In this document: positions 1 to 64,000 of the stretch, piece by piece | Layout of the letters: every line of letters begins with the position of its first letter | How positions within the stretch are numbered: the first letter of the stretch is position 1 | Assembly (NCBI GenBank): GCA_017429505.1 | Contig: JAFROW010000009.1 | Coordinates: forward strand, 103,337 to 167,336 | DNA length: 64,000 nucleotides | Direction: 5' to 3' | Origin: Clostridia bacterium | GTDB lineage: Bacteria > Bacillota > Clostridia > TANB77 > CAG-508 | The notes under the pieces: generated by a model | What the model saw: the letters and a program-made list of their open reading frames with translations, nothing else | Databases searched by the model: none | What the model was told of the DNA's origin: nothing | Position numbers and translations under genes: made by a program

Positions 1-760
1 TCCCATGGTCATTTCCCCCTAACGGAATCCATCCAGTTCCTGTTGTTAGTTCTATTAGTAGTTCTTCTACTTCTCCATTTCCATTTATATCTCCATAATC
101 TTTTCTTTTAGAATCTTCATAAGATAATGGTAATTTAAAATTCAAGTTTTTTGTTAGAATAATATACTTTCCATTAAAATTATTTCTAGTATTTGTATAT
201 GTTATTGTTCCATTTTCATCAAATACTATTCCATTTACCTTATATGATAGCTCTACTAAATCTTCAATACAATTTATTTCATAATGTTTTTCTTTTGTTC
301 CAAAGTTCTTATCTGCTAATTCTGATGTTAATTTTTTTGTTGCTTCTTCATAATTTAAAAATTTCTCTCCCATATTTCCTTCATTATCTATTGTATATAT
401 TCTTTTTGATTTAAATAATATAGTAAATCCATCACCATCATCATATACATTTGCTTTATCACTACCTATTTCTGATTGTAAATCACTTTGTATAATTTTT
501 CTGTCCTTGTTTTTAGTTATAGCTTGCATAATTGCCATTTTTATTGTTTCTTTTTCTTCTGCTATTCCTGTTTCATCTCTTGCTTGTGTTGCTCGATTTA
601 TTAATGAATTATTTCCTGATATCATACTTATTGAAATTCCTGCTAATATTAAAAGAACAATTATTGTAACTACTAATGAAATTAATGTAATACCATAATT
701 GTTATTTTTTAAATTCTTTTTTTCTTTTTTATTTATCTTTTCTGCCATTTGCTTTTTCAT
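1..760 (-). CDS. Protein with a prepilin-type (class III) N-terminal signal; C-terminal part lies outside the window
   Basis: Not in the ORF track because it runs off the left edge. I translated it by hand from the ATG at 760-758, which has a purine-rich RBS-like stretch upstream. The product starts MKKQMAEKINKKEKKNLKNNNYGITLISLVVTIIVLLILAGISISMISGNNSLINRATQARDE..., and the frame stays open to position 1. A basic leader, then G|ITLIS, then about 20 hydrophobic residues is the type IV pilin/pseudopilin signature. Confidence 0.5.
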   Translation of the reverse strand, partial: MKKQMAEKINKKEKKNLKNNNYGITLISLVVTIIVLLILAGISISMISGNNSLINRATQARDETGIAEEKETIKMAIMQAITKNKDRKIIQSDLQSEIGSDKANVYDDGDGFTILFKSKRIYTIDNEGNMGEKFLNYEEATKKLTSELADKNFGTKEKHYEINCIEDLVELSYKVNGIVFDENGTITYTNTRNNFNGKYIILTKNLNFKLPLSYEDSKRKDYGDINGNGEVEELLIELTTGTGWIPLGGNDHG

Positions 761-1011
761 AAGTTTTTTCCTTCTTTCCTTCTTTTAATTTTAGACTTTT
801 AAAGAAAAGTTTTATATAATTATGATAACAATAAATATTTACAAAGTCAGGAAATTTAAAGAATTTTAAAAAAAAGAAAATGCAAAAATTATAGAAAAAT
901 TTAATAGTACATTCTTTGTTATTATAATTATTCTAATACATATATATAAATGGTAATATTTTGTTTAACTAAAAATACTCCTTTAAAAAAGTAAAAGTGC
1001 AAAAAAAGTAG

Positions 1012-1662
1012 CTACTCCTTTTCCTTCAAAAATAGAATCCACAAGTAAAATAATACAATCAATACAGCTATGTTTTTCAAATACAAAATTGCAATACTTC
1101 CAACAAATGTAAGTAAAAAAATAGTAATATTTGATAGTACTTTCATAATTTCATGAGCTTTTTTTTCGCGAAAAAAAATCCTAAAAATATTCCTTGCTAC
1201 TCTTCCTCCATCTAATGGATATAGTGGAATAAGATTAAAAAAGCATAACATTAAATTTGTATAAAAAATTAGATTCCTTAGCTCATTGTTTATTCCAAAA
1301 TTAAATTTATATAAAAACGCTGCAACCACCAAATTAAAAATAGGACCTGCTAACGCTACAAATATGTATTTTAACTCTGTTATATTTGCTTTAAAAATCT
1401 TTTTTTCATTGTTTGCATGTTTTTTTGATAACAAATTCATCGAAAATCCATTATTTCTATGTTTTGGTATCAACTTCATCGAAAATCCAAATGGCATTAT
1501 CTCAATTGTTTGTGGCTTAAATCCTAAAATTAATCCTACAATTAAATGTGATAATTCATGCAAAAGTGCAAATAACATTATAATTGAATAAATTTTTAAT
1601 TGCCCGGTTAAATAAAATAAAGCCAAAAAAAATAAGATTTTTAAATCTATTCTAAACTTCAC
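1012..1662 (-). CDS. M50 family site-2 zinc metalloprotease (SpoIVFB-like, no CBS domain)
   Basis: HELSHLIVG (HExxH) sits in a TM helix, and NLIPLYPLDGGRV is the second M50 motif. The protein is polytopic and hydrophobic, and lies directly downstream of an M23 peptidase gene, as in spoIVFA/FB-type pairs. Confidence 0.8.
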   Translation of the reverse strand: MKFRIDLKILFFLALFYLTGQLKIYSIIMLFALLHELSHLIVGLILGFKPQTIEIMPFGFSMKLIPKHRNNGFSMNLLSKKHANNEKKIFKANITELKYIFVALAGPIFNLVVAAFLYKFNFGINNELRNLIFYTNLMLCFFNLIPLYPLDGGRVARNIFRIFFREKKAHEIMKVLSNITIFLLTFVGSIAILYLKNIAVLIVLFYLWILFLKEKE

Positions 1663-1753
1663 TTAAAATTATATCCTTTCTAATCATAACAATTTTCAAT
1701 ATTTAAATTTGCAATAATATTTCTATTGAATTTTGTTAATCTATAACTTGAAT

Positions 1754-2860
1754 TTACAAATCTAAAATTAATTGTGGGTCAATTTTTTTTCCATTTCTTC
1801 TCACTTCAAAATGTAAATGCGGTCCTGTAGAGTTTCCTGTTGAACCCACTTCTGCAATCTCTTGTCCTTGTTTTACTATATCTCCTTCTTTTAAATATAG
1901 CTTTTTACAATGTGCATAAACCAAAATTACATCTTGAATTTGTATTTGATAATGATTTCCATAATCTCCTGCAGATGATGCCATTATAACTTTTCCATCT
2001 GTTGCGGATTTAATCTTTGTTCCTTCTACTGCTGCAATATCGACCCCTGTATGATATTTCGGCACTGTACTTGTTGTAGGATTTCTCCATCCAAAGCTAG
2101 AACTTATTCTTCCCTTTATAGGTGCAATAAAACTAATATTTTTCTTTATTTCTTTTGCTTCTTTTTCCATTTGCTCTTGTTCTGTGAGTTCTTCATCTTT
2201 TTTTTTACTTACTTCTCCATTATTTTTTGCTAATGCAACTTTATTTTTTTCCTTTTTATTTTCAGTGCTTTCTTCTAAATTCTCTTTTGCTTCTCCTTCT
2301 AAGCTCTCTTCAGCCCCTCCTATATTTTCATCTTTAGATACATTAGCTTGTTCATTTTTCTTCTCTTTGTTTTCTCCTTGTGATTGCGCATCTTGAAGCT
2401 GTTCATTTTCTAGTATTTTGCTTTGTTGTCCCTCTTGATTTTCTTTCACATTCTCTTGCTGATTTGCATCTATTTTATTTTCTTCTGTTCCTTTTTCTTT
2501 ATTTGCGTTTTCCTCATTTACTACGCCTGTATTGTTTTCATCATCTTCAAAAAAACTTAATACAAAATTTTTTACTTTTGAATAAACTTCGTGAGTATTT
2601 ATTTTTTCTGTATAAAACGTATTTACCGAATTTCTAAAATCTTCCGAAAATATGTATTCTCTGTTTGTAACAGCATAAAAAATAACATAAATAGAAAGAC
2701 ACACAAAAATCTGCATAAATAACCTTTTTATAGTTCTTTTTTTATTTGCATTTTTTGTTTTGGAATTGATTATTGGAGTTTTTGTATATACTCCATTTCT
2801 TCTATTATATATATCTTCTGCCTTTCTAATTCTCTCTTCAACAGACATTGCTCTTTCCAT
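1754..2860 (-). CDS. M23 (LytM-type) peptidase, membrane anchored, with an acidic/Lys-rich linker
   Basis: The C-terminus reads HTGVDIAA...GSTGNSTGPHLHFEVR, the M23 metal-binding motifs. The likely start is the ATG at 2860 (MERAMSVEE) with a GAGGAG RBS 7 nt upstream. The longer track ORF to 2959 has no RBS and crosses a structured leader. Confidence 0.85.
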   Translation of the reverse strand: MERAMSVEERIRKAEDIYNRRNGVYTKTPIINSKTKNANKKRTIKRLFMQIFVCLSIYVIFYAVTNREYIFSEDFRNSVNTFYTEKINTHEVYSKVKNFVLSFFEDDENNTGVVNEENANKEKGTEENKIDANQQENVKENQEGQQSKILENEQLQDAQSQGENKEKKNEQANVSKDENIGGAEESLEGEAKENLEESTENKKEKNKVALAKNNGEVSKKKDEELTEQEQMEKEAKEIKKNISFIAPIKGRISSSFGWRNPTTSTVPKYHTGVDIAAVEGTKIKSATDGKVIMASSAGDYGNHYQIQIQDVILVYAHCKKLYLKEGDIVKQGQEIAEVGSTGNSTGPHLHFEVRRNGKKIDPQLILDL

Positions 2861-2874
2861 ACACACTCTCCTCT

Positions 2875-2940
2875 CTTTTTGGGACGGAGCAAAAAAGTAA
2901 CCTTCTATTTGAAATTTGAAGCCTATTCTGTCCCAAAAAG
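2875..2940 (-). promoter_or_regulatory. Leader hairpin abutting the RBS of the M23 peptidase gene
   Basis: On the minus strand, CTTTTTGGGACAG (2940-2928) pairs with CTCCGTCCCAAAAAG (2889-2875) across a 38-nt loop. The 3' arm ends directly at the GAGGAG RBS. The same CCGTCCCAAAAAG motif recurs at 3178-3193 and 13061-13076. Confidence 0.35.
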
Positions 2941-3218
2941 CACTTAAAAACTTGTACATCTTTTTTTAATGTATATTCTGCGCAAAATTTTTTATGCAAA
3001 TAATATTTTAAAAAAGCACCTACAAGAATTCTTAAAATATTATCAAAAAATCCATAAAAAAATGTCAATAAAGGTCTTAAAAAATATCAGTAAAATCTTG
3101 ACAAATACTGATAAACGTGGTATTTTAAGTATAAAAAGAAATGTAAAATTTTTTACTAAATTTAAGGTAGCTTTTTTCCTCCGTCCCAAAAAGTAACCTT
3201 AGAAAGGAATTTGAAAAT

Positions 3219-4511
3219 ATGGTTTTAGGAATAGTTGCAGAATACAACCCATTTCATAATGGACACTTATATCATCTTTTAAAATCAAAAGAAGAAGCAA
3301 GAAAAAGCATAAACGCAAATCAAAAAACAAACCATAGCATAAACACTATCACTACTCAAAGTAAAAATCTAGTTGAAGATGCTGTAATAGCAGTAATCGG
3401 TGGCAATTTCACGCAAAGAGGTGAACCTTCACTTTTAGACAAGTGGTGTAAAGCGGAGATGGCTATTGCCAATGGCGCAGACTTAGTAATTGAGCTCCCT
3501 ATACTTTATTCAATATCTAGTGCAGAAAATTTTGCTGATGGAGCAATAAAGATTTTAAATTCCTTAAAAATTGTTGACTCAGTTTCTTTTGGAACAGAAA
3601 CAGAAGATTTAAATAAACTCAATATTATTGCAAATACTTTATTTAAAGAGCCGAAAGAGTTTAAAGATTTACTCTCTAGTGAACTAAAATGTGGAAAGTC
3701 TTTTCCTAAAGCAAGAGAACAAGCTTTAATTAAATACTTGAAAGATCCTACTTTTTCCTCAATAATGTCATCTCCCAACAATATTTTAGGGATTGAATAC
3801 TTAAAAGCTCTAAAAAAATATAGCTCAAATATTAAGCCAATAAATATTTTAAGAAAAGATGTAGGACATTTAAGCTTGGACTATACAGGGCAAATTGCAA
3901 GTGCAACAGCTGTAAGGAATTTGTTTTATAGTAATCGCCTAAGAGATGTAAAAACATATATAACTCCTGCAAGTTTTACAATTCTTTCTGAAGAGGCAAA
4001 AAAAGGACATTTTGTAAAAGATCTATCAAGATATGAAAATATTATTATATATAATTTAAGAAATATGCCTTTAGAAAAAATCGCAAATTTACCTGATGTT
4101 TCTGAAGGTTTAGAATATCTTATAAAAAAAGCTGCAAATTCATGTAATACAATTTATGAATTTATTAATATTGTACGTTCTAAAAGATATACAGAAACAA
4201 GAATTAAGCGAATTCTTCTATATTGTTTGCTTGGAATAACAAAAAAAGATATGGCAATTTCTAAAAAAACAACACCATATATAAGAATTTTAGGATTTAA
4301 TGATAAAGGCAAAAATCTAATTTCTCAAATAAAAAGAGCAAATCCAAAACTTAATATTATTACTTCTGTAAAAAAATTTGAGGATATTAATTTGAATAAA
4401 AATTTAAAAATTATGCTAGGTAAAGATATTTTGGCAACTAATGTTTATACATTAGGATATAGCCATGATTCTTGGGCAAATTTAGATTATACAAAAAAAG
4501 TTATTCATTAA
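3219..4511 (+). CDS. tmcAL: tRNA(Met) cytidine acetate ligase (YlbM/UPF0348 nucleotidyltransferase)
   Basis: The N-terminus GIVAEYNPFHNGHLYHL is the HxGH nucleotidyltransferase motif characteristic of YlbM/TmcAL. The length of about 430 aa fits that family. Confidence 0.8.
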   Translation: MVLGIVAEYNPFHNGHLYHLLKSKEEARKSINANQKTNHSINTITTQSKNLVEDAVIAVIGGNFTQRGEPSLLDKWCKAEMAIANGADLVIELPILYSISSAENFADGAIKILNSLKIVDSVSFGTETEDLNKLNIIANTLFKEPKEFKDLLSSELKCGKSFPKAREQALIKYLKDPTFSSIMSSPNNILGIEYLKALKKYSSNIKPINILRKDVGHLSLDYTGQIASATAVRNLFYSNRLRDVKTYITPASFTILSEEAKKGHFVKDLSRYENIIIYNLRNMPLEKIANLPDVSEGLEYLIKKAANSCNTIYEFINIVRSKRYTETRIKRILLYCLLGITKKDMAISKKTTPYIRILGFNDKGKNLISQIKRANPKLNIITSVKKFEDINLNKNLKIMLGKDILATNVYTLGYSHDSWANLDYTKKVIH

Positions 4512-4518
4512 TAATTAT

Positions 4519-4642
4519 TGATTAATATATAATTTTGAAATTTATGCGCTGGTGCAAAAACCTATTAAATTATAAATTTTAAAACTTATGCGCTGGTGCG
4601 AAAGCGACTTCAGTCATAAATTTAAAAATTATATATTAATCA
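4519..4642. repeat. Palindromic intergenic element, copy E1 (28-bp arms, GC-richer core with an internal direct repeat)
   Basis: TGATTAATATATAATTTTGAAATTTATG (4519-4546) matches the reverse complement of 4615-4642 at 27 of 28 positions. The core holds TTATGCGCTGGTGC twice (4542-4555 and 4587-4600). Arm starts and core ends resemble the elements at 35294-35492 and 38348-38467. Confidence 0.6.
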
Positions 4643-4744
4643 TATTTATTTACAATTCTTTCAATGCGAAAAATTTAATCAAAAATTTCTCTCTGTTTTT
4701 TCAAACTTTGCTCTATATTATATTAATTTTAAAAAAAATTTCTA

Positions 4745-4767
4745 TTACCCCCTTTTTTTGGGGGTAA
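4745..4767 (-). terminator. Rho-independent terminator candidate downstream of the CotH-like gene
   Basis: TTACCCCC-TTTTTTT-GGGGGTAA is a perfect 8-bp GC-rich stem. On the minus strand it is followed by a T-run (AGAAATTTTTTTT). Confidence 0.55.
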
Positions 4768-4940
4768 CGTGAGGATTGACTATAGCTCAATTTCAAGCAA
4801 CAAAAAATCTTTTTCGTTTCTTTTTATTTAAAAAATCTTAAAACAGCCTATAAATCGCATTTATACCATAAATAAATTATACTCTCACGTCACTAATTTA
4901 CTTACAAAAAACCTTTACAAATATTTTTAAAATAATAATA

Positions 4941-6245
4941 TTATCCCTCACGAAAAGCGACTAATCTCACAAAAAAATCTTTCCATTCTAACAAAAATTT
5001 TATAAACCTATTATACACACTTTGTCGTCTTTGTTTCATAATCCCATCAACAAAATCAAGCCTTACATCTATGAATTCTTCAATTTGCTCCATTCCGTAA
5101 CCCGGTATCTCTTGCCATTTTTGTTTTTCTTTTTCAAAACTTTCCTCAGGAATGCTCGCTTTAAAATTTTTAAATTCATTTAAAATATTTTCTTTTGAAA
5201 AAATATCTTTCCTTAAATCAAACCATCTTTTTGAAACATCATTTGGCATGGTTTTTATCATTCTTAAAAACAAGTTATTTGTTGAATGGTCTGCAATTTC
5301 ATCTTCTGGAACAATTTTGTAAGATTCATTTAAAGTCCCATCTGTCCATGTTCCCCAAGTACTATCTAAATCATACAAACATGGATACCAAGTTTTTCCA
5401 TTGTTGTAAGTTAAAAGCATCATATTTTTTCCAGTGTTGTCTATTCCCTCTATTAAATATATCATAGCTAAATAATTTAAAGTCGCATCCTTGTTTAGAT
5501 AATTGTCAAAATCCCTAACAAATTCTTCATCTGAGCTATTGTTTATAAAATTTACCAATCTATTGAAATTTGTTACTGTTTCTTTATTAGTCTTTCCTGC
5601 TTCAACTTCCCAGCCTGTTCCATCAAATCCATCTAAATACTTTTTAAAATTAACGTAGTCTGTATACCATCCGCCCTCTAATACCAAGTGTTCAGGATTA
5701 TCTTTGTCTATATTAAACATCCACTCATCTTTTGGAATATTCCAAGTATATAACCCTAAAAATTCATTATTTACATATACTTCTACAGGAAAACCATCAA
5801 TAGATCCATGATTTGGAAGTTCATTTAAAACACCATATTTTTCTTGAATCTTTCCCGCAAGTCTTGCAGATACTATATTTCGAGAATGAGTTTTATCTAT
5901 CCAATTTGCTTTTAAATTGTATTTACTCTGCTCTCCCCAACCTTTTTGCATATCTACTTTCGACTTTTTTTCAAAAGAATCATTTTCATAAAAATTAATA
6001 GTATAATTCTTTTTATCATAAACTAAACTTGATGATCCTTGAACCTTTATTTTGGTATATTTTTCAAAGTTTAAATCATCACTTTTAAATTTCAGCAAAA
6101 TATTTCTTTCATCCTTTTTATCTGTCATATTTGAAATATTTCCTTCAAAATATACCTTTGGAATTTCTGAAGCTTTGCTTTTTGCGCAATTCATAAACAT
6201 AATAAAAAAGGATAGAAATATTATAAAATAAACTTTTTTCTTCAT
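4941..6245 (-). CDS. CotH family (spore-coat kinase-like) secreted protein
   Basis: It has an N-terminal signal/TM (KKVYFIIFLSFFIMFMNCAKS). Internal stretches such as GFPVEVYVNNEFLGLYTW, NYLAMIYLIEGIDNTGKNMML and WYPCLYDLDSTWG match my memory of CotH family blocks. Confidence 0.7.
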   Translation of the reverse strand: MKKKVYFIIFLSFFIMFMNCAKSKASEIPKVYFEGNISNMTDKKDERNILLKFKSDDLNFEKYTKIKVQGSSSLVYDKKNYTINFYENDSFEKKSKVDMQKGWGEQSKYNLKANWIDKTHSRNIVSARLAGKIQEKYGVLNELPNHGSIDGFPVEVYVNNEFLGLYTWNIPKDEWMFNIDKDNPEHLVLEGGWYTDYVNFKKYLDGFDGTGWEVEAGKTNKETVTNFNRLVNFINNSSDEEFVRDFDNYLNKDATLNYLAMIYLIEGIDNTGKNMMLLTYNNGKTWYPCLYDLDSTWGTWTDGTLNESYKIVPEDEIADHSTNNLFLRMIKTMPNDVSKRWFDLRKDIFSKENILNEFKNFKASIPEESFEKEKQKWQEIPGYGMEQIEEFIDVRLDFVDGIMKQRRQSVYNRFIKFLLEWKDFFVRLVAFREG

Positions 6246-6328
6246 AATTTTTCACCCTTTTTATTATTTACTATTTTATATAATTTTATTATGGATATAT
6301 TTAGGTTATTTTCAATTAATCTAAAGAC

Positions 6329-8155
6329 TTATTTTGATAATTTCTCCAAAATTTCAATTTCTTGTTTCAAATTTTCATCTTTAATTTGCTCGTTTTCGCT
6401 TGTAATATATTGTTTAATTGTATTAAACACATTTTTATATGTATCACTCACACTAAGTTTTACAGATGTTCTTTCATTTCTACCAAGCATTACGTGAATT
6501 TCATCTTCTGAATCATTAAAATCCTTAATTCCTATTGCGGGTATAATTACGAATCTTTGCTCTCCTGTTCTTTCATACATTATCCAATTTTTTATTGCAT
6601 TTGCATATCTTGTAAGAGCAATTGCCTTTCTAATTCCTGTATTATCATAATGTTCCTCTTGTTCAGCAAAACTTACAACTTCAGAATTGCTAAATTCTTT
6701 GCCATCTCTATCTTTGTATGAAACACTCAAGTTCAAATTTCCACTTGTTTTTTCATTCTTTTTGTTTAGTCTTAAAATAATAATTCCTCCTTTTACCTCT
6801 CCATTTGATGTGGTTTTAGATGGAAATAAAGTATTTACTCTCATTATATTTCCATTATATTTATTTGCTTTGTCTGATCCATATACACTTGCTATTTCAT
6901 AGTCTTCTGATTTTAAATTTAACTCTAAATCAAATACAAGAGGTGTTACCATATATTCAAATTCTTCACCCATTCTGTTTTTAAATTCTTTTGAATTATG
7001 TACAGAATAGTAGTTAGCTCCTTTAACATCTGAAATTGCTTCTGTAAGTTCTGTATTAAAATCAACTCCAACTCCTATAAATGAAGTATAAACTCCTTTG
7101 TCTGCATTTTCTTTTACAAATTTCATCAATCCTTCATCATCTGTTCTTCCATAATTTGGCATTGCATCTGTAATTACAATAATTCTATTTTCATATTCAT
7201 AAGAATTAACATTTAAATATTCTTCAAATAATTCTGTAGCTTTTGTGTATCCTGCTTCAAAATTTGTTCCACCACGCGCTCCTATTTCTAAAACATGATT
7301 TTTTATAGCATTTATATCTGTATCACTTACTAAAGAAATAGGTTTTCCAAGATAAGCTGAATCATCAAACAAAACCATTCCAATTCTATCATCATCTTTT
7401 AATTGGTCTAACAAAACATTTACAGATTCATTTGCTATTTGCATTTTAGATTTATTGTCATCTTCAGTTTTTTCTTTTTTTTGTGTCCCTGTAAATTGGT
7501 CATAATAATATGAGTTAAAACTTGAACTCATTGAACCTGAAATATCTAGAACAACAACTAAGTTTAATTTTTTTCTTTTAAAATCACTTTGCTTAATATT
7601 TGAATTAAGTCCAACTGTCATATATAACTCATTTTTTTCTGATATTGGATCTTTTGAAACAGCTGTAGAATATGCTGGAGAAAATAGTTCCTTGGCTTCC
7701 TTTTTTGCACCAGTATCAAAAGTGTAGTCATAAAATAATCCATTATATGTTATATCTGTAGCAATTGGAAAATATCCATTTTTTATATTTTCTCTAAAAT
7801 TATTTATATCTTTTGCTCCACCTGTAGAAAATCCGATTGTTCTGCTATTGGTAGATTCTGAAGCTACTGCACTATCCATAGAGCTAGAGCCTGAAGCTGC
7901 AGCTCCATCTATACTAGTTGATCCTGTTATTGAATTTGGTGTAAGACTTTTTGCCATTCCGCTGAAAAATCCACTAGAATTTTCATATGCTTGTTTTTCA
8001 TCATATTCCCAATCATCTTTTTTAGCTAGTATTGTTTGACCTTTGTTGTTTAGTTTAATAACTAATGTCGAAATTACTATTGCAGCTAAAATGATTATAA
8101 TTATTGACAATATTACTCCAAATTTTAGACTAATTTTTATTGGTTTCTTTTCCAT
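6329..8155 (-). CDS. Membrane-anchored von Willebrand factor A domain protein (YfbK-like layout)
   Basis: An N-terminal TM is followed by a MIDAS motif, VVVLDISGSMSS. The region upstream of the vWA domain (DINNFRENIKNGYFP...YNGLFYDYTF) resembles the vWA N-terminal companion domain. Confidence 0.75.
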   Translation of the reverse strand: MEKKPIKISLKFGVILSIIIIILAAIVISTLVIKLNNKGQTILAKKDDWEYDEKQAYENSSGFFSGMAKSLTPNSITGSTSIDGAAASGSSSMDSAVASESTNSRTIGFSTGGAKDINNFRENIKNGYFPIATDITYNGLFYDYTFDTGAKKEAKELFSPAYSTAVSKDPISEKNELYMTVGLNSNIKQSDFKRKKLNLVVVLDISGSMSSSFNSYYYDQFTGTQKKEKTEDDNKSKMQIANESVNVLLDQLKDDDRIGMVLFDDSAYLGKPISLVSDTDINAIKNHVLEIGARGGTNFEAGYTKATELFEEYLNVNSYEYENRIIVITDAMPNYGRTDDEGLMKFVKENADKGVYTSFIGVGVDFNTELTEAISDVKGANYYSVHNSKEFKNRMGEEFEYMVTPLVFDLELNLKSEDYEIASVYGSDKANKYNGNIMRVNTLFPSKTTSNGEVKGGIIILRLNKKNEKTSGNLNLSVSYKDRDGKEFSNSEVVSFAEQEEHYDNTGIRKAIALTRYANAIKNWIMYERTGEQRFVIIPAIGIKDFNDSEDEIHVMLGRNERTSVKLSVSDTYKNVFNTIKQYITSENEQIKDENLKQEIEILEKLSK

Positions 8156-8192
8156 ATCTTTTTATACCTCCATTCTATACTTTTATAATATT

Positions 8193-8234
8193 CTAAAAAA
8201 TTTGAAAGCACCCCAAAAAATTTAGTGTGCTTTC
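8193..8234 (-). terminator. Terminator candidate after rnhA
   Basis: GAAAGCAC (8204-8211) pairs with GTGCTTTC (8227-8234). A T-run follows on the minus strand. Confidence 0.5.
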
Positions 8235-8245
8235 ATAGTTTTCAT

Positions 8246-8680
8246 TTATAGCTTTTCAATTTCGGCTCTTGCCAATTCATCACACCTATTATTTAGCTCA
8301 ACGTCACTATGTCCTTTAACTTTGTTAAAATTTACTTTGTGCTTTTTAGTTAGCCTGTATATTTCTTGCCAAATTTCTTTATTTTTAACTTCTTTGCCAT
8401 CAGCTGTTTTCCAACCTTTTTTTATCCAGTTATAAATCCACCCCTGATTAAAGGCATTAACAGAATATGCACTATCACTATAAAGCTCAACCTCACATTC
8501 TGTTTTCAATGCTTTTAATGCTTCCAAAATTGCTGTTAATTCCATTATGTTATTTGTAGTATCTTTACATCCACCTGAAATTTCTTTTTTATGTTCTCCA
8601 TAAATTAGCACAGCTGCCCATCCTCCTGGACCAGGATTTCCTGAACACGCTCCATCAGTATAAATCGTAACTTTTTGCAT
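8246..8680 (-). CDS. rnhA: Ribonuclease HI
   Basis: [30 protein letters not shown] and [14 protein letters not shown] are the classic RNase H type 1 catalytic blocks. Length is 144 aa. Confidence 0.9.
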
Positions 8681-8698
8681 TCTATCTCCTTTTCGTTA

Positions 8699-11275
8699 TT
8701 ACTTCTCAATCCATTTAACCAAATCCAAATTCTCACTATCTAAAAGCATTTCATTTTGTGGCATAACTCTAAATGTATAACCATAATTTCCACCTGTTTG
8801 AAGTTTAATTTTAGCAGAATAGTGATAACGTTTATACTCTTCTTCTTCTGAAACAAACTTCATAGGAATAACTAGAACATCATCAACTGTTCCATTATCT
8901 GCTACTCTTCCGCAATAAACTTGAACTTGTACATCATCTTTGCTTAAATTTGGAATTGTAACATTACAGTGAACTTCAATTGAATCTCCTGCATCAATAT
9001 TGATGTTTTCAGGATTATCTTCTTGTTCAATTGTTATGTTTTTCCAATGTGTGTATATATCTTTTTTCCACGATGTAAATTCTACTGCTCTTTCTAATAT
9101 ATTGAAATACTCATTTGTTAAATTGATTAGTGGCATATATAACTTGTTTGTATAATCTACAAGCATTCTTGCAGTACTGTATTTTCCACCTGTTGTAATA
9201 ATTGAGTTTTTCATTGTTTCTACCCATCTATCTGAAATTCCATGTTCGTTTCTGTCGTAAAACATTGGAATAATCTTGTTTTCTAATGTTCTATAAATGC
9301 TTTCACTATCTGCAATATCTTGTTCTTGATATGATGAAAATTCTTTATTTGTACCTATGTTCCATCCATTTGTTTGATCATATCCTTCTGCCCACCAGCC
9401 ATCAAGAACACTGAAGTTTATAACTCCATTTACAGATGCCTTTTGACCACTTGTTCCTGATGCTTCCATAGGTCTTCTTGGAGTATTAAGCCATACATCA
9501 ACACCACTTACTAAATATCTTGACATTGCTATATTGTAATTTTCTAATAAGAAAATTTTACCTTTAAACTGTGGTTTCATAGAAAGTTCATGTATGTATT
9601 TTATTAAATCTTGTCCTGGCTTATCAGCAGGATGTGCTTTCCCTGCAAATACAAGTTTTACAGGTCTTTCTGAATCATTTAATATTTGAGTAATTCTTTC
9701 TATATCATTAAAAATTAATGTTGCTCTTTTATATGTTGCAAATCTTCTTGCAAAACCTATAATTAAATCATTTGCATCTAATCCTGATACAATTTCTCTA
9801 ACTTCTTCGTAGCTTACTCCTGCTCTTCTTAACCTATTTGTAGTATTTTCTTTTATTATTTCTATTAATTTTTGTTTTCTCTCTAAGTGAACTTGCCATA
9901 ATCTATCATTTGGAATATTTTTAATTCTTTTCCATGTTTCATCAAGATGAATTTTATCTTGCCAGAAAGGCGTAGCAGGTGTAGTTAAATATTCGTTATA
10001 TAACTCTTTTAGCTTTGGAGCAAGCCATGAGCATGTATGAATACCATTTGTGACATAAGTAATTGGTGATTCATTTGCTGCAATATTTGGCCATACCTCA
10101 CCAAATAATTCTCTTGAAACTTCTCCATGAAGCTTACTAACACCATTTTTCTTTCCTGCAATCTTTAGAGCCAATATTCCCATATTAAAGCTATTTTCCA
10201 AGTTATCTGTAGGTTTCATTCCAAGTTTTAAGAATGTCTCTCTATCTGTTCCTAAAAATTCCCAGAAATTTTTGAAATATTTTTCTACTAAATCCACAGG
10301 GAAAATATCATTTCCAGCTGGAACTGGTGTATGTGTTGTAAATACAGTTTTTGCACTTACAATATCTTTTGCAACTTCAAAAGAAACTTGTTTTTCCTCT
10401 ATTGTGTTTTTCATAAGCTCTAATGTTAAAAATGCAGAATGTCCTTCATTCATATGATAAATTGTAGGATTCAAACCTAATACTTTTAAAAGCTCTACTC
10501 CAGACATACCAAGAACAATCTCTTGTCTTATTCTCATTTCTTGGTCTCCACCATAAAGTCTTAAAGTAACATCTCTATCTTCTGGATTATTGTTATCTAT
10601 ATCTGAGTCTAACAAATAAAGTTTAACTCTTCCAATATTTATTTGCCAAACTTTTAAATACAATCTTCTCTTCGGAAATTTTACATATATAATTAAATCT
10701 TCACCTTTTTCATTTTTTACAGGATTTATAGGTAGATTTTCTAAATCTATATCTTGATATTCAGATACTTGAATTCCATAACCTTCTATTTTTTGGTTAA
10801 AATATCCATTTTTATATAAAAGTCCTACTCCAACTAGCGGAATTCCTAAATCACTTGCAGATTTTAAGTGATCACCTGACAAAATTCCAAGTCCTCCTGA
10901 ATAAATTGGAATAGTTTGGTCTAATCCATATTCAGCTGAAAAATATGCTATTAAATCATTTTTATTTTCTGGATATTTTTTATTAAACCAAGTATCTTTA
11001 CTTGTCATATAATCATCAAAATTTTTAACAACTTTGTTATATTCTTTAACAAATTTTTCATCATTTGATGCTCTTTCTATTCTTTCTTGAGATACTCTTC
11101 TTAAAAATTTGACAGGATTTTTGTCTACTGTTTCCCATAAATCATTGTCAATTTTTTTGAAAAGTCTTAAAAATTCGGAGTTCCAACTCCACCATAGGTT
11201 GTTTGCTATCTCTTGTAATCTATTTATATTTTTTGGTAATTGTGGATTTACTGTAATTTTGTTAAATACGTACAT
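8699..11275 (-). CDS. glgP: Alpha-glucan (glycogen/maltodextrin) phosphorylase, GT35 alpha-glucan family
   Basis: The 858-aa product has YFSAEYGL...IYSGGLGILSGDHLKSASDLGIP and the PLP-lysine region EASGTSGQKASVNG, typical of the DUF3417-type GlgP family. Confidence 0.9.
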   Translation of the reverse strand: MYVFNKITVNPQLPKNINRLQEIANNLWWSWNSEFLRLFKKIDNDLWETVDKNPVKFLRRVSQERIERASNDEKFVKEYNKVVKNFDDYMTSKDTWFNKKYPENKNDLIAYFSAEYGLDQTIPIYSGGLGILSGDHLKSASDLGIPLVGVGLLYKNGYFNQKIEGYGIQVSEYQDIDLENLPINPVKNEKGEDLIIYVKFPKRRLYLKVWQINIGRVKLYLLDSDIDNNNPEDRDVTLRLYGGDQEMRIRQEIVLGMSGVELLKVLGLNPTIYHMNEGHSAFLTLELMKNTIEEKQVSFEVAKDIVSAKTVFTTHTPVPAGNDIFPVDLVEKYFKNFWEFLGTDRETFLKLGMKPTDNLENSFNMGILALKIAGKKNGVSKLHGEVSRELFGEVWPNIAANESPITYVTNGIHTCSWLAPKLKELYNEYLTTPATPFWQDKIHLDETWKRIKNIPNDRLWQVHLERKQKLIEIIKENTTNRLRRAGVSYEEVREIVSGLDANDLIIGFARRFATYKRATLIFNDIERITQILNDSERPVKLVFAGKAHPADKPGQDLIKYIHELSMKPQFKGKIFLLENYNIAMSRYLVSGVDVWLNTPRRPMEASGTSGQKASVNGVINFSVLDGWWAEGYDQTNGWNIGTNKEFSSYQEQDIADSESIYRTLENKIIPMFYDRNEHGISDRWVETMKNSIITTGGKYSTARMLVDYTNKLYMPLINLTNEYFNILERAVEFTSWKKDIYTHWKNITIEQEDNPENINIDAGDSIEVHCNVTIPNLSKDDVQVQVYCGRVADNGTVDDVLVIPMKFVSEEEEYKRYHYSAKIKLQTGGNYGYTFRVMPQNEMLLDSENLDLVKWIEK

Positions 11276-11419
11276 TTTTTAGTTCCTCCTTGGTATCTTT
11301 CTATACAATTTATATTATCCTCTAAAATAATTTTTTTGTCAATAAAAAATTGAAATTTTATAGGAAAATTTTTTGGTTGATATGCTTTGAAAAAACACAA
11401 GAAAAAATTTCCATAAATC

Positions 11420-11448
11420 TTGCTTTTTTGCTTATAATCTTGTATAAT
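11420..11448 (+). promoter_or_regulatory. Sigma-A type promoter candidate for asnS
   Basis: TTGCTT (11420-11425), a 17-nt spacer, then TATAAT (11443-11448). It lies about 90 nt upstream of the asnS start. Confidence 0.5.
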
Positions 11449-11535
11449 ATTCACATAATTGTAATATATAGTTCATTTTTCAAATAAAGCTTATTTATTT
11501 TATTTTTGAACTATAACATAAGGAGGAGGAAACTT

Positions 11536-12927
11536 ATGGAAAAATTTTCAGTTAAAGAATTGTACCAAGATTATTTAAAATTAGAAAACAAAGAAATAAC
11601 AATAGAAGGATGGATAAAAAATCTTAGGGATTCAAAAACATTCGGATTTATCGAATTAAATGATGGAACATTTTTCAAAAATATTCAAATTGTTATTTCT
11701 GATAAATTAAACAATTTCAAAGAAGTTGCTAAACTTTCAATATATTCAACTATTAAAGCAACAGGAACTTTGGTTGTTACAGAAAATGCTAAGCAACCTT
11801 TTGAAATACAGGCTACAAATGTAGAAATATTAAGTGAATGTGACAGAGATTATCCATTACAAAATAAAAGACACACTATGGAGTATTTAAGAACAATTGC
11901 ACATCTTCGTCCACGTGCTAATACATTTCAAGCTGTATTTAGAATTAGAAGTGTTGCTGCATTTGCAATTCACGAATATTTTCAAAAAAATGGATATGTT
12001 TATGCACATACACCAATTATAACTTGTGCAGATTGTGAAGGTTCTGCTGAAATGTTTAAATTAACTACAATGGATTTAAAGAAAGAACTTCCAAAAACAA
12101 AAGATGGAGAAACAGACTTTTCAAATGATTTATTTGGAAAGGAAACATATATTACAGGTTCTGGACAACTTCATGGAGAAACATTTGCATCTGCATTTGG
12201 AAAAATTTATACATTTGGGCCAACACTTCGTTCAGAAAATTCAAATACAAAAACACATGCAAACGAATTTTGGATGATTGAACCAGAAATATCTTTCTGT
12301 GATTTAGATGAATTAATGGATATAGAAGAAGATTGCTTAAAATTTATAGTAAAAAGAGTTTTAGAGCAATGCTCTGAAGAAATTGAATTTTGCGATAAAT
12401 TTATAGAAAAAGGCTTAAAAGAAAAACTTGCAAAACTTCTTGATTCTGAATTTGTTAGAATTGATCACAAAGAAGCAATCGATATTCTAAAAAAAGCTGA
12501 CCGAAAATGGGAATTTGAGCCTGATTATGAAGAAGATTTAGCCAAAGAACATGAAAAATATATTACAGAATATTTCAATGGTCCAGTATTTGTTAAAAAT
12601 TGGCCAAAAGATATTAAATCATATTACATGAAGTTAAACGAAGATGGAAAAACAGTTGCGGCAGTTGACTTAGAAGTTCCAGGTTCAGGAGAAATAATGG
12701 GTGGATCTCAAAGAGAAGATGACTATGATAAACTTCTTGAGCGTATTAAAGAAAAAAATATGGATGCTAGTCAAATTCAGTGGTATCTTGATTTACGAAG
12801 ATTTGGTTCTAATGTACATTCAGGATTTGGTCTTGGATTTGAAAGACTTCTAATGTATATAACTGGAATTGAAAACATTAGAGATGTTATTCCATTTCCA
12901 AGAACACCAAAGAATTGTGATTTTTAG
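11536..12927 (+). CDS. asnS: Asparagine--tRNA ligase
   Basis: Class IIb motifs are present (FRIRS..., GSGEIMGGSQRE, GFGLGFERLLMY), and the overall length fits. I chose the start at ATG 11536 (MEKFSVKEL) because an AGGAGGAGG RBS lies immediately upstream. The track ORF starts 30 nt earlier without an RBS. Confidence 0.95.
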   Translation: MEKFSVKELYQDYLKLENKEITIEGWIKNLRDSKTFGFIELNDGTFFKNIQIVISDKLNNFKEVAKLSIYSTIKATGTLVVTENAKQPFEIQATNVEILSECDRDYPLQNKRHTMEYLRTIAHLRPRANTFQAVFRIRSVAAFAIHEYFQKNGYVYAHTPIITCADCEGSAEMFKLTTMDLKKELPKTKDGETDFSNDLFGKETYITGSGQLHGETFASAFGKIYTFGPTLRSENSNTKTHANEFWMIEPEISFCDLDELMDIEEDCLKFIVKRVLEQCSEEIEFCDKFIEKGLKEKLAKLLDSEFVRIDHKEAIDILKKADRKWEFEPDYEEDLAKEHEKYITEYFNGPVFVKNWPKDIKSYYMKLNEDGKTVAAVDLEVPGSGEIMGGSQREDDYDKLLERIKEKNMDASQIQWYLDLRRFGSNVHSGFGLGFERLLMYITGIENIRDVIPFPRTPKNCDF

Positions 12928-13030
12928 ATTCCTTTTTGATATTGTATTTTGTTGAATAGGAACAAATGATTTTTCTTTGTGTTTCCTATTCAACGAAAAA
13001 AAGTGAACCTTACTTATAGAATAAATTTTA

Positions 13031-13069
13031 GGACGGATGAAAAGATGAACTCTCTTTTTTCCTCCGTCC
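13031..13069. terminator. Hairpin between the convergent genes asnS and topB
   Basis: GGACGGATGAAAAG (13031-13044) pairs with CTTTTTTCCTCCGTCC (13054-13069). The flank is T-rich on the minus strand. It carries the recurring CCGTCCCAAAAAG motif. Confidence 0.5.
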
Positions 13070-13076
13070 CAAAAAG

Positions 13077-15164
13077 CTACCTTCTAATCACCAATTTATC
13101 AAACTTTGAATTTATATATTTTTCTAGTTTTTCCATAAATACTTCTGGCTGTATTTCTTTTCTTGCAACCATTCCAAGTCCTTTTTCCCAACTAGCTGTA
13201 AGCTCTGGGTTTAACATATCTGGCATTGATGATTTTATTACATCATAGATTGCCTCTCCCTTTATAGTTGGTGTAATAACTTTTGTTTTATCATTTATTT
13301 GAATATATTGAATTCTTACTAGTTTTTTTATAATCTCTCCACGTGTTGCTGCAGTTCCAATTCCATCACCTTTTATTTGCTCACGTAGTTCTTCATCTTC
13401 TATTAACTTTCCAGCACTTCTCATTGCTAAAATTATATTTCCTGAGTTATATCTTGTTGGAGGTGAAGTCTCTGCGTCTTTTAATTCGAAATTTTTAACA
13501 CCTAGTTTTTCGTTCTTTTTTAAAGTTTTCAAAATTTCTAGATTGTCTTCGCTCTCTTCCTTCTCTGCTTCTTCTTGATTGTTTTGGGTACTTTCACTAT
13601 TTTTTACTTCACTATTGACTTGGCTTATATTACCTTGGCTTATACTACCTTGTCTATTATCACTTTGTTCACTTTCTAATAAGGCTTTTTGTGAATTTTC
13701 TGATGAGTTTTCCACATTTTGTGCATTTTCTGTGGATTGTTCTTCCTTTTTTTCAGGTTTAAGAACATCTAAATAACCTCTATTTATACACACTTTTCCA
13801 CTTGCATAAAAAGTTTCATTTTCTATATTTACAGTAACATTTACTTTATTGTATTCTGCAGGTGGATAAAAAATTGCCAAGAACCTTTTTACCACAACCT
13901 TATATACTTTTTTTTGCAATTCAGGAAGTGACTCATAATTTTCAAATCCCTGTCCTGTTGGAATTATAGCATAGTGATCTGTAATTTTTTTATCATCTAC
14001 ATATTTTGTTTTAATTAAATCTGTAGCATATTTTTCGTCTATCATCTTTTTTATATCACCTTGAACTTCAAGGTCTTTGTAACCTTTTGCTAATCCATTT
14101 AAATTTTTTGTTATTTCTTTTGCAATTGCAGTAGAAAGCACCTTTGCATCTGTTCTTGGATATGTAAGTAATTTCTTCTCATATAAATTTTGTATAATGT
14201 CTAAAGTCTCGTCTGGATTTATTTTAAATCTTTTTGTACATTCATTTTGAAGCTCTCCTAAATCAAACAAAAGTGGTGCATTTACTTTTTGCTTATTTTT
14301 CTTCATTTCTGTAACAACCGCTTCTTTGCCTGCTAAATCAGCAATAAATGCTTTTGCATCTTCTTCTTTTTTGAAGCCACTTTCATTATAAAGCTTTGCA
14401 GAATCAAACATTTTTGATTTTTCATTTACTTTCCACTCTGCTTTAAAACTACCTTTGTCATTCCCAAATTCGCCTAAAATTTTGTAATATTTTGTTTTAA
14501 TAAAATTTTTTATTTCTCTTTCTCTCGAAACAACCATTCCAAGTACACATGTCATAACTCTTCCAACAGCAATTGTTGCTTTTTCTTCATTTATTTTTGA
14601 AGCCATTCTCCTTCCATAAATAATTGTTAAAAGTCTTGAAAAATTAATACCTATTAGATAGTCCTCTTTTGCCCTTAAATAAGCACTATCTGAGATACTA
14701 TCATATTCTGTCATATCTTTGGCTTCGCGAATACCTCTTAAAATTTCTTCCTCTGTTTGTGAATCTATCCAAACTCTTTTCATCTTTGCATTTGGATTTG
14801 GCTTTGCCATCATAAAAACAAGCCTCTGAATATATTCTCCTTCACGCCCTGAGTCTCCTGCATTATATATTTCTGTTATATCTTCACGTTGTAACAATTT
14901 TTGAACAACATCAAATTGCTTAGAAACATTTTTTATTACTTCATATTTATACTCTTTTGGCATAAAAGGAAGTGTATCTAGTCTCCAAAATTTAAGATTT
15001 TCATCATATTTTTCAGGATAACTCATTGTTATTAAATGACCTACACACCATGTAATTATCCATTCTCCAGATTCCATATAACTTCCTTTATTTACAGCAT
15101 TTAATTTTAGCGCCTTTGCAAATTCTCTTGCAACCGATGGCTTTTCCGTTATTATTAATTTCAA
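13077..15164 (-). CDS. topB: DNA topoisomerase III, with a low-complexity insertion
   Basis: LIITEKPSVAREFA is the TOPRIM N-terminus. Other type IA blocks are SGREGEYIQRL, LTYPRTDAKVLS (active-site Tyr region) and IGTAATRGEII. The likely start is TTG 15164 (MKLIITEKPS) with an AAAGGA RBS. The track start at 15206 adds 14 atypical residues. Confidence 0.9.
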   Translation of the reverse strand: MKLIITEKPSVAREFAKALKLNAVNKGSYMESGEWIITWCVGHLITMSYPEKYDENLKFWRLDTLPFMPKEYKYEVIKNVSKQFDVVQKLLQREDITEIYNAGDSGREGEYIQRLVFMMAKPNPNAKMKRVWIDSQTEEEILRGIREAKDMTEYDSISDSAYLRAKEDYLIGINFSRLLTIIYGRRMASKINEEKATIAVGRVMTCVLGMVVSREREIKNFIKTKYYKILGEFGNDKGSFKAEWKVNEKSKMFDSAKLYNESGFKKEEDAKAFIADLAGKEAVVTEMKKNKQKVNAPLLFDLGELQNECTKRFKINPDETLDIIQNLYEKKLLTYPRTDAKVLSTAIAKEITKNLNGLAKGYKDLEVQGDIKKMIDEKYATDLIKTKYVDDKKITDHYAIIPTGQGFENYESLPELQKKVYKVVVKRFLAIFYPPAEYNKVNVTVNIENETFYASGKVCINRGYLDVLKPEKKEEQSTENAQNVENSSENSQKALLESEQSDNRQGSISQGNISQVNSEVKNSESTQNNQEEAEKEESEDNLEILKTLKKNEKLGVKNFELKDAETSPPTRYNSGNIILAMRSAGKLIEDEELREQIKGDGIGTAATRGEIIKKLVRIQYIQINDKTKVITPTIKGEAIYDVIKSSMPDMLNPELTASWEKGLGMVARKEIQPEVFMEKLEKYINSKFDKLVIRR

Positions 15165-15258
15165 TTGTTTCAGTCCTTTTCTATTTTTTACAATATAAAA
15201 AATCATCTTATTTTTATGTATATAAAAAGCTAAATTTTACTATATTTCTTATATTATA

Positions 15259-16026
15259 CTAAAGTCTTGTCTTATTTTCAACATATTCATTTGCTATTTT
15301 TCTTATTTGTCTCATCTGTTCGGCAGTGGTTTCATCTTTAAAATCAAATTTATTTAAAATTTTATTTATATAATCTTCTCTTTTAATTACCTCAAAATCA
15401 TATTTATAATGTATATCAAACATCATTGCTATAAAATTAATAATACTATCTACCTTTGTTTTAATATCTTTCCTATCACTATGAATATGTTTAATAAATG
15501 CATTTTGAGCCTCAGCAGTTATTATAGAATTATTAACCTCATCTCTTTGTTCATCTTTTGTCCAAAACATTTCTGCTCCTTCGTAAAGAATATCTAGCTT
15601 ATCAGCATCTCTTATAATTTTTGAAAATAATAGTTCTTCCTCTGACAACCCATCCTCTATTTTAAATTTATTATGATTTTTTATAGCTTTAAAAATTATG
15701 TTGTCATACTTATCTTCTTCTATATACCTTCTTATATAATCATTTTTTTGTAATATCTCTACTCCTAAATCTCCATGATCAAATCTCAAATCTTCTTTTA
15801 AAATATCTTTTACTTTTATTTCTTCGAAATGTCCTATATCATGTAATAGTCCAATTAAAGTTGCAATTTCTGTTTCTTCATTACTCAAATTCAAACTTTC
15901 AGCAATATTTTTTGCATTTTCCATTACTCTAAATGAATGTTCAAATTTTCTTTTCATTTTTGGAAATGTTAAATCATATTGATTTGCAAATTTTTCAAAT
16001 TCTTGTTTTCCCTTTTCTATATCCAT
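15259..16026 (-). CDS. HD domain phosphohydrolase
   Basis: EHSFRV...LIGLLHDIGHFEE gives the H...HD motif, and a later D(A)DKLD follows. The ATG at 16026 is preferred over 16053, though that choice is weak. Confidence 0.7.
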   Translation of the reverse strand: MDIEKGKQEFEKFANQYDLTFPKMKRKFEHSFRVMENAKNIAESLNLSNEETEIATLIGLLHDIGHFEEIKVKDILKEDLRFDHGDLGVEILQKNDYIRRYIEEDKYDNIIFKAIKNHNKFKIEDGLSEEELLFSKIIRDADKLDILYEGAEMFWTKDEQRDEVNNSIITAEAQNAFIKHIHSDRKDIKTKVDSIINFIAMMFDIHYKYDFEVIKREDYINKILNKFDFKDETTAEQMRQIRKIANEYVENKTRL

Positions 16027-16167
16027 AGTTCTATTAATTCCTTCCCATTCCATACTTTTTTATTGAAAATGTAATTCTTTTATTATTCGAGTTTTACATT
16101 TTATATTTTATCAAAATATAAAATGTTTTTCAAGCAAAAGAGATAGGATTCCTCCTATCTCTCAAAA

Positions 16168-17478
16168 TTAATTAAAACTAAATGACATTACAAAATCTGT
16201 TCCTTCTTTAAGCCTCATAATTATTGTCATATTTATTTCACCATCTTTTTGTTTAGTCAAATCAGACAATTTAATATTATATGCATAAGTATTACTACCT
16301 AAATCTTTATAATTCGTAAAACTCAAACTATTATATTTAAATAATCTACTTTTTACAATTTTCTCAAAATCAGCTTGTGTCTTTATATTTTTCATTTTAA
16401 ATGATTCATCCAAAACCGAATATGATGTTCTGTAATCTTGCCTATTTATCATCTGAAAAAATTTATCAATATTCATTTGAACTTTTTGTTCATTTTGTGC
16501 ACTTTCATACGTTGTTATAAATTTTTCTGTGTCTATTGTATAATTATCTAAACTAACATTATAGTTAAGTGCATCTTTTACTTCAAATATATAATAGTTT
16601 TGATTTTGATCTTGTACTACATATTGTATATATTGTCCATTACTACTTAATAGATATCTTTGTGGTATTATATTTTTAAATTCAGCATAATTATCCTTTA
16701 TATACTGTATATAATTCTCTATTGTACCAAATCTTTTATTTCTATATTGTTCAGACATTTTTTCATATGTGTATTTTGGATTAGCAAGGGTTAAAAATCG
16801 ATAAGCTTCAAAATATTCTGTTGCTATTTCTTCGTCATTTTGTAAGTCAGATATATTATAAGTATTGTATTCTTTATTTTGTATTTTATCCATATTTTTA
16901 TTCAAAGTATATGAAGAATATACTTTACTATCAATTGGAATCAGGTTAAATATTTGCTCATTATCGTCAATAAAAAGAATAAAGAACACTTCTTTTTTTT
17001 CAACATATTCTAAATCTTGTAAAACTCCATATACTTTGTATGCAGAAATGTTAGATTTTTCTAATATATCAATTTTTACCGGATAAAATCGTTGTTTTTT
17101 CAAAAACACTTGTATTTTTTGGAATATATTATTTTTAGTTAAATTGTTTTCTTTAGCAAAACTTTCATTTAATAAAGAATATATAGTTTCTTTTTGAATT
17201 TCTTCTACATATTTATCGCTTCCATCTTCTTGTTTTTCATAATATATTGAATTATTCTTATCTAATAAATCTACATATTTTTGTATACATTCTTTTATAG
17301 AAAAATAGTCTGAATATTGAATACTATCGTCTAATTGGGCTAATTCTGTTTCTTCCTCATCATATGTAAAATCATCTTCATCTTCAATCTCTAGTAATTT
17401 ACTAAAATTCAATAATACTACTATCAAAATAATTATAATTATAATTAAAGAGTAAATAATATATTTAATTTTCTTCAT
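16168..17478 (-). CDS. Hypothetical membrane-anchored extracytoplasmic protein
   Basis: It is a long ORF with a single N-terminal TM (YIIYSLIIIIIILIVVLL). I recognised no catalytic motif. It lies in the same direction as the large hydrolase cluster. Confidence 0.5.
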   Translation of the reverse strand: MKKIKYIIYSLIIIIIILIVVLLNFSKLLEIEDEDDFTYDEEETELAQLDDSIQYSDYFSIKECIQKYVDLLDKNNSIYYEKQEDGSDKYVEEIQKETIYSLLNESFAKENNLTKNNIFQKIQVFLKKQRFYPVKIDILEKSNISAYKVYGVLQDLEYVEKKEVFFILFIDDNEQIFNLIPIDSKVYSSYTLNKNMDKIQNKEYNTYNISDLQNDEEIATEYFEAYRFLTLANPKYTYEKMSEQYRNKRFGTIENYIQYIKDNYAEFKNIIPQRYLLSSNGQYIQYVVQDQNQNYYIFEVKDALNYNVSLDNYTIDTEKFITTYESAQNEQKVQMNIDKFFQMINRQDYRTSYSVLDESFKMKNIKTQADFEKIVKSRLFKYNSLSFTNYKDLGSNTYAYNIKLSDLTKQKDGEINMTIIMRLKEGTDFVMSFSFN

Positions 17479-17571
17479 CTAAAATTTCATTCCTTTCCCT
17501 CTTAGCTTGGAAATCACACATTCAAAACTAATACCATTTTTCATTTTATATTAAAACATAAAAAATAATTT

Positions 17572-20500
17572 TTATTTAATTTTAGTGTATATAACTAATC
17601 TATTTCCAACATTTCCTATCCATTCAATTAGTTGTTGTTCTGTATAAAGAGCATTTTTTTGATTAATTTTTCCAGCTGCTTTCATATGATAATGTACACC
17701 ATCAAAATAGAAAATTAACCCTGAATGAGTTCCTTTCCAACTTACCCATTCTCCCCTCGAATTACGCCATTTATTTGTGTTAACCATTAATTGTACAAGT
17801 TTTCCTTGTTTTAGTGCATCTTTTACATTTGTTATATTTGCTTTGGCACGAGATACTTTCATATTAAATTTATAATTAACATCTTCACATTTATATGGTT
17901 CTTTACCTGAATGTTTTAATTCAGGATGAGCTTTTACAAGTACATCATATATTTCATATATACGGTAATTTGTTCCGTTAAAAATATTAACCGCTTCTTC
18001 ATAACAACCAAGTGTTCCACCTCTATGATGAACAATCTCTCCTTGCCATTTTAAATTACCATTTTCTCTTGCATGAATACCATCAAATACGTTAATTGCA
18101 TGTTCTAAATTAAATGGTAAATTTCCAGTTGGTAAACTTGTTGACCTTTTTCCTTTAAATTGATTATAAAAATATGTTGCTAATTCTATTCTTTTTAGCA
18201 TACTTGACATAAAGGCGCCTTCACTCGGTCTTTCAAATGTTGCAGCAAATGCTCTTGTTGCATAATCAATTTTAGATTGATCATTTTCCACATTTTTTAC
18301 TGCATCGCTTTGATATGTAACACCATTATATGTTTTAGTCATAAATTGATAGCTTGCATATCCTTTAGCTTTACCTTGTCCTGTAATTTCTGTTATTAAA
18401 AATTCAATTTGAGTAGCTTCATCTTTCCACGTTTTTCCTTTGCTTTGAGCATATTTTCTAAGTTGTGTATTTCTACCTTCAGACCCTCTATTATTATTAG
18501 TCCATTGGCACATTCCAATTCCACCATTATTTTCTGTAAAACCACCTTCTACTACATCTGTTTTTATAGTTTTTGTTGATGAACCTCCAGATTCATAACT
18601 TAAATTTCCCATTGCTCCAGCAGCAGCTACATCATTAAATCCAGCATTTATTAATGCAAGCCATACTCTTTCTTCTGTTGTATTTCCTTCTAGAGTTCCT
18701 CCTATATTAGTAAAATCTGAAGGATTATATACACTAAAATTATATGTTTTTATTCTATCTATAGCTGTACCAGTTGACTTATATATTAAATATTTTGTCA
18801 AATCAACCATATTAGCTGTATCCGCATTACTTTCTAATGCTTCAAAAAACCAATCCTTAGCGCTTAATATATTACTTCTTGCATTATAATGTTTGTTGAA
18901 AACAGTGGCAAATTTTGGCATTTCATCTGTATAAAATTTCTCTTTATCTGGCTCTGCTGTATAACTTGATGATGTTGTATCTATTGTACTTGTTGTTTTT
19001 GTATTAGTAGTGTATTCTGTCTCTTGCTGTTCATTATCATTGTGAATTATAGATGTTGAAACACTCTCTCCAGTTCCTCGTGAATTTATCCATTCAAAAG
19101 CTTTTGCATTTGCTTTACTTAAAATATTATTTTTTAATTTAGAACTTGTTATTTCACTATATGTATCAGAATCTTGAATTTTATCTGTTTGCGTACTTGT
19201 ATCATGCGTATTTGGTTGTTCATTATATTTGTATTTTTTTTCATACTTTACACACCAAGAATCTGCCAAAGTTAATGCTATATCCAGAGTATTGGTTTTA
19301 TTAACAATTGTAGTTGTTTTTTCATAGTATTCTTTTTCTGTCGCTGTACCTTTAATAATATCTTGTAAAGTATTGCTTCCTTTAACTTTTGTACTAGTAT
19401 TATTCGGATATTGTATATTGTATGTATAATCAAATTTAACATTTGCTTGTCCTGTATATTTATAATCCGTTGTTCGCTCTTCTTTAGTCACTGTCTTTGT
19501 TTTATTATAGTTATCGTGAATAGTAATTTCTATTTGGCTATTTCTTACTAAATCTGCCAAATCAAAAGTATAACTTTTGTCATTACTATATATTAACATT
19601 GCCCATAAATAATTAAATGGCATTCTATATTGTGCAACAATTGATTGGTAAGGTATTGTTATTTCACTCATATTATAGTTATGATCATTTTTATTTTCAG
19701 ATTCATCAGTAGAAACAACTTTTTCAGTATTTTCTTGCCATGTAGCAACTTTAACTTTAAAAACTGCTTTATTTCCTGTAGAAGTATCATTACTACTTTC
19801 TGTTGTTGAAGAACCACTGCTTTCTGCAAATCTTCTTATAGTCAAAATTTTAGCAAAAGCCGCATTACTACCATGTTTACAATCTTCTTGCTCATCTGCT
19901 TCATGGATTATTCCTCCATGTCCATCATAAATTGCCATATGATAACTTCGTCCCTTTCCAGGTCCATAGACTATCATATCTCCTGCTTGTGCTTCTGATA
20001 AACTTGAAACTTCTTTTCCAGCTGTTTCAAATCCGAATGTTGTAATACGTCCGCCAGAGTATAGTCCAAGCTTATGAAGTATAGCCCAACAAAATCCAGA
20101 ACAGTCTGCTCCTGTTTCAAGTGATGAGCCGCCCCATACATAAGGAAGTTTTCCAACATATTTTTCTGCCTCATCTACAATTGCTTGTCCAGATTTACTA
20201 TAATCTGAATTATTAGATGTTGAAGTTGAACCATTAGAACTATGTAAAATTCCTGTATCAGGATCAAAATATGCATCAGTATCTGTTGGTAATACCTTAA
20301 AATGCAATATTGCATCTACCTCTTTAGTATTAACATTACTAATATATACTCCTTGGGCATGGTTAGTATTAGCACACTGCACTTTTTTATATTTTCCATT
20401 TTTGTCTTTTCCCAGATATATATATACATGGTTATGTGAACCTGAACCATAATGTTCCCATATAACATCTCCTGGAGAAGCTTTAGACATATCTGTTCCT

Positions 20501-21390
20501 ATATTTATTGTTCCTGGGCATCCGCCATTGTCTCCGCCTTTTCCCCAATCAAGTGAATGAACGAATTTATCCATAAGTCCATAATGTTCATATACTCTAT
20601 GTACAAAGTGTGAACAATCTGATGACCCACCATTTACTAATTTCTGGCCTGAACCTAATTTATATCTTATTTTTCCAATCCATGAACATGCATATTTTAA
20701 TATTTCTTCTACTTGTGTATTGCTTCCTGTTGTTGATGTTGTTGATGTTGTTGAATTAGCAGCAGTAGAATTTTCCCAATCTACAGGATTTGCTTTATAT
20801 CCTTGAGCTATTGCAATCATATGAGGAAAAAACATAATTAAATTTCCGTTTTTATCTACAATGCAATTTTCAATTTCTTTTGTTCCTCTTGTCCAGCCGG
20901 TACCTATTGAATGTTCTTCTACTTTATTTCCTTGATAATCAAATGCCCATACTCTATATTTATCCGAATTCATTTTACTTTGTGGCCTACTATCTGATAA
21001 AAATATAACTTGCCCATCACATGAAATTCCTTGTATATGCGTTATATTTGCACCACTTAAAGTTATTGTTCTTTGTTCTATATATTGATTTTTTGATGCA
21101 TCATATTTCATAAATGTTATTTTTCTATTCCTATATCCTAATAATTCATGTGTAGAAACAGAATAAGCATAGTGTGAAAAATGTTTTGGAACTTTTACAT
21201 AAATTTTGCTTTTATTAAGATTATTAATTGCTAACACTCTAGAACCACTAACTCCAACTATTACCCATTTATTATTACTATCATAAGTCATACCTTCCAT
21301 ATGGCCTACTTCTGAACCAGATAAAACAATACTATAATCTATTTTTTTTGTTTCATAATTAATCCAAATGATTTTGCCTTCTCCGTTCAC
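17572..21390 (-). CDS. Giant multi-domain cell-wall hydrolase: propeller-like N-domain, two NlpC/P60 domains and a tail-lysozyme-like domain
   Basis: There are two NlpC/P60 Cys-His cores (GSSDCSHFVHRVYEHYGL...HNHVYIYLG and GADCSGFCWAILHKLGL...SYHMAIYDG). GAMGNLSYESGG...GIGMCQWT resembles the phage tail lysozyme domain. Ser/Thr-rich linkers separate the domains. The track start is GTG 21390. Confidence 0.8.
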   Translation of the reverse strand: MNGEGKIIWINYETKKIDYSIVLSGSEVGHMEGMTYDSNNKWVIVGVSGSRVLAINNLNKSKIYVKVPKHFSHYAYSVSTHELLGYRNRKITFMKYDASKNQYIEQRTITLSGANITHIQGISCDGQVIFLSDSRPQSKMNSDKYRVWAFDYQGNKVEEHSIGTGWTRGTKEIENCIVDKNGNLIMFFPHMIAIAQGYKANPVDWENSTAANSTTSTTSTTGSNTQVEEILKYACSWIGKIRYKLGSGQKLVNGGSSDCSHFVHRVYEHYGLMDKFVHSLDWGKGGDNGGCPGTINIGTDMSKASPGDVIWEHYGSGSHNHVYIYLGKDKNGKYKKVQCANTNHAQGVYISNVNTKEVDAILHFKVLPTDTDAYFDPDTGILHSSNGSTSTSNNSDYSKSGQAIVDEAEKYVGKLPYVWGGSSLETGADCSGFCWAILHKLGLYSGGRITTFGFETAGKEVSSLSEAQAGDMIVYGPGKGRSYHMAIYDGHGGIIHEADEQEDCKHGSNAAFAKILTIRRFAESSGSSTTESSNDTSTGNKAVFKVKVATWQENTEKVVSTDESENKNDHNYNMSEITIPYQSIVAQYRMPFNYLWAMLIYSNDKSYTFDLADLVRNSQIEITIHDNYNKTKTVTKEERTTDYKYTGQANVKFDYTYNIQYPNNTSTKVKGSNTLQDIIKGTATEKEYYEKTTTIVNKTNTLDIALTLADSWCVKYEKKYKYNEQPNTHDTSTQTDKIQDSDTYSEITSSKLKNNILSKANAKAFEWINSRGTGESVSTSIIHNDNEQQETEYTTNTKTTSTIDTTSSSYTAEPDKEKFYTDEMPKFATVFNKHYNARSNILSAKDWFFEALESNADTANMVDLTKYLIYKSTGTAIDRIKTYNFSVYNPSDFTNIGGTLEGNTTEERVWLALINAGFNDVAAAGAMGNLSYESGGSSTKTIKTDVVEGGFTENNGGIGMCQWTNNNRGSEGRNTQLRKYAQSKGKTWKDEATQIEFLITEITGQGKAKGYASYQFMTKTYNGVTYQSDAVKNVENDQSKIDYATRAFAATFERPSEGAFMSSMLKRIELATYFYNQFKGKRSTSLPTGNLPFNLEHAINVFDGIHARENGNLKWQGEIVHHRGGTLGCYEEAVNIFNGTNYRIYEIYDVLVKAHPELKHSGKEPYKCEDVNYKFNMKVSRAKANITNVKDALKQGKLVQLMVNTNKWRNSRGEWVSWKGTHSGLIFYFDGVHYHMKAAGKINQKNALYTEQQLIEWIGNVGNRLVIYTKIK

Positions 21391-22216
21391 CCCATTTATT
21401 CATCGCACAAATCAAATATTTCCCATCAAAACATCCACTCTGAACTGCTTCATATCTCTTTCCATTTCCTAAATCACCTGTTGTATTAACTACATCTACA
21501 ATATTCTCGACATTTAAAACATTATCATTATATGCTCTTGAGCCAACATTTGCTAATCCGCTTGTATTTGAAGGATCATAAGTTTTTTCTATAGTAAAAT
21601 ATTTCAAAGCTTCATCTCTGTCTTCTGTCTTTCCTGTTTTGTTATATTTATCCATCTTTTTTTGAAACTCAGACGGAGATGTATATGTCATCGTTATTGT
21701 TTTGTTTGAACTAAGTGCTCTCTTAAATTTTACAATTCCTTGCACCTCTGTAGAATCTATACCAATATCATATTTACTCCAATCTATTGGATCATCTGGA
21801 CTTTTACTTGTATCTTGATATCCTCTTGTGTCTGGAAAATCGGTAGCTATTGATGCACTAAATAATTTAGCAAGTTCTTCTGATGAATTTAAATACTTTG
21901 TTAATGTATTACCTTTTTGTTTCAATTCATTCCATAATTCTCTAACTGATTTTTCTGTTCTTAAAACTCCATTTTCATCTATATATATATTATTTATAAA
22001 TTCATTTGCTGCAGCAGGACCATTTTTGGGGTCATTTGGATCTTCAGTTGCATTTTTCTTTTTATTATGATAATCTGACACGGCTAAAATTATTAATACT
22101 AAAATTATTAATAAAAGGATTATTATAAATTTTTTTGTATTATTTACTATTTTAATTTGACTATTAGTTTTTATACGTTCAGAAATTATTTTATTATTTG
22201 ATTCATTTTCTGCCAA
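21359..22216 (-). CDS. TM-anchored protein, probably the N-terminal part of the hydrolase gene downstream
   Basis: TTG start, with an N-terminal TM (FIIILLLIILVLIILAV). Its C-terminus ...AVQSGCFDGKYLICAMN repeats the blade-like motif seen in the next ORF (HIQGISCDGQVIFLSD). It overlaps that ORF by 32 nt in a different frame. Confidence 0.5.
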   Translation of the reverse strand: MAENESNNKIISERIKTNSQIKIVNNTKKFIIILLLIILVLIILAVSDYHNKKKNATEDPNDPKNGPAAANEFINNIYIDENGVLRTEKSVRELWNELKQKGNTLTKYLNSSEELAKLFSASIATDFPDTRGYQDTSKSPDDPIDWSKYDIGIDSTEVQGIVKFKRALSSNKTITMTYTSPSEFQKKMDKYNKTGKTEDRDEALKYFTIEKTYDPSNTSGLANVGSRAYNDNVLNVENIVDVVNTTGDLGNGKRYEAVQSGCFDGKYLICAMNKWGERRRQNHLD

Positions 22217-22234
22217 AATTTATCACCACTTTTC

Positions 22235-23194
22235 TTATAAATCTATATTAATAATTCCATAATTATTATAATTATTTTTATTTTGATATGCCTGATAAGA
22301 CGCATAATTTAAATATATTTTAGGAAAAATCAAATTATTTATTACTTTTGTAGAACTAAAAGGATTATAATATTTTATTTGCAAATTTTTTGTCTGTTGT
22401 CCTATTATAGTCAATTTTTCTTTTGATAATTCTGTTGCTGCTGCATGATATTTTAAATCATTTTTATCAACTAAATAGCTTACATTCTCATCATCATATA
22501 TATCTGCAATTAATATTTCTCTATTAGATTCATTTTTCATTTCAAATGTATATTTTTCATAATCCATATATGCATCTTTTCTTAAAACTTTGATTTGTAA
22601 ATTGCCTGTTTGAGCAGTTTTATTAAGTTCTGTTCTTCCAATATATTTGTTTATATTTAGTTTATAATTATTATCTGAGTCCTTAACTATAGTTATATAA
22701 TCTCTTATATTACTTTCAGTTGAATATACTCCTGTAGAAAGTGCATCTTCGTTGTAATCAACAATATAAATATCTCCATACCAATTCTCTATTTTTGTAG
22801 TTCTTTTCCCATTAGCAAAAATCGGTTTATAATATATCTCTTGAAATCTATTTATATTTTGAAACATTTCTTCTTTGCATTCGATTGCAAGCAAATTATA
22901 TGCCTGTTCTAAATTTCTTGAGTTACAATATGATACAAAATTATCTATTGTATTTATTCCTTCTTTGCTTATATTTATATTTTGTCCAGTTATAGCTGAT
23001 TTTTGGCTAGATAGTGATATTGAATTCAAATTGTTACTTATATCTTCTTGAGTGGCTTGTGGTATGGTTGTTTGTCGATTATCATTCCATATATACATTA
23101 ATCTCCATACTATAAAAAATATACCCACAGCTGTAAGTATTGTTATCCATATTCTTTTTCTATTTTGATTATACCAACTAATAAGATTATACAT
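22235..23194 (-). CDS. Hypothetical membrane-anchored protein
   Basis: It has a single TM (IWITILTAVGIFFIVW). The ATG at 23194 has an AAGGAA RBS. No motif was recognised. Confidence 0.5.
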   Translation of the reverse strand: MYNLISWYNQNRKRIWITILTAVGIFFIVWRLMYIWNDNRQTTIPQATQEDISNNLNSISLSSQKSAITGQNINISKEGINTIDNFVSYCNSRNLEQAYNLLAIECKEEMFQNINRFQEIYYKPIFANGKRTTKIENWYGDIYIVDYNEDALSTGVYSTESNIRDYITIVKDSDNNYKLNINKYIGRTELNKTAQTGNLQIKVLRKDAYMDYEKYTFEMKNESNREILIADIYDDENVSYLVDKNDLKYHAAATELSKEKLTIIGQQTKNLQIKYYNPFSSTKVINNLIFPKIYLNYASYQAYQNKNNYNNYGIINIDL

Positions 23195-23329
23195 AATTTT
23201 GTTCCTTTCATAATTATACAATATCTTTATTTTATTATAATATATTTAAGAAAGGTTTTCAATATTTTTCGACAAAAATTCACACAAAATAAATTAAATC
23301 GTGCACAATTTAATTGCGCACGATTTATT

Positions 23330-24484
23330 CTATTTTCCACTATCTATTTTTATTTCTAAAAGTTTGTCTTTAAGTTCACCTTCAATTTGTTCTAATTGTT
23401 TTTCAGCTTCTTGTCTCTTAATTCTACCATTTTGGTGAATTTCGATAACTTTATCAAGAGTTTCAATAATATCTTGATTTGTTTTTTGTAAAGTTTCAAC
23501 ATCTATAATTGCTCTTTCAGATTCTTCTGCAATTTCGATTGTTCCTTGCTTTAATGTTTCACTGTTCTTTTGAAGCATTTCGTTTGTTAAATCTGTAACA
23601 GCTTTTTGAGCTCCAAGTGCTGATTTAGCATGTGTAATTCCAAGAGCAATAACTATTTGGTTTTTCCAAAGTGGAATTGTGTTAATTAATGAACTTTGAA
23701 TTTTTTCTACTAATTCGCTGTCATTGTTTTGTATTAGTCTGATTTGTGGTGCCATTTGAATTGAAATCATTCTTGTTGTTTTTAAGTCATAAATTTTCTT
23801 TTCAAATCTATTTATCATATTTTCCATATCATGTACTGCTTGTACATCTGTTTGATCTCCACTTTCTTTAGCTTTCGCTTGCATTTCTGGAAGTGTTACT
23901 TCTCTTAGTTCTTTTAATTTCTTTTCTCCTGCAATAATATAAAGCGAAAGTTGTTTGAAATATTCCAAGTTTTTGTCATACATTGTGTCAAAAACCGCAA
24001 TATCTTTAAGCATTTGAAGTTTGTGGTCTTCTAGTTGTTTTTCTATTCTGTTAATATTTGTTTCAACTTTACTATATTTGTTAATTAATTTTTCTAGTTG
24101 TTTTTTGGCTGAATTAAATATTTTTGCTAATCCTTTAACCTCTCCTTGTGGAATATCTGTGTCAAATTCTTTTATTTCTGCAACAAGACCTGCTAGTAAA
24201 TCTCCTACTTCTCCTGTACTTCTTGTTTTAACATCTTCTAAAACACTATCTGAGAATTTTGAAATATTATTTTGTGCAGATGCACCATATTGTAAAATTT
24301 GTGTTGTATTTTTTGGATCAATTTTTGTAATAAATTCATCAATCGCTTTCTTTTCTTCATCTGTTAAAGCATCATAATTTAAAGATTTTTCAACCACTTC
24401 TTCAGAAACTTTTTTCTCTTGTAACAAAGTATCTTCTACTTTGCTCATATCAATATTTTTAGTTTCAACTTTTAATTCTTCCAT
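23330..24484 (-). CDS. telA: TelA/YaaN family toxic anion resistance protein
   Basis: The protein is long and coiled-coil. Its N-terminal block LTDEEKKAIDEFITKIDPKNTTQILQYGASAQNNISKFSDSVLEDVKTRSTGEVGDLL is typical of TelA/YaaN as I remember it. An XpaC-like gene lies in the same operon. Confidence 0.8.
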   Translation of the reverse strand: MEELKVETKNIDMSKVEDTLLQEKKVSEEVVEKSLNYDALTDEEKKAIDEFITKIDPKNTTQILQYGASAQNNISKFSDSVLEDVKTRSTGEVGDLLAGLVAEIKEFDTDIPQGEVKGLAKIFNSAKKQLEKLINKYSKVETNINRIEKQLEDHKLQMLKDIAVFDTMYDKNLEYFKQLSLYIIAGEKKLKELREVTLPEMQAKAKESGDQTDVQAVHDMENMINRFEKKIYDLKTTRMISIQMAPQIRLIQNNDSELVEKIQSSLINTIPLWKNQIVIALGITHAKSALGAQKAVTDLTNEMLQKNSETLKQGTIEIAEESERAIIDVETLQKTNQDIIETLDKVIEIHQNGRIKRQEAEKQLEQIEGELKDKLLEIKIDSGK

Positions 24485-24504
24485 AATTTAACTCCTATCT
24501 TTAT

Positions 24505-24708
24505 TTATCTATCTAAGTCATTTTCATATTTACCTTCTTGTCTTTCTATTTCGTATTGTCTGTCTCTTTCTCTTTGTTGTCTTTTTTCTTCTTGTCTTTC
24601 TATTTCGTATTGTCTGTCTCTTTCTCTTTGTTGTCTTTTTTCTTCTTGTCTTTCTATGTCCTCTTGTCTATATCTTTCTTCTTGTTGTCTTCTTTCTTCA
24701 TAGTCCAT
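24505..24708 (-). CDS. 67-aa highly charged tandem-repeat protein (ERQEEKRQQRERDRQYEI units)
   Basis: A strong AGGAGG RBS lies 7 nt upstream of the ATG at 24708. The gene is built from three 54-nt repeat units and sits between two operon genes. Confidence 0.6.
   Translation of the reverse strand: MDYEERRQQEERYRQEDIERQEEKRQQRERDRQYEIERQEEKRQQRERDRQYEIERQEGKYENDLDR
24537..24698. repeat. Tandem repeat, 3 x 54 nt (third unit diverged), coding
   Basis: Units at 24537-24590 and 24591-24644 are identical, and 24645-24698 is diverged. The period is a multiple of 3, inside the 67-aa ORF. Confidence 0.85.
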
Positions 24709-24731
24709 AAATATCGCCTCCTATTTCTAAA

Positions 24732-25937
24732 TTACTTTCCTAAATACTCAATCATCTTCTCATAAAAAGCCATTTTTAAAGATGATACTGTACTATCTAT
24801 ACTTTGTGGAATTCCTTTAATATTTACTGCTGAAACATCATAATTTCCACCTGTTACACCTGTTCTAAATCCATATTTAGACCAAGCAATTTGTCCAATA
24901 TCTTTATCATTTAAAGCATTATAGAATTCATTTCCTGTTTCGTTAAAAGTCGCTACACAGTGTGAATTCCAAATTGTTGGTGTTGGATAAAGAATTCTTA
25001 TTTTGTCTTTAACTTGATTCCATCCATCAGGATTTGCATTTGCAAAATCTATTGCACTTTTTTCGTAATCTACAACCATAGGTTTTCCACCTACTCCTGT
25101 TTTTAGATAAAGTTCAAATAAATCTGCAGGAGTATTGTTCATATATCCTGATTTAACATAGAATTCTTTTAAGTTCTTTAAGTTTGCTTCGAAATTTTCC
25201 TCTGTAACAGTTCCTCCACACATTATAGATAGTAATAGTCCATAATATGTAGCTCCTGGTGAAGAAGTAACAGGATCTGTAGAGTCTATATTTATTGAAC
25301 CATAAAGCATATCTAATCCTATATCTTTCCACTTCTTACCTTGTAAAATATATGTTATAAGTTTATTCATATCTGTTATGTAATAAGTTCCGTTTTTTTC
25401 TGTTACAATTTTTTCTTTGATTAAAGCATCTGTAACTGTATCCCAACTATAGATTACTATTGGAGTATTTAAAGTAAGTCCTCCATTTAAAACTCTTTCT
25501 CTTGCAGACTCTCCTTGAGCAGGAGTTACTTTAAAATAATCATAAAATCTTTGGTCTGATGTAAATAACGCATCATATTTTGAAACTCCTGATGAAGTTA
25601 CACTATATGCAAAATGATTTTTACTTAGTTCATCTGCTATTGACTTATTTCCTTTTCCAACAGATTCACGAACTAATGGCCATAAAACTGTTTTACCATT
25701 GCTCCAATTGTCGTAAATTACATTCATTTTGTATTTTTCATGCATTATTTTATTAACATCTTCATCTGCTATAAAGTTTTCTTTTCCACCACCTGTTGCA
25801 ACATAAACTTGAGTTAAATTACTATAATCCTTTTCTTCTCCATTGTTTTTATCTGTAAATGTTTTTATTCCTATAATTGCGCCTATTAGAACTATTAAAA
25901 TTCCAAGTCCTATAAAAATTTCTTTTTTTGCTTTCAA
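24732..25937 (-). CDS. Membrane-anchored extracytoplasmic protein of the TelA cluster (possible solute-binding-like fold)
   Basis: TTG start with an AGGAGG RBS, then an N-terminal TM (IFIGLGILIVLIGAIIGI). I recognised no specific motif. The call rests on operon context only. Confidence 0.45.
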   Translation of the reverse strand: MKAKKEIFIGLGILIVLIGAIIGIKTFTDKNNGEEKDYSNLTQVYVATGGGKENFIADEDVNKIMHEKYKMNVIYDNWSNGKTVLWPLVRESVGKGNKSIADELSKNHFAYSVTSSGVSKYDALFTSDQRFYDYFKVTPAQGESARERVLNGGLTLNTPIVIYSWDTVTDALIKEKIVTEKNGTYYITDMNKLITYILQGKKWKDIGLDMLYGSINIDSTDPVTSSPGATYYGLLLSIMCGGTVTEENFEANLKNLKEFYVKSGYMNNTPADLFELYLKTGVGGKPMVVDYEKSAIDFANANPDGWNQVKDKIRILYPTPTIWNSHCVATFNETGNEFYNALNDKDIGQIAWSKYGFRTGVTGGNYDVSAVNIKGIPQSIDSTVSSLKMAFYEKMIEYLGK

Positions 25938-25940
25938 GTT

Positions 25941-26570
25941 TTACACCTCCTTATTTTTATCTATATCAAAATCAATATTATCTATAAATCCATCAGATTT
26001 AAGCATAGATTCAAACACTTTTAATTCCGCATCTGTATCTATCATTTCTGTTTGATAAATGTTGCTAAGTTGTTCTTCAAATGCTTTTTTTATTTTAGCA
26101 ATCATTTCTTCAACAGATCCCATAAATTTTTGGGTTTCGGTGGTATTTAATTTTTGATTTTCTATTTCATCATATCTTTCTAGAATCTTTTTAGTAACTG
26201 GCAAATAATAGCTTAAGAAATTCCTTATCTTCTTTATTTTTTCAGGTTTTTCTATAACTGTATCTATTATTTTGTCAGATGTATTGCAGATTTCTTTTGT
26301 ATTTTTAACTATATCACTGCTTTCTAGTTTTGCGGATATTTCTCTTATCTCTTTTACCATGGTTTGAGCCTTTTTTAGGTCTTCTTTATCATTAAAAGAT
26401 ATATCATCTGATAAATCTATTTTTGTTCTATCTTTAAATAATAAATTTCCAGCTCCATAAGCTGCAACTCCAATAGCCGCAGCAGGAAGAGCACCTATAC
26501 CTAAAGCTAAATATGGCACTGCGAAAAATGTTCCACCTAAAATACAAGAATATATGTATCGCTTTTTCAA
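25941..26570 (-). CDS. xpaC: XpaC-like (5-bromo-4-chloroindolyl phosphate hydrolysis family) membrane protein
   Basis: Two N-terminal Gly/Ala-rich TM helices (ILGGTFFAVPYLALGIGALPAAAIGVAAYGAGNLLF) are followed by a helical cytoplasmic domain. This is the XpaC layout, and the pairing with telA/yaaN matches B. subtilis. Confidence 0.65.
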   Translation of the reverse strand: MKKRYIYSCILGGTFFAVPYLALGIGALPAAAIGVAAYGAGNLLFKDRTKIDLSDDISFNDKEDLKKAQTMVKEIREISAKLESSDIVKNTKEICNTSDKIIDTVIEKPEKIKKIRNFLSYYLPVTKKILERYDEIENQKLNTTETQKFMGSVEEMIAKIKKAFEEQLSNIYQTEMIDTDAELKVFESMLKSDGFIDNIDFDIDKNKEV

Positions 26571-26644
26571 TGATATTTCCTCCTCGCCGTTATACTTTTT
26601 TAGTCTATTTGAGCTTTTTATTCTGCCTTATTTTATATTTTGTT

Positions 26645-28258
26645 TTAGTTGTATCCTCTAACTTGCTTAAATGCCTCTAATAAATTTGTTCTTCCGTCGA
26701 AAACCTTGGCATTTGTAAATTCTGCAATCCCTTCTAATTGATATGATGAAGCATCTCCAAACATAATACTATAAATAGGAATATCTTTATTAACATTTCT
26801 ATATGCAGATTGTAATTGTGCTAAAGATCCACTATTTGAAGCTCCATCTGTCATTAATATAATAGATGTATTGTATTTATTAGTATCTTCTTTTTTTAGA
26901 ATATCTAAACCTGTTTGTGAAGCAAGATAAATATTAGTTTGACCTGTTGGACTCAAATCTTTTATAGATTTTATAAGCTTAGATGTATTTGTTCCATTAT
27001 CTGTATGCCATTTAGCTAAAATACTCCCACTAAAAGGTACAACAGAAATTTTATCTTTCTCTGAAAATTGTAATAAATTTTTAGAAGCTTTATTCTCATC
27101 TAAAATATAATCCATGGCTTCTACAAGTTGCTTATTTCCATCTCCATACATACTTCCTGAATAATCTAAGCAAAATACTGCATGAATTGGTTTTCTAAGT
27201 TCTGTTTGATAAATTCCTAGAGCTGTTTTGATTACAGCTGTACTTGGATATTTTACAGGAACAATGTATTTTGTTGTATCTATTCCCCAATTTGGATTAA
27301 ATACTGATTTATCTGCATTTTCGTTAGTTCCTCCATACCAAACTCTTCTTCCTGTTTTTACAAGCTCTTGTTGTCCTTCATTACTTAAAATATAAGATTG
27401 AATTTTTGTAAATTGCTCTAATTTAGAGTCATCTGAGTTATCTATATATGCAAATGGTGAATCTGAAATTGAAACTCCGTCTTTTGCATATAAAATATAA
27501 AGTGGTTCTTTTCCTTGTGCTTCAAGCTTTTTATTAATATTTATGATTGATGTCTCATAAGTTACAACTGCTTCGTAATCTCCTTTTAGAAACATTTCCT
27601 CTAAGAACTCGTCACTTCCTGATGAACGTGTAACCCCTGAAAATAGCTCTTTTAGGTTGTTTTTTAACTTATCACTTTTCAGATCTTCTTCTTTTAAAAT
27701 CTCGGGATTTCCTGCAAGTGTAGATACAAAGCCTAAATATGCAGTGGCTCCGGTATTTGTCTGTGTTGCAGATGACATACTAAATTTTAATTTATTAGAC
27801 TTTATTGCTGAAAGGATATCTTTAGTGTAAATGTCTTTTCCAATAAAACCTAATTCTTGAGCTTTTGACTTTTTAATTCCGAAAACAACAGGATTTATGC
27901 TTGTTGATTTGGAATTTTTAACCTTTGAGCTATTGTTTAACATATATAGCCAGATAGAATTTGAAGTCCAAACTGCATCAAATTGTTCATTGTTATTAAG
28001 CCTATCCATTATATCTATTGTACCAGCATATTCAATGCCCAAATCTATATCATTCTTTCTTGCGTAAGCTTGAATTATAGGTTCTAGATCTTTGTTCTCA
28101 GTACTAGAAATAATTCTAAACTCACTTGATGAGTAATTTGATGCATTTTTTATAGAATTTACAACATCATCCATTTTATCTTCCATAGCAATTCCAACTA
28201 TAAAAATAAATGCTATAAAAACTATTATTGCAATTATCGCACCTTTATTCTTTTCCAT
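26645..28258 (-). CDS. Membrane-anchored fusion of a periplasmic-binding-like domain and a vWA domain
   Basis: The C-terminal vWA has the MIDAS motif VFCLDYSGSMYGDG, followed by IILMTDGASNSG. There is an N-terminal TM. I preferred the ATG at 28258 (MEKNKG) over the GTG at 28285. Confidence 0.75.
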   Translation of the reverse strand: MEKNKGAIIAIIVFIAFIFIVGIAMEDKMDDVVNSIKNASNYSSSEFRIISSTENKDLEPIIQAYARKNDIDLGIEYAGTIDIMDRLNNNEQFDAVWTSNSIWLYMLNNSSKVKNSKSTSINPVVFGIKKSKAQELGFIGKDIYTKDILSAIKSNKLKFSMSSATQTNTGATAYLGFVSTLAGNPEILKEEDLKSDKLKNNLKELFSGVTRSSGSDEFLEEMFLKGDYEAVVTYETSIININKKLEAQGKEPLYILYAKDGVSISDSPFAYIDNSDDSKLEQFTKIQSYILSNEGQQELVKTGRRVWYGGTNENADKSVFNPNWGIDTTKYIVPVKYPSTAVIKTALGIYQTELRKPIHAVFCLDYSGSMYGDGNKQLVEAMDYILDENKASKNLLQFSEKDKISVVPFSGSILAKWHTDNGTNTSKLIKSIKDLSPTGQTNIYLASQTGLDILKKEDTNKYNTSIILMTDGASNSGSLAQLQSAYRNVNKDIPIYSIMFGDASSYQLEGIAEFTNAKVFDGRTNLLEAFKQVRGYN

Positions 28259-28485
28259 CTTTTCTACTTTCTCCCCCTTTCGCACTTATTATATCATTAT
28301 AGTTTTTTAATTTCAATTGTTTTTTGTTATTTTTTTAGGTTACTTTTTACAAATAGCTTTTAAGTTTACAAATAGAATTTACTTTTTTAATTGACCGGTT
28401 ACTTTTTACTATTTGTTACAATTCACAGCTGAATAAACAAATGTAATAAAAATGATATATGAAATTATTTTATATAACAGAAAAG

Positions 28486-28525
28486 TTGGCATAACTTTCC
28501 TAGAAAATTGGCATAACTTTCCTAG
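28486..28525. repeat. Two 18-bp direct repeats (TTGGCATAACTTTCCTAG) spaced 22 nt start to start
   Basis: The copies at 28486-28503 and 28508-28525 are exact. They lie in a 630-bp gene-free region upstream of the vWA/TelA cluster. Confidence 0.7.
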
Positions 28526-28915
28526 TATATAAATAATATATTTTTTATAAAAATTTGTAAAGCATTTTTCAAACCAAACAAAGTCTATGAAACATACTGA
28601 AATGTTTAGTTTATTACTTACGAAAATCAAAAATAAGCATTTTTTATAAATTATTCTATTTCTTTTGACTAAAATTGTTGCTAAAATGCATTGTGATAAA
28701 ACCTCAGCTTACTATCAAAAAAGGGGGTGCGTAGAAATTTATTGTAAAAATAAATATATAATGTTTCTTTTCAAATTATGATCAGCAGTAAATTGTAACT
28801 ACTATTTAATAGTTTTAATCAGAAATCCGCCTTACAATACCTGCAAGTATCTTATTTGCTTGTTTATCTTATTATAAAATGAAACCAAATCTAATTTAAA
28901 AGGAAATGGTAATAT

Positions 28916-29143
28916 ATGGTAAAAGTAAATGTAGGAGAAATATTAAAAGAAAAAAAACGTTCTAAATATTGGCTTTGTAATCAAATGCAAATAACTATGC
29001 ATAATTTGAATAAAGTTATTTTAGGAGAGACTAAATCTATTTCTTTTAAATATATTCACGATTTTTGCAAATATTTAGAGTGCACACCTAACGAGCTGTT
29101 TACTATCGAAATTGAAGAAAATATAGAAGATGATATTTATTAA
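28916..29143 (+). CDS. XRE/Cro-type helix-turn-helix transcriptional regulator
   Basis: The 75-aa product reads LKEKKRSKYWLCNQMQITMHNLNKVILGETKSISFKYIHDFCKYLECTPNELF, the HTH_3/HTH_26 pattern. Confidence 0.8.
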   Translation: MVKVNVGEILKEKKRSKYWLCNQMQITMHNLNKVILGETKSISFKYIHDFCKYLECTPNELFTIEIEENIEDDIY

Positions 29144-29165
29144 ATTATAACATATCGTCTTTTTC

Positions 29166-29196
29166 AAAAAACTATCCGTTGGACGGATAGTTTTTT
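29166..29196 (+). terminator. Rho-independent terminator after the XRE gene
   Basis: AAAAACTATCCG-TTGGA-CGGATAGTTTTT, followed by a T-run. Confidence 0.7.
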
Positions 29197-29266
29197 ATTT
29201 ACTATTTATTTTTTTAACAATAATCCAACACAAAACATTTGTTATTAATAAAAACATATAATTTTC

Positions 29267-29295
29267 TTGTATTTTTATAAATTATATCGTATAAT
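29267..29295 (+). promoter_or_regulatory. Sigma-A type promoter candidate for the GNAT genes
   Basis: TTGTAT (29267-29272), a 17-nt spacer, then TATAAT (29290-29295). Confidence 0.5.
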
Positions 29296-29378
29296 AGTTG
29301 TAAGTATTTAAAGAAGTATTCAAATAATACTACTCTAGAAATGTATTAATATTTAAATAAAAATAGGAGGAAACCAAA

Positions 29379-29924
29379 ATGAAAAAATATGAAGGTGATT
29401 ATAGTAAAACATTAGAAACTGAAAGATTAATTTTAAGGAAATATAATAAAGATGACTTTGAAATGTTATATAAAAACTATGTTAGTGATGAAAATGTTCC
29501 AAAATATTGTACATGGAATCCTTGTAAAACGCAAGAAGAAGCAAATGAATTGTTAAGTAGTTGGTACAGAGGATATGAAGATCCAGAAAAATTAATGTGG
29601 ATGATTGTAGAAAAATCATCAAATCAAGGAATCGGAATAATAAGAGTTACAAATAAATGGTTAGAAGAAAATAAATGTGAAATCGGATATAGTATAGGTT
29701 CAAAATGGTGGAATAAAGGATATATGACAGAAGCAGTAACTGAATTAATATATTATTTAACTAGAGAAATTGGATTTCATACCATAGTAGCCGAAGAAGT
29801 ATCAGTGGATAATATTGGTTCGAGAAAAGTACTAGAAAAAGTGGGATTAAAGCAATATAAAAGCCAAGATGGAAAGCTATATTATAAATATACTAGTAAA
29901 GAAATAGAAGATGAGAGGATTTGA
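29379..29924 (+). CDS. GNAT family N-acetyltransferase (RimJ/RimL-like)
   Basis: TERLILRKYNKDDFEMLY is the typical RimJ-like N-terminus. IGYSIGSKWWNKGYMTEAV is the acetyl-CoA binding region. An RBS is present (AGGAGGAAA). Confidence 0.8.
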   Translation: MKKYEGDYSKTLETERLILRKYNKDDFEMLYKNYVSDENVPKYCTWNPCKTQEEANELLSSWYRGYEDPEKLMWMIVEKSSNQGIGIIRVTNKWLEENKCEIGYSIGSKWWNKGYMTEAVTELIYYLTREIGFHTIVAEEVSVDNIGSRKVLEKVGLKQYKSQDGKLYYKYTSKEIEDERI

Positions 29925-29978
29925 GTAATTATGAATGACATCTAAAAAATTATAGATTACAATTTTGAAGGTCAGAGA

Positions 29979-30728
29979 TTGCTTTTAAAAAATTTCAAAC
30001 GAATTTATGATGAAAGATTTACTATAATGTATTTAGACGAATTCAATGATGATTATCTGAATATAGCAATAAATTTAAAATCAAAAAATGCAGAAGAATT
30101 TGAAAAAGATTTTTATAAAATAAAAGAAATAATGAATAGCAAAAATAGAAAAACATCGATTATTATAAATCATAATCATTTATTAAAAATCGTAGATTAT
30201 AGAGCAAAAGGACTTAAAATTTCTGATGATAGTGTATGGCTAATGATTGAAAATTTTAAGAATTTTCCTAAATATAAAAGTGATATTCCAATAGTTATTT
30301 CAAAAATTACTAAGCAAGAAGAAAAAGATTATCCATATATAGTCAATAATGGATTTACAAAAAATAGCGAACAAGATCCGTATGATGGATTATCAGAAAG
30401 TGTAATTCAAGCAATAAAAAATAGCTGTTACATAAATGGTCAATTTATTACAGAACATTACGTTGCTAAATACAATAATAAAATAGTCGGAACCATGACA
30501 ATTATGTATGAAAAAAATATTGCATATATTTATAATGTTACAACTAATATTGATTATAGAAAAAATGGTATATGCAAAAAGTTAATGTCACACATATTAG
30601 AAAGATTAATGGAACTTGGTATAAATAAAGCTGTTTTACAAACAGAAAAAGGGTTTTATCCAGAAAAAATTTACAAAAGTCTAGGATTTAAAAAAATATT
30701 AAGAGCAGTTAAATATACAGAAAAATAA
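29979..30728 (+). CDS. GNAT domain protein (C-terminal acetyltransferase fold)
   Basis: The C-terminus reads IYNVTTNIDYRKNGICKKLMSHILERLMELGINKAVLQT...YKSLGFKK, a motif A-like segment. The start codon (TTG 29979) is uncertain. Confidence 0.6.
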   Translation: MLLKNFKRIYDERFTIMYLDEFNDDYLNIAINLKSKNAEEFEKDFYKIKEIMNSKNRKTSIIINHNHLLKIVDYRAKGLKISDDSVWLMIENFKNFPKYKSDIPIVISKITKQEEKDYPYIVNNGFTKNSEQDPYDGLSESVIQAIKNSCYINGQFITEHYVAKYNNKIVGTMTIMYEKNIAYIYNVTTNIDYRKNGICKKLMSHILERLMELGINKAVLQTEKGFYPEKIYKSLGFKKILRAVKYTEK

Positions 30729-30812
30729 TTTTTTTTGAATAATAAAAAAAATATATGGAAAAATAATAATTATAGTGATATAATAATAAAAAATTACAAG
30801 GGAGGAATTAAA

Positions 30813-32213
30813 TTGGAAGATAATTTAGAAAACAAATTAACTAGTAAAAAACAATCTGGATGGTTAGAAACAGATGATAATAAGTTTAATCAAATATTTT
30901 CATTTTGTGATTGTTATATGAATTTTTTAAATCATTCAAAAACTGAAAGAGAATTTGCATTTAATGCTAAACAACTTGCAGAAGAAAATGGCTTTAGAGA
31001 CATAAATACTATTCAAACACTTAATGAAGGAGATAAAGTTTACTATTTAAATAGAGAAAAAAGTGTGTATTTAGCAATAATCGGCAAACAGCCTATAGAA
31101 AATGGTTTGCACATAGTAGGTGCACATATTGATTCCCCAAGAATAGATTTAAAACCAAATCCATTATATGAAGATGGAGAACTTGCATATTTTAATACAC
31201 ATTACTATGGTGGAATTAAAAAATATCAATGGACAACAATTCCTTTAAGTATACATGGAGTAATAATTAAAGCAAATGGTGAAAAAATAACAATAAATAT
31301 TGGAGAAGATGCTAATGACCCAATATTTACAATTACTGACTTATTACCACACTTAGCTAGAGAGCAATCAACAAAAAAATTGGGCGAAGCAATTGAAGGA
31401 GAAAATCTAAATTTATTAATCGGAAGTATTCCAATTTTAGATAAAAACGTAAAAGAAAAAGTAAAACTTAATATATTAAAAATATTAAATGAAAAATACG
31501 GCTTAATAGAAGATGATTTTGTAAGCTCAGAATTAGAACTTGTTCCAAGTTTCAAAGCTCGTTCTTTAGGATTTGACTATGGAATGGTAGCAGCCTATGG
31601 TCAGGATGACAAATTATGTAGCTATACATCTTTAAAAGCATTAATGGAATTAAATACCCCTGAAAAAACAGCAGTATGTATTCTTACAGATAAAGAAGAA
31701 ATAGGTAGCTATGGTAACACTGGTATGAAATCACATGTATTTGATTATTTTATATCAGAGATTTTAAATAAAAAGGGAGAAAATAAACCTAATTTACTTG
31801 ATAAAGTCTTTTGCCATTCTAAAATGTTATCTGCAGATGTTGATGGAGGATATGACCCTTTATATAGAAATGTATCAGACAAATATAATTCAAGCTTTTT
31901 ATCTAAAGGAATTACATTAAACAAATATACTGGAGTAAGAGGAAAATCTGGAGCATCTGATGCAAATGCGGAATATGTAGCATGGGTAAGAAATTTACTA
32001 GAACAAAATAATATAAAATATCAAGTAACTGAACTTGGAAAAGTTGATGAAGGAGGCGGAGGAACAATTGCATATATGCTTGCAAATAAAGGTGTAGATG
32101 TTATAGATTGTGGGGCTGCTGTACTTTCAATGCATGCGCCATATGAAGTCGCAAGTAAGTTCGACATTTATGAAGCATATAGAGCATATAAAGCATTTTG
32201 GGAATCTGTCTGA
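30813..32213 (+). CDS. M18 family aminopeptidase (aspartyl aminopeptidase-like)
   Basis: GAHIDSPRIDLKPNP, HYYGGIKKYQW, DKEEIGS and SMHAPYE are blocks typical of peptidase M18. The likely start is TTG 30813, 5 nt after a GGGAGGA RBS. The upstream 26 codons of the track ORF lack an RBS. Confidence 0.85.
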   Translation: MEDNLENKLTSKKQSGWLETDDNKFNQIFSFCDCYMNFLNHSKTEREFAFNAKQLAEENGFRDINTIQTLNEGDKVYYLNREKSVYLAIIGKQPIENGLHIVGAHIDSPRIDLKPNPLYEDGELAYFNTHYYGGIKKYQWTTIPLSIHGVIIKANGEKITINIGEDANDPIFTITDLLPHLAREQSTKKLGEAIEGENLNLLIGSIPILDKNVKEKVKLNILKILNEKYGLIEDDFVSSELELVPSFKARSLGFDYGMVAAYGQDDKLCSYTSLKALMELNTPEKTAVCILTDKEEIGSYGNTGMKSHVFDYFISEILNKKGENKPNLLDKVFCHSKMLSADVDGGYDPLYRNVSDKYNSSFLSKGITLNKYTGVRGKSGASDANAEYVAWVRNLLEQNNIKYQVTELGKVDEGGGGTIAYMLANKGVDVIDCGAAVLSMHAPYEVASKFDIYEAYRAYKAFWESV

Positions 32214-32230
32214 ATATAAATATTAATCCC

Positions 32231-32265
32231 AAAACACACAATTCTACTACATTGTGTGTTTTTTA
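32231..32265 (+). terminator. Rho-independent terminator after the aminopeptidase gene
   Basis: AAAACACACAAT-TCTACTAC-ATTGTGTGTTTT, followed by TTT. Confidence 0.75.
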
Positions 32266-32421
32266 ATGCTTGATATAATACACTTTTTATGATAAAATTA
32301 TAATACAAAATTTGAAAGGGAAACAAATAAAAGAAAAACAATTTGATTTTTATGAAAATAAATATTTTTATATTAATAATAAAAATGAAAAATATATATT
32401 GACTAACACAAATAAAATGAG

Positions 32422-33198
32422 GTGATTATTGTGCAAAATAGCAAAGATTTTTTAGGAAAGATAGTAAATGTAAAAGTTGATAAAATGTTAGGCTCAAAGC
32501 ATTCAGAAAAATATCCAAACCATATTTATCCTGTAAATTATGGTTATGTCCCAAATACGATAAGTGGAGATGGAAAAGAGCTAGATTGCTATATATTAGG
32601 CGTTTATGAACCTGTAATAGAGTTTTCAGGTCGATGCATAGCAATAATTCATAGATTTAGTGAAGATGATGATAAATTAATTATCGTTCCTGATGGTAGA
32701 AATTTTACAAATAAAGAAATTCGTGTTTTAACAGAGTTTCAAGAAAGATTTTTTGAAAGTATAATTATCCGTGAAGATGGTTATTTAGAATTTAGTAAAA
32801 ATATTCCTGAGCTTTCTGTTACAAATCTTGAAAAAAGCTTAGATTTTTATAAAACTATGGGGTTTAAGATTGAATATGAAAGACCTGAAAATAAATTTGC
32901 ATTTATATCTTTAGATGAAATACAATTTATGTTACAAGAAATTGCGGATGATGATAAATGGGATGTTGCTCCTCTTTCTTACCCCTTTGGAAATGGGATT
33001 AATTTTCAGCTAGAGGTTGAAAATCTAGATGAAATTTATTCTAATTTAAAAAATAACAATTATAGAATTGCATTTGACATAGAAGAAAATTGGTATAGAC
33101 AAGGTGACAAATTACTTGGTAATAAGGAATTTCTAGTTCAAGACCCTGATGGATATTTGATAAGGATTTCTCAGGATTTGGGACAAAAAAATGCATAG
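32422..33198 (+). CDS. Fusion of an inorganic-pyrophosphatase-like N-domain and a VOC/glyoxalase-bleomycin-resistance-like C-domain
   Basis: N-terminal: KVDKMLGSKH...YPVNYGYVPNTISGDGKELDCYILG, a family I PPase-like pattern. C-terminal: PELSVTNLEKSLDFYKTMGFKIEYE...LVQDPDGYLIRI, the VOC pattern. The start may be GTG 32431 rather than 32422. Confidence 0.55.
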   Translation: MIIVQNSKDFLGKIVNVKVDKMLGSKHSEKYPNHIYPVNYGYVPNTISGDGKELDCYILGVYEPVIEFSGRCIAIIHRFSEDDDKLIIVPDGRNFTNKEIRVLTEFQERFFESIIIREDGYLEFSKNIPELSVTNLEKSLDFYKTMGFKIEYERPENKFAFISLDEIQFMLQEIADDDKWDVAPLSYPFGNGINFQLEVENLDEIYSNLKNNNYRIAFDIEENWYRQGDKLLGNKEFLVQDPDGYLIRISQDLGQKNA

Positions 33199-33254
33199 CG
33201 TTAAATTTTATCACAATGAAATAATATAAGATTTACAATAAGTCGAGTAACGAG

Positions 33255-33286
33255 TTGAGGTTCCAAATTGGAACCTCAAGTTTTTA
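33255..33286 (+). terminator. Rho-independent terminator
   Basis: TTGAGGTTCCA-AAT-TGGAACCTCAA, followed by GTTTTT. Confidence 0.75.
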
Positions 33287-33320
33287 ATTTAAACTTTTTA
33301 CTATGACACAAGCTGTGACA

Positions 33321-33509
33321 TCATATTGCTATTTTTTCTTTTCTACATTTTCTTATTTCTTTTCTTACTTTTTCTGCCTCTTTATTATAATAACTTCTTC
33401 TTTCCTTTACTGACATATCTTTAGTCATTTCATGATAGTACTCTCTAACTTTATGAATATCATCTACTGAAAAGCTTCCTTTTTCAATAACTAACTTATT
33501 CATTTCCAT
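33321..33509 (-). CDS. 62-aa basic coiled-coil protein, possible partner of the upstream PIN protein
   Basis: It overlaps the PIN gene stop by 14 nt, which suggests translational coupling. No motif was recognised. Confidence 0.4.
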   Translation of the reverse strand: MEMNKLVIEKGSFSVDDIHKVREYYHEMTKDMSVKERRSYYNKEAEKVRKEIRKCRKEKIAI

Positions 33510-33993
33510 CGTCCTCCTTTTCTAATAATATATTAGGTGAATATATATCTATAATTTTGTTAAAACTTCTACTAAAGCATATTTTTCTTACACCATTTAT
33601 TGTCTTTATATTTACTAGATGCTTAAAGTTCCAGGATAAGATTATATCTGATTCTGATAAAATAGCTGCTGCAATATGCGATGCATCTTCAATGCTTTTT
33701 GGGCTTAAAATATCTTCTTGCACAATTAGTCCTGCCAATTCATCTACATCATCATTATTAGCATCATATTCGATATAATCCAATTGTGATATATAATATA
33801 TTAAATTCATAAATTTTTCTTTATCACATTTTGCAATTTCTGCTAAAGTTATACTTGATATTACAATCTCATATTTGCCTGTTGCTAATATATTCCATAA
33901 TTCTCTAGTCTCTTGCATCCTCTCAGGTGCATCTTGTTGGTCTAAATAACTTATAACTGACGTATCTAAATATACTCTAATTTTCTTTTTCAT
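33496..33993 (-). CDS. PIN domain protein (VapC-like ribonuclease fold)
   Basis: The pattern of conserved acidic residues fits a PIN fold: IRVYLDTSVISYL (first Asp), ITLAEI, EDASHIAAAI and ILSWNFKHL. Confidence 0.7.
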   Translation of the reverse strand: MKKKIRVYLDTSVISYLDQQDAPERMQETRELWNILATGKYEIVISSITLAEIAKCDKEKFMNLIYYISQLDYIEYDANNDDVDELAGLIVQEDILSPKSIEDASHIAAAILSESDIILSWNFKHLVNIKTINGVRKICFSRSFNKIIDIYSPNILLEKEDDGNE

Positions 33994-34277
33994 AAATTCA
34001 CAAACTCCTCTATTATTAGTATAGCATAAAAAATGAATTTTATCTACATATTTTCAAAAATTTGTAAATATGCATACTTTTTAATTCATTTTACTATAGT
34101 GCTATTATACAACATTTTTTAGTTTTAGGGTCGCTTTGCAGGCGACATTTTAGATAATTGTCTTTTTAAAAAAATTCATTGACAAATTCTTATTTAAGAT
34201 GTTATACTTTAAATACATTAGGAACTAGTAATATCAGTAGTTTTCATTATCTTAATTTTTTATAGAAAGGATATTTT

Positions 34278-35204
34278 ATGTTAGATTTTAATGCAATAAT
34301 AGAGAATGCATTTAATGAAAAATTTGAAATTTTAAAAGAAATAAAATTCGGATTAACATGTCAAACTTATTTAGTTAAGGTAAAAAATAACAAATATATT
34401 TTTCAAATTTATACAGACAAAAGACTTTACCAAGCAAAGAAAAAGTATAATATACTAAATAAAATTGATAGTAAATTTATCCCTAAAGCTATAAAAGTTG
34501 AAGAAAATGAGGAATATTCCTATTTAATTACTGAATATTTTGAGGGGAAGAGCTTACATTATTATAGACGTACAGATTCCGAATTTTCATTAAAAAATAT
34601 TTCAAATGAGTTGGCGTTTGTTTTAGGGCAAATTCATAATATATCTGATATAGACAAATTTGGGTGGATTAATGATAACTATGTAAATACTCAAAATAGC
34701 CTTGTTGATTATATAAAAAATGAATTTAATAGGTTAAGTAAAAATTTTGAAAATATTGATGTAGAAATAAAGCAAAATATTTTTAAAAAAGTAAAAAATG
34801 CTATTGAAATTATAGAAAGAAAAAGTAAATATATTACAAGACCAGTTTTATGTTGGTATGATATAAATCCAGGAAATATATTGATAAACCAAAAAAATGG
34901 AGTATATAATTTGAATGCACTAATTGACCCCGGAGGTGCAAGATACGGCGTGCCAGAATGGGATATTGCATTTATGAAAATGCAAGTTTGTAGAAGTAAA
35001 GATGAATTTGACTATTTTTTTTATAAATATATTAAGCTAAATCCACAAATACATATTGATATTGAACTTGTAAATGCATTATCAATAATAGTTGAATTTG
35101 ATGTAATGTCAATCGAATTGGCAGAAGATGTGCTTATTTTGCCTATTCCATATGATACAAATTTTAGGGATGAGATTGAGTTTATACATGAAAGGATAAT
35201 ATAG
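34278..35204 (+). CDS. Aminoglycoside phosphotransferase (APH)/choline-kinase-like family kinase
   Basis: LCWYDINPGNILIN is a Brenner-type catalytic loop. LIDPGGARYGVPEWDIA is the DxG/metal-binding region with an APH-like tail. Confidence 0.75.
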   Translation: MLDFNAIIENAFNEKFEILKEIKFGLTCQTYLVKVKNNKYIFQIYTDKRLYQAKKKYNILNKIDSKFIPKAIKVEENEEYSYLITEYFEGKSLHYYRRTDSEFSLKNISNELAFVLGQIHNISDIDKFGWINDNYVNTQNSLVDYIKNEFNRLSKNFENIDVEIKQNIFKKVKNAIEIIERKSKYITRPVLCWYDINPGNILINQKNGVYNLNALIDPGGARYGVPEWDIAFMKMQVCRSKDEFDYFFYKYIKLNPQIHIDIELVNALSIIVEFDVMSIELAEDVLILPIPYDTNFRDEIEFIHERII

Positions 35205-35293
35205 GTTTTCATCACCAATGAAATTATACTATATGATCTATAAATTGTCACCCTACATTTTGTAGAATTCTTTAATTTTATTTTAACACCTTT

Positions 35294-35492
35294 GTTACTA
35301 GTTAATATATTTTCGTTAAAATAATAAATTTATTAGTTTTAATATATATTTCTTAAGTAATGCGCGTAAGCGACCAAACGAACAAAGTGAGTGCGAATTG
35401 GAGTAACTTACAGACAAGTGATTTTATAATTTGGAAGTTGCGACCCACAAGCATTACAAGAGAAATATATATTAAAACCATTAACTAGTAAC
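35294..35492. repeat. Palindromic intergenic element, copy E2, upstream of mgtA
   Basis: Inner arms GTTTTAATATATATTTCT..TAATGC (35337-35363) and 35451-35478 are reverse complements over 28 nt with one 4-nt mismatched patch. Outer arms are GTTACTAGTTAA (35294-35305) and TTAACTAGTAAC (35481-35492). The core is GC-richer and ends ...GCGAC..., as in E1. Confidence 0.6.
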
Positions 35493-35520
35493 ACACCTTT
35501 CAAAAATTTTAAAAAACCAA

Positions 35521-35549
35521 TTGATTTTATACTTTTATAGCTATATAAT
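35521..35549 (+). promoter_or_regulatory. Sigma-A type promoter candidate for mgtA
   Basis: TTGATT (35521-35526), a 17-nt spacer, then TATAAT (35544-35549). This would give a leader of about 170 nt. Confidence 0.5.
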
Positions 35550-35723
35550 ATCTAGTATACACATACTCAAAAATCAATTAAAATAACTTAATTATTTATA
35601 TAAAATGGATATTTTCCTTCAAAATACCCATACTAACATAAATACTAGAAAAAATAATAACATTAAATCTCAAGTTATTATTTAAAGCACTAATTCTTAA
35701 TTAAGAAAACGGAGATGAATTAA

Positions 35724-38336
35724 ATGTCAAATAAAGAAAACAAAGAAGATGTAAATATTCAAAAACTTTACGGAAAAGAAGGAACTCTTGCAAAGGACGA
35801 GTTTTTAAAAGAGTATAATATAGATATAAATGGGCTTTCCACAAAAGAAGCTGGGTCAAGATTAGAAAAATATGGGCCAAATGAGATAAGTAGCGCTAAA
35901 CCTAAAAAGTGGTATCATTATTTAAAAGAGAGCTTGTTTAGTCCATTTAATAGTATTTTGCTTGGAATTGTGGCGATTTTATTTTACACAGATGTGTATT
36001 TGCCAGAAAAGCCAAGTTATGCAAATATTATAGTAATATTTATTTTAGTTACTGCAAGTACATTGTTAGAATTCTTTGAAGAATTTCGCTCTAATCAAGC
36101 TGCAGAAAAATTAAAAGAGCTAGTTGCCACAACTACAACAGTTATAAGAGATGGAACAGAAACTGAAATTCCTGTAAAAGATGTAACAATTGGAGATATA
36201 GTTGTTTTATCTGCTGGAAGTATGATCCCTGCAGACCTTAGAATTATCGAGTCTAAAGATATCTATGTTGGTCAATCTTCTTTAACAGGCGAATCTGATG
36301 CAGTAAGAAAACTTGCCTTCACTGATTTAAAAGAAAGAGATATAAACAGCTTATCTGACTTAGATACGATTTGTTTCATGGGAACAAATGTAATAAGTGG
36401 CTCTGGAAAATGTGCAGTTATTAAAACAGCTAATAGCACATATTTTGGAAAAATTGCTCATACTCTTAAAAGCTCAAAACCAAAATCTTCATTTCAAAAA
36501 GGAATTGAAGATATAAGTAAATTGCTTATTCGTTTTATGCTTATTTTAACACCAATAGTTTTCGTCTTAAATGCTTGGAAACATGCACCTGTAACAGCTT
36601 TCACATTTGCTGTAGCAATTGCAATTTGTATTACACCTTTGCTTCTTCCTGTAATTCTATCTTCAAGTTTGTCTAAAGGTGCTGTAAAAATGTCTAAAAA
36701 GAAAACTATTGTTAAAAAACTTGATTCTATTCAAAGTTTTGGCGGAATGAACATTTTGTGCACAGATAAAACAGGGACTTTGACTGAAGATAAAATAGTA
36801 CTTGAAAAATACCTTGATATAAATGGTGACGAAGATATTAGAATTTTAAAACACGCTTTCCTAAATTCATATTTTCAAACAGGATTAAGAGGAAATATTG
36901 ATGAAGCTGTTGTAAATAGAGCCTTAAAAAATGATATGGGAGAATATGTTGACAAATACAAATTAGTTGATGAAATACCTTTTGACTTTACACGTAGGCG
37001 TTTGTCTGTAATTGTTACAGATGGCACTAAAAGACAAATGATTACAAAAGGTGCTGTTGAAGAGATTTTGGATTTATGTACATTAGTAGATTATAAAGGA
37101 AAAGTTTCTCCTATAAATAACAAAATAAAAGAAAATATTAAACAAATTTCTAAAAATTTAAATAAAGATGGATTAAGAGTAATAGCTGTATGCCAAAAAA
37201 ATGAATTAAGAGACACAACTATTTTTGATGTAAATGATGAAAAAGATATGGTGCTTCTAGGATTTATAGGATTTTTAGATCCACCAAAAGAAACAGCAAA
37301 ATCAGCTATTGAAAGACTTAATAAATCTGGAATTAGAGTAATAGTTTTAACAGGTGATAACCTAGAGGTTACAAAATGTATTTGCAAAAAAGTTGGAATC
37401 AATACTCAGGAAATAATTGAAGGAAGTCAAATAGAAAATCTTGAAGATAGTGGAGTTATAAGGCTTTTAAAACATAACAATATATTTGTTAAACTTTCAC
37501 CTATCCAAAAAGCAAGAATTGTAAGACTTTTAAAAAGTGCAGGAAATGTTGTAGGTTATATGGGAGATGGAATAAATGATGCTCCTTCACTTACGAACTC
37601 AGATGTTGGAATATCAGTCGACACAGCTGTTGATATTGCAAAAGAATCTGCAGATATAATTCTTTTAGAAAAAGATTTACATGTACTTGTAGATGGCGTG
37701 CAAGAAGGAAGAAAAACTTTTGGAAATTTAATGAAATATATAAAAATGGCAACAAGCTTTAATTTTGGAGAGGTAATGTCTGTAATCATTGCAAGTGTGC
37801 TTCTACCATTTTTACCAGAGACTCCAATACAACTGCTAGTTGAAGGTTTGCTTTATGACTTTGGACAATTAACACTTCCTTTAGATAATGTAGATAAAGA
37901 ATATTTAAGAAAACCTAGACAATTTAATCTAAAAAGTTTGAAAAACTTTATGCTATTTATGGGACCACTAAGTTCCGCTTTTGACTTAATTGTGTTTGCA
38001 TTTTTATGGTTTAAATTTAACTTAAGAGAAGCCGCACTTTTCCAAACAATTTGGTTTACCTATAGCATAGTTTCTAATTTACTTGGAATGCATATTATAA
38101 GAACTGCCAAAAAGCCTTTTGTAGAAAGTATTGCAAGTGGACCTGTATATTTTTCTTCATTGTTATTAATAATAATCGGTATTGCAGTCCCATTTACTTG
38201 GCTTGGAAATGTGATTGGATTAGTTCCAATTCCGATTAAATACATGTCTGTAATAATTGGAGTTCCAATACTATATTGTTTTGTAGCTCTAATTGCTAAA
38301 AAAATTTATATTAAAAAATATGGAGAATGGATCTAA
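35724..38336 (+). CDS. mgtA: Magnesium-translocating P-type ATPase (MgtA/MgtB family)
   Basis: ICTDKTGTLT is the phosphorylation site. TGES, MGDGINDAP and the N-terminal LSTKEAGSRLEKYGPNE are also present. Length and TM layout are typical of type IIIB Mg2+ ATPases. Confidence 0.9.
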   Translation: MSNKENKEDVNIQKLYGKEGTLAKDEFLKEYNIDINGLSTKEAGSRLEKYGPNEISSAKPKKWYHYLKESLFSPFNSILLGIVAILFYTDVYLPEKPSYANIIVIFILVTASTLLEFFEEFRSNQAAEKLKELVATTTTVIRDGTETEIPVKDVTIGDIVVLSAGSMIPADLRIIESKDIYVGQSSLTGESDAVRKLAFTDLKERDINSLSDLDTICFMGTNVISGSGKCAVIKTANSTYFGKIAHTLKSSKPKSSFQKGIEDISKLLIRFMLILTPIVFVLNAWKHAPVTAFTFAVAIAICITPLLLPVILSSSLSKGAVKMSKKKTIVKKLDSIQSFGGMNILCTDKTGTLTEDKIVLEKYLDINGDEDIRILKHAFLNSYFQTGLRGNIDEAVVNRALKNDMGEYVDKYKLVDEIPFDFTRRRLSVIVTDGTKRQMITKGAVEEILDLCTLVDYKGKVSPINNKIKENIKQISKNLNKDGLRVIAVCQKNELRDTTIFDVNDEKDMVLLGFIGFLDPPKETAKSAIERLNKSGIRVIVLTGDNLEVTKCICKKVGINTQEIIEGSQIENLEDSGVIRLLKHNNIFVKLSPIQKARIVRLLKSAGNVVGYMGDGINDAPSLTNSDVGISVDTAVDIAKESADIILLEKDLHVLVDGVQEGRKTFGNLMKYIKMATSFNFGEVMSVIIASVLLPFLPETPIQLLVEGLLYDFGQLTLPLDNVDKEYLRKPRQFNLKSLKNFMLFMGPLSSAFDLIVFAFLWFKFNLREAALFQTIWFTYSIVSNLLGMHIIRTAKKPFVESIASGPVYFSSLLLIIIGIAVPFTWLGNVIGLVPIPIKYMSVIIGVPILYCFVALIAKKIYIKKYGEWI

Positions 38337-38347
38337 TAGAAATAAAA

Positions 38348-38467
38348 GTTAATATATAAATTATTTTACATTATCCCCATTCTAATGATTTCATCAAAAG
38401 TTTTTCAAACTTTTGGAAATCATTTAAGCGGTCCCCACACTACATTTCAAATAATTTATATATTAAC
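38348..38467. repeat. Palindromic intergenic element, copy E3; also a likely bidirectional terminator between mgtA and the Na/Pi transporter gene
   Basis: Perfect 19-bp arms: GTTAATATATAAATTATTT (38348-38366) and its reverse complement (38449-38467). An inner hairpin joins AATGATTTC (38384-38392) to GAAATCATT (38416-38424). Confidence 0.65.
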
Positions 38468-38474
38468 TTATTTT

Positions 38475-40247
38475 TTACTCATATTTTAAACTAAACTCAT
38501 TAAATTTATTTTTTATACTATCACCATTGTCTTGATACAAGCTATTCATATAATCATGTTTAGTTATAAACTTTCTATTAGTCACTATATTTGAAAGAAA
38601 AATGCTTGTATTATAGCAATGATCTGCTATTTTTTCTAAAGCTGTTAATATTTCTAAATATGAAATTCCACTTTCAACATTGCACAAATTATTCTTTAAT
38701 CTTTGAATATGCTCTAGCCTATATTTTTCTCTTTTTGTTTCTGCAACTTCTTTTAGCACCTGAATATCTGTAGCTAAATCTATATTTTCATTTTTTAAAA
38801 ATCCAATTGTTTTTACTATAATTTCATCTGTTATATTAAACATCACATTCAAAGATTTTTTTGCTGTATTCGAAATTTTTATTTCATTATCCTTCATTCC
38901 TTCAATTATTTTTGAAAGAGCATAACTATAATCTCCAATTTTTTCAATCTCTGAATCAATTCTAATTAAAGAATTAATTTTTAAATTCTCATCTTTTCTT
39001 AAATTTTTATTTGAAAGAGTAACTAAGTATTTGGTTGTCCTTTCATCCATCTTGTCTATAATATCTTCTCTTTCCTTTATTCTTTCAAAATTTTTCTCAT
39101 TAAAATTAGTTAAAAGTGCTGTTGCCTTCTCAAAGTTTTTGTTTGCAATTTTTGCCATAGTAATTATAACTGAGTTAGCATTACTAATTGCTAAACTTGG
39201 AATTGTAGTAACTCTATCATCTAATTTATTAAGTGAAGCCAAATATTTTTCTTCACCTTCATCTTCATCCTTTTTGTCTTTAATTGTAATCATTGTAAGC
39301 TTCTCTATTTGCTTAATAAATGGGAATAAAATTAATGTAGATACAACATTAAATAACGTATGGAAATTTGCAATTCCTCCCATATCTATAGGTCCATCCC
39401 AAAATGAAAAACCTATAAAATGCTGATATGTATATATTCCAATTAAAAATAGTATTGTCCCTATTAAATTAAAATACAAATGAACAGTTGCAACTCTTTT
39501 TGCATTTTTGTTTCCACCAGCACTTGCAATCATTGAAGTAGCACATGTTCCAATATTTTGTCCTAGAATAATTGGAATTGTGCTTGAAAATGTCATTATA
39601 CCTGTTGTAGATATAGCTTGAAGAATACCAACTGTAGCAGCTGAACTTTGTACAATTGCTGTAACTAAAGCACCTGCTAAAACACCTAAGATTGGATTTG
39701 ATAATTTGCTAAGTAATTCTCTAAATATAGGCAAATTGCTAAATGAGCTTGCAATTCCTACCATTGTTATCATTCCTGTAAATAATAAACCTAATCCAAA
39801 TATTGCTTGTCCAATATCTTTATATTTTGCTTTTTTGGCTGTTTGAATAACAATTAGTCCAACTATAAGTAAAACTGGAGCTATAGTTGCAGGTGAAATT
39901 AGTGTTAATATGCTACTTCCTTTTACATTTGCAAGTCTTAATATTTGTGAGTTTATTGTAGTTCCTATATTTGCACCCATTATTATTGGTATAGAATTTC
40001 GAAGTTTTAAAATTCCTGAATTTACAAGACCTACAATAATTACTGTTGTTGTTGCTGAACTTTGTGTTGCGACTGTTATTACAAAGCCAACCAAAAGTCC
40101 TTTAAACGCATTATCTGTAACATGTGTTAGGATTTTTTCTAGTTTTCCTCCTGATAATTTTTTAAGCTGTGTACTTAATGTTTTCATTCCATATATCAAA
40201 AGTGCAAGTCCACCAAGTAATTTAAAAATTGATATTAGTATGTCCAT
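38475..40247 (-). CDS. Na/Pi cotransporter family protein with a C-terminal PhoU-like domain
   Basis: Duplicated QSS(A)ATT(V) motifs (TVATQSSATTTVIIVG and VQSSAATVGILQA) are characteristic of NptA/YjbB-type Na/Pi cotransporters. The tail is helical and PhoU-like. Confidence 0.85.
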   Translation of the reverse strand: MDILISIFKLLGGLALLIYGMKTLSTQLKKLSGGKLEKILTHVTDNAFKGLLVGFVITVATQSSATTTVIIVGLVNSGILKLRNSIPIIMGANIGTTINSQILRLANVKGSSILTLISPATIAPVLLIVGLIVIQTAKKAKYKDIGQAIFGLGLLFTGMITMVGIASSFSNLPIFRELLSKLSNPILGVLAGALVTAIVQSSAATVGILQAISTTGIMTFSSTIPIILGQNIGTCATSMIASAGGNKNAKRVATVHLYFNLIGTILFLIGIYTYQHFIGFSFWDGPIDMGGIANFHTLFNVVSTLILFPFIKQIEKLTMITIKDKKDEDEGEEKYLASLNKLDDRVTTIPSLAISNANSVIITMAKIANKNFEKATALLTNFNEKNFERIKEREDIIDKMDERTTKYLVTLSNKNLRKDENLKINSLIRIDSEIEKIGDYSYALSKIIEGMKDNEIKISNTAKKSLNVMFNITDEIIVKTIGFLKNENIDLATDIQVLKEVAETKREKYRLEHIQRLKNNLCNVESGISYLEILTALEKIADHCYNTSIFLSNIVTNRKFITKHDYMNSLYQDNGDSIKNKFNEFSLKYE

Positions 40248-40402
40248 TTTTTATAAGTCATCCTCCCTTTAAAGCATCTTTTAATTAAAACAATTTATTT
40301 TTTAAATTATCTTTGTCATCTTTTGTCACTTTTTGCATTATATCACCTTTTGTTTATAAAATAAAGAGAAAATGAAAATTTTTATGAATGATATTTATGT
40401 AA

Positions 40403-41143
40403 TTAAACTTTATCAAATACATTTCCTAAACTATCATTTATTACCAAACTTGCTTTATAATCATATAATGTTGCATCTCTATTTATTAAAACTAAATTTT
40501 TTCCTCTAAAATAATTAATTAACCCTGATGCAGGTTGCACTGTTAACGATGTTCCTGCAACTATTAATAAATCTGCCTCTTCAATAGCTTTTACTGAATT
40601 AATTAAAGTATTTTGATCTAGCCCTTCTTCATATAAAACTACATCAGGCTTTATAATACCACCACAAGTACATTTTGGAATTCCATTGCTGTTAAATACA
40701 TATTCTGCGTCGTAAAATTTGTGACACTTCATACAATAATTTCTTAATACACTTCCATGTAATTCATACACTATTTTTGAGCCAGCATTTTGATGCAATC
40801 CATCAATATTTTGAGTTATTATTGCTCCTAACTTTCCTTTGCTTTCTAGCTCTGTTAATTTAATGTGTGTTATATTGGGTTGATATTTTAAAGAATTCAT
40901 TTTTGCCTTGTAAAATTTATAAAATTCATCTGTATTATTTAAAAAGAAAGTATGACTTAATATTTCTTCTGGTGGATATTTGTATTGTTGATTATATAAA
41001 CCATCTTTACTTCTAAAATCAGGAATACCACTCTCAGTAGAAACTCCTGCTCCACCAAAAAATACTGTATTTTTGCTTTTTTCTACTAACTTTTTAAAAA
41101 CTTTAATTTTATCTTCATTAGTTGCATTTGTTGAATTATTCAT
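40403..41143 (-). CDS. cobB: NAD-dependent protein deacylase (Sir2 family)
   Basis: GAGVSTESGIPDFRS, QNIDGLH, the zinc-ribbon cysteines (CMKC...CTCGG) and GTSLTVQPA are all present. The start is ATG 41143 with a GGAGGTAAG RBS. The track extension to 41194 lacks one. Confidence 0.9.
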   Translation of the reverse strand: MNNSTNATNEDKIKVFKKLVEKSKNTVFFGGAGVSTESGIPDFRSKDGLYNQQYKYPPEEILSHTFFLNNTDEFYKFYKAKMNSLKYQPNITHIKLTELESKGKLGAIITQNIDGLHQNAGSKIVYELHGSVLRNYCMKCHKFYDAEYVFNSNGIPKCTCGGIIKPDVVLYEEGLDQNTLINSVKAIEEADLLIVAGTSLTVQPASGLINYFRGKNLVLINRDATLYDYKASLVINDSLGNVFDKV

Positions 41144-41182
41144 ATTCTTACCTCCGGGATATTTTGCTTTATAAAATTCCAG

Positions 41183-41240
41183 TTCGTTTTCCACAATTAT
41201 ATCACATATTGTGGAAAAATAAAATATTATTTTATTTAAA
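41183..41240 (-). promoter_or_regulatory. Promoter-like segment with an extended -10 and a TTCCACAAT/ATTGTGGAA palindrome; duplicated at 49795-49850
   Basis: The minus strand reads TGATATAAT (41204-41196). 9-bp inverted arms at 41189-41197 and 41208-41216 flank it. The 24 nt at 41183-41206 are identical to 49795-49818. Confidence 0.5.
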
Positions 41241-41332
41241 TTGGAAGCTTAATAATTCACTTTTCAAATAATAATTTTTATGATATAATTTCAGCATAAA
41301 ATTTCATTTGCTTTAATATGGAGGTGAAATAG

Positions 41333-41590
41333 ATGGAATATAGATATAAAACAAACGGAGTTTGTTCTACTGAAATTATTTTTGATATTGATGAAAAAAC
41401 AAAAGTTATTAACGATTTAAAAGTTATTAATGGTTGTAATGGAAACCTTAAAGGAATTTCTGCTTTAGTAAAAGGAATGAAAATTGAAGATATTATTTCT
41501 AAATTAGAAGGAATTACTTGTGGATTTAGAAATACATCTTGCCCTGATCAAATTGCTATGGCTTTAAAGGAATATTTAAATAATTATTAG
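41333..41590 (+). CDS. TSCPD domain protein (TIGR03905-like)
   Basis: The 85-aa product has the pattern YKTNGVCS...INGCNGNLKGISALVKGM...GITCG...TSCPDQIA, including the TSCPD motif itself. Confidence 0.7.
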   Translation: MEYRYKTNGVCSTEIIFDIDEKTKVINDLKVINGCNGNLKGISALVKGMKIEDIISKLEGITCGFRNTSCPDQIAMALKEYLNNY

Positions 41591-41613
41591 ATATAGATTT
41601 AGTATAAAGTTAT

Positions 41614-41647
41614 GTAAAATGGATGGTATTTAAACCATCCATTTTAC
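41614..41647 (+). terminator. Hairpin after the TSCPD gene
   Basis: GTAAAATGGATGGT-ATTTAA-ACCATCCATTTTAC is a perfect 14-bp stem. The T-run after it is weak. Confidence 0.5.
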
Positions 41648-41815
41648 GCATCATTAATTTATAGACTTAGATTTAATTCTTCATTTACTTGCTCCTTTAT
41701 GTTAATTTATAAATTAATATCAAAATCTTCTTCACATCTTTATAAATTGTAATTTATATAAATCTTATTTTAACCAAAATAGAAATCTAGCATATTATAA
41801 ACAGGGGTATCAACT

Positions 41816-41978
41816 ATGCAAAATTGTGAATTTGTAACTTTTATTTCTATTTTAGCATGCAGTATTGCAAAAGATAAAACTCCTGAAGAATTAACAACTT
41901 TGTCTTCTTTTTTTGTTCAATTACGGTGATACATTAGCAACACTAGCCACTTTAGATTCTAATAACAATTGTAATTAG
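41816..41978 (+). pseudogene. Frameshifted small ORF of a ...QLGDTLAT... type clostridial small-protein family
   Basis: ATG 41816 gives MQNCEFVTFISILACSIAKDKTPEELTTLSSFFVQLR then a stop at 41927. Skipping the single C at 41924 continues as GDTLATLATLDSNNNCN, with a stop at 41976-41978. The restored junction QLGDTLAT matches a small-protein motif I recall only from memory. Confidence 0.35.
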
Positions 41979-42045
41979 CTTCTTAACAAAAAAATTACTA
42001 CTATTATTTCTTATATTACACTTTTATTTATTTCTCAATATTATC

Positions 42046-42288
42046 TTACAATGTTTTCATAAGTTCCATTCAACTTTTCTTGATTTTAACTTTGGTAGTT
42101 TTTTAGAGTTTTCCTTTAAATCTTTTTCCATCTACAAAATTTAAATTAGGAAAATCACTCTTTAAACTCTTATATGTTGAATCTATTGAAGATTAACCAC
42201 TTGTTACAAATACATAAATCTTTTTATTTGACATATCATTTTCTTCTAAAAATTCATCAATTACTGTAGACTCTTTATTCCTCCAAAT
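42046..42288 (-). pseudogene. Decayed 3' fragment of a flavodoxin paralogue
   Basis: The minus-strand translation is IWRNKESTVIDEFLEENDMSNKKIYVFVTSG*SSIDSTYKSLKSDFPNLNFVDGKRFKGKL*KTTKVKIKKS*MEL. It aligns with the C-terminus of the adjacent intact gene (IWWGDTPRIIQTFMEK...IPFCTSGGTGI...GKRLN...WIKSL) but contains three in-frame stops. Confidence 0.6.
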
Positions 42289-42999
42289 CTAATAATTCAA
42301 ACTCTTTATCCAATTTGCAATTTCACTTTTAGATGTATTTAATCTCTTTCCAGAAATCCAATTAATTCCTGAATAAGATTTTAAAGTATTTTCACTTGCT
42401 TGTATTCCTGTACCACCTGATGTACAAAATGGAATCATTGTTTTACCATTTAAATTAGTTTTCTCCATAAAAGTTTGTATAATTCGAGGTGTATCTCCCC
42501 ACCAAATTGGATAACCTATAAATATAACATCATAACTTGATACATCTATATTGTTTTGTATTTCAGGTCTTGCATTTTTATCATTTTGCTCTTTTGTTGA
42601 TCTACTATTTTTATCATTCCAATTCAAATCGCTACTAGAATATTTTTGTTTTGGTATTATTTCAAATATATCTCCATTTACTTCATCCTTTATATATTCT
42701 GCAACTGTTTTCGTTGTACCTGTAGCTGAAAAATATACTACTGCAACTTTTTTGTTGGTTGTTTCATCAGTTTTTGTTTCATTTTGATTTTGTATGTTAT
42801 TATTAGCAATACTGCTATCATTCCTATTCTCATTTTGAATATTGTTATCATCTGCTCTTGAAGTAGAAGAATTATTAACTTCTACATTTTGATTTTCTGC
42901 GTTTTGTGAATTATTAGAATTATTAATAATAAAATAACATCCTATTCCTAAAACAATTAATACTACAAATACTATTAGTGCAACTATTTTTTTATCCAT
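42289..42999 (-). CDS. Membrane-anchored flavodoxin-like protein with an Asn/Gln-rich linker
   Basis: An N-terminal TM and an N/Q-rich low-complexity stretch precede VAVVYFSATGTTKTVAEYI (the flavodoxin FMN-phosphate loop) and GYPIWWGD...FCTSGGTG. Confidence 0.75.
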   Translation of the reverse strand: MDKKIVALIVFVVLIVLGIGCYFIINNSNNSQNAENQNVEVNNSSTSRADDNNIQNENRNDSSIANNNIQNQNETKTDETTNKKVAVVYFSATGTTKTVAEYIKDEVNGDIFEIIPKQKYSSSDLNWNDKNSRSTKEQNDKNARPEIQNNIDVSSYDVIFIGYPIWWGDTPRIIQTFMEKTNLNGKTMIPFCTSGGTGIQASENTLKSYSGINWISGKRLNTSKSEIANWIKSLNY

Positions 43000-43023
43000 T
43001 TTTAATTACCTCTTTCCTTTATT

Positions 43024-43698
43024 TTATTTTTTTCCAAGCTTATTCTTCTCCTTTTTGTTTTTTATTTTTAAGTTATTAATTAAATATATAATTAACGAAA
43101 TACATAAACTTGAACTACATGTATGTATATAAAAAACAAATGGAGATTCATCAAAGTTATATGCTTTAAAAGGACTTAATACAAACATATCACTTATATA
43201 ATTTTGTTTTATAAAACTATATATGCCATATATAATTAAAACTATAAACAATAAATAATAAATATATTCAAATGCGCTTTTTTTCATTTTAGTATTTATT
43301 TTATTTAGTAATTGATTTAAGTGTAATCCCAAATGAATTGACATCATTATAAATCCCCAGCTTGTACTTAACATATGCAATTTTAGTCCCCATGATTTTG
43401 TCTGAATATTTAAAAAATTAAATATGTCACTTGAAATATTTATACTGCTTATTATAATGCCTATAAAACATACCAATAATAAAACATCTATAGTGGTTAA
43501 GAATAATCTTTTCAAATTATATTTTCCTTTAAAAATTGTTTTATAAAATTTTATATTTAATAAATTATGTATGATAAATAATATAAACATTACAATTCCA
43601 AGTATTTCATGTATCTTATTATCTGTTATATGATGTCCCATTAATACTATAAATATAATATACATTAGCACATCTATAATAATTCTAAATTTCTTCAT
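43024..43698 (-). CDS. Polytopic membrane protein (DUF4405-like, His-bearing helices)
   Basis: It has five to six TM helices. The N-terminus IIDVLMYIIFIVLMGHHITDNKIHEILG...IIHNLLN resembles DUF4405 as I recall it. Confidence 0.5.
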   Translation of the reverse strand: MKKFRIIIDVLMYIIFIVLMGHHITDNKIHEILGIVMFILFIIHNLLNIKFYKTIFKGKYNLKRLFLTTIDVLLLVCFIGIIISSINISSDIFNFLNIQTKSWGLKLHMLSTSWGFIMMSIHLGLHLNQLLNKINTKMKKSAFEYIYYLLFIVLIIYGIYSFIKQNYISDMFVLSPFKAYNFDESPFVFYIHTCSSSLCISLIIYLINNLKIKNKKEKNKLGKK

Positions 43699-43709
43699 AT
43701 TATCAATCC

Positions 43710-44465
43710 TTATAAATTATTGTATATTTCATCTTCTACTGGTTCTAACCACTCATTTGTTGCATTCTCTCCTGGGATTTCTACTGCAATATGACTAAAC
43801 CAAGAATCTTTTTTAGCTCCGTGCCAATGCTTTTTATTGCTTGGTATTACTACAATATCTCCTACTTTTAAGCTTCTAGCCTCTTTTCCTTCTTCTTGAT
43901 ACCAGCCTTCTCCTTCAACACAAATTAGAACTTGACCCCCACCGGCTGTAGCGTGATGTATATGCCAATTATTTCTACAACCTGGCTCAAAAGTTACATT
44001 TGCAAAACCAACTCCCGATTCTGTTTTATCTAACATTTTTAAATATGAGTTCCCAATAAAGTATTTAGCATAATTTACATTAGGTTCTCCCATGCCGAAA
44101 GCTCCTCCATGAGTAGTCCCTCTATCTGTATTCTTGTTTTTTATTTCATCTGCATATACTTCTTTAACTAAATTAAATACTGCCCAAGCATTTGGCCATC
44201 CTGCATAAAAACCTGCATGAGTTACAATTTCTGCCATTTCTGATAAAGTAATTCCATTCTTTTTTGCATTCATAATATGATATTTTAATGAACTATCTAC
44301 TAGCCCTTTTCCCATAAATACACATATTGTTACTAAACTTCTATCTCTTAAAGATAATTTATCTTCTCGTGACCATACTTCTCCAAATAATACATCATCA
44401 TTTAATTCTGCAAATTTTTCTGCGAAATTTCCTAATTGTTCTCTACCTGCTGTTTGTTTAACCAT
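43710..44465 (-). CDS. Fusion of a carboxymuconolactone decarboxylase family domain and a cupin domain
   Basis: N-terminal: LSLRDRSLVTICVFMGKG...EIVTHAGFYAGWPNAW, the CMD pattern. C-terminal: NVTFEPGCRNNWHIHHATAGGGQVLICVEGEGWY...IPSNKKHWHGA, the cupin His cluster. Confidence 0.75.
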   Translation of the reverse strand: MVKQTAGREQLGNFAEKFAELNDDVLFGEVWSREDKLSLRDRSLVTICVFMGKGLVDSSLKYHIMNAKKNGITLSEMAEIVTHAGFYAGWPNAWAVFNLVKEVYADEIKNKNTDRGTTHGGAFGMGEPNVNYAKYFIGNSYLKMLDKTESGVGFANVTFEPGCRNNWHIHHATAGGGQVLICVEGEGWYQEEGKEARSLKVGDIVVIPSNKKHWHGAKKDSWFSHIAVEIPGENATNEWLEPVEDEIYNNL

Positions 44466-44484
44466 TTTTTATACCTCCATATAA

Positions 44485-44811
44485 CTATTTTTTTATATAT
44501 TTGTTGTCTTTTTCGTTGTTATCTTCTAAAAAATATCTTTCCACCTTCATATGTAAATCATATTTATTTCTTAATTCAATAATTTTATTCATAGTTTCAG
44601 ATTTATGATGTTCATCTAAGGCTTCTTGATTTTCCCAACTGTCTATTAAAAGTATTGTTTCTTTATCATCAATTGGTACAAAATATTCATATCTTAAATT
44701 TCCTTTTTTATTTCTAATTTCTTGAACAATTCCTGAACTAACCATTTCTTCAGCAAACTTTCTTGCTGATCCATTTGAACCTGTATAATAAATATTAATT
44801 GTAAAAGCCAT
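44485..44811 (-). CDS. Antibiotic biosynthesis monooxygenase (ABM) domain protein
   Basis: The 108-aa product begins with a ferredoxin-like strand and contains LLIDSWENQEALDEHHKS, typical of ABM/quinol monooxygenase-like proteins. Confidence 0.65.
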   Translation of the reverse strand: MAFTINIYYTGSNGSARKFAEEMVSSGIVQEIRNKKGNLRYEYFVPIDDKETILLIDSWENQEALDEHHKSETMNKIIELRNKYDLHMKVERYFLEDNNEKDNKYIKK

Positions 44812-44952
44812 TGTTATTCCTCCAATATCTTATCTAATTTTTCTTTTTCAAGTTTTTTATTACTAAATTTCCTAACTGATGTTCTTTTTCTAATTATTTC
44901 TTCAAACTCCATTTCCATCCTCCATTTTAATCTATATAACCTTGTTATGGTT

Positions 44953-45564
44953 TTATACTCCTAACATTTTTTTAATTCCCATATTTGCGATTTCAAACAA
45001 TGAATAATATTCATAATGAATACCCGCTTTTTTCATTGCTTCTCTTTTTTTATCAGTAACCACTGCATAAGGATAAATACCTATCATAAAAGGGAAAAAT
45101 GTATATATAAATTTTTCTACTTCTTTATCATTCATATCTTTAAAGAATTTGATTAAGCAATTTTTTACAATATCTATTGTTTTTCCATAAGCTACTTTAA
45201 ATTCTGTTACACACTCAACACTACTATTTTCTTCCATTTCATACATATTTACTGAAATAAGTTTTAATAGATTAATTCTTTTTTCTAAACTATGTGCCAA
45301 TTCATCTGCAAATTCTTCTTTAGATAATTTTTCTTTGTTGTATATTTTGTTTAAGTCTTCTATCCATCTGTAATATTCCTTAGTTACTAATGCTAAAAAT
45401 ATTTCTTCTTTTGTATTAAAGTAATTATAAATTGACGGTCTTGAAAAAGTTGTTTTTTCACTTATTAATTTAATTGATATTTCATTAAAACTTGTAGTTT
45501 TATATAATTCTTCACACGCATTTATAATTTCTTCTCTTCTTACAATTTCTGTTTCTTTGCTCAT
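44953..45564 (-). CDS. TetR/AcrR family transcriptional regulator
   Basis: The N-terminal HTH reads REEIINACEELYKTTSFNEISIKLISEKTTFSRPSIYNYFNTKEEIF. It is the first gene of the minus-strand redox operon. Confidence 0.85.
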   Translation of the reverse strand: MSKETEIVRREEIINACEELYKTTSFNEISIKLISEKTTFSRPSIYNYFNTKEEIFLALVTKEYYRWIEDLNKIYNKEKLSKEEFADELAHSLEKRINLLKLISVNMYEMEENSSVECVTEFKVAYGKTIDIVKNCLIKFFKDMNDKEVEKFIYTFFPFMIGIYPYAVVTDKKREAMKKAGIHYEYYSLFEIANMGIKKMLGV

Positions 45565-45679
45565 TTTATTCTCCCATTATTTCATTTCTTTTTCCCACAT
45601 TCTTATTGTATTTATACCCATGCACCAAGTGCGATTTTAGGTAAATTCATTATAGTATCATCTCCTTCTTTTATATTTT

Positions 45680-45733
45680 CTGACATTCTGTCAGTTCAGT
45701 TATATTTATATTACTTTTCTGACAGAGTGTCAA
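45680..45733 (-). promoter_or_regulatory. TetR-operon promoter with two TGACA-N3-TGTCA operator candidates
   Basis: On the minus strand: TTGACA (45733-45728), a 17-nt spacer, then TATAAA (45710-45705). The palindromes are TGACAGAGTGTCA (45720-45732, overlapping the -35) and CTGACATTCTGTCAG (45680-45694, downstream of the -10). Confidence 0.55.
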
Positions 45734-45772
45734 TACAAAACAAAAAAAAAAGCAAAAAATTTTTAGTCAATC

Positions 45773-46632
45773 GGTCAATCGGGACGTCCTTTTTTGACCA
45801 CTATTTTTTATTAATCAACCTTAGCGTTTCCCTAGGAATATTCAATTCAACAGCAATTTTTCTTAGTGAAAGCCCATAATCTTTATTTAAAGTAGCTATT
45901 AAGTCTTTTAATAACTCTTTATTTCTTTTTGGGTTAATAATATCCAAATTGTTTTTTTCCATAAATATTTTGATATATTCTTTATATGCATTTTCTATTT
46001 CCTCTTCATCATCTATAAAAATGAAAGTTTCACTTGTTTTTTCTGGTATCGGTTTATAATTTGACCATTTGTATTCATCTGGACGACTACAAATTCCTGC
46101 TTTTACCGGATTATTATAAATATACTTTATACAATTATATAATTGTGAATCATTATAAATTCCTTCTGACCTATATCTATCTCTAAACACATATCCTACT
46201 CTTTTATATTTTTTATTATAATATCTGGCATATTTTGAATTTAACCTTAACATATAGTTACTTAATTCCTCTATTTTTTCTACTTTTGCTAACATATGTG
46301 TATGGTTATTCATTATACAGTATGCAATTATTTTTATTTTATATTCTTTCAATAATTCATACATTATTTTTATATAATATTTTATATCCTCTTCGTATTC
46401 AAAAATATATGTTTTGTTTATCCCTTGTGTCATAATATGAAGATATGACGTTTTTATATAGTTCCTTGGAAATCTTGGCATTATTTTTTCTCCTTTTTTA
46501 GAAATAATTTTTTAAAATAAAAAATAATATGATATAAATTTTTGTAATTATATCATATTATTTTTGAAATTTTTGTCAAAATTTGTAATCTAGTTCAAAT
46601 TTTTGGGTCAAAAAAGGACGTCCCGATTGACC
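45773..46632. mobile_element. RAYT/IS200-like Y1 transposase gene flanked by perfect 27-bp inverted repeats
   Basis: GGTCAATCGGGACGTCCTTTTTTGACC (45773-45799) is exactly the reverse complement of 46606-46632. Each copy is itself a small hairpin (GGTCAA...TTGACC) around the GGACGTCC palindrome. Confidence 0.75.
45801..46481 (-). CDS. IS200/REP-associated type Y1 (HUH) transposase with a C-terminal HTH-like tail
   Basis: YLHIMTQGINKTYIF, the HUH motif (CIMNNHTHML), the catalytic Tyr region (GYVFRDRYRSE) and NPVKAGI are all present. The C-terminus LSLRKIAVELNIPRETL looks like an HTH. Confidence 0.8.
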   Translation of the reverse strand: MPRFPRNYIKTSYLHIMTQGINKTYIFEYEEDIKYYIKIMYELLKEYKIKIIAYCIMNNHTHMLAKVEKIEELSNYMLRLNSKYARYYNKKYKRVGYVFRDRYRSEGIYNDSQLYNCIKYIYNNPVKAGICSRPDEYKWSNYKPIPEKTSETFIFIDDEEEIENAYKEYIKIFMEKNNLDIINPKRNKELLKDLIATLNKDYGLSLRKIAVELNIPRETLRLINKK

Positions 46633-46636
46633 ATAT

Positions 46637-47575
46637 TTATTTGTTCCATACAATATTCTGTGAATTATTATTCAATATTGAAATTGTATTACTACACCAT
46701 AAAGCAACTAATCTATCTATAGATTCCTTTGTATAAAATGAATAAGGTGCTGTTGCCATAACATTGCCTTTATAATCATTTAATGTCTTATCATCATATA
46801 TTTCAAAAGCATAACTAATTTCATCTTTTTCTGCTCTTGCTAATATTAATTCATGATTATATATTTCAACAGGATTTATAATAATGTTTATTAAGCTGTT
46901 TCCTCTCATCATTTTTATTCTATCATCAGTAATAATTTTTCTAGTTTCATCATTTGTGGCAAATGTAGGAATAATATAATCTGCATTCTTAAAAATTTCA
47001 TCTATTTCAACTCTTTTATAATTGTTTTCTTTTTGATTTTTACTCCAATAAATAACATTCATTCCTAAATTATCGCAAAGTTCTGCAACTCTTGTTCCAA
47101 TAGTTCCTAATCCTATAATTCCAACTATTTTACCTTTAATCTCGGTATTTAACATCTCGTGATTATATTCCATTTTGTAATTTGTCTTTATTTGAATTGG
47201 TAACTTCTTTGCTAAGCACATTAATAGAAATACCGCATACTCAGCAACTGAATCTGTAGAATACTTTGGTGTATGTGTAACTATTATTCCATTATCTTTA
47301 CAATATTGCCAGTCTATCCAATCAAATGCAGTAGTATTAATACATATTGCTTTTAAGTTCTTTATTTTCTTTATATGTTCTTCCCTTAAATTCCACTTAT
47401 ACCATTCTGGATCTGCCATTAAAATTTTATCTTCATTATCTTTTAGATATTCTGCTTCTTCTAGGTTAAAGTAATTTTCTAAAAATATTATATTTCCATA
47501 TTGACTTAAATCATTAATTTGGTTTTCTGTAAAAAAATTCTTTTCATACGTTATATAAATATTCATAACATTCAC
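46637..47575 (-). CDS. D-isomer specific 2-hydroxyacid dehydrogenase family protein
   Basis: The NAD-binding motif is GKIVGIIGLGTIGTRVAE. Domain order and length (312 aa) fit the family. Confidence 0.75.
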   Translation of the reverse strand: MNVMNIYITYEKNFFTENQINDLSQYGNIIFLENYFNLEEAEYLKDNEDKILMADPEWYKWNLREEHIKKIKNLKAICINTTAFDWIDWQYCKDNGIIVTHTPKYSTDSVAEYAVFLLMCLAKKLPIQIKTNYKMEYNHEMLNTEIKGKIVGIIGLGTIGTRVAELCDNLGMNVIYWSKNQKENNYKRVEIDEIFKNADYIIPTFATNDETRKIITDDRIKMMRGNSLINIIINPVEIYNHELILARAEKDEISYAFEIYDDKTLNDYKGNVMATAPYSFYTKESIDRLVALWCSNTISILNNNSQNIVWNK

Positions 47576-47660
47576 CTCTGTTTATTTATTCATTATTAAT
47601 GTCAAAAAAATTATATCATTTCGTTCTGCTTTTTCAAGATTATTCCACATCCAGATAGTG

Positions 47661-48812
47661 TCAATTTATTTCGGGTAATTTTCCAATATAACTTTGCGTA
47701 ATACTAGTATTCGTTGTACCATCTTCATTCTTAAAGTCCCAATTTCTATTTAAAATATTAGTTTCATTCCATTTACCCATAGACCAATATTTGTGTTTGC
47801 CAACAAATAAGACTTTATATTCTTTTTTAGCAAATACTTCTATTTCATCATAGTTTTCTTGTATAAATCTATTTAGTTTTCTTATAATTTCTAATTTTTC
47901 TCCTTCTTCATTTTCAATAGCATATTCGTGTGGAGCAAAGTTTGTGTAGGTTTTAGCATATCTATACTCTAATAAATTAGCCACTTTTTCAAAATCAGTT
48001 TTATTCTTTATTTCTATATCTTTCAATTTTGATATCTCATTACTTGATATTTGTTTTTCAACTTTTTCCTTACTTAATAAATCTTTTCTTTCAGTTTCTT
48101 TATTAACATTCAATTTCAAAAAATGCTTTGCCCATTCTTCTGTTCTTTTTCTGTTATCCCATAATGATTTATCACTATGATTTCTATCATACTCTAGTTT
48201 TCTGATAAGTGCATCTGATTTTATTACTTCATACTTTATATCTATTGGAGCTTTTTTCGTATCTAAAATATTTTCACCATTTGCTGCTACTACTAATACT
48301 CTATGTAATTCCTCAAATTTTCTTTCAAATAAAAAGGTTTTAAATTTGCCTTGCATTTTCATCCAAATTTTTTTATACACTTCTCTTTGTGCACATACTT
48401 GTCTATATGGTGATTCCATTCCTTTTTTTATATTATGTCCTTTATATGTGTATTGTCTTATAAAATTTCCTCTTTCATCTAAAGTAATATTTCCAATTAG
48501 GTTTTTGCATTCTATAAAATAACAGCACCATGGAGTTACAACCACAAAATCTATTTGTGCTTTTAAATCTTCATATTCTATATTAATATCACGTAATACA
48601 TACATTCCAATATTTGCTTTTTTTAGTTGATATGCTATTTCATTTTCGCCTTTTAATCCTTTTTTAGCTATATATAACTCTTGTTGCAATTGTTCATTTT
48701 TTGAATTTTTCTCTAATAAATTTTCTAGCTCAATTACTCTTTTTTGTAAACTTGAATCTTCCTTTAAAAATATTGTATCTCTAAACTGTTCAAACATATC
48801 TAGTATTCCCAT
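47661..48812 (-). CDS. NERD (nuclease-related) domain protein with an uncharacterised C-terminal domain
   Basis: GENEIAYQLKKANIGMYVLRDINIEYEDLKAQIDFVVVTPWCCYFIECKNLIGNI is the NERD D...D...E-x-K pattern. I did not recognise the C-terminal 120 aa (YAKTYTNFAPHEYAI...). Confidence 0.65.
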   Translation of the reverse strand: MGILDMFEQFRDTIFLKEDSSLQKRVIELENLLEKNSKNEQLQQELYIAKKGLKGENEIAYQLKKANIGMYVLRDINIEYEDLKAQIDFVVVTPWCCYFIECKNLIGNITLDERGNFIRQYTYKGHNIKKGMESPYRQVCAQREVYKKIWMKMQGKFKTFLFERKFEELHRVLVVAANGENILDTKKAPIDIKYEVIKSDALIRKLEYDRNHSDKSLWDNRKRTEEWAKHFLKLNVNKETERKDLLSKEKVEKQISSNEISKLKDIEIKNKTDFEKVANLLEYRYAKTYTNFAPHEYAIENEEGEKLEIIRKLNRFIQENYDEIEVFAKKEYKVLFVGKHKYWSMGKWNETNILNRNWDFKNEDGTTNTSITQSYIGKLPEIN

Positions 48813-48845
48813 TTATTTCACATCCTTTGTCATATTATTTCATTT

Positions 48846-49742
48846 CTATTTCTTTTTTTCTGTGACTCCTCTAACATATTTATTTATATGTCTAACTTTT
48901 ATTTCAAATCCAAAGTCTATATTATCTCTTGGATAACAAAGAACATCTATCTTTAATACATCTTTTAATTTATATGTATGATAATCATAAAATCCTTTAT
49001 ACTCATCAAATGCTTCATATAAACTTAAACATTTGTCTCCATCGCTATCTTTAAAATCACTTCCCAAATAACCAACTTTATGCTTACCATTTAAAAATCT
49101 AACTCTTGCTTTTTTACCTACTACCTTGTGTAAGCCTTCTTCGTCAAGAAATAATATTTCTTCATCAAAATCGTCAAAAAATATATGTATTTCTTTTACT
49201 TCTTTTTCAGGAACAAATGGCATATATTCATTCTCAAATACTTTCAATATTTTTTTAATATTTGATTTTTTGGTCTTTTTAGCAAGTTTATTTAAATAAT
49301 TATAATCCACTATTATCATATCTGTTTCTAGCTCTGTATTTTCTTGTTTAGCTTCTTTCTCAATTTCTTTTACAGAATATGGCACATTTAAATCATCTAA
49401 TTCTTTTATTTGTTCTTTTGAAAGCTTACATTTTTGCCTTTTTATTTTACTCTCATATGGAATTGGTTTATTCTCTATCATGTATGCTTGTCTGATTATA
49501 TCTTTTATAGTCTTATCTTCATCGTTTAGTAAATAATGTATAAAGTTGATATTATTAAAATCACTAGTTATAATTGAAAGTATAGTTTCAATTTCTTTAT
49601 CAGTTGCTTTATGTTCTTTTAATAAATATATAGTATCGTAATATAGCTTCTCCGAATATTCGCTATATTCACGGCAAACATTATAGAAATAATCAATATT
49701 ATCTTCTATCTCTTGTATTCTCGACATTTTACTTTTTTCCAT
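48846..49742 (-). CDS. Hypothetical protein, first gene of the NERD operon
   Basis: It is a 298-aa ORF lying 33 nt upstream of the NERD gene on the same strand. No motif was recognised. Confidence 0.5.
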   Translation of the reverse strand: MEKSKMSRIQEIEDNIDYFYNVCREYSEYSEKLYYDTIYLLKEHKATDKEIETILSIITSDFNNINFIHYLLNDEDKTIKDIIRQAYMIENKPIPYESKIKRQKCKLSKEQIKELDDLNVPYSVKEIEKEAKQENTELETDMIIVDYNYLNKLAKKTKKSNIKKILKVFENEYMPFVPEKEVKEIHIFFDDFDEEILFLDEEGLHKVVGKKARVRFLNGKHKVGYLGSDFKDSDGDKCLSLYEAFDEYKGFYDYHTYKLKDVLKIDVLCYPRDNIDFGFEIKVRHINKYVRGVTEKKK

Positions 49743-49794
49743 TTAGAACCTCCTTATTCCCTCTCTTTATTTATAGATTTTTATTTTTTTGGAT

Positions 49795-49850
49795 TCGTTT
49801 TCCACAATTATATCACAAATTGTATATAAATAAAAATCTTTTTATTAAAT
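49795..49850 (-). repeat. Second copy of the promoter-like segment seen at 41183-41240
   Basis: TTCGTTTTCCACAATTATATCACA is identical over 24 nt, with similarity continuing for about 55 nt. On the minus strand it gives TGATATAAT upstream of the 298-aa gene. Confidence 0.55.
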
Positions 49851-50073
49851 TGACCTTCGGGCTATGAGGTCTAGTTGAGAGGTTTATGTAATTTAGTGAA
49901 ATCAAGGGTTTTAGCTGATTTATCAATGAAAATTGGGGAAATGAAATTTAGAACATTTGTGTGATTTTTTGTACTTTTTTGAGAATTTTTTCCCCAACTT
50001 TTCCCCAATTATTTTTAGCAAATATTGGAAATCAAAATGGGAAACCTGAAAATTTATTTTGGAGGTTTTGATT

Positions 50074-50430
50074 ATGAATAAAATTACTTATCACAAAGAA
50101 GGAGATTATTTGATTCCTGATTTAATTATGGATAATTCTTGTGAGGATTATCATATTGGAAAATATGGCAGATTAAGGTTAAATTATATTAAAAATTATA
50201 AAAGAGGCTTATATACCGAATTAATGATAAATGGAACACTATCTAAACATCTTGCTGATATTGAAAATGCAGCTAATGAAAGAATTTGTTTAATAGTTAA
50301 ACAATTAGCTGAATCAGAAAATGTTAATGAAGATTTAAAAAGCAATAATCAACTTGCTTGGGTTCAAGCTATGAATAACATTAAAAATCGTGCTGAAGAA
50401 ATTGCTTATAATGAGATTATTTATGTGTAG
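50074..50430 (+). CDS. TnpV-like transposon-associated protein
   Basis: ITYHKEGDYLIPDL...GKYGRLRLNYIKNYKRGLYTELMINGTL..HL..I...A...QLAWVQAMNNIKNRAEEI..NEIIY matches the TnpV family (Tn4451) as I remember it. The ATG at 50074 follows a GGAGG RBS. Confidence 0.6.
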   Translation: MNKITYHKEGDYLIPDLIMDNSCEDYHIGKYGRLRLNYIKNYKRGLYTELMINGTLSKHLADIENAANERICLIVKQLAESENVNEDLKSNNQLAWVQAMNNIKNRAEEIAYNEIIYV

Positions 50431-50444
50431 GAGGATTCAAAGAT

Positions 50445-50735
50445 ATGAGTTTTAGAGAAGTTAATGATGATATTTTAAAAGAGATTTGGGAATATAGAGA
50501 TCAAACTGAATTTGCATACTTAACTAAAGAAGATAAAAAACATATGATTTATTTTGATGAGATTACAGATAAAATTTTAAACAGCATTCCTAAACAAAAT
50601 AGGAAATTTGTTCAAAAACAACTTAATAAACTTGATGATAATTTTTCTGATTATGTTGGATATTGGAGTGAAAAATATTATAGAAACGGATTTTGTGATG
50701 GAGCTGAAATGATTATTGGATGTTTAGAGAAATAA
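50445..50735 (+). CDS. 96-aa conserved hypothetical protein coupled to the TnpV-like gene
   Basis: An AGGAGG RBS is present. By eye it is almost 90 percent identical to the product of 55849-56139. No motif was recognised. Confidence 0.6.
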   Translation: MSFREVNDDILKEIWEYRDQTEFAYLTKEDKKHMIYFDEITDKILNSIPKQNRKFVQKQLNKLDDNFSDYVGYWSEKYYRNGFCDGAEMIIGCLEK

Positions 50736-50751
50736 TCATTTAAAATAAATG

Positions 50752-50793
50752 GTGGGATTTTTGAGAATTTATCAATTTTCTCAAAAATCCCAC
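50752..50793. terminator. Bidirectional terminator hairpin
   Basis: GTGGGATTTTTGAGAA (50752-50767) pairs with TTCTCAAAAATCCCAC (50778-50793), between convergent genes. Confidence 0.7.
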
Positions 50794-50807
50794 TACTTTT
50801 TAAATAA

Positions 50808-51611
50808 TTATTCTATTTCAATTATTCCTAAATCAACAAAAGATATCAATAATAAACTGAGCATATATCGGTTATTTAATGATTGTTCATAATTAAAAAT
50901 ATCTGTATTAAATTCTCTAGTATTATCTAAATTGATTTCCTTTACATTAATCTTTTCTAAAGAATTTATTAATTCCAAAAAAGCATTTGATAATGTATCA
51001 ATTGACATTTTATTATTTAAATATTTTTTATCATCAATATATTCCTTTAATTTTTTATTTTCAAAATCAAACCTTTTATCAAAATTACTCATATCATTTT
51101 CAAAATTAGAAATTATAAATGTTTCAATTGCTGGATAACTTAACAATAACATTCCACCAATACTATTAAATTTGTTTTCAACATCATCATTTGGCTCTCT
51201 AGAATTTGTATAATGTTCTGTTAATTCTTTTATTATGTTGGTATCTTCTTTTCTATCCGCATCAAAAACATAATATATTGCACTATTTCTATATTCGTAA
51301 TCTAAACCACTATCCCTTAACAACTCAATTTGTTTATCTATAAACTCTGTATTGTTAATAGTATCAATATTACTAGTTTCAGAATTTATAATTACAACTT
51401 GTGAATAAACATTATCTCTTTTAGAAAATTGTCTATATTTCTTTTTTCCATTTCTGTTTAAGCTTATAACTTCTTCATATCCTAGAATATTTAAAAATAT
51501 ATTTGCAATTAAATTAATTTCTCTAGTTGCCCCTTCTACAATATATAAAACTTTTCCAATATTCTTATCTTGATTAAATTTAAATTTCTTATTTAATATT
51601 TGGTAATCCAT
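50808..51611 (-). CDS. TOPRIM-like (DUF4435/RloB class) putative nuclease partner of the ABC ATPase
   Basis: VLYIVEGATRE is an EG-type TOPRIM Glu. YYVFDADRKED is DxD-like, and LLLSYPAIETFI is also present. The ATG at 51611 has a GGAG RBS and overlaps the end of the ATPase gene by 23 nt. Confidence 0.55.
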   Translation of the reverse strand: MDYQILNKKFKFNQDKNIGKVLYIVEGATREINLIANIFLNILGYEEVISLNRNGKKKYRQFSKRDNVYSQVVIINSETSNIDTINNTEFIDKQIELLRDSGLDYEYRNSAIYYVFDADRKEDTNIIKELTEHYTNSREPNDDVENKFNSIGGMLLLSYPAIETFIISNFENDMSNFDKRFDFENKKLKEYIDDKKYLNNKMSIDTLSNAFLELINSLEKINVKEINLDNTREFNTDIFNYEQSLNNRYMLSLLLISFVDLGIIEIE

Positions 51612-52725
51612 TAAACACTCCACTTAAATACATTTTTTCTAAATTTTGAGCTTCTCTTGGTTTACTATCAGACACTCTGTATAGCTTACTTCCTTTTCCA
51701 ATAATATAATCTACTGTATAAATTTGGTCTGGTCTTAATAATGTATTGGTTAATAAATTAGTTGAATGTGATACAATAAACATTTGAGATTTTTCTGATT
51801 TTTCCATAAAATATTTAATTATTTTTTCTTCTAATTGATTATGAAACGCACTACTAAATTCATCTATTATTACCATGCAGTTCTTCTTTATAGCTTGTAA
51901 AATTTGTGGTAATACTTCGACCAAAGTTTGATTTCCCAAAGATTCTAGTGTCATTGGCAAACCTATATCCATATCTTTTCTCAATATAATTACTTCTTTT
52001 CTATTTTGAAAATTGAATTGCATTAATTTATTTTTATATCCACTAACATAATCAACTGTTTGATTATAATTAATTAATTTTAAGAATTCATTAAATTCTT
52101 CTTTTCCATTATTTTCAAAATAATTTCTTGTTAATTTATCTTGATTTGCACATAATACAAATTTATTTGCCTGATCAATATAAACAGAATCTTTTAAAAA
52201 GTCAAACCATTCTTGTAATACATCATTATCAATGAATCTGTTTTCAAAATATACTGCTCTTAATGCTGATTGATTTTTTTGAACATTATCAATCTGCATT
52301 TTTTTGCCTTCCTTATTTGTATATTCTCCATTACTATTAATTCTAACTAAAATTTGTTTACCATCTTGCGTTAATTCTTCTTTTAATATAGTACTATTAT
52401 CTGTTTCAATTGCATATTTAATATATGACTCTTTTATTTTAAATTCATATATTAATTCCATTCTTTCTTTCAAATCAGAATAAAAACTCTTATATTCAAA
52501 TAATTGAACATCTGCTTGCCATACTAATAATTCTAATAAAAATCTAATTGCTCTAATTACGTTCGTTTTTCCCGTTGCATTTCCACCTACAAATATTGCT
52601 CCTTTTAAAATATTATCACTTGTTTTATTTTCATTTGACAATATTTCATATCCAGTTGCATTTAAATCAATCTCAGTTTTATCAACAAATGATTTAAAAT
52701 TTTTCATAGATAATTTTACTAACAT
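51589..52725 (-). CDS. ABC-type (AAA_15/AAA_21-like) ATPase, AriA/AbiLi class
   Basis: Walker A is GGNATGKTN, Walker B/D-loop is MVIIDEFSSAFH and the H-loop is IVSHSTNLL. The N-terminus (LSMKNFKSF) is typical of SMC/ABC-like defence ATPases. Confidence 0.8.
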   Translation of the reverse strand: MLVKLSMKNFKSFVDKTEIDLNATGYEILSNENKTSDNILKGAIFVGGNATGKTNVIRAIRFLLELLVWQADVQLFEYKSFYSDLKERMELIYEFKIKESYIKYAIETDNSTILKEELTQDGKQILVRINSNGEYTNKEGKKMQIDNVQKNQSALRAVYFENRFIDNDVLQEWFDFLKDSVYIDQANKFVLCANQDKLTRNYFENNGKEEFNEFLKLINYNQTVDYVSGYKNKLMQFNFQNRKEVIILRKDMDIGLPMTLESLGNQTLVEVLPQILQAIKKNCMVIIDEFSSAFHNQLEEKIIKYFMEKSEKSQMFIVSHSTNLLTNTLLRPDQIYTVDYIIGKGSKLYRVSDSKPREAQNLEKMYLSGVFNGLPNIK

Positions 52726-52872
52726 AATAGTATCCTCCTTACTTTATTATATTTTATCATAAATAATAATAAAATGCAATTTTTTTACACATTTTTATTT
52801 TTATTGTGTAATTTTTTTACAGTTATAATATATTATGTATTAAAATAAAAAAATAATACTACTAATTTTAAT

Positions 52873-53640
52873 TTATTCAAATATACTTTCAAATTCTAGA
52901 GGCACAATATCCTCATATAATAGAACATATTGTGAATTAACTTGTCTATAATCATGATAATGTCCAAAATACCATTTTTTAAATTCACATTTTTTCATAA
53001 TGTTTTGAAAATAATCTGTTAAATAATCTTTTTCAAATTCTCCTGCTCCTAATATCGTTTGAATACTTGTAGGACAACAATGTGAAATAATATAATCAAC
53101 TTTATAATTTACTTTTTCTAAATTTTTTATTCCATTTTTCATTTCTTCTTCAGTTGGTAATTCTAAATCCCACCATGAATACTCTCTTATTCTAAAATAT
53201 GCTCCTCTTTTTCGATATTCATATATCCTTTCTTCTTCGTCAAGATTTAAAATTCCATCTTGAATATCGTGAGATTTTGCACCACCAAATACAAAGAATT
53301 TTTTACCATCAATATCAAATATTTCCCCACGCATTAAATGCAAAACGGAATCTCTAATTTTGTGTACTTTTCCTCCATGCCATTCTTCTACTAGATAATC
53401 ATTACATAATCTTGTAAAATTTTCATGATTTCCATCTACAAATAGTATCGTGAAGTTTTTACTATTTAACCAGTCTAATGCTTCTTTTTCGCGATGGCTC
53501 TCTTCTTCAAATGTCCATACTCCTCCAAAATCACCACATATTATTACGTAATCATTTTTTGTCATTTCAGATTGTATTGGAAATTGCTCTTCTGTAAATC
53601 TTGTGAAATCTGAATGTGTATCTCCTGTTATATAAATCAT
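52873..53640 (-). CDS. Calcineurin-like metallophosphoesterase
   Basis: IYITGDTHSD, ICGDFGG, VDGNHENF and GHYH are the ordered phosphoesterase metal-binding motifs. Confidence 0.85.
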   Translation of the reverse strand: MIYITGDTHSDFTRFTEEQFPIQSEMTKNDYVIICGDFGGVWTFEEESHREKEALDWLNSKNFTILFVDGNHENFTRLCNDYLVEEWHGGKVHKIRDSVLHLMRGEIFDIDGKKFFVFGGAKSHDIQDGILNLDEEERIYEYRKRGAYFRIREYSWWDLELPTEEEMKNGIKNLEKVNYKVDYIISHCCPTSIQTILGAGEFEKDYLTDYFQNIMKKCEFKKWYFGHYHDYRQVNSQYVLLYEDIVPLEFESIFE

Positions 53641-53655
53641 AGCTTACCTCCAATA

Positions 53656-54744
53656 TTATTTCTTTTCTTCCACCTTTTTCAATAATTCTTTTAAGCTAAT
53701 TGGCTTAAAACCTATCACATCAACTGAAACATTTATATGTAATTTTTCTGAATATAAATTTTCAGGATATTCCATTTCATTTGTTTTTGGATTTACTTTA
53801 TGTAATGGATTATTATGAATATGTCCATGAACATTCACATATCCATTAGGAATTTCTGTATCTTTTAAAGGCTTATGAGATAAAATTAGTCTTTCATTAT
53901 TTAGCTTTAATGGATTTTCAGGTATAAATCCAAATCCTACATTTCTGAAAAATTCTTTAGATTTTTTATCATGATTTCCTCTTATTAAAAACTTTTTTCC
54001 TTTTAATTTTGGTATCAATTCTTTCATATCACTTTCACTTGTTAATGCTACATCTCCTAAATGAAAAATAGTATCGAAATCAGTAACTGTATTATTCCAA
54101 TTTTCTATCAAAACTCTATTCATTTCTGCTACATCTTTAAATGGTCTATTGCAATATTTAATAATATTTTTATGATTAAAATGTGTATCTGAAATAAAAT
54201 ATGTTTTTGCATTTTTTAATCCCTTATAGTATTCAAATATATCAGTAACTTCTTTTCCATCAAACCATCTTTTGTAATCATCTTTTTCGTTTTCTTTCCA
54301 CCACTCAAATTTTTCTTTAATTTTATTTCTTATTTTGCTAGTATCTATATTTGAATTTTCTTCAATTGCAAACAATACATCTATATTGTAACTTCCGCAT
54401 ATTAAAAAATCATAGTTTTTTATTTCATCATATCCATACTTATCTTTAACCTTTTCTATTTTTTTATCGTAAGAAATATATAAATAATCATCTTTAAATA
54501 AATGATTCTCCTTTATATATGTATAATATAAATCTTTTACGCCTGATGTTTTTACAAATCCTGTCATATACCATATTGTTCTACTTCGGATCTCTGTATA
54601 ATCTTTTGGCAAATCTTCTTTTCTGATTTTTGTTGGATATCTACCTTTAGAATACAAGAATTCATTTTCTGTATCAATTGTGTTTCTCCAATTTTTTCTA
54701 TCAAATTTTCCTTTTGTATACCAATTAGAGTTTATTCTTGACAT
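53656..54744 (-). CDS. Two-domain protein: unknown N-terminal domain (about 180 aa) plus a C-terminal metallophosphoesterase
   Basis: The C-terminal half has FISDTHFNH, HLGDVAL, IRGNHDKK, LSHKP and VHGHIHNN. I recognised nothing in the N-terminal half. Confidence 0.8.
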   Translation of the reverse strand: MSRINSNWYTKGKFDRKNWRNTIDTENEFLYSKGRYPTKIRKEDLPKDYTEIRSRTIWYMTGFVKTSGVKDLYYTYIKENHLFKDDYLYISYDKKIEKVKDKYGYDEIKNYDFLICGSYNIDVLFAIEENSNIDTSKIRNKIKEKFEWWKENEKDDYKRWFDGKEVTDIFEYYKGLKNAKTYFISDTHFNHKNIIKYCNRPFKDVAEMNRVLIENWNNTVTDFDTIFHLGDVALTSESDMKELIPKLKGKKFLIRGNHDKKSKEFFRNVGFGFIPENPLKLNNERLILSHKPLKDTEIPNGYVNVHGHIHNNPLHKVNPKTNEMEYPENLYSEKLHINVSVDVIGFKPISLKELLKKVEEKK

Positions 54745-54854
54745 ATTGCTATTCCTCCTTTTTATAATAGTATTTGTTCTTTATTTTATCTTTTATGTTT
54801 GTTTATCGAACATAATATTGTAAAATATTAGGCAGATTTTTCTGCCTTAATTAA

Positions 54855-55166
54855 TTATTTATTTTCTAAATTTCTTTTAAAATCAATAAATTCCAGCACT
54901 TCTTTTTGCGATTTATTAGATAATTCATCAAATGTTCTTGAAAATTTTGCAATTCTTTTTTCTTTATCTTCTCCTGTATATAATTCTTCCATAGATAATC
55001 CATATATCTTTGAAAAAAAATATAATTCCTCTGCTGTAATTTTTCGCGTTCCATTCTCAATATTTGTTATTACTAAACGTCTTACTCCTAGCATTTTTGC
55101 TATCTCTTCTTGTGTAAATCTTGTTTGTTCTCTTAACTTTTTTAATCTTCTTCCTAAATTTTCCAT
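54855..55166 (-). CDS. XRE family helix-turn-helix transcriptional regulator
   Basis: LGRRLKKLREQTRFTQEEIAKMLGVRRLVITNIENGTRKITAEELYFFSKIYG is the canonical HTH_3 pattern. Confidence 0.85.
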   Translation of the reverse strand: MENLGRRLKKLREQTRFTQEEIAKMLGVRRLVITNIENGTRKITAEELYFFSKIYGLSMEELYTGEDKEKRIAKFSRTFDELSNKSQKEVLEFIDFKRNLENK

Positions 55167-55477
55167 AATTACTTTCCTTTACTTGATATAAGTAGTTTAT
55201 CATATAAAGTTTAAATTTGCAACATTTTTGTTTATTTTTTTAAATTTCATTTTTTAATAAACCTTCGGGTTATGAGAAGTTACTGTAATTTAGTGAAATT
55301 AAGAGTTTCGACTGATTTATCAATGAAAATTGGGGAAGATTATTTCGAACATTTGTGTCTTTTAAGGTCACTTTGTGAGAATTTCTTCATCAACTATTAC
55401 CCAATGAATTATACATAGCTTTTTAGAGGTTAGTTTTTGAAATAAAAACAACCAAAATTTATACAAGGAGGCTTACT

Positions 55478-55834
55478 ATGATTAATATAACTTATCACAA
55501 AGAAGGAGATTATTTAATTCCTGATTTGATTATGGAGAAATCCAATTCAACATGCAATGTTGGAAAATATGGGCATTTAAGAAATAACTTTTTAAAAGAA
55601 CATAAAAGAGGTTTATATACTGAATTAATGATTAATGGAACTTTGACTGATCATTTAATAGATATTGATAAAACTGCAACTGCAAGAGTTAATACTATAA
55701 TTAATAAACTTGCTAAAGCAGAAAATGTGAATGAAGATTTAAAAAGTCGTGAGCAACTTGCTTGGGTTCAAGCTATGAATAATATTAAAAACAGAGCTGA
55801 AGAAATTGTTTTTAATGAATTAATATATGTGTAG
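55478..55834 (+). CDS. TnpV-like transposon-associated protein (second copy)
   Basis: By eye about 70 percent identical to the 50074-50430 product. A GGAGG RBS is present. Confidence 0.6.
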   Translation: MINITYHKEGDYLIPDLIMEKSNSTCNVGKYGHLRNNFLKEHKRGLYTELMINGTLTDHLIDIDKTATARVNTIINKLAKAENVNEDLKSREQLAWVQAMNNIKNRAEEIVFNELIYV

Positions 55835-55848
55835 GAGGAGAAAAAAAG

Positions 55849-56139
55849 ATGAGTTTTAGAGAGGTAAATGATGATATTTTAAAAGAGTTTTGGGAATATA
55901 GAGACCAAACTGAATTTGCATTTATGACTAAAGAGGATAAAAAGCATATGATTTATTTTGATGAGATTACTGATAAAATTTTAAATAACATTCCTAAACA
56001 GAATAGGAAGTTTGTGCAACAGCAACTAAATAAACTTGATGATAATTTTTCTGAGTATGTTGGATATTGGAGTGAGAAGTATTATAGAAATGGGTTTTGT
56101 GATGGAGTGCAGATGATGTGTGGGTGTTTTGAGGAATAG
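55849..56139 (+). CDS. 96-aa conserved hypothetical protein (second copy)
   Basis: It is a near-identical paralogue of the 50445-50735 product, with an AGGAGGAG RBS. Confidence 0.6.
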   Translation: MSFREVNDDILKEFWEYRDQTEFAFMTKEDKKHMIYFDEITDKILNNIPKQNRKFVQQQLNKLDDNFSEYVGYWSEKYYRNGFCDGVQMMCGCFEE

Positions 56140-56141
56140 TA

Positions 56142-56168
56142 AAAGGCGAGTTAGTTCTCGCCTTTTTC
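56142..56168 (+). terminator. Rho-independent terminator
   Basis: AAAGGCGAG-TTAGTT-CTCGCCTTT, followed by TTC. Confidence 0.7.
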
Positions 56169-56169
56169 A

Positions 56170-56745
56170 TTATTCTATATTTTTCATACAATAGTTTAGT
56201 AAAGTATCCATATTAGTTTTATCAGAAACTTCAAATTTTTTTAATAGTTTTTTTACCTGTTGTATATCTGTTTCTCCCTTATTTGTAGGAAATAATTCTT
56301 CATATATTTTTCCCTTTTCTCTGTCATTAGGTATCTTGCTTATTAATTTTAAGTCATACAAAACATGGTCAAAATTCTTATCATTCCATATAGGAACAAT
56401 ATATGGAGCTAACCAATGTTTTTGAAACATTTCTCCTGTTTTATATTTTTCAATTTTTTCTTGTGTAGTATCATCGAGATCCATTATTGGCATTATAGAA
56501 AAATTTTTAAATACTCCTTTTTCTTCCTCTATGATATAATTTGTTTTAAATGCTCTTTTATTCTTAAATATAGTATTTCCAAAAATAGTGTTTAAACTGT
56601 CTATTTGAATACTAGTTTTTCCGTTTCTTTGTGAATATATTTCTATTGGTAAATGTAAATTACTCTTTATATGCTCTGCAAATAAAAACTCACTCTTTCC
56701 ATGTGCAATTATAATGCCTTTACAGTAGTTAAGCTTTTTTGACAT
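56170..56745 (-). CDS. Short TOPRIM-like/DUF4276- or RloB-like partner of the second ABC ATPase
   Basis: GIIIAHGKSEFLFAEHI sits where these families have (V/C)EG..(T/S)E. PIMDLDD is DxD-like. The gene overlaps the ATPase stop by 17 nt. Confidence 0.5.
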   Translation of the reverse strand: MSKKLNYCKGIIIAHGKSEFLFAEHIKSNLHLPIEIYSQRNGKTSIQIDSLNTIFGNTIFKNKRAFKTNYIIEEEKGVFKNFSIMPIMDLDDTTQEKIEKYKTGEMFQKHWLAPYIVPIWNDKNFDHVLYDLKLISKIPNDREKGKIYEELFPTNKGETDIQQVKKLLKKFEVSDKTNMDTLLNYCMKNIE

Positions 56746-58096
56746 TAGATATATCCTCTTTTTCTTTTGAATCTTCTAGAGCATATTTTATTTCTTCAAA
56801 ATCTACATATTCTGTTGTTGGAATTCCACCAAATAAACCTTTAAAATATAAATCACGAGCATTATTATTCTTTTGTATTGTAATACCATAATCCTTAATA
56901 GAATTAATCTCTTTGTTTCCTTCATAATCTGTTGATAATATATATATACATTCTTTAGGCAATATTTCTAATAATAATGTATTATGTGTTGTAATAATTA
57001 ATTGACCATTTATTTCATCTTTAATTGACATTATTATGTTTTTCATTAATAAATCATGTATACCATTGTCTATTTCATCAATTATTACTGTTTCTCCCAT
57101 CATTGCGCCTATTATTGTATCAAACTCATCTACAATTTTTCGTGTTCCTTCAGACTCTAAATCAATTGAAATAGATTTTAGTTTTCCACCTATCATTTTA
57201 TTAAAATATAATTCATAGTAAACTTTTTCATCATTATCTTCAATTTTATATTCAACACTTTTTATATCTGCATAAGCTTGTGTAAAAAAGATATTTAATA
57301 CCTCTTCATATTTTTTTATAATATTTACTTTATCTTTTCTTATATTTCCAGATTTTAAATCTATCAATTTGGATTGCTTCATTATATTATCTGGCATTAG
57401 CTTAAAATCCCACATATGAACATGTATTGTCATCGATAAAAATTTATCTATTATATTAAATATTTTTTGTGAAGTATTAGTAATTACATAATCTTGATTT
57501 TTTTCTGCTGTTTCGTAAAATAGTAAAGATAAAAATGAATATTTTCCCCAATATTTATCAATATTGTCAATTAATTCCTTTTTATATTTTTCATTATTAA
57601 AAATGTTCTTGTTCAACTCTTTTTTTATTTCTTTTTCTTCTTTGCATATTTTAAAATAAAAAGCTTTTTGTTTTACTGCAAAATAATATAATTTTTCTTC
57701 AACGATTTCTGTATTGAACCTAATATAATAATATCCCTCTATATCATTTATTTTAAAACCGTATTCTATTTCTGTATCTTCTTTTTCATTTAATGTTCTA
57801 TATTCCTCTAAATTTAAAGATAATTGCCAGATTTTTTTTAATTCCACAGGAATGCTATCTATAAATTTTTTTTGTAATTCAAAATATTCTTTCGGTAGTT
57901 TATTAAGTGCATTGTCAATACTTTTTGATATTGTAAGCTGTTGAAGAAATTTAAATAATTCAACTACATTTGTTTTTCCACTGCCATTCTCGCCATATAT
58001 TGATATAAAATCATTTGTTATTTTTTGAGTCCTTTTCAAATTAAACTTAATATTTTTTAGAGATTTGAAATTTTTTGCTTTAACATATGTGAACAT
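56729..58096 (-). CDS. ABC-type (AAA_15/AAA_21-like) ATPase with a long coiled insertion
   Basis: Walker A is GENGSGKTN, Walker B is VIIDEIDNGIHD and the H-loop is IITTHNTLLLE. The N-terminus reads KAKNFKSLKN. Confidence 0.8.
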   Translation of the reverse strand: MFTYVKAKNFKSLKNIKFNLKRTQKITNDFISIYGENGSGKTNVVELFKFLQQLTISKSIDNALNKLPKEYFELQKKFIDSIPVELKKIWQLSLNLEEYRTLNEKEDTEIEYGFKINDIEGYYYIRFNTEIVEEKLYYFAVKQKAFYFKICKEEKEIKKELNKNIFNNEKYKKELIDNIDKYWGKYSFLSLLFYETAEKNQDYVITNTSQKIFNIIDKFLSMTIHVHMWDFKLMPDNIMKQSKLIDLKSGNIRKDKVNIIKKYEEVLNIFFTQAYADIKSVEYKIEDNDEKVYYELYFNKMIGGKLKSISIDLESEGTRKIVDEFDTIIGAMMGETVIIDEIDNGIHDLLMKNIIMSIKDEINGQLIITTHNTLLLEILPKECIYILSTDYEGNKEINSIKDYGITIQKNNNARDLYFKGLFGGIPTTEYVDFEEIKYALEDSKEKEDISNVKKA

Positions 58097-58278
58097 TTTT
58101 ATCCCTCCCTTTTAAGCACTTTATATAATTTTAGCATATTTTTTGTCATAAGTCAATAATTTTTAATACATTTTGTACTAATTTTGTTAAACTTATGATG
58201 TATTATATGCAAATTTTTAAATTTTATTCATTTATAATTATAATAAGAGGCTGTCCTAAAATGAAAGCCTCTTGTTTA

Positions 58279-59706
58279 TTATATTATATCATTTATTGTA
58301 TTTAATATATTTATTACTTTTTTGTCATCAAATTCGTTATCTTTAATTAGATTTTTATAGTTATTGTTATCGCTTATAATAAATTTAATGAATTCACTAC
58401 ATATATTATTATCATCAAATACTTTTAACCAATTTTCATAATCAATAGAAGCATCTCCATTCATATAAAAAAAACTTCTCATCTCATTATTTATTATTTT
58501 ATATGAAGAGAATCTTACTAATAATTTATGTATATTATATTGTTCACCATTAGTATATTTAATATTACATTTCTTCTCATACTCTGTATATCTGCCTTGC
58601 TTTTTTAATCCATTTTTATCATAATAATAGAATATAATATTTTCATAGATTTTTTCTTTATCATCTCTTATTATGTATTTATACTCATCACTATAATATA
58701 CATTTATTAATATTATATATAATATTAATAAAACATTTCTGTTATCCTCTATATCAATTCCTTTATCTTTTAAATATTCTTTCATAAAATAATACTTTCT
58801 CAATATTTTTTTTATGTGTCTAGCATTTGTAAAATGTAATGTTTCAAAAAATCTCAAAATCAATTCTGACTCTTTTTCTTCCAAGTCAGTAATTTCCGAA
58901 ATATATTTTAGGAAATTCTGAGGTTGCATATTATTTATTAATTCAAATGTAATAGAAAATATTTTTTCTAAATATTCATCAGCTTTGTTATAATCATTAT
59001 TATATTTATTTTTTAAAGCTAGTGTAACTGCTGTTTTATCAACACCAATTATGAATATTATATTTTTATTAATTGATAAAAGCAATTTTATTGCAGAAAT
59101 TAATGTTATAATATTATCTGATTCGCATCTATCTAAATCATCTAAAAATACAACTAATCTCTTATCATTATTTAATTTAACACTTTTAAAAACACTTTCG
59201 AATTCTTCAATTTTCTCCCACAAACATTTTTTATCGTTAATATCATTTTTTATTTTTTCACCTTGCTTTTCTGCTTCATCCATTGCTTCTCCAGGTTTAA
59301 TATTAAAGATTCCAAGGTTTAACTCTACTCCTTTTGCTAAACTCTTAAATATTCCATATGCATTATTTAAAACATTACTGCCTTTTTCTTTTATTTTATC
59401 AAAGAAATTGTCTTTTCCTATGTATTTGAATAGAGAAAAAGCTAAATTATCATCTTTTTCATATTTCCATGTATCAAACCACATAACATTAAATTTTCCT
59501 GAATCCAAATTATTATATATTGTCTTCATTAAGCAACTTTTCCCACTTCCCCATGATCCATATATTGCTATTAAATTATTATTTTCTAAAATTTCTTTAT
59601 TACTATCTAATTCCAAAAAATCACATATTGATTTTGCTTTTTGGTAAGTTCCAAATATGTCATTATCCTTATTTATTTCCTTTACATTTTCTATTAAATT
59701 GTCCAT
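58279..59706 (-). CDS. KAP family P-loop NTPase
   Basis: IAIYGSWGSGKSCL is Walker A and MWFDTWKYEKDDN follows it. LVVFLDDLDRCESDNII is the KAP-type Walker B (DDLDRC). Confidence 0.8.
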   Translation of the reverse strand: MDNLIENVKEINKDNDIFGTYQKAKSICDFLELDSNKEILENNNLIAIYGSWGSGKSCLMKTIYNNLDSGKFNVMWFDTWKYEKDDNLAFSLFKYIGKDNFFDKIKEKGSNVLNNAYGIFKSLAKGVELNLGIFNIKPGEAMDEAEKQGEKIKNDINDKKCLWEKIEEFESVFKSVKLNNDKRLVVFLDDLDRCESDNIITLISAIKLLLSINKNIIFIIGVDKTAVTLALKNKYNNDYNKADEYLEKIFSITFELINNMQPQNFLKYISEITDLEEKESELILRFFETLHFTNARHIKKILRKYYFMKEYLKDKGIDIEDNRNVLLILYIILINVYYSDEYKYIIRDDKEKIYENIIFYYYDKNGLKKQGRYTEYEKKCNIKYTNGEQYNIHKLLVRFSSYKIINNEMRSFFYMNGDASIDYENWLKVFDDNNICSEFIKFIISDNNNYKNLIKDNEFDDKKVINILNTINDII

Positions 59707-59793
59707 AAGACCACCTTTTTTAAACTAATATATAATTAATAAAAGCAAAATAATTCCGTAATTGTACTTACACTCATACTTTGCTTTCTTTTG

Positions 59794-59949
59794 TTATTTG
59801 TTTTTAAAATCTTGATAACATTTGTCAACAAATTGCTTTAATATGTCTTTCTGTATATCTGACAAATTATACTTTTTATCTTCATCAATAAACTTTTTAT
59901 CCATTTCTGCTATAAATTTTACTACTGGCAATAATTCTTCTTTATTCAT
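59794..59949 (-). CDS. 51-aa acidic/Lys-rich peptide, translationally coupled to the nuclease-helicase gene
   Basis: The ATG at 59949 has a GAGAGGAA RBS and overlaps the upstream stop by 8 nt (ATGAATAA). Confidence 0.45.
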   Translation of the reverse strand: MNKEELLPVVKFIAEMDKKFIDEDKKYNLSDIQKDILKQFVDKCYQDFKNK

Positions 59950-61918
59950 ACTTATATTCCTCTCTTTCTTCAGCAACCATTAAGACATCATCATTTTCTT
60001 CTTCATCAATTGAATATGTAATTTCATTTTTTTGATTTAATCTATTCTTTAAATATTCTGATAAATTTTTGTCTGTACAATAAATGTAACAACCCTTTTG
60101 TCCTCTTGTCATTAATGTTCTATATGTATTTTTTATAATTTCATCTGCTATTCTATTAGCTTTTTCAGAGTTTTCTCTACTTAACTTGCTAATTCCTTTT
60201 ATTGATTGGTCTGTTTTAGCTCTTTTTGTAACATCTGTAATTATCTTACCATTCTCGTACCTTAAGTCATCTCCAATAATTACACCAATATAATCAAATT
60301 CAAGTCCTTGAGCAGTATGTATACATCCAATTTCATTTACTGATTCAGCATCTATTGCCCATGTTTGGCTATTACCTAAATTCCAGCTCATTGCAAAATT
60401 GTATTCTGGAATAGTTATATCATATACATCTGATTTGTTTTTTCCATCTTTTATCCAATTCCAACAATATCCTGCTAATAATCTAGCTTTATTATTTATT
60501 TTATTCTTTTCAAATATTAAATCTCTTACTTCATTTGGATTATCACATACTCTAATATCATAATCTAAATCAAAACCATCACTATTGGCTGTTCTTCTTA
60601 TTTCTAATACATCATCTAACCATGCAATATATCCATCTGAACCATTACATCTAAACTGTGATTCCAATTCCATTATTTTTGATTCTGCATTAGCTTGTTT
60701 TATATATTTTTGTATTTCATCAATACTTCCTATATCCTTTAAGGTTACTCTTTGTGATTCATCTATGAAAAATATTGAAAATTTAGAAGCTTTAATAATC
60801 TCTTTTATTTGATTTTCTCCTAAGTTTTGAAACATTCCAGATTTCGCATTTAATCTATGTGCTTCATCTACAATTAAAACATCAAATTCATTTTCTGCAG
60901 ATTCTACAAATGAACCCGAACCTTTAAATAAATTATTAATTCTTGTTTTCCTAAAATCTCCACTCAATTTGGTTGCATATACACTTCTTGGTGCTGCATT
61001 TTTTGTTACATATGAGCACACCATGTTTTCATTAGTTAGTTTTACTAAAAGATTAATTGCTAAAACTGATTTTCCTGTTCCTGGTCCTCCCTTAACAACT
61101 AAAACTCTTTTATTTCCATCTCTATATGATTTTCTTGCCATTTCTAATGCTGTTTCGTAAACAAGTTTTTGATCATCTATCATTACAAATTCTTCATTAC
61201 CTTTTAACATGCTTGATAATGCATCTTGTAATGATTTAGAAGGCCTTATTTTTCCATTTTCAATCATATATAGTGTTTCTTTATCATCACCATATTTAAT
61301 ATATTTGTTTATGAAATCTCTTAATTTTTCAACATCACCCTTTATAAATGCTGGTGCTTTGTCTAGGTAGTATTTATAATTATCTGCTAATAGAGTTGGA
61401 GGTGTTACTGTTAAATAATTATGAAGATATGCACATGGATGTAAATCTATTTGTCTTTCTTGCACTGTTTCATTATAGTCTTCTATTGTCGTTACATAAG
61501 ACCAAGCTTGGTATGAAGGATGTGCTACTTCTCTTAATGCATGTCCTGTATATGCTTGTACAATTCCATCTTTTCCTTCAACAATATCAGCCTCTGCCCA
61601 TTGTTTTAATTCAACAATAATAGCAGTATTTTTAAGTTTTCCATCTTTACCTGTAATTATAAAGTCTACTCTTTTAGATGTATTAGGAATTTTAAATTCA
61701 ATTGCTATTCCTACATTTCCAGGTATATTATTATCAATTAAAACTTTCATCATGTATTGCATAGAGTTATTCCATGCTTTTCTTTCATTTTGAGATGTAT
61801 GATATCCCATCTTTTCATAAAATTTTCTATCTATATTTTCTTCAATTCTGTCTTGTACAACATCTTCTACAAATAGTTGCTTTGTTGCTTCATATACTAT
61901 CATAATAATTGCCCCCAT
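59942..61918 (-). CDS. Nuclease-helicase: N-terminal PD-ExK fold plus a DUF2075/Schlafen-like P-loop helicase (Nhi-like layout)
   Basis: RVDFIITGKD...AIIVELKQW is PD-ExK-like. VVKGGPGTGKSV is Walker A and VLIVDEAHRL is a DEAH box. GLEFDYIGVIIG and RGQKGCYIYC form a tail typical of DUF2075. The start may be ATG 61903 (MIVYEATKQ), which has a GGGGG RBS. Confidence 0.75.
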   Translation of the reverse strand: MGAIIMIVYEATKQLFVEDVVQDRIEENIDRKFYEKMGYHTSQNERKAWNNSMQYMMKVLIDNNIPGNVGIAIEFKIPNTSKRVDFIITGKDGKLKNTAIIVELKQWAEADIVEGKDGIVQAYTGHALREVAHPSYQAWSYVTTIEDYNETVQERQIDLHPCAYLHNYLTVTPPTLLADNYKYYLDKAPAFIKGDVEKLRDFINKYIKYGDDKETLYMIENGKIRPSKSLQDALSSMLKGNEEFVMIDDQKLVYETALEMARKSYRDGNKRVLVVKGGPGTGKSVLAINLLVKLTNENMVCSYVTKNAAPRSVYATKLSGDFRKTRINNLFKGSGSFVESAENEFDVLIVDEAHRLNAKSGMFQNLGENQIKEIIKASKFSIFFIDESQRVTLKDIGSIDEIQKYIKQANAESKIMELESQFRCNGSDGYIAWLDDVLEIRRTANSDGFDLDYDIRVCDNPNEVRDLIFEKNKINNKARLLAGYCWNWIKDGKNKSDVYDITIPEYNFAMSWNLGNSQTWAIDAESVNEIGCIHTAQGLEFDYIGVIIGDDLRYENGKIITDVTKRAKTDQSIKGISKLSRENSEKANRIADEIIKNTYRTLMTRGQKGCYIYCTDKNLSEYLKNRLNQKNEITYSIDEEENDDVLMVAEEREEYKYE

Positions 61919-61930
61919 TAATTATTATTT

Positions 61931-62248
61931 TTATAGTTTGTTATATTTGGTACTAACTCCCTTAGCTTTTTCTACTGGATATTTTTTTCTAGTTTTCTCT
62001 AATTTTTTCAATATTATTTCTTCAGGATCCACTCCTAGTTTCATAGCCATTTGAATGCAATATGTAAATACATCAGCCAATTCTTCACATACTTCTTCTT
62101 TATTATAATCATTATTCCATTGGAAACACTCTAATAGTTCACCAGCTTCAATAGAAATTGATTTAGCTAAGTTTTCTGGAGAATGGAATTGATTCCAATC
62201 TCTTTCTTGGTTAAATTGTTTTATTTCTTTTATTAATTTTTCCAACAC
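61931..62248 (-). CDS. MazG-like all-alpha nucleoside triphosphate pyrophosphohydrolase
   Basis: RDWNQFHSPENLAKSISIEAGELLECFQW and EELADVFTYCIQMA give the ExxE...ExxD metal-binding pattern of small MazG/dCTPase-like proteins. Confidence 0.8.
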   Translation of the reverse strand: MLEKLIKEIKQFNQERDWNQFHSPENLAKSISIEAGELLECFQWNNDYNKEEVCEELADVFTYCIQMAMKLGVDPEEIILKKLEKTRKKYPVEKAKGVSTKYNKL

Positions 62249-62261
62249 AAATTCTCCTTTT

Positions 62262-63701
62262 TCATTTAATTATTTCTCTATAAATTTTTTCTAAATATAT
62301 ATCTATTTCTGACCTTTTACCGTTTTTTATTAAATTAAGTAATTCGATTATTTCTGTATCACTAAATGGTAAAATTACTCCTTGTCCTGCTTTTACTGCA
62401 TCATTACATCTCTTAAATATTAACTTTTTATTATTGAACAATCTTGAAACAGAAATTCCAAATTTCCCTATCGTATTCTTATTAAATCTTCCTATGAGTT
62501 GATCTAATTCATTGTTTCCAATTTCCTCTTTATAATTTTTACATTCAACAATCACTTGGTTAGCACATATTTCTGGTCCAATTTTCATTCTATGGAAAAA
62601 TCCGTCTTTTGAGGCATTGGTATATATTATGTCTATTCTCTTTCTTCCTTCATTCTGTTTAAATTGTAATTCAGGATATGTTAATTGTGGCCAAAATATA
62701 AAACTTAAAATATCCTTTATTATTTTTTCATAACTATTAGCATATTCTTTTCCTGGCTTTATTTTATTTATTTTTTTTATCATTTCTTCTGCGATTTCTT
62801 TTTCTTCATCATTTTTAATAAAACATTCTTCAATCTTATCATTTTCCTTCGCATATATTTTATATTGTTTTAATAAATCTTGATTCTGCTCTGTAATTGT
62901 ATTTATAAGATCCTTTGTACATGGATATTTATCTTCTAAATATTTTTTATAAATACGTTTTTTTCCATTTTTCAAGGTTTTTGTCAAATCATTTCCTGCC
63001 ATTATTTCTCTTTGCTCAATAAAATTATATACATATTTATTATAATATTGGTGATAATCTAAAATCCCCTTTCTTCTAACTATATTTTTAGGTACTAATA
63101 GAATAGGATTCTCTTCTATTGCAGGTAAATTTATATACTGAATTTCTGTCCATGAATGTTGTATTTGATCCCATCCTTTATTGAAAGGCCACTTACTTTT
63201 TGTTATATCAATATTATGAAAATCACATTGTTTTATGGTATATTCAATTAGTTTACCTCTTATTATATTAGCTGTAATATCAGATATTTTATCCGAATTT
63301 ATATTCTTAATTAATAATCCACACTCTTCCAACTCCGTTATAATTCCATTTTTTATAGCTCTACTTTTCAGTAATCTTTCATATATTTGTTGCGATTGAT
63401 AAGCTCCTATTCCTTTGCCTTTATTTTTTTCTTCTGACAATCCCAAATGTATTTCATTTGGTTCTCTCAAATAAGACATTAAGTTCTTAGCTTTCTGTAT
63501 ATTCCCTTTCTTTACCAGATTCAATATAGTTTGAAAAAAATCTACTATTAAGTCATTACATTCTATGTTCCATTCATCATCCATTAAGCTAATTGCATAG
63601 GGATTAATAAATAGTTGTTGCTCTGGAGCATCAATATCTATATCAACGAAATCCAATTCGCATTGTTTAGCATTTAAATTAAAATATTCTGAAAATTTCA
63701 T
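62262..63701 (-). CDS. Uncharacterised protein with a C-terminal PD-(D/E)xK (restriction-endonuclease-like) signature
   Basis: GRKRIDIIYTN...QVIVECKNYKEEIGNNELDQLIGRF is a D...E-x-K pattern with a helix after it, as in Mrr-type folds. I did not recognise the N-terminal 330 aa or so. The start is ATG 63701 (MKFSEYF) with a GGGGGA RBS. Confidence 0.55.
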   Translation of the reverse strand: MKFSEYFNLNAKQCELDFVDIDIDAPEQQLFINPYAISLMDDEWNIECNDLIVDFFQTILNLVKKGNIQKAKNLMSYLREPNEIHLGLSEEKNKGKGIGAYQSQQIYERLLKSRAIKNGIITELEECGLLIKNINSDKISDITANIIRGKLIEYTIKQCDFHNIDITKSKWPFNKGWDQIQHSWTEIQYINLPAIEENPILLVPKNIVRRKGILDYHQYYNKYVYNFIEQREIMAGNDLTKTLKNGKKRIYKKYLEDKYPCTKDLINTITEQNQDLLKQYKIYAKENDKIEECFIKNDEEKEIAEEMIKKINKIKPGKEYANSYEKIIKDILSFIFWPQLTYPELQFKQNEGRKRIDIIYTNASKDGFFHRMKIGPEICANQVIVECKNYKEEIGNNELDQLIGRFNKNTIGKFGISVSRLFNNKKLIFKRCNDAVKAGQGVILPFSDTEIIELLNLIKNGKRSEIDIYLEKIYREIIK

Positions 63702-63872
63702 AACATCCCCCTTATTTATAATATATATCACAAAAAACTCTTTTTCTCAACATTTTCTGACAATTTGTTACAAAGAAAAAATATATTAAATATATAAATT
63801 TCAAACTAATATTTTAAATACAAGAAAAGAATTCCAGTGTTACCTGAAATCCTTTTCTCTCCATATAAAATC

Positions 63873-64000
63873 TTATTTAATTTTTATCTTTTTCTTCTCC
63901 TTATCCACCTTCCTCTCCTCCATCTCCTTCAACTGCCTTTTCATCTTATAAACCTTAAGTTGCATCTCCTCACAAAGCTTTAATTCTTTCCTAACCTTTG
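63873..64000 (-). CDS. C-terminal end of an ORF entering from the right edge (coiled-coil tail)
   Basis: My hand translation gives ...KVRKELKLCEEMQLKVYKMKRQLKEMEERKVDKEKKKIKIK, with a stop at 63875-63873. Local GC is visibly higher than in the rest of the window. It is not in the ORF track because it is truncated. Confidence 0.35.
   Translation of the reverse strand, partial: KVRKELKLCEEMQLKVYKMKRQLKEMEERKVDKEKKKIKIK

Follow-up and report, generated by a model that had tools for sequence, protein, structure and literature searches.

Two diverged direct repeats lie at positions 49853-50735 and 55261-56139 of the window (the whole 64-kb stretch of DNA analysed). They are spaced 5.4 kb apart, have an identical gene order and each comprise, as an earlier note on this DNA had described, a leader, a gene for a TnpV protein and a gene for a 96-residue protein (p96), all on the forward strand. 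The TnpV genes (50074..50430 and 55478..55834), previously termed TnpV-like, can be firmly assigned (PF14198, E ~1e-40; 2e-40 and 3e-40, respectively). The p96 genes (50445..50735 and 55849..56139) belong to a small gene family without annotation. A terminator hairpin follows each copy, at 50751..50793, where it is of the bidirectional type and marks the module end of copy 1, and at 56141..56166, 3' of p96 copy 2. Between the copies, the leaders (49869..50073 and 55277..55477, both forward) are identical at 80.5% of aligned columns (68% with gaps counted), the TnpV coding sequences at 78% of nucleotides (68% of residues by tblastn) and the p96 coding sequences at 88% of nucleotides (84/96 residues), with 24 of the 34 p96 differences falling on third codon positions. 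Leader conservation is therefore about that of the TnpV coding sequence; the 100-nt flanks on either side of the repeats reach ~66% over aligned columns, which is not above a forced alignment of AT-rich DNA. The leader blocks quoted earlier as identical are found in both copies, i.e. GTAATTTAGTGAAAT at 49888 and 55285, CTGATTTATCAATGAAAATTGGGGAA at 49915 and 55312, and GAACATTTGTGT at 49951 and 55347, and the inverted repeat AATTGGGGAA (49931-49940)/TTCCCCAATT (50001-50010) is intact only in copy 1, copy 2 having a degraded form.

Both copies face a convergent gene pair on the reverse strand. The cargo of the first unit (50808..52725) consists of an AbiLi-type ABC/AAA_21 ATPase gene (51589-52725) and a gene for a 271-residue partner (50808-51623), a pair also present in the related locus L082; that of the second (56170..58096) consists of an AbiLi-type ATPase gene (56729-58096) and a gene for a 191-residue partner (56170-56745). 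The AbiLi model of PADLOC recognises both ATPases (E 7e-52 and 5e-44), and this upholds the ATPase half of the proposed ABC-ATPase/TOPRIM pairing; the TOPRIM-like half is unconfirmed, with neither small partner matching any family in Pfam, PADLOC or NCBIfam. The arrangement is like that of AbiL (AbiLi ATPase plus AbiLii) in its large genes and in the overlapping small gene after each, but is unlike it in the small partners, for which AbiLii, RloB and the Toprim families gave no match. The pairs are, as had been thought, highly diverged: identity between the ATPases is only 27%, and this over the P-loop region, beyond which the two pairs are unrelated.

The same layout recurs elsewhere. The first gene of at least 100 residues past p96 is on the opposite strand in 72/72 related loci, and the 72 proteins encoded match 319 different PADLOC families. 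Using a systematic sample of 10 and a cut-off of E <= 1e-5, we found a defence-family match for 7/10 first-cargo genes, compared with 1/10 ordinary window genes taken as a control; adding L001 (AbiEii) brings the count to 8/11. The gene after p96 is usually, by prediction, a defence gene, in agreement with the earlier proposal of a constant module beside variable, mostly defence cargo. Near-identical modules face differing cargo across genomes, the break coming directly after the terminator hairpin; homology of copy 1 with other genomes stops just past the hairpin at 50751..50793.

Behind its cargo, unit 1 (49853-55260, 5.4 kb) carries two metallophosphoesterase genes (52873..54744, reverse strand; clusters c3 and c19 in L001, L003, L007 and L082), which recur as the right-hand backbone of mini-units that differ in the cargo between this pair and p96, and ends with a gene for an Xre-type HTH protein (54855..55166, reverse). 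It has no integrase and no P arm. Unit 2 starts at 55261 and encodes, again on the reverse strand, a KAP NTPase (58279-59706), an SLFN/DUF2075 helicase (59942-61918), a MazG-like protein (61931-62248) and a DUF8370/PDC-M36A protein (62262-63701); it runs past the window end, with genes for a relaxase, an IstB-like ATPase, Phage_rep_org_N, HTH_17 and DUF6076 proteins. The window, taken together with 9.7 kb past it, contains no integrase, P arm or tRNA gene.

Each leader is preceded by a near-invariant core of 15/16 nt, (A)CCTTCGGGTTATGAG, present as ACCTTCGGGCTATGAG at 49853..49868 and as ACCTTCGGGTTATGAG at 55261..55276, the latter forming the junction of units 1 and 2. The core matches initiator tRNA-fMet in reverse complement, from the anticodon loop through the 3' stem strand to the variable loop (as seen against the intact tRNA genes in L044 and L087), and is derived from that gene. 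Across loci 14-16 of 16 positions match, with a majority frequency of 0.98 versus 0.47-0.53 on both sides, and the DNA upstream is unrelated from locus to locus. Beside the core, 15 loci retain an intact T-arm and acceptor strand and another 15 have decayed ones; a further 43 lack both, the core remaining intact there although every trace of the tRNA T-arm is lost.

Leader 1 contains direct repeats, TTTTCCCCAA, at 49988-49997 and 49999-50008, i.e. with an 11-nt period, and one inverted copy at 49931-49940; these are the sole C-rich 11-nt-period repeats of this type within the 64-kb window. An 11-nt-period direct repeat is present in 68/77 leaders, at +133 to +153 from the core (compared with 14% in a control in which the pair could lie anywhere within 260 nt); its position is fixed and its sequence varies by subfamily (TCCCCAA, TTTTACCC, TGTCCCCA, TGTGCCCA, TTCGCCAC). 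Repeat pairs of the same type also lie between a tyrosine integrase gene (PF14659 + PF00589) and the core in L035, L039, L049, L082 and L087. A metagenome scan for CCCCAA, an 80-110 nt gap and the intact middle of tRNA-fMet returned 44 loci. In 36 of these, a gene of the integrase family (55-88% identity) immediately precedes the match on the same strand, and an intact, ARAGORN-called tRNA-Met(CAT) comes next on the opposite strand.

Three-way comparison locates the breakpoints. In L082, the integrase, P arm and ...TTATGAG are followed by the leader, TnpV, p96 and the AbiL cargo that is also found in the window; in L087, the same integrase side runs to ...GTTAT and then gives way to unrelated DNA, an intact tRNA-fMet lying 4 kb on; in the window, unrelated DNA precedes the core and leader. 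A complete element is present in L109, spanning 13.06 kb between two direct cores and having ATCCCCAATTTCTCCCCAA on both arms. It comprises the core, leader, p96, SF1 helicase, Dcm methylase, NikA/MobC and Phage_rep_org_N, and then an HTH_17/Tn916-Xis-like gene, DUF6076, integrase, P arm and intact tRNA-fMet. The HTH_17 protein is more likely than p96 or TnpV to be the excisionase.

On these grounds the repeat very probably forms the attL-side terminus of a genomic island that is integrative and mobilisable and uses a tyrosine integrase to enter the initiator tRNA-fMet gene at its anticodon-arm sequence; the island family is widespread among uncultured low-GC gut Clostridia. In the orientation of the window, such an element would begin with the core and the leader (P' arm with two arm-type repeats, promoter and RBS), and continue with the optional TnpV gene, p96, the terminator hairpin and variable, oppositely oriented defence cargo; relaxase/MobC, replication genes, the HTH_17 excisionase-like gene, DUF6076 and more cargo would follow, and the integrase, a P arm with the same repeats, and the tRNA 3' half plus core joined to the remaining tRNA would complete it. 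The integrase would bind the arm-type repeats, strand exchange inside the 15-nt core would give integration and excision, and later elements may insert at cores left by earlier ones, so building arrays. We accordingly read leader 1 as the P'-type arm, and the leader in general as one arm of a predicted att site, not as a structured RNA; it probably also holds the TnpV/p96 promoter and RBS. Unit 1 would be a decayed unit, onto which unit 2, a larger element of a sister lineage, has apparently been stacked. The window copies might still be mobile, or may be immobile relics, because no integrase, P arm or tRNA lies nearby.

Williams is said to have set out, in 2002, sublocation classes of tRNA-gene integration that include the anticodon loop. 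As generally described, lambda-type attP sites and anticodon-loop integration have in common with the present sites a short core equal to the tRNA segment from the anticodon loop on, direct arm-type repeats that lie, on either arm, ~100-140 nt from the core and are spaced by about one helical turn, and an integrase gene beside one arm. The present repeats differ in being putative integrase sites. For an arm-binding domain at the integrase N terminus there is no more than a hint (PF14657, E 0.11, below threshold), and the 14 nt straight after the core, where one would expect a second core-type integrase site, vary more across subfamilies than any other part of the leader; both points count against the att reading. 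So do the degradation of the arm repeats in leader 2 to TTCATCAAC/TTACCCAAT at 55386-55405, the inversion of the decayed tRNA copy in L044 relative to the intact tRNA, and the absence of a T-arm or P arm to the left of either window core, which leaves two attL-type half sites and no attL/attR pair.

Of the alternatives considered, the one that survives best, though we think it unlikely, is that core, leader and p96 form the recombination handle of an integron-like system, in which defence cassettes that lack an integrase and are bounded by cores would be taken up, reshuffled and released in trans. On that reading p96 would be an essential factor, acting in cis or in trans, and the units would not be simply the debris of whole elements. 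It would fit the recurrence of integrase-less units between direct cores (5.4 kb in the window, 5.6 kb in L003, 12.4 kb in the L019/L027 contig), the intact core in the 43 loci without any T-arm trace, the purifying selection on p96 and its retention in nearly every unit, and the change of cargo beyond the hairpin of near-identical modules. However, most loci have one core per 16 kb and not dense arrays, units between cores bear attL-type arms only, and p96 has no recognisable DNA-binding or catalytic fold; the complete conventional element accounts for the same parts, and decay with accretion is a documented route to such structures (PMC5704250).

The earlier suggestion that the leader is a functional RNA or a DNA site divides along these lines: the core and arm repeats favour a DNA recombination site, and the RNA option found no support. 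A structured cis-regulatory RNA controlling TnpV/p96 (a riboswitch, an attenuator or an antisense to the tRNA-fMet anticodon arm) might be suspected from the leader's conservation, which is close to that of the TnpV coding sequence, from its position immediately 5' of the genes on the same strand and, were it transcribed, from the perfect complementarity of its first 16 nt to the initiator tRNA anticodon arm. Yet there was no Rfam match at gathering or relaxed thresholds, and the proposed covariation check was negative, RNAalifold on 47 leaders giving no consensus structure (-1.5 kcal/mol, 3 pairs, no compensatory change). The 10-bp AATTGGGGAA/TTCCCCAATT helix, which is confined to the window's own subfamily, pairs in 56% of cells compared with 51% in shuffles, its G-C pairs never covarying. 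The conserved elements are instead direct repeats with the period of the DNA helix, they recur across the core beside the integrase, where they would be outside any common transcript, and a conserved promoter for transcription of the core is precluded by the lack of relatedness between loci in the DNA that precedes it. We hence regard an RNA as highly improbable and attribute leader conservation to protein-binding recombination DNA rather than to an RNA fold. That conservation may be partly regulatory, because L097 keeps a leader without a core, as a divergent promoter region beside HTH_17 and next to two divergent genes; this locus speaks for an RNA and counts against the att reading.

A further reading, of similarly very little likelihood, places the oriT of a mobilisable element at or within the leader. 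It draws on the relaxase and NikA/MobC proteins that the family encodes, on TnpV, which is typical of mobilisable transposons, and on the blocks between core and arm repeats, to which no role is assigned. Against it, the leader sits at the att end, with the relaxase and MobC genes 5-8 kb away in L109 and L081; it is in fixed register to the tRNA core and arm repeats, has no conserved inverted repeat of the nic-flanking kind by RNAalifold or the helix test, and is retained in units without mobilisation genes.

Least probable of all is the tandem duplication that the earlier note had assumed, with later divergence in this genome and leader likeness through shared ancestry: although the repeats are direct, in the same order and each followed by an ATPase and a small gene, copy 1 is 91-95% identical to modules of 7 other genomes and copy 2 is 91% identical to those of 2 others (nearest relatives, L006 and L009), compared with only 78% between the neighbours, an 11-nt deletion after the core separates leader 2 from leader 1 and is common to L006 and L009, the ATPase pairs are unrelated beyond the P-loop, and L082 has the cargo and backbone of unit 1 without unit 2 behind, its homology spanning 50034 to 55254 and ending ~7 nt short of core 2. 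Since each copy is nearer to modules of other species-level genomes than to its neighbour, the two are best read as separate lineages of the module, borne by two stacked elements.

As an integrative mobilisable island, the element resembles the IMEs that target tRNA genes through tyrosine integrases, e.g. IME_Sag2603_tRNALys and NBU1 at tRNA-Leu, for which tandem accretion and decay into cis-mobilisable elements have been reported (PMC5704250). In both, the integrase adjoins the tRNA that it targets, each end bears a direct repeat made of a stretch of that tRNA, relaxase/MobC genes occur with no full conjugation apparatus in the stretches seen here, a replisome-organiser gene is accompanied by an excisionase-like HTH_17 gene, the cargo varies and tandem arrays include decayed relatives. 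Here, in contrast, the target is initiator tRNA-fMet with crossover in the anticodon arm, the attL end always carries p96, the hosts are uncultured low-GC gut Clostridia and mobility is putative; moreover, the L082 and L087 lineages carry a decayed tRNA 3' half and so could not restore the tRNA gene. Unit 1 is also comparable to the CIMEs formed by site-specific accretion, as with ICESt1/ICESt3 of Streptococcus thermophilus (cited in PMC5704250), in having lost integrase and transfer genes and in sitting between two cores, stacked on a larger relative. A CIME, however, keeps full attL and attR, whereas the left core of unit 1 has a P' arm and its right border is the attL-type core of the next element without a P arm, which makes cis-mobilisation of unit 1 doubtful.

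The island is a familiar kind of element in poorly studied gut bacteria, related elements carrying different anti-phage genes. Hotspots for defence cargo in mobile elements are the subject of a general survey (PMC10201445). The variable position past p96 is defined on one side by p96 and the terminator. Other defence hotspots are those of P4-like satellites, SXT ICEs and tycheposons; as far as their usual descriptions go, they share with the present family a conserved mobile backbone with a fixed spot swapping very diverse anti-phage systems, and arrays with partial tRNA repeats and integrase-less remnants, and differ from it in that one-sided boundary and in integrase family, target and hosts.

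What stays constant in the module is the core with the leader and p96. TnpV is optional, sitting between leader and p96 in only 31/80 loci, a point missed in the first reading of the window; our guess is that p96 and TnpV are accessory or regulatory proteins of the element.

The repeated segment at 49853-50735 (copy 1) and 55261-56139 (copy 2) is the attL end, comprising a core, the P' arm (the leader side of the core) and small genes, of a family of tRNA-fMet-targeting IMEs with defence cargo. A repeat search and pairwise alignment of the copies bore out the proposal of the earlier note that the two are diverged direct repeats, each consisting of a non-coding leader of ~205-220 nt followed by a TnpV gene, a 96-aa gene (p96) and a hairpin. 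The leaders are 80.5% identical over aligned columns, the TnpV genes 78% at the nucleotide and 68% at the amino acid level, and the p96 genes 88% at the nucleotide level, with 84 of 96 residues shared and third codon positions accounting for 24 of the 34 differences; the 100-nt flanks reach ~66% over aligned columns, i.e. background for AT-rich DNA. The identical leader blocks and the inverted repeat AATTGGGGAA/TTCCCCAATT are present where the note had placed them, and its TnpV assignment holds for both copies (PF14198, E ~1e-40; 137.8 and 137.2 bits against a Pfam gathering cutoff of 27), the matches spanning positions 1-111 of the 111-position profile. The further proposal that the module was duplicated in place is contradicted by comparison with other genomes: the two modules are 78% identical to one another, whereas copy 1 is 91-95% identical to modules of seven other genomes and copy 2 91% identical to those of two. 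Since each copy is nearer to foreign modules than to its neighbour, two related elements are stacked here.

All aligned leaders begin with (A)CCTTCGGGTTATGAG, the reverse complement of CTCATAA-CCCGA-AGGT of tRNA-Met, i.e. of the anticodon loop (CAT), the 3' half of the anticodon stem and the variable loop. The cores at 49853 and 55261 are 16 nt long and are reverse complements of these same parts of tRNA-fMet. Two related loci, L044 and L087 (L numbers denote loci in other genomes or metagenome contigs), carry intact tRNA copies with a mismatch at C1·A72 and an anticodon stem closed by three G-C pairs, which are marks of the bacterial initiator tRNA. When the T-arm/acceptor 3' strand upstream of the core was scored over 73 loci, it was found to be intact in 15 (26-29 of 29 matches), partly decayed in another 15 (16-25 of 29) and unrecognisable in 43 (<16 of 29). 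The core itself has 14-16 of 16 matches in all 73, a conservation that is partly preset because cores were searched with ≤2 mismatches, a filter passed by 69 of 80 loci. The majority-base frequency is 0.98 within the core and drops to 0.53 immediately upstream and 0.47 immediately downstream; an invariant block with such sharp limits, flanked on one side by unrelated DNA, has the appearance of a site-specific recombination core. Across subfamilies the leader is least conserved in the 14 nt 3' of the core (columns 17-30; 49869-49882 in the window), which are conserved inside each subfamily; a second core-type integrase site would be expected there.

The earlier note had offered two explanations for leader conservation, a functional RNA or a DNA site, of which the second stands: the leader is tRNA-derived recombination DNA, as conserved as the genes that it adjoins. 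At L097 (9690-10001) the leader lacks the tRNA-derived core and extends almost to a divergent HTH_17 (excisionase-like) gene, stopping no more than ~25 nt short of its start codon, so that part of the leader may be a shared regulatory region. A sigma-70 promoter scan gave no enrichment over shuffles and no leader site above noise, promoter placement in the leader being by eye. The functional RNA fared less well, with no Rfam match at gathering or relaxed thresholds beyond chance matches to the terminator hairpin. Neither RNAalifold nor explicit pair counting over 47 leaders gave a consensus structure or conserved base pairs with compensatory changes, and the specific helix AATTGGGGAA/TTCCCCAATT put forward in the note was likewise unsupported by pair counting. 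That the core acts as an antisense RNA to the initiator tRNA was rejected, since loci share no similarity upstream of the core and integrase-tRNA junctions contain this core as well.

In 68 of 77 leaders there is a direct repeat with an 11-nt period at +133 to +153 relative to the core, any such pair being present in 14% of random 260-nt windows from the same loci. Its position is constant and its sequence varies by subfamily, with TCCCCAA as the window type and TTTTACCC, TGTCCCCA, TGTGCCCA/TGAGCCCA or TTCGCCAC elsewhere. Judged by sequence, the TTTTCCCCAA repeats are putative integrase arm-type sites. The pair at 49988-50008 is the sole C-rich 11-nt-period repeat in the 64-kb window; that of copy 2 has decayed to TTCATCAAC/TTACCCAAT. 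An inverted copy at 49931-49940 forms a third site of the motif, and another subfamily has its inverted copy downstream of the repeat pair, a difference in placement that suits protein-binding sites and not an RNA stem. Repeats of the same period are also found on the integrase side of the core, and the Arm-DNA-bind_4 match in the integrase is sub-threshold (E 0.11).

In L035, L039 and L049 a protein of 395-400 aa, relatives of which have Phage_int_SAM_3 and Phage_integrase domains, ends ~210-270 nt before the core, with a similar 11-nt-period pair between its gene and the tRNA 3' half; a full tRNA 3' half adjoins the core in 15 related loci. The 330-kb contig L082 carries, in order, integrase, ATCCCCAATTTCTCCCCAATT, a decayed T-arm (the part of the tRNA 3' half left of the core), CCTTAGAGTTATGAG, leader, TnpV and p96, followed by the ATPase pair, metallophosphoesterase and HTH_19 genes that are also found in unit 1 of the window (49853-55260). 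L087 shares this integrase side as far as ...CCTTAGAGTTAT, beyond which its DNA is unrelated, with an intact tRNA-fMet in the predicted orientation 4 kb further on; in the window it is the DNA before the core that is unrelated, and the leader follows the core. All three configurations thus have their breakpoint within the same few bases. At L035, L039, L049 and L082 the contiguous integrase-core-leader junctions could be tandem junctions or circles.

If the leader is one end of an element, the other is predicted to consist of an integrase, the P arm (the integrase side of the core) and an intact tRNA-fMet on the opposite strand. A scan of metagenome contigs for CCCCAA, 80-110 nt and an uninterrupted tRNA middle returned 44 loci, in 36 of which a member of the integrase family (55-88% identical to the L082 integrase) lies directly upstream on the same strand and ARAGORN called an intact tRNA-Met(CAT). 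In six of the remaining eight the upstream sequence is too short to judge; that of L112 and L116 is long enough and shows no integrase. L109 is a complete element, with 13.06 kb between two direct cores. Its left end has a core beside a decayed T-arm, a leader with GATCCCCAATTTCTCCCCAATT, and p96; then come an SF1 helicase, a Dcm methylase and 226-aa and 381-aa genes without assigned function, next NikA/MobC, Phage_rep_org_N, HTH_17 (with weak similarity to Tn916 Xis) and DUF6076, then two unassigned genes, and lastly the integrase, TCATCCCCAATTTCTCCCCAA and an intact tRNA-fMet.

The window units are less complete. Unit 1 has no backbone, integrase or mobilisation genes; it is homologous to L082 over 50034-55254, a stretch that ends ~7 nt before core 2. 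Unit 2, which begins at 55261, continues into the 9.7 kb by which L081 extends the window DNA, where it carries a relaxase (PF03432), an IstB-like ATPase, Phage_rep_org_N, HTH_17, DUF6076 and further cargo; no core, integrase or tRNA that would mark its right end is present in that 9.7 kb, and the window itself has neither a family integrase (tblastn) nor a tRNA. The core at the border is identical to the target tRNA segment, as in lambda-type tRNA-targeting elements, whereas direct cores with an integrase beside an intact tRNA occur elsewhere in the family (L109) and not in the window units. The relaxase of unit 2, just past the window end, and NikA/MobC in L082 and L109 are as in IMEs, and no type IV secretion genes are present in the stretches read (unit 2 in part, L082 and L109). 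Unit 1 is like a CIME in lying between two cores without integrase or transfer genes; a CIME, however, keeps attL and attR, whereas unit 1 has an attL-type border on either side, P arm and T-arm being absent to the left of both cores, and it is therefore no textbook CIME. Accretion and decay have been described for IMEs at tRNA genes (PMC5704250), and the stacked units of the window are a case of the same process.

The constant unit, consisting of core, leader and p96, is widespread. The protein collection holds >1,500 p96 relatives and >4,000 integrase relatives, and p96 loci number 542 in species-representative genomes; the 80 that were kept come nearly all from genomes that bear the label of uncultured gut Clostridia MAGs, and a single genome often has several copies. 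Just 31 of the 80 have TnpV between leader and p96, and an nhmmer profile built from the two window leaders places the leader directly 5' of p96 in ~50 loci, TnpV-less ones included. The tRNA-fMet IME family is large and apparently undescribed. The family, its tRNA-fMet target and p96 are new within a kind that is well known (tRNA-targeting IMEs, accretion, defence hotspots), and no new kind of mobile element is revealed.

The claim that a constant module stands beside variable cargo, largely for defence, holds across these loci. Counting from p96, the next gene of ≥100 aa has the orientation opposite to p96 in 72 of 72 loci, and the 72 first-cargo proteins matched 319 PADLOC families, among them AbiEii, PDC-S53, PD-Lambda-3, Old, PifA, SoFic, QatA and AbiLi. 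When every seventh protein was sampled, at a defence match threshold of E ≤ 1e-5, 7 of 10 matched (PDC-M11B, HamB, Ppl, AbiO/Nhi, PDC-S04/SoFic and, twice, retron RT), or 8 of 11 counting L001 (AbiEii), compared with 1 of 10 control genes from the ordinary part of the window. Modules >90% identical face unlike cargo, and inter-module homology stops at the p96 stop codon or 60-80 nt on, just beyond the terminator hairpin. A few recurring hairpin types lie within 70 nt after the p96 stop (L001-L080), including a 40-nt AATCCAAAGTTTTTTCAAAATTTTGAAAAAACTTTGGATT in ~20 loci, and copies 1 and 2 carry two different types. On the far, right-hand side, two adjacent metallophosphoesterase genes (52873-54744 in the window) bracket the cargo of mini-units, also in L001, L003, L007 and L082, the first of the two being present in 12 loci.

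In the window, the convergent gene pair reported after each copy is present at both. The large genes match the PADLOC AbiLi ATPase model (E 6.6e-52 and 4.5e-44), with similarity between the two confined to the P-loop region. The smaller partners (271 and 191 aa) had been called TOPRIM-like, a designation left unconfirmed because they match no family in Pfam, PADLOC or NCBIfam, nor each other; compared with the AbiL two-gene system, an AbiLi-type ATPase is present but an AbiLii/RloB/Toprim-type partner was not found. From ~47.6 kb to its end the window is a defence island (NERD, KAP NTPase, SLFN/DUF2075 helicase, MazG-like, PDC-M36A/DUF8370), whereas by Pfam 33-45 kb holds only ordinary metabolic and transport genes. 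Within the island, DUF8370 (PADLOC PDC-M36A), MazG-like and SLFN/DUF2075 helicase genes form a triad at 59942-63701 that recurs in L097 (3366-7108); its order is constant in the window and L097-L102 and the neighbourhoods differ, and the triad has the look of a portable candidate module for defence.

Compact, strongly conserved and always beside an attachment site, p96 is without annotated function or recognisable fold. Its AlphaFold model (pLDDT 73) consists of helices only, the C-terminal one being long; Foldseek gave no match in the PDB at E < 1, and a profile search found no sequence relatives there. DUF6809 (PF20648) scores 18 bits for copy 2, against a gathering threshold of 27, and has no match in copy 1; of 62 family members, only 4 attain E ~0.005. 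The family forms 381 clusters at 50% identity, all of 48-151 aa; no fusions to other domains occur among the cluster representatives, and no homologues were found in 72,556 plasmids, 50,697 phages or IMG/VR contigs. An excisionase-like gene, HTH_17, is already present in the elements, so that p96 need not serve as the excisionase, and we infer that it is an accessory or regulatory protein of the element. Among the papers listed for TnpV none is a study of its function, and no paper was found to mention DUF6809.

A non-coding stretch conserved like its genes is hence explained as tRNA-derived recombination DNA. It is improbable that core, leader and p96 are a self-sufficient handle by which integrase-less defence blocks are excised, captured and re-inserted in trans by the integrases of resident elements. 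If so, defence islands would undergo cassette-like exchange on an initiator-tRNA-derived site, and p96 would be either a new accessory factor of recombination or a switch, turned on only once excision has joined p96 to the integrase gene across attP. The 15-nt core, the 11-nt-period repeats and p96 together provide a search key for defence hotspots in hundreds of uncultured gut Clostridia genomes, and the numbers of p96 loci, p96 sequences and integrase relatives make the family practical for mining new anti-phage systems.

Some related loci depart from the common layout. A second subfamily (L011 6571-8288; L076 6422-8288; L012; L017) has no fMet core and the order integrase, 194-aa gene, TnpV, p96; in L011 and L076 these genes immediately follow a tRNA-Pro gene of the same orientation, a position that points to another target site for related elements. 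In L044, a complete 1.55-Mb chromosome, an intact tRNA-fMet (2197-2272) and a decayed tRNA copy with leader and p96 (7750-8288) are 5.5 kb apart and inverted, not direct, a layout beyond simple integration for which inversion between sites is possible. L019 (121-730) and L027 (6444-8001) belong to one contig, DAOOQE010000020.1, of a subfamily with arm repeats TTTCCGCC/TTTTCGCC and TTCGCCAC and with p96 at a distance of 0.6-1.5 kb from the core. An integrase-less unit is enclosed there by two full tRNA 3' halves that are 12.4 kb apart; it holds a putative AbiL-like pair, a 697-aa gene that is GmrSD-like by eye, putative type I restriction-modification-like genes and possible IS30 transposase fragments. 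At the left edge of the window's island, an IS200/Y1-transposase-like gene (45801-46481, minus strand; PF01797) lies between perfect 27-nt inverted repeats (45773-45799 and 46606-46632), and 45773-46632 looks like a RAYT or IS200-type unit.

Follow-up and report, generated by a model that had tools for sequence, protein, structure and literature searches.

The four minus-strand genes at 59794-63701 of the window (the whole 64,000-nt stretch of Clostridia DNA that was analysed), here termed g1 to g4, probably represent a composite locus. In it, a conserved core comprising a MazG-like pyrophosphohydrolase (g2) and a nuclease-helicase (g3) is joined by a separate nuclease gene (g1) and a lineage-specific small gene (g4), and the whole is carried as defence cargo of a mobile element. 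The initial annotation had treated the four genes as parts of one system; this appears not to be the case, since a conserved g2-g3 unit has merely been joined with an unrelated, widespread nuclease and a small gene restricted to one lineage.

Gene organisation and predicted products

The genes are separated by gaps of 13-27 nt, with one 8-nt overlap, and the cluster contains no internal terminator-like site (Table 1). The single strand and the overlap described initially were confirmed, but not the spacing of 12-13 nt. All g3 homologues begin with MIVYE and a GGGGG sequence lies 8 nt upstream of 61903, making this start more likely than that at 61918; the g2-g3 gap is therefore 27 nt rather than 12 nt. 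The four genes may be co-transcribed, perhaps from a promoter-like site at 63818-63789; the region that holds this site has fewer promoter-like consensus matches than its shuffled versions.

Table 1. Coordinates of genes, motifs and other features in the window
Feature	Position	Strand	Details
g1	62262..63701	-	479 aa; ATG start, GGGGG ahead of it
g1 catalytic signature D357 ... E386-C387-K388 (GRKRID ... ECKNY)	62538..62633	-	invariant in an alignment of 18 homologues
g2	61931..62248	-	105 aa; GTG start; 13-nt gap from g1
g2 metal-binding motif E34xxE37 ... E56xxD59	62072..62149	-	conserved in 75 MazG proteins paired with g3 homologues
g3	59942..61903	-	653 aa; 658 aa if started at the ATG at 61918
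g3 nuclease motif D80 ... E98-L-K100 (RVDFI ... VELKQW)	61604..61666	-	invariant in homologue alignment
g3 Walker A GGPGTGKS, residues 272-279	61067..61090	-	invariant in homologue alignment
g3 Walker B DEAH, residues 346-349	60857..60868	-	invariant in homologue alignment
g4	59794..59949	-	51 aa, charged; ATG overlaps g3 stop in ATGAATAA
Promoter-like -35/-10 site	63789..63818	-	upstream of g1; consensus match only, 9/12
Mobile MazG-g3 module	59942..62244	-	84-88% nucleotide homology to sister elements (blastn)

The product of g2, the first core component, matches the MazG-like family PF12643 (1e-21) and the PDB structures 4qgp (2.7e-17) and DCTPP1 (6sqw/2a3q, 3.7e-17). Its sequence predicts an all-alpha NTP pyrophosphohydrolase of the DCTPP1/RS21-C6 type, in agreement with the small MazG-type enzyme recognised initially from its ExxE...ExxD motif. 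No model in PADLOC-DB 2.0.0 matched it.

The second core component, g3, is predicted to combine an N-terminal PD-(D/E)xK domain with an SF1/DUF2075 helicase in an Nhi-like arrangement, and matches PF09848 (DUF2075/SLFN-g3 helicase, 9e-107). The modules originally assigned to it, namely a PD-ExK nuclease, a P-loop/DEAH helicase and a DUF2075 tail, were thus all recovered; its likeness to Nhi holds for the nuclease-plus-helicase architecture, while the homology is remote. PADLOC-DB 2.0.0 gave partial matches only (PDC-S41, 7.9e-17; Nhi and AbiO, 7e-16), the Nhi HMM covering the helicase core alone, and identity to a verified Nhi-like protein was 25% over the Walker region (E 2e-5). With their catalytic residues conserved, both core enzymes look active. 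At three loci (L053, L149 and L160) the g3 homologue carries a fused Peptidase_S24 (LexA/UmuD-type) domain, and at two others (L100 and L104) such a domain is encoded between MazG and g3.

The exact g1 protein carries PF28123 (DUF8370) and matches phrog_27295 (6e-93) and, alone among the PADLOC-DB 2.0.0 models, PDC-M36A (full length, 6.1e-46); DUF8370, phrog_27295 and component A of PDC-M36 are the same family. Pfam matches to Mrr_cat/RRG7 were weak, as were the best Foldseek matches of the nuclease (EcoT38I, FokI, N.BspD6I and Cap4 nuclease, all with E>=0.03). The invariant residues listed in Table 1 bear out the D...ECK signature recognised initially and agree with the restriction-endonuclease-like PD-(D/E)xK fold predicted for the C-terminal domain. 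The N-terminal region, unrecognisable in the initial annotation, is a conserved domain of ~325 aa for which no structural relative was detected. A PDC-M36B partner was found neither among g2-g4 nor in 10 genes tested next to g1 homologues, and the literature yielded no described function or publication for the PDC-M36 candidate.

The g4 peptide matched no family in Pfam, PADLOC and further profile searches. Among the loci examined it has homologues only in the two closest relatives (L083 and L084), although it had been counted as a member of the four-gene set. With 21 of 33 nucleotide differences from its homologue at codon position 3, g4 is probably coding and lineage-restricted. PADLOC-DB 2.0.0 therefore does not already assign the four genes to one system: g1 is recognised as PDC-M36A only and g3 in part, g2 and g4 being unmatched.

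Linkage of MazG and nuclease-helicase genes

Relatives of g3 (55-92% identity) were sampled at 80 metagenomic loci, 11 of which were truncated. In 61 of the 69 evaluable loci (88%) a MazG gene lies on the strand of g3, adjoining it or one gene apart, and in 8 (12%) MazG is absent. The MazG gene is immediately upstream of g3 in 29 loci, immediately downstream in 20, and upstream with one variable gene between in 12; where it is immediately downstream, overlap of stop and start codons is common. After clustering of g3 at 70% identity, MazG was retained in 24/30 evaluable lineages. Pairs of MazG with a g3-type protein also occur on plasmids of the archaeon Halalkalicoccus, of Priestia (Bacillota) and of Marivirga (Bacteroidota). 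The pairwise identities of MazG and g3 proteins are correlated (r=0.62, reached by 0/500 permutations), which indicates that the two co-diverge.

The boundaries of the module were defined by blastn of L001 against L177, L083, L097, L098, L101, L105 and L085 (window coordinate = 73702 minus L001 coordinate). The homology block begins at the MazG start codon or no more than about 40 nt from it, runs to the g3 stop and leaves g1 outside. An abundant MazG variant, 90% identical (P0309, in 417 blocks of the collection), is again encoded in a DUF2075 operon, in the order NUDIX / DUF3427-NOV_C / 102 aa / MazG / DUF2075, and the mobile element that carries it has a backbone of the same type. These neighbourhoods make a housekeeping role of g2 unlikely.

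Unrelated systems are packed tightly in defence islands, and the neighbours of the pair are otherwise extremely variable, as would be expected if three or all four were unrelated genes brought together by cargo accretion, with MazG independent of g3 too. This is very improbable indeed, because the adjacency of MazG and g3 recurs across bacteria and archaea and their link is kept where the gene order is reversed or a third gene has been inserted. Independence of MazG from g3 was ruled out by the adjacency, the 70%-clustered lineages and the co-divergence, and accretion stands for g1 and g4 only. No paper describing a MazG/DUF2075 pairing was found in the literature.

Flanking genes and mobile-element context

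A single obligate four-component system, in which g1 would be a sensor or second nuclease and g4 a regulator, would account for the common strand, the close packing and the missing internal terminator. The g1-MazG-g3 order of the window also recurs at two loci: L062, with 12-nt gaps and a homologous junction between the g1 3' end and MazG (73% nucleotide identity), and L053, a gammaproteobacterial MAG. However, these are 2 of 80 g1 loci, MazG and g3 being missing from the other 78, and g1 occurs in 0/80 of the g3-relative loci, so the proposed order is not kept beyond close relatives. Both loci with g4 homologues lack g1. In L097, a sister element with the relaxase of the window and a common backbone, the relaxase is followed after 109 nt by MazG-g3, a natural g1-less version. 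The genes also differ in evolutionary depth, the nearest relative of g1 being 46% identical, whereas those of g3 and g2 reach about 91% and 95%. An obligate four-gene system is accordingly highly unlikely.

The position of g1 is a variable one, filled in sister loci by DUF3427-NOV_C, MrcB_N, Mrr_cat, AspBHI_N and HNH proteins. Most likely, g1 is a separable neighbour outside the conserved core, which acts alone or as an optional extra. Given its order in L062 and L053, and a distant DUF2075 protein abutting g1 in L034, g1 could occasionally be linked in function to the pair.

The locus lies in the cargo (defence) slot that follows the relaxase in an integrative/mobilizable element, and the genome is low-GC and of Clostridia type. 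The defence-island setting noted initially was borne out by a KAP NTPase (KAP/PDC-S20), two AbiLi-like ATPases and a NERD gene in the window; no confirmation was obtained that the small ATPase partners are TOPRIM proteins. Elsewhere the tight neighbours of the pair include Mrr_cat, DUF3427, RE_AspBHI_N, MrcB_N, HNH, DndB, Z1/AIPR, SIR2, Fic and HEPN_AbiU2 proteins, and NUDIX/MutT genes recur.

Predicted function and relation to known systems

DCTPP1 acts preferentially on dCTP and 5-modified dCTP. It shares with g2 the metal site, the PF12643 family and a structural similarity that does not fix specificity, whereas g2 is prokaryotic, stands alone and is encoded on mobile elements together with a nuclease-helicase. 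Enzymes acting on dNTPs in immunity, such as dCTP deaminase and dGTPase, share this concept with g2 but differ in family and chemistry, g2 being a predicted pyrophosphohydrolase paired with a DNA-degrading enzyme. The suggestion that modified nucleotides are the target is speculative, with indirect support from the DCTPP1 similarity and from the NUDIX and modification-dependent nuclease neighbours.

Experimentally verified defence enzymes related to g3 in layout are Nhi (SERP2475) of Staphylococcus epidermidis (Bari et al., 10.1101/776245) and the Nhi-like protein of Bacillus cereus FSL H8-0482 (Millman et al., 10.1101/2022.05.11.491447). Like g3, they are single polypeptides in which a PD-(D/E)xK domain precedes an SF1 helicase core overlapping PF09848; the setting of g3, a defence island carried by a mobile element, is a further similarity. 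Unlike them, g3 has no glyoxalase-like C-terminal domain, and some members of its clade carry a C-terminal S24 peptidase. They are single-gene systems, whereas the g3 clade is linked to MazG; as one gene suffices in the verified systems, MazG might be unnecessary or have only a regulatory part. McaZI-group DUF3427-DUF3883 endonucleases adjoin DUF2075 proteins, with which joint action was proposed (Lutz et al. 2019, PMC6765204). Similarly, DUF3427-NOV_C, MrcB_N, Mrr_cat, AspBHI_N and HNH proteins stand beside MazG-g3 where the window has g1, but no modified-base reader domain can be recognised in g1, the fold of its N-terminal part is unmatched, and that work does not mention a MazG partner.

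MazG could instead be an antitoxin-like safeguard or regulator of a self-toxic nuclease-helicase, perhaps by breaking down a nucleotide activator or alarmone, and would then not be an effector on the phage nucleotide pool. A small gene coupled tightly, often translationally, to a large nuclease would fit such a role, as would the toxicity of some Nhi homologues expressed alone (10.1101/776245), and since verified Nhi-type proteins defend alone, the role of the partner may be control. This reading is rather unlikely: gene order flips freely, third genes can intervene, the 12% of evaluable loci without MazG show no evident compensation in the length of g3, and the active-site residues expected of a dNTP-type pyrophosphatase are retained.

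The S24/LexA-like fusions and the NUDIX/MutT neighbours would also be consistent with a part in DNA damage or repair. In a repair or element-maintenance module under LexA-like control, MazG/NUDIX would sanitise damaged dNTPs and the nuclease-helicase would process damaged or replicating element DNA; the replication and relaxase genes of the element adjoin MazG-g3. Such a module, in place of immunity, is quite unlikely given the patchy distribution and horizontal transfer of the pair, its overwhelmingly restriction and defence neighbours, its place in a variable cargo slot outside the conserved backbone, and the defence proven for proteins of like architecture.

Under the preferred reading of a MazG-g3 defence core, g3, by analogy with Nhi, would unwind and degrade invading or replicating phage or plasmid DNA. 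The g2 enzyme would hydrolyse (deoxy)nucleoside triphosphates, perhaps those non-canonical or modified dNTPs from which phages make restriction-resistant DNA, and phage replication would be starved, or unmodified bases forced in, while g3 attacks the DNA; the two proteins may be coupled physically or functionally. The pair at the centre of this proposal is widely conserved, a stronger result than the initial annotation had claimed.

Organisation of the gene cluster and its surroundings

Four tightly packed minus-strand genes at window positions 59794-63701 encode a DUF8370 nuclease (g1), a MazG-like pyrophosphohydrolase (g2), an Nhi-like DUF2075 nuclease-helicase (g3) and a 51-aa ORF (g4). The initial annotation proposed that they form a single four-gene defence operon; its observation is borne out, its interpretation only in part. 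The close packing is real, although the 12-nt gap described between g2 and g3 presupposes an in-frame ATG at 61918, while a start at 61903 is likelier, being common to all homologues and preceded by GGGGG 8 nt upstream. Consensus scans revealed a promoter-like site matching the consensus at 63818-63789 and no terminator-like site within the cluster, which makes co-transcription of the four genes plausible from the sequence.

Features of the cluster, of its surroundings and of comparison loci (positions without an L-number, which denotes a comparison locus, refer to the window)
Feature	Position	Strand	Remarks
g1, DUF8370 nuclease	63701-62262	minus	479 aa; ATG start, GGGGG just before
g2, MazG-like	62248-61931	minus	105 aa; 13 nt after g1
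g3, Nhi-like nuclease-helicase	start most likely 61903	minus	653 aa; N-terminus MIVYEATK...
g4	59949-59794	minus	51 aa; start within ATGAATAA, overlaps g3 stop
KAP-family P-loop NTPase	58279-59706	minus	directly downstream of g4; PADLOC PDC-S20 (1.2e-23), QatA, PifA
AbiLi-like ATPase with small partner, first	51589-52725 with 50808-51623	minus	
AbiLi-like ATPase with small partner, second	56729-58096 with 56170-56745	minus	
Gene pair in two highly similar copies	50059-50735 and 55478-56139	plus	123/118 aa and 96/96 aa
Two adjacent genes	52873-53640, 53656-54744	minus	255 and 362 aa; metallophosphoesterase-like GDxH...GNHE, by eye
SIR2-family protein	40403-41194	minus	
IS200-type transposase	45801-46481	minus	
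NERD-domain protein	47661-48812	minus	
g1 homologues beside ribonucleotide reductase	L013, L019, L039, L070, L071, L072: ~7001-8440; L079: 2157-3581		
S24 domain fused to g3 homologue	L053:10700-11299; L149:4986-7355; L160:6001-8457		
Separate S24 gene between MazG and helicase	L100:5563-5976; L104:3665-4078		138 aa
Tandem g3 paralogues (two)	L091:4001-7987; L149:4986-9635		Hymenobacter plasmid and one metagenomic contig

The KAP-family NTPase probably stands apart as a candidate defence system of one gene. Each copy of the repeated plus-strand gene pair adjoins an AbiLi-like ATPase/partner pair, and the repeats have the look of backbone genes of the element or of cassettes that were duplicated; genes related to the 96-aa one also follow the MazG-g3 cargo of L101 and L106. 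The 255- and 362-aa genes sit between the AbiLi-like cassettes, their sole match being a weak one of the 255-aa gene to PDC-S10. The SIR2, IS200-type transposase and NERD genes stand between metabolic genes and the defence cargo, and the lower boundary of the island probably lies near 47.6-50 kb. No tRNA gene was found within the window.

The MazG-like enzyme and the nuclease-helicase

The DUF2075/SLFN group-3 helicase domain (PF09848) spans residues 270-616 of g3 (9e-107), with both the Walker A (GGPGTGKS) and Walker B (DEAH) motifs present, and residues D80, E98 and K100 of the N-terminal PD-(D/E)xK module are invariant in the alignment of g3 homologues. A single polypeptide joining an N-terminal PD-(D/E)xK module to an SF1 helicase core that overlaps DUF2075 is also characteristic of Nhi and Nhi-like proteins. 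Nhi halts phage DNA accumulation via nuclease and bipolar helicase activities (10.1101/776245), and an Nhi-like protein from Bacillus that shares the domain architecture of g3 is a verified defence gene (10.1101/2022.05.11.491447). However, the PADLOC Nhi HMM (SERP2475) aligns to g3 at profile positions 124-331 of 470 only (7e-16), and g3 is 25% identical to the B. cereus Nhi-like protein over 147 aa (BLASTP, E 2e-5, about 400 Nhi-like residues compared). Full-length homology is thus lacking, and g3 was rejected as an orthologue of the verified Nhi and Nhi-like proteins; the B. thuringiensis pKK1 homologue was likewise rejected as an orthologue of the verified Nhi-like protein. The PADLOC matches of g3 are all partial, with PDC-S41 at the N-terminus (residues 26-299, 7.9e-17) and Nhi and AbiO at the helicase core, and a PDB sequence search with the g3 profile returned no significant match.

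The g2 product is matched by PF12643 (MazG-like; 1e-21, 77.4 bits against a gathering cut-off of 27), and among solved structures it comes closest to an archaeal pyrophosphatase (4qgp, 2.7e-17) and to DCTPP1/RS21-C6 (3.7e-17). As a PF12643 all-alpha NTP pyrophosphohydrolase with ExxE...ExxD it resembles the DCTPP1 type, the likeness being one of sequence. The metal-binding residues E34, E37, E56 and D59 (E34xxE37...E56xxD59) are kept in 75 partner sequences, while none of the PADLOC 2.0.0 models matches g2. Both g2 and g3 are probably active enzymes, and they are inherited together.

A metagenome scan yielded 80 loci encoding relatives of g3 at 55-92% identity, and in 61 of these loci a MazG gene lies beside the g3 homologue on the same strand (88% of the 69 evaluable loci, 11 being truncated). 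MazG is located immediately upstream in 29 loci, immediately downstream in 20, often with overlapping stop and start codons, and upstream with one variable gene wedged between in 12; eight loci lack it. After clustering of g3 at 70% identity, MazG is retained in 24 of 30 evaluable lineages. Close g3 relatives (87-91% identity) are abundant in gut Clostridia, and every one of their contigs contains MazG, while the upstream gene varies (among others, an unknown protein of 585 aa behind two methyltransferase genes, and a UvrD-like helicase of 920 aa). The pair is also carried by plasmids from Halalkalicoccus, an archaeon, and from Priestia and Marivirga, and in a more distant DUF2075 clade of Bacillus thuringiensis a PRA-PH-type pyrophosphohydrolase and an HNH nuclease are encoded just upstream. 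Pairwise identities of MazG and g3 are correlated (r=0.62, reached by 0 of 500 label permutations), with mosaic exceptions such as L062. Across domains of life the linkage persists even where the gene order is reversed or another gene has been inserted. This is strong evidence, and MazG and g3 very likely constitute a functional pair. In this respect the genomics of the g3 clade point away from the stand-alone, single-gene behaviour of Nhi. No paper linking MazG with DUF2075/Nhi was found, although subscription journals were thinly covered and an earlier description is possible; nor was any published account of PDC-M36, a PADLOC candidate, found.

The genes inserted between MazG and g3, or lying directly against them, encode among others Peptidase_S24, HEPN_AbiU2, Mrr_cat, MrcB_N, Fic, TPR and HNH_4 proteins, a PLD-ResIII-DUF3427 enzyme, NUDIX proteins (in some cases as fusions with a methyltransferase) and another small pyrophosphohydrolase. 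The most frequent Pfam domains among 83 non-redundant tight neighbours are Mrr_cat (3) and DUF3427, RE_AspBHI_N, C5 methylase, N6/N4 methylase and DndB (2 each). On Streptomyces and Hymenobacter plasmids DUF3883 proteins are encoded upstream, echoing the DUF3427-DUF3883 modification-dependent endonucleases that are reported to adjoin DUF2075 NTPases (PMC6765204). Several g3 homologues of 790-822 aa carry a C-terminal Peptidase_S24 domain of the LexA/UmuD type, and elsewhere this domain is encoded by a separate gene; the S24-bearing variants hint at control by RecA-ssDNA or DNA damage. Two tandem g3 paralogues were also observed. Among 2.9 million viral contigs only eight distant g3 relatives (<=35% identity) were detected, making a phage origin of MazG-g3 unlikely; the g3 clade is almost absent there, in contrast to the g1 family.

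Probable composite structure of the locus, and the DUF8370 family

A search with one genome per species identified 493 loci with g1 relatives, of which the best 80 (35-42% identity) were examined. MazG and a g3 homologue follow g1 in the same order in two of these, L062 from a Clostridia MAG and L053 from a Cellvibrionaceae MAG, and L034 encodes a distant DUF2075 protein upstream of its g1 homologue. Conversely, none of the 80 g3-family metagenomic loci contains a g1 relative, and g4 recurs in just two loci. These neighbourhood statistics from both sides, along with the boundaries of the homology blocks, led to the rejection of the proposed four-gene system.

In L001, a longer public contig whose locus is identical to that of the window, the genes upstream of g1 encode HTH_17 and Phage_rep_org_N proteins, an IstB/DnaA-like ATPase and a relaxase, the last being the gene next to g1. 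This replication/mobilisation backbone is common to the sister elements at about 70% identity. Comparison of L001 with the sister loci by blastn delimits a block of 84-88% nucleotide identity from the MazG start to the g3 stop (59942). It begins at the MazG start codon or within about 40 nt of it (window 62244 in L177, L083, L097 and L105) and carries on through g4 in L083 only. In L097 just 109 nt separate a homologous relaxase from MazG-g3, which comes next, so that this locus represents a natural g1-less version, and in the abundant element L177-L184 NUDIX, DUF3427-NOV_C and 102-aa proteins stand in the position of g1. Taken together, these features mark MazG-g3 as a self-contained cassette, lodged in a cargo slot whose content varies, to which recombination added g1. 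Between L062 and the window, the junction that runs from the 3' end of g1 into MazG is 73% identical, so the two arrangements go back to a single origin rather than to two independent events. Relative to the window (L001 10897-11843), the MazG of L062 is 85% identical, g1 41% and g3 50%, a mosaic that points to recombination within the cassette. It is highly probable that the locus is composite. The MazG-g3 core is a two-gene variant of the Nhi kind, smaller than the four-gene proposal and far more widely conserved, and the tight spacing seen here is a warning that genes packed like an operon in a mobile element's cargo slot need not belong to one system.

The homologues of g4 are confined to L083 and L084 (73% amino-acid identity), and g4 was rejected as a conserved component. 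It is nonetheless probably a real gene, since third codon positions account for 21 of the 33 nucleotide differences. It has no match in any library searched, and in other close relatives g3 is followed by unrelated small ORFs (zinc-ribbon-like of 87-89 aa, 62-66 aa and 76 aa).

The g1 gene is a separate problem, belonging to a widespread family that is linked to genes for ribonucleotide reductase and to restriction-modification systems. Precomputed Pfam annotation assigns PF28123 (DUF8370) to the exact g1 protein and to all 120 homologues listed; PADLOC PDC-M36A (PDLC04597) matches it at full length (residues 3-475, 6.1e-46), and a separate search matches it to phrog_27295 (6e-93). The family comprises more than 2,600 homologous clusters at 90% identity, every one unnamed, in many phyla (Proteobacteria, Verrucomicrobia, Acidobacteria, Chloroflexi, CPR bacteria and Clostridia). 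Residues D357 and E386-C387-K388, plus many N-terminal positions, are invariant in the alignment. The AlphaFold model of the full-length protein (pLDDT 76.8) gave weak Foldseek matches to EcoT38I, FokI, N.BspD6I and the Cap4 nuclease, all at E>=0.03, and a PDB sequence search with the g1 profile gave no significant match. Residues 1-325 (window 62727-63701, minus), already described as unrecognisable in the initial annotation, indeed contain no Pfam domain and have no Foldseek match at E<0.2 in PDB or BFVD. Modelled alone they reach a pLDDT of 87.5 and a pTM of 0.84, and this confident yet unmatched model suggests that the domain may be a new fold.

The g1 product corresponds to component A of PDC-M36, a multi-gene candidate, while PADLOC scans detected PDC-M36B neither among g2, g3 and g4 at E<=0.1 nor among 10 tight neighbours of g1 homologues. 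It shares the REase-type catalytic D...ECK, without an adjacent methyltransferase in the window, with type IV (modification-dependent) REases, but has no recognisable modified-base reader (SRA/PUA/EVE/DUF3427/MrcB_N). A conserved partner for g1 was rejected, as the neighbours of its homologues vary; they include ribonucleotide reductase, restriction-modification genes of types I, II and IIG, with HsdM/HsdS (type I) and type II and MmeI-type methyltransferases, and an SLFN AlbA_2 protein. Ribonucleotide reductase genes lie directly upstream on the same strand in 7 of 80 species (best 80 of 493 loci), encoding the large and small subunits of class I in some cases and a TSCPD-domain class II enzyme in others, and the gap is just 0-8 nt in three Sphingomonadales loci. 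Counted with the MazG neighbours, they put genes of nucleotide metabolism first among the recurrent neighbours of the family; alternatively, the adjacency to nrd genes may reflect homing-endonuclease-like insertion next to them. Members of the g1 family also occur in 23 viral/prophage contigs (IMG/VR, L193-L215) and form phrog_27295. Near these genes no MazG, g3 homologue or ribonucleotide reductase was found, and N6-methyltransferase-like genes lie within a few kb in 3 of the 23 contigs.

Possible functions of the MazG-g3 pair

The cargo slot occupied by MazG-g3 is rich in defence genes, and that of the window also contains the KAP NTPase and two AbiLi-like ATPases. The g3 enzyme would degrade invading or replicating DNA, and g2 would hydrolyse dNTPs, perhaps modified ones; the latter role is suggested by the similarity to DCTPP1 and by the recurrent company of NUDIX proteins and modification-dependent nucleases. 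An anti-phage or anti-MGE function of the pair is the reading we favour, with reasonable confidence, while action of g2 on modified dNTPs is a tentative proposal of low probability. Alternatively, MazG may keep a toxic enzyme in check or regulate it, or the pair may be a DNA-damage or element-maintenance module, as suggested by the S24 and NUDIX links.

Within the favoured defensive reading, an obligate two-enzyme immunity coupling nucleotide-pool editing to DNA destruction can be envisaged, although this scheme as a whole is unlikely. Modified or non-canonical dNTPs made by phages (e.g. 5-hydroxymethyl-dCTP/dUTP-type precursors) would be selectively hydrolysed by the DCTPP1-type MazG, and phages would thereby lose their anti-restriction base modifications. 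The vulnerable DNA would then be degraded by the nuclease-helicase and an interchangeable neighbouring nuclease, here DUF8370, whose unmatched N-terminal fold would act as a DNA or nucleotide sensor; RecA-ssDNA filaments would turn on the S24-domain variants.

The DUF8370/PDC-M36A family, with its numerous clusters and its confidently modelled N-terminal domain, is an open target. Tools that detect only the helicase would overlook the second gene, MazG. Should the pair prove to be a defence system, the Nhi-type enzymes, at present filed as single-gene systems, would have a conserved nucleotide-acting partner in one large bacterial and archaeal clade. A pyrophosphohydrolase would then join the short list of nucleotide-pool immune enzymes, and a host counter-measure against phage DNA hypermodification would be suggested.
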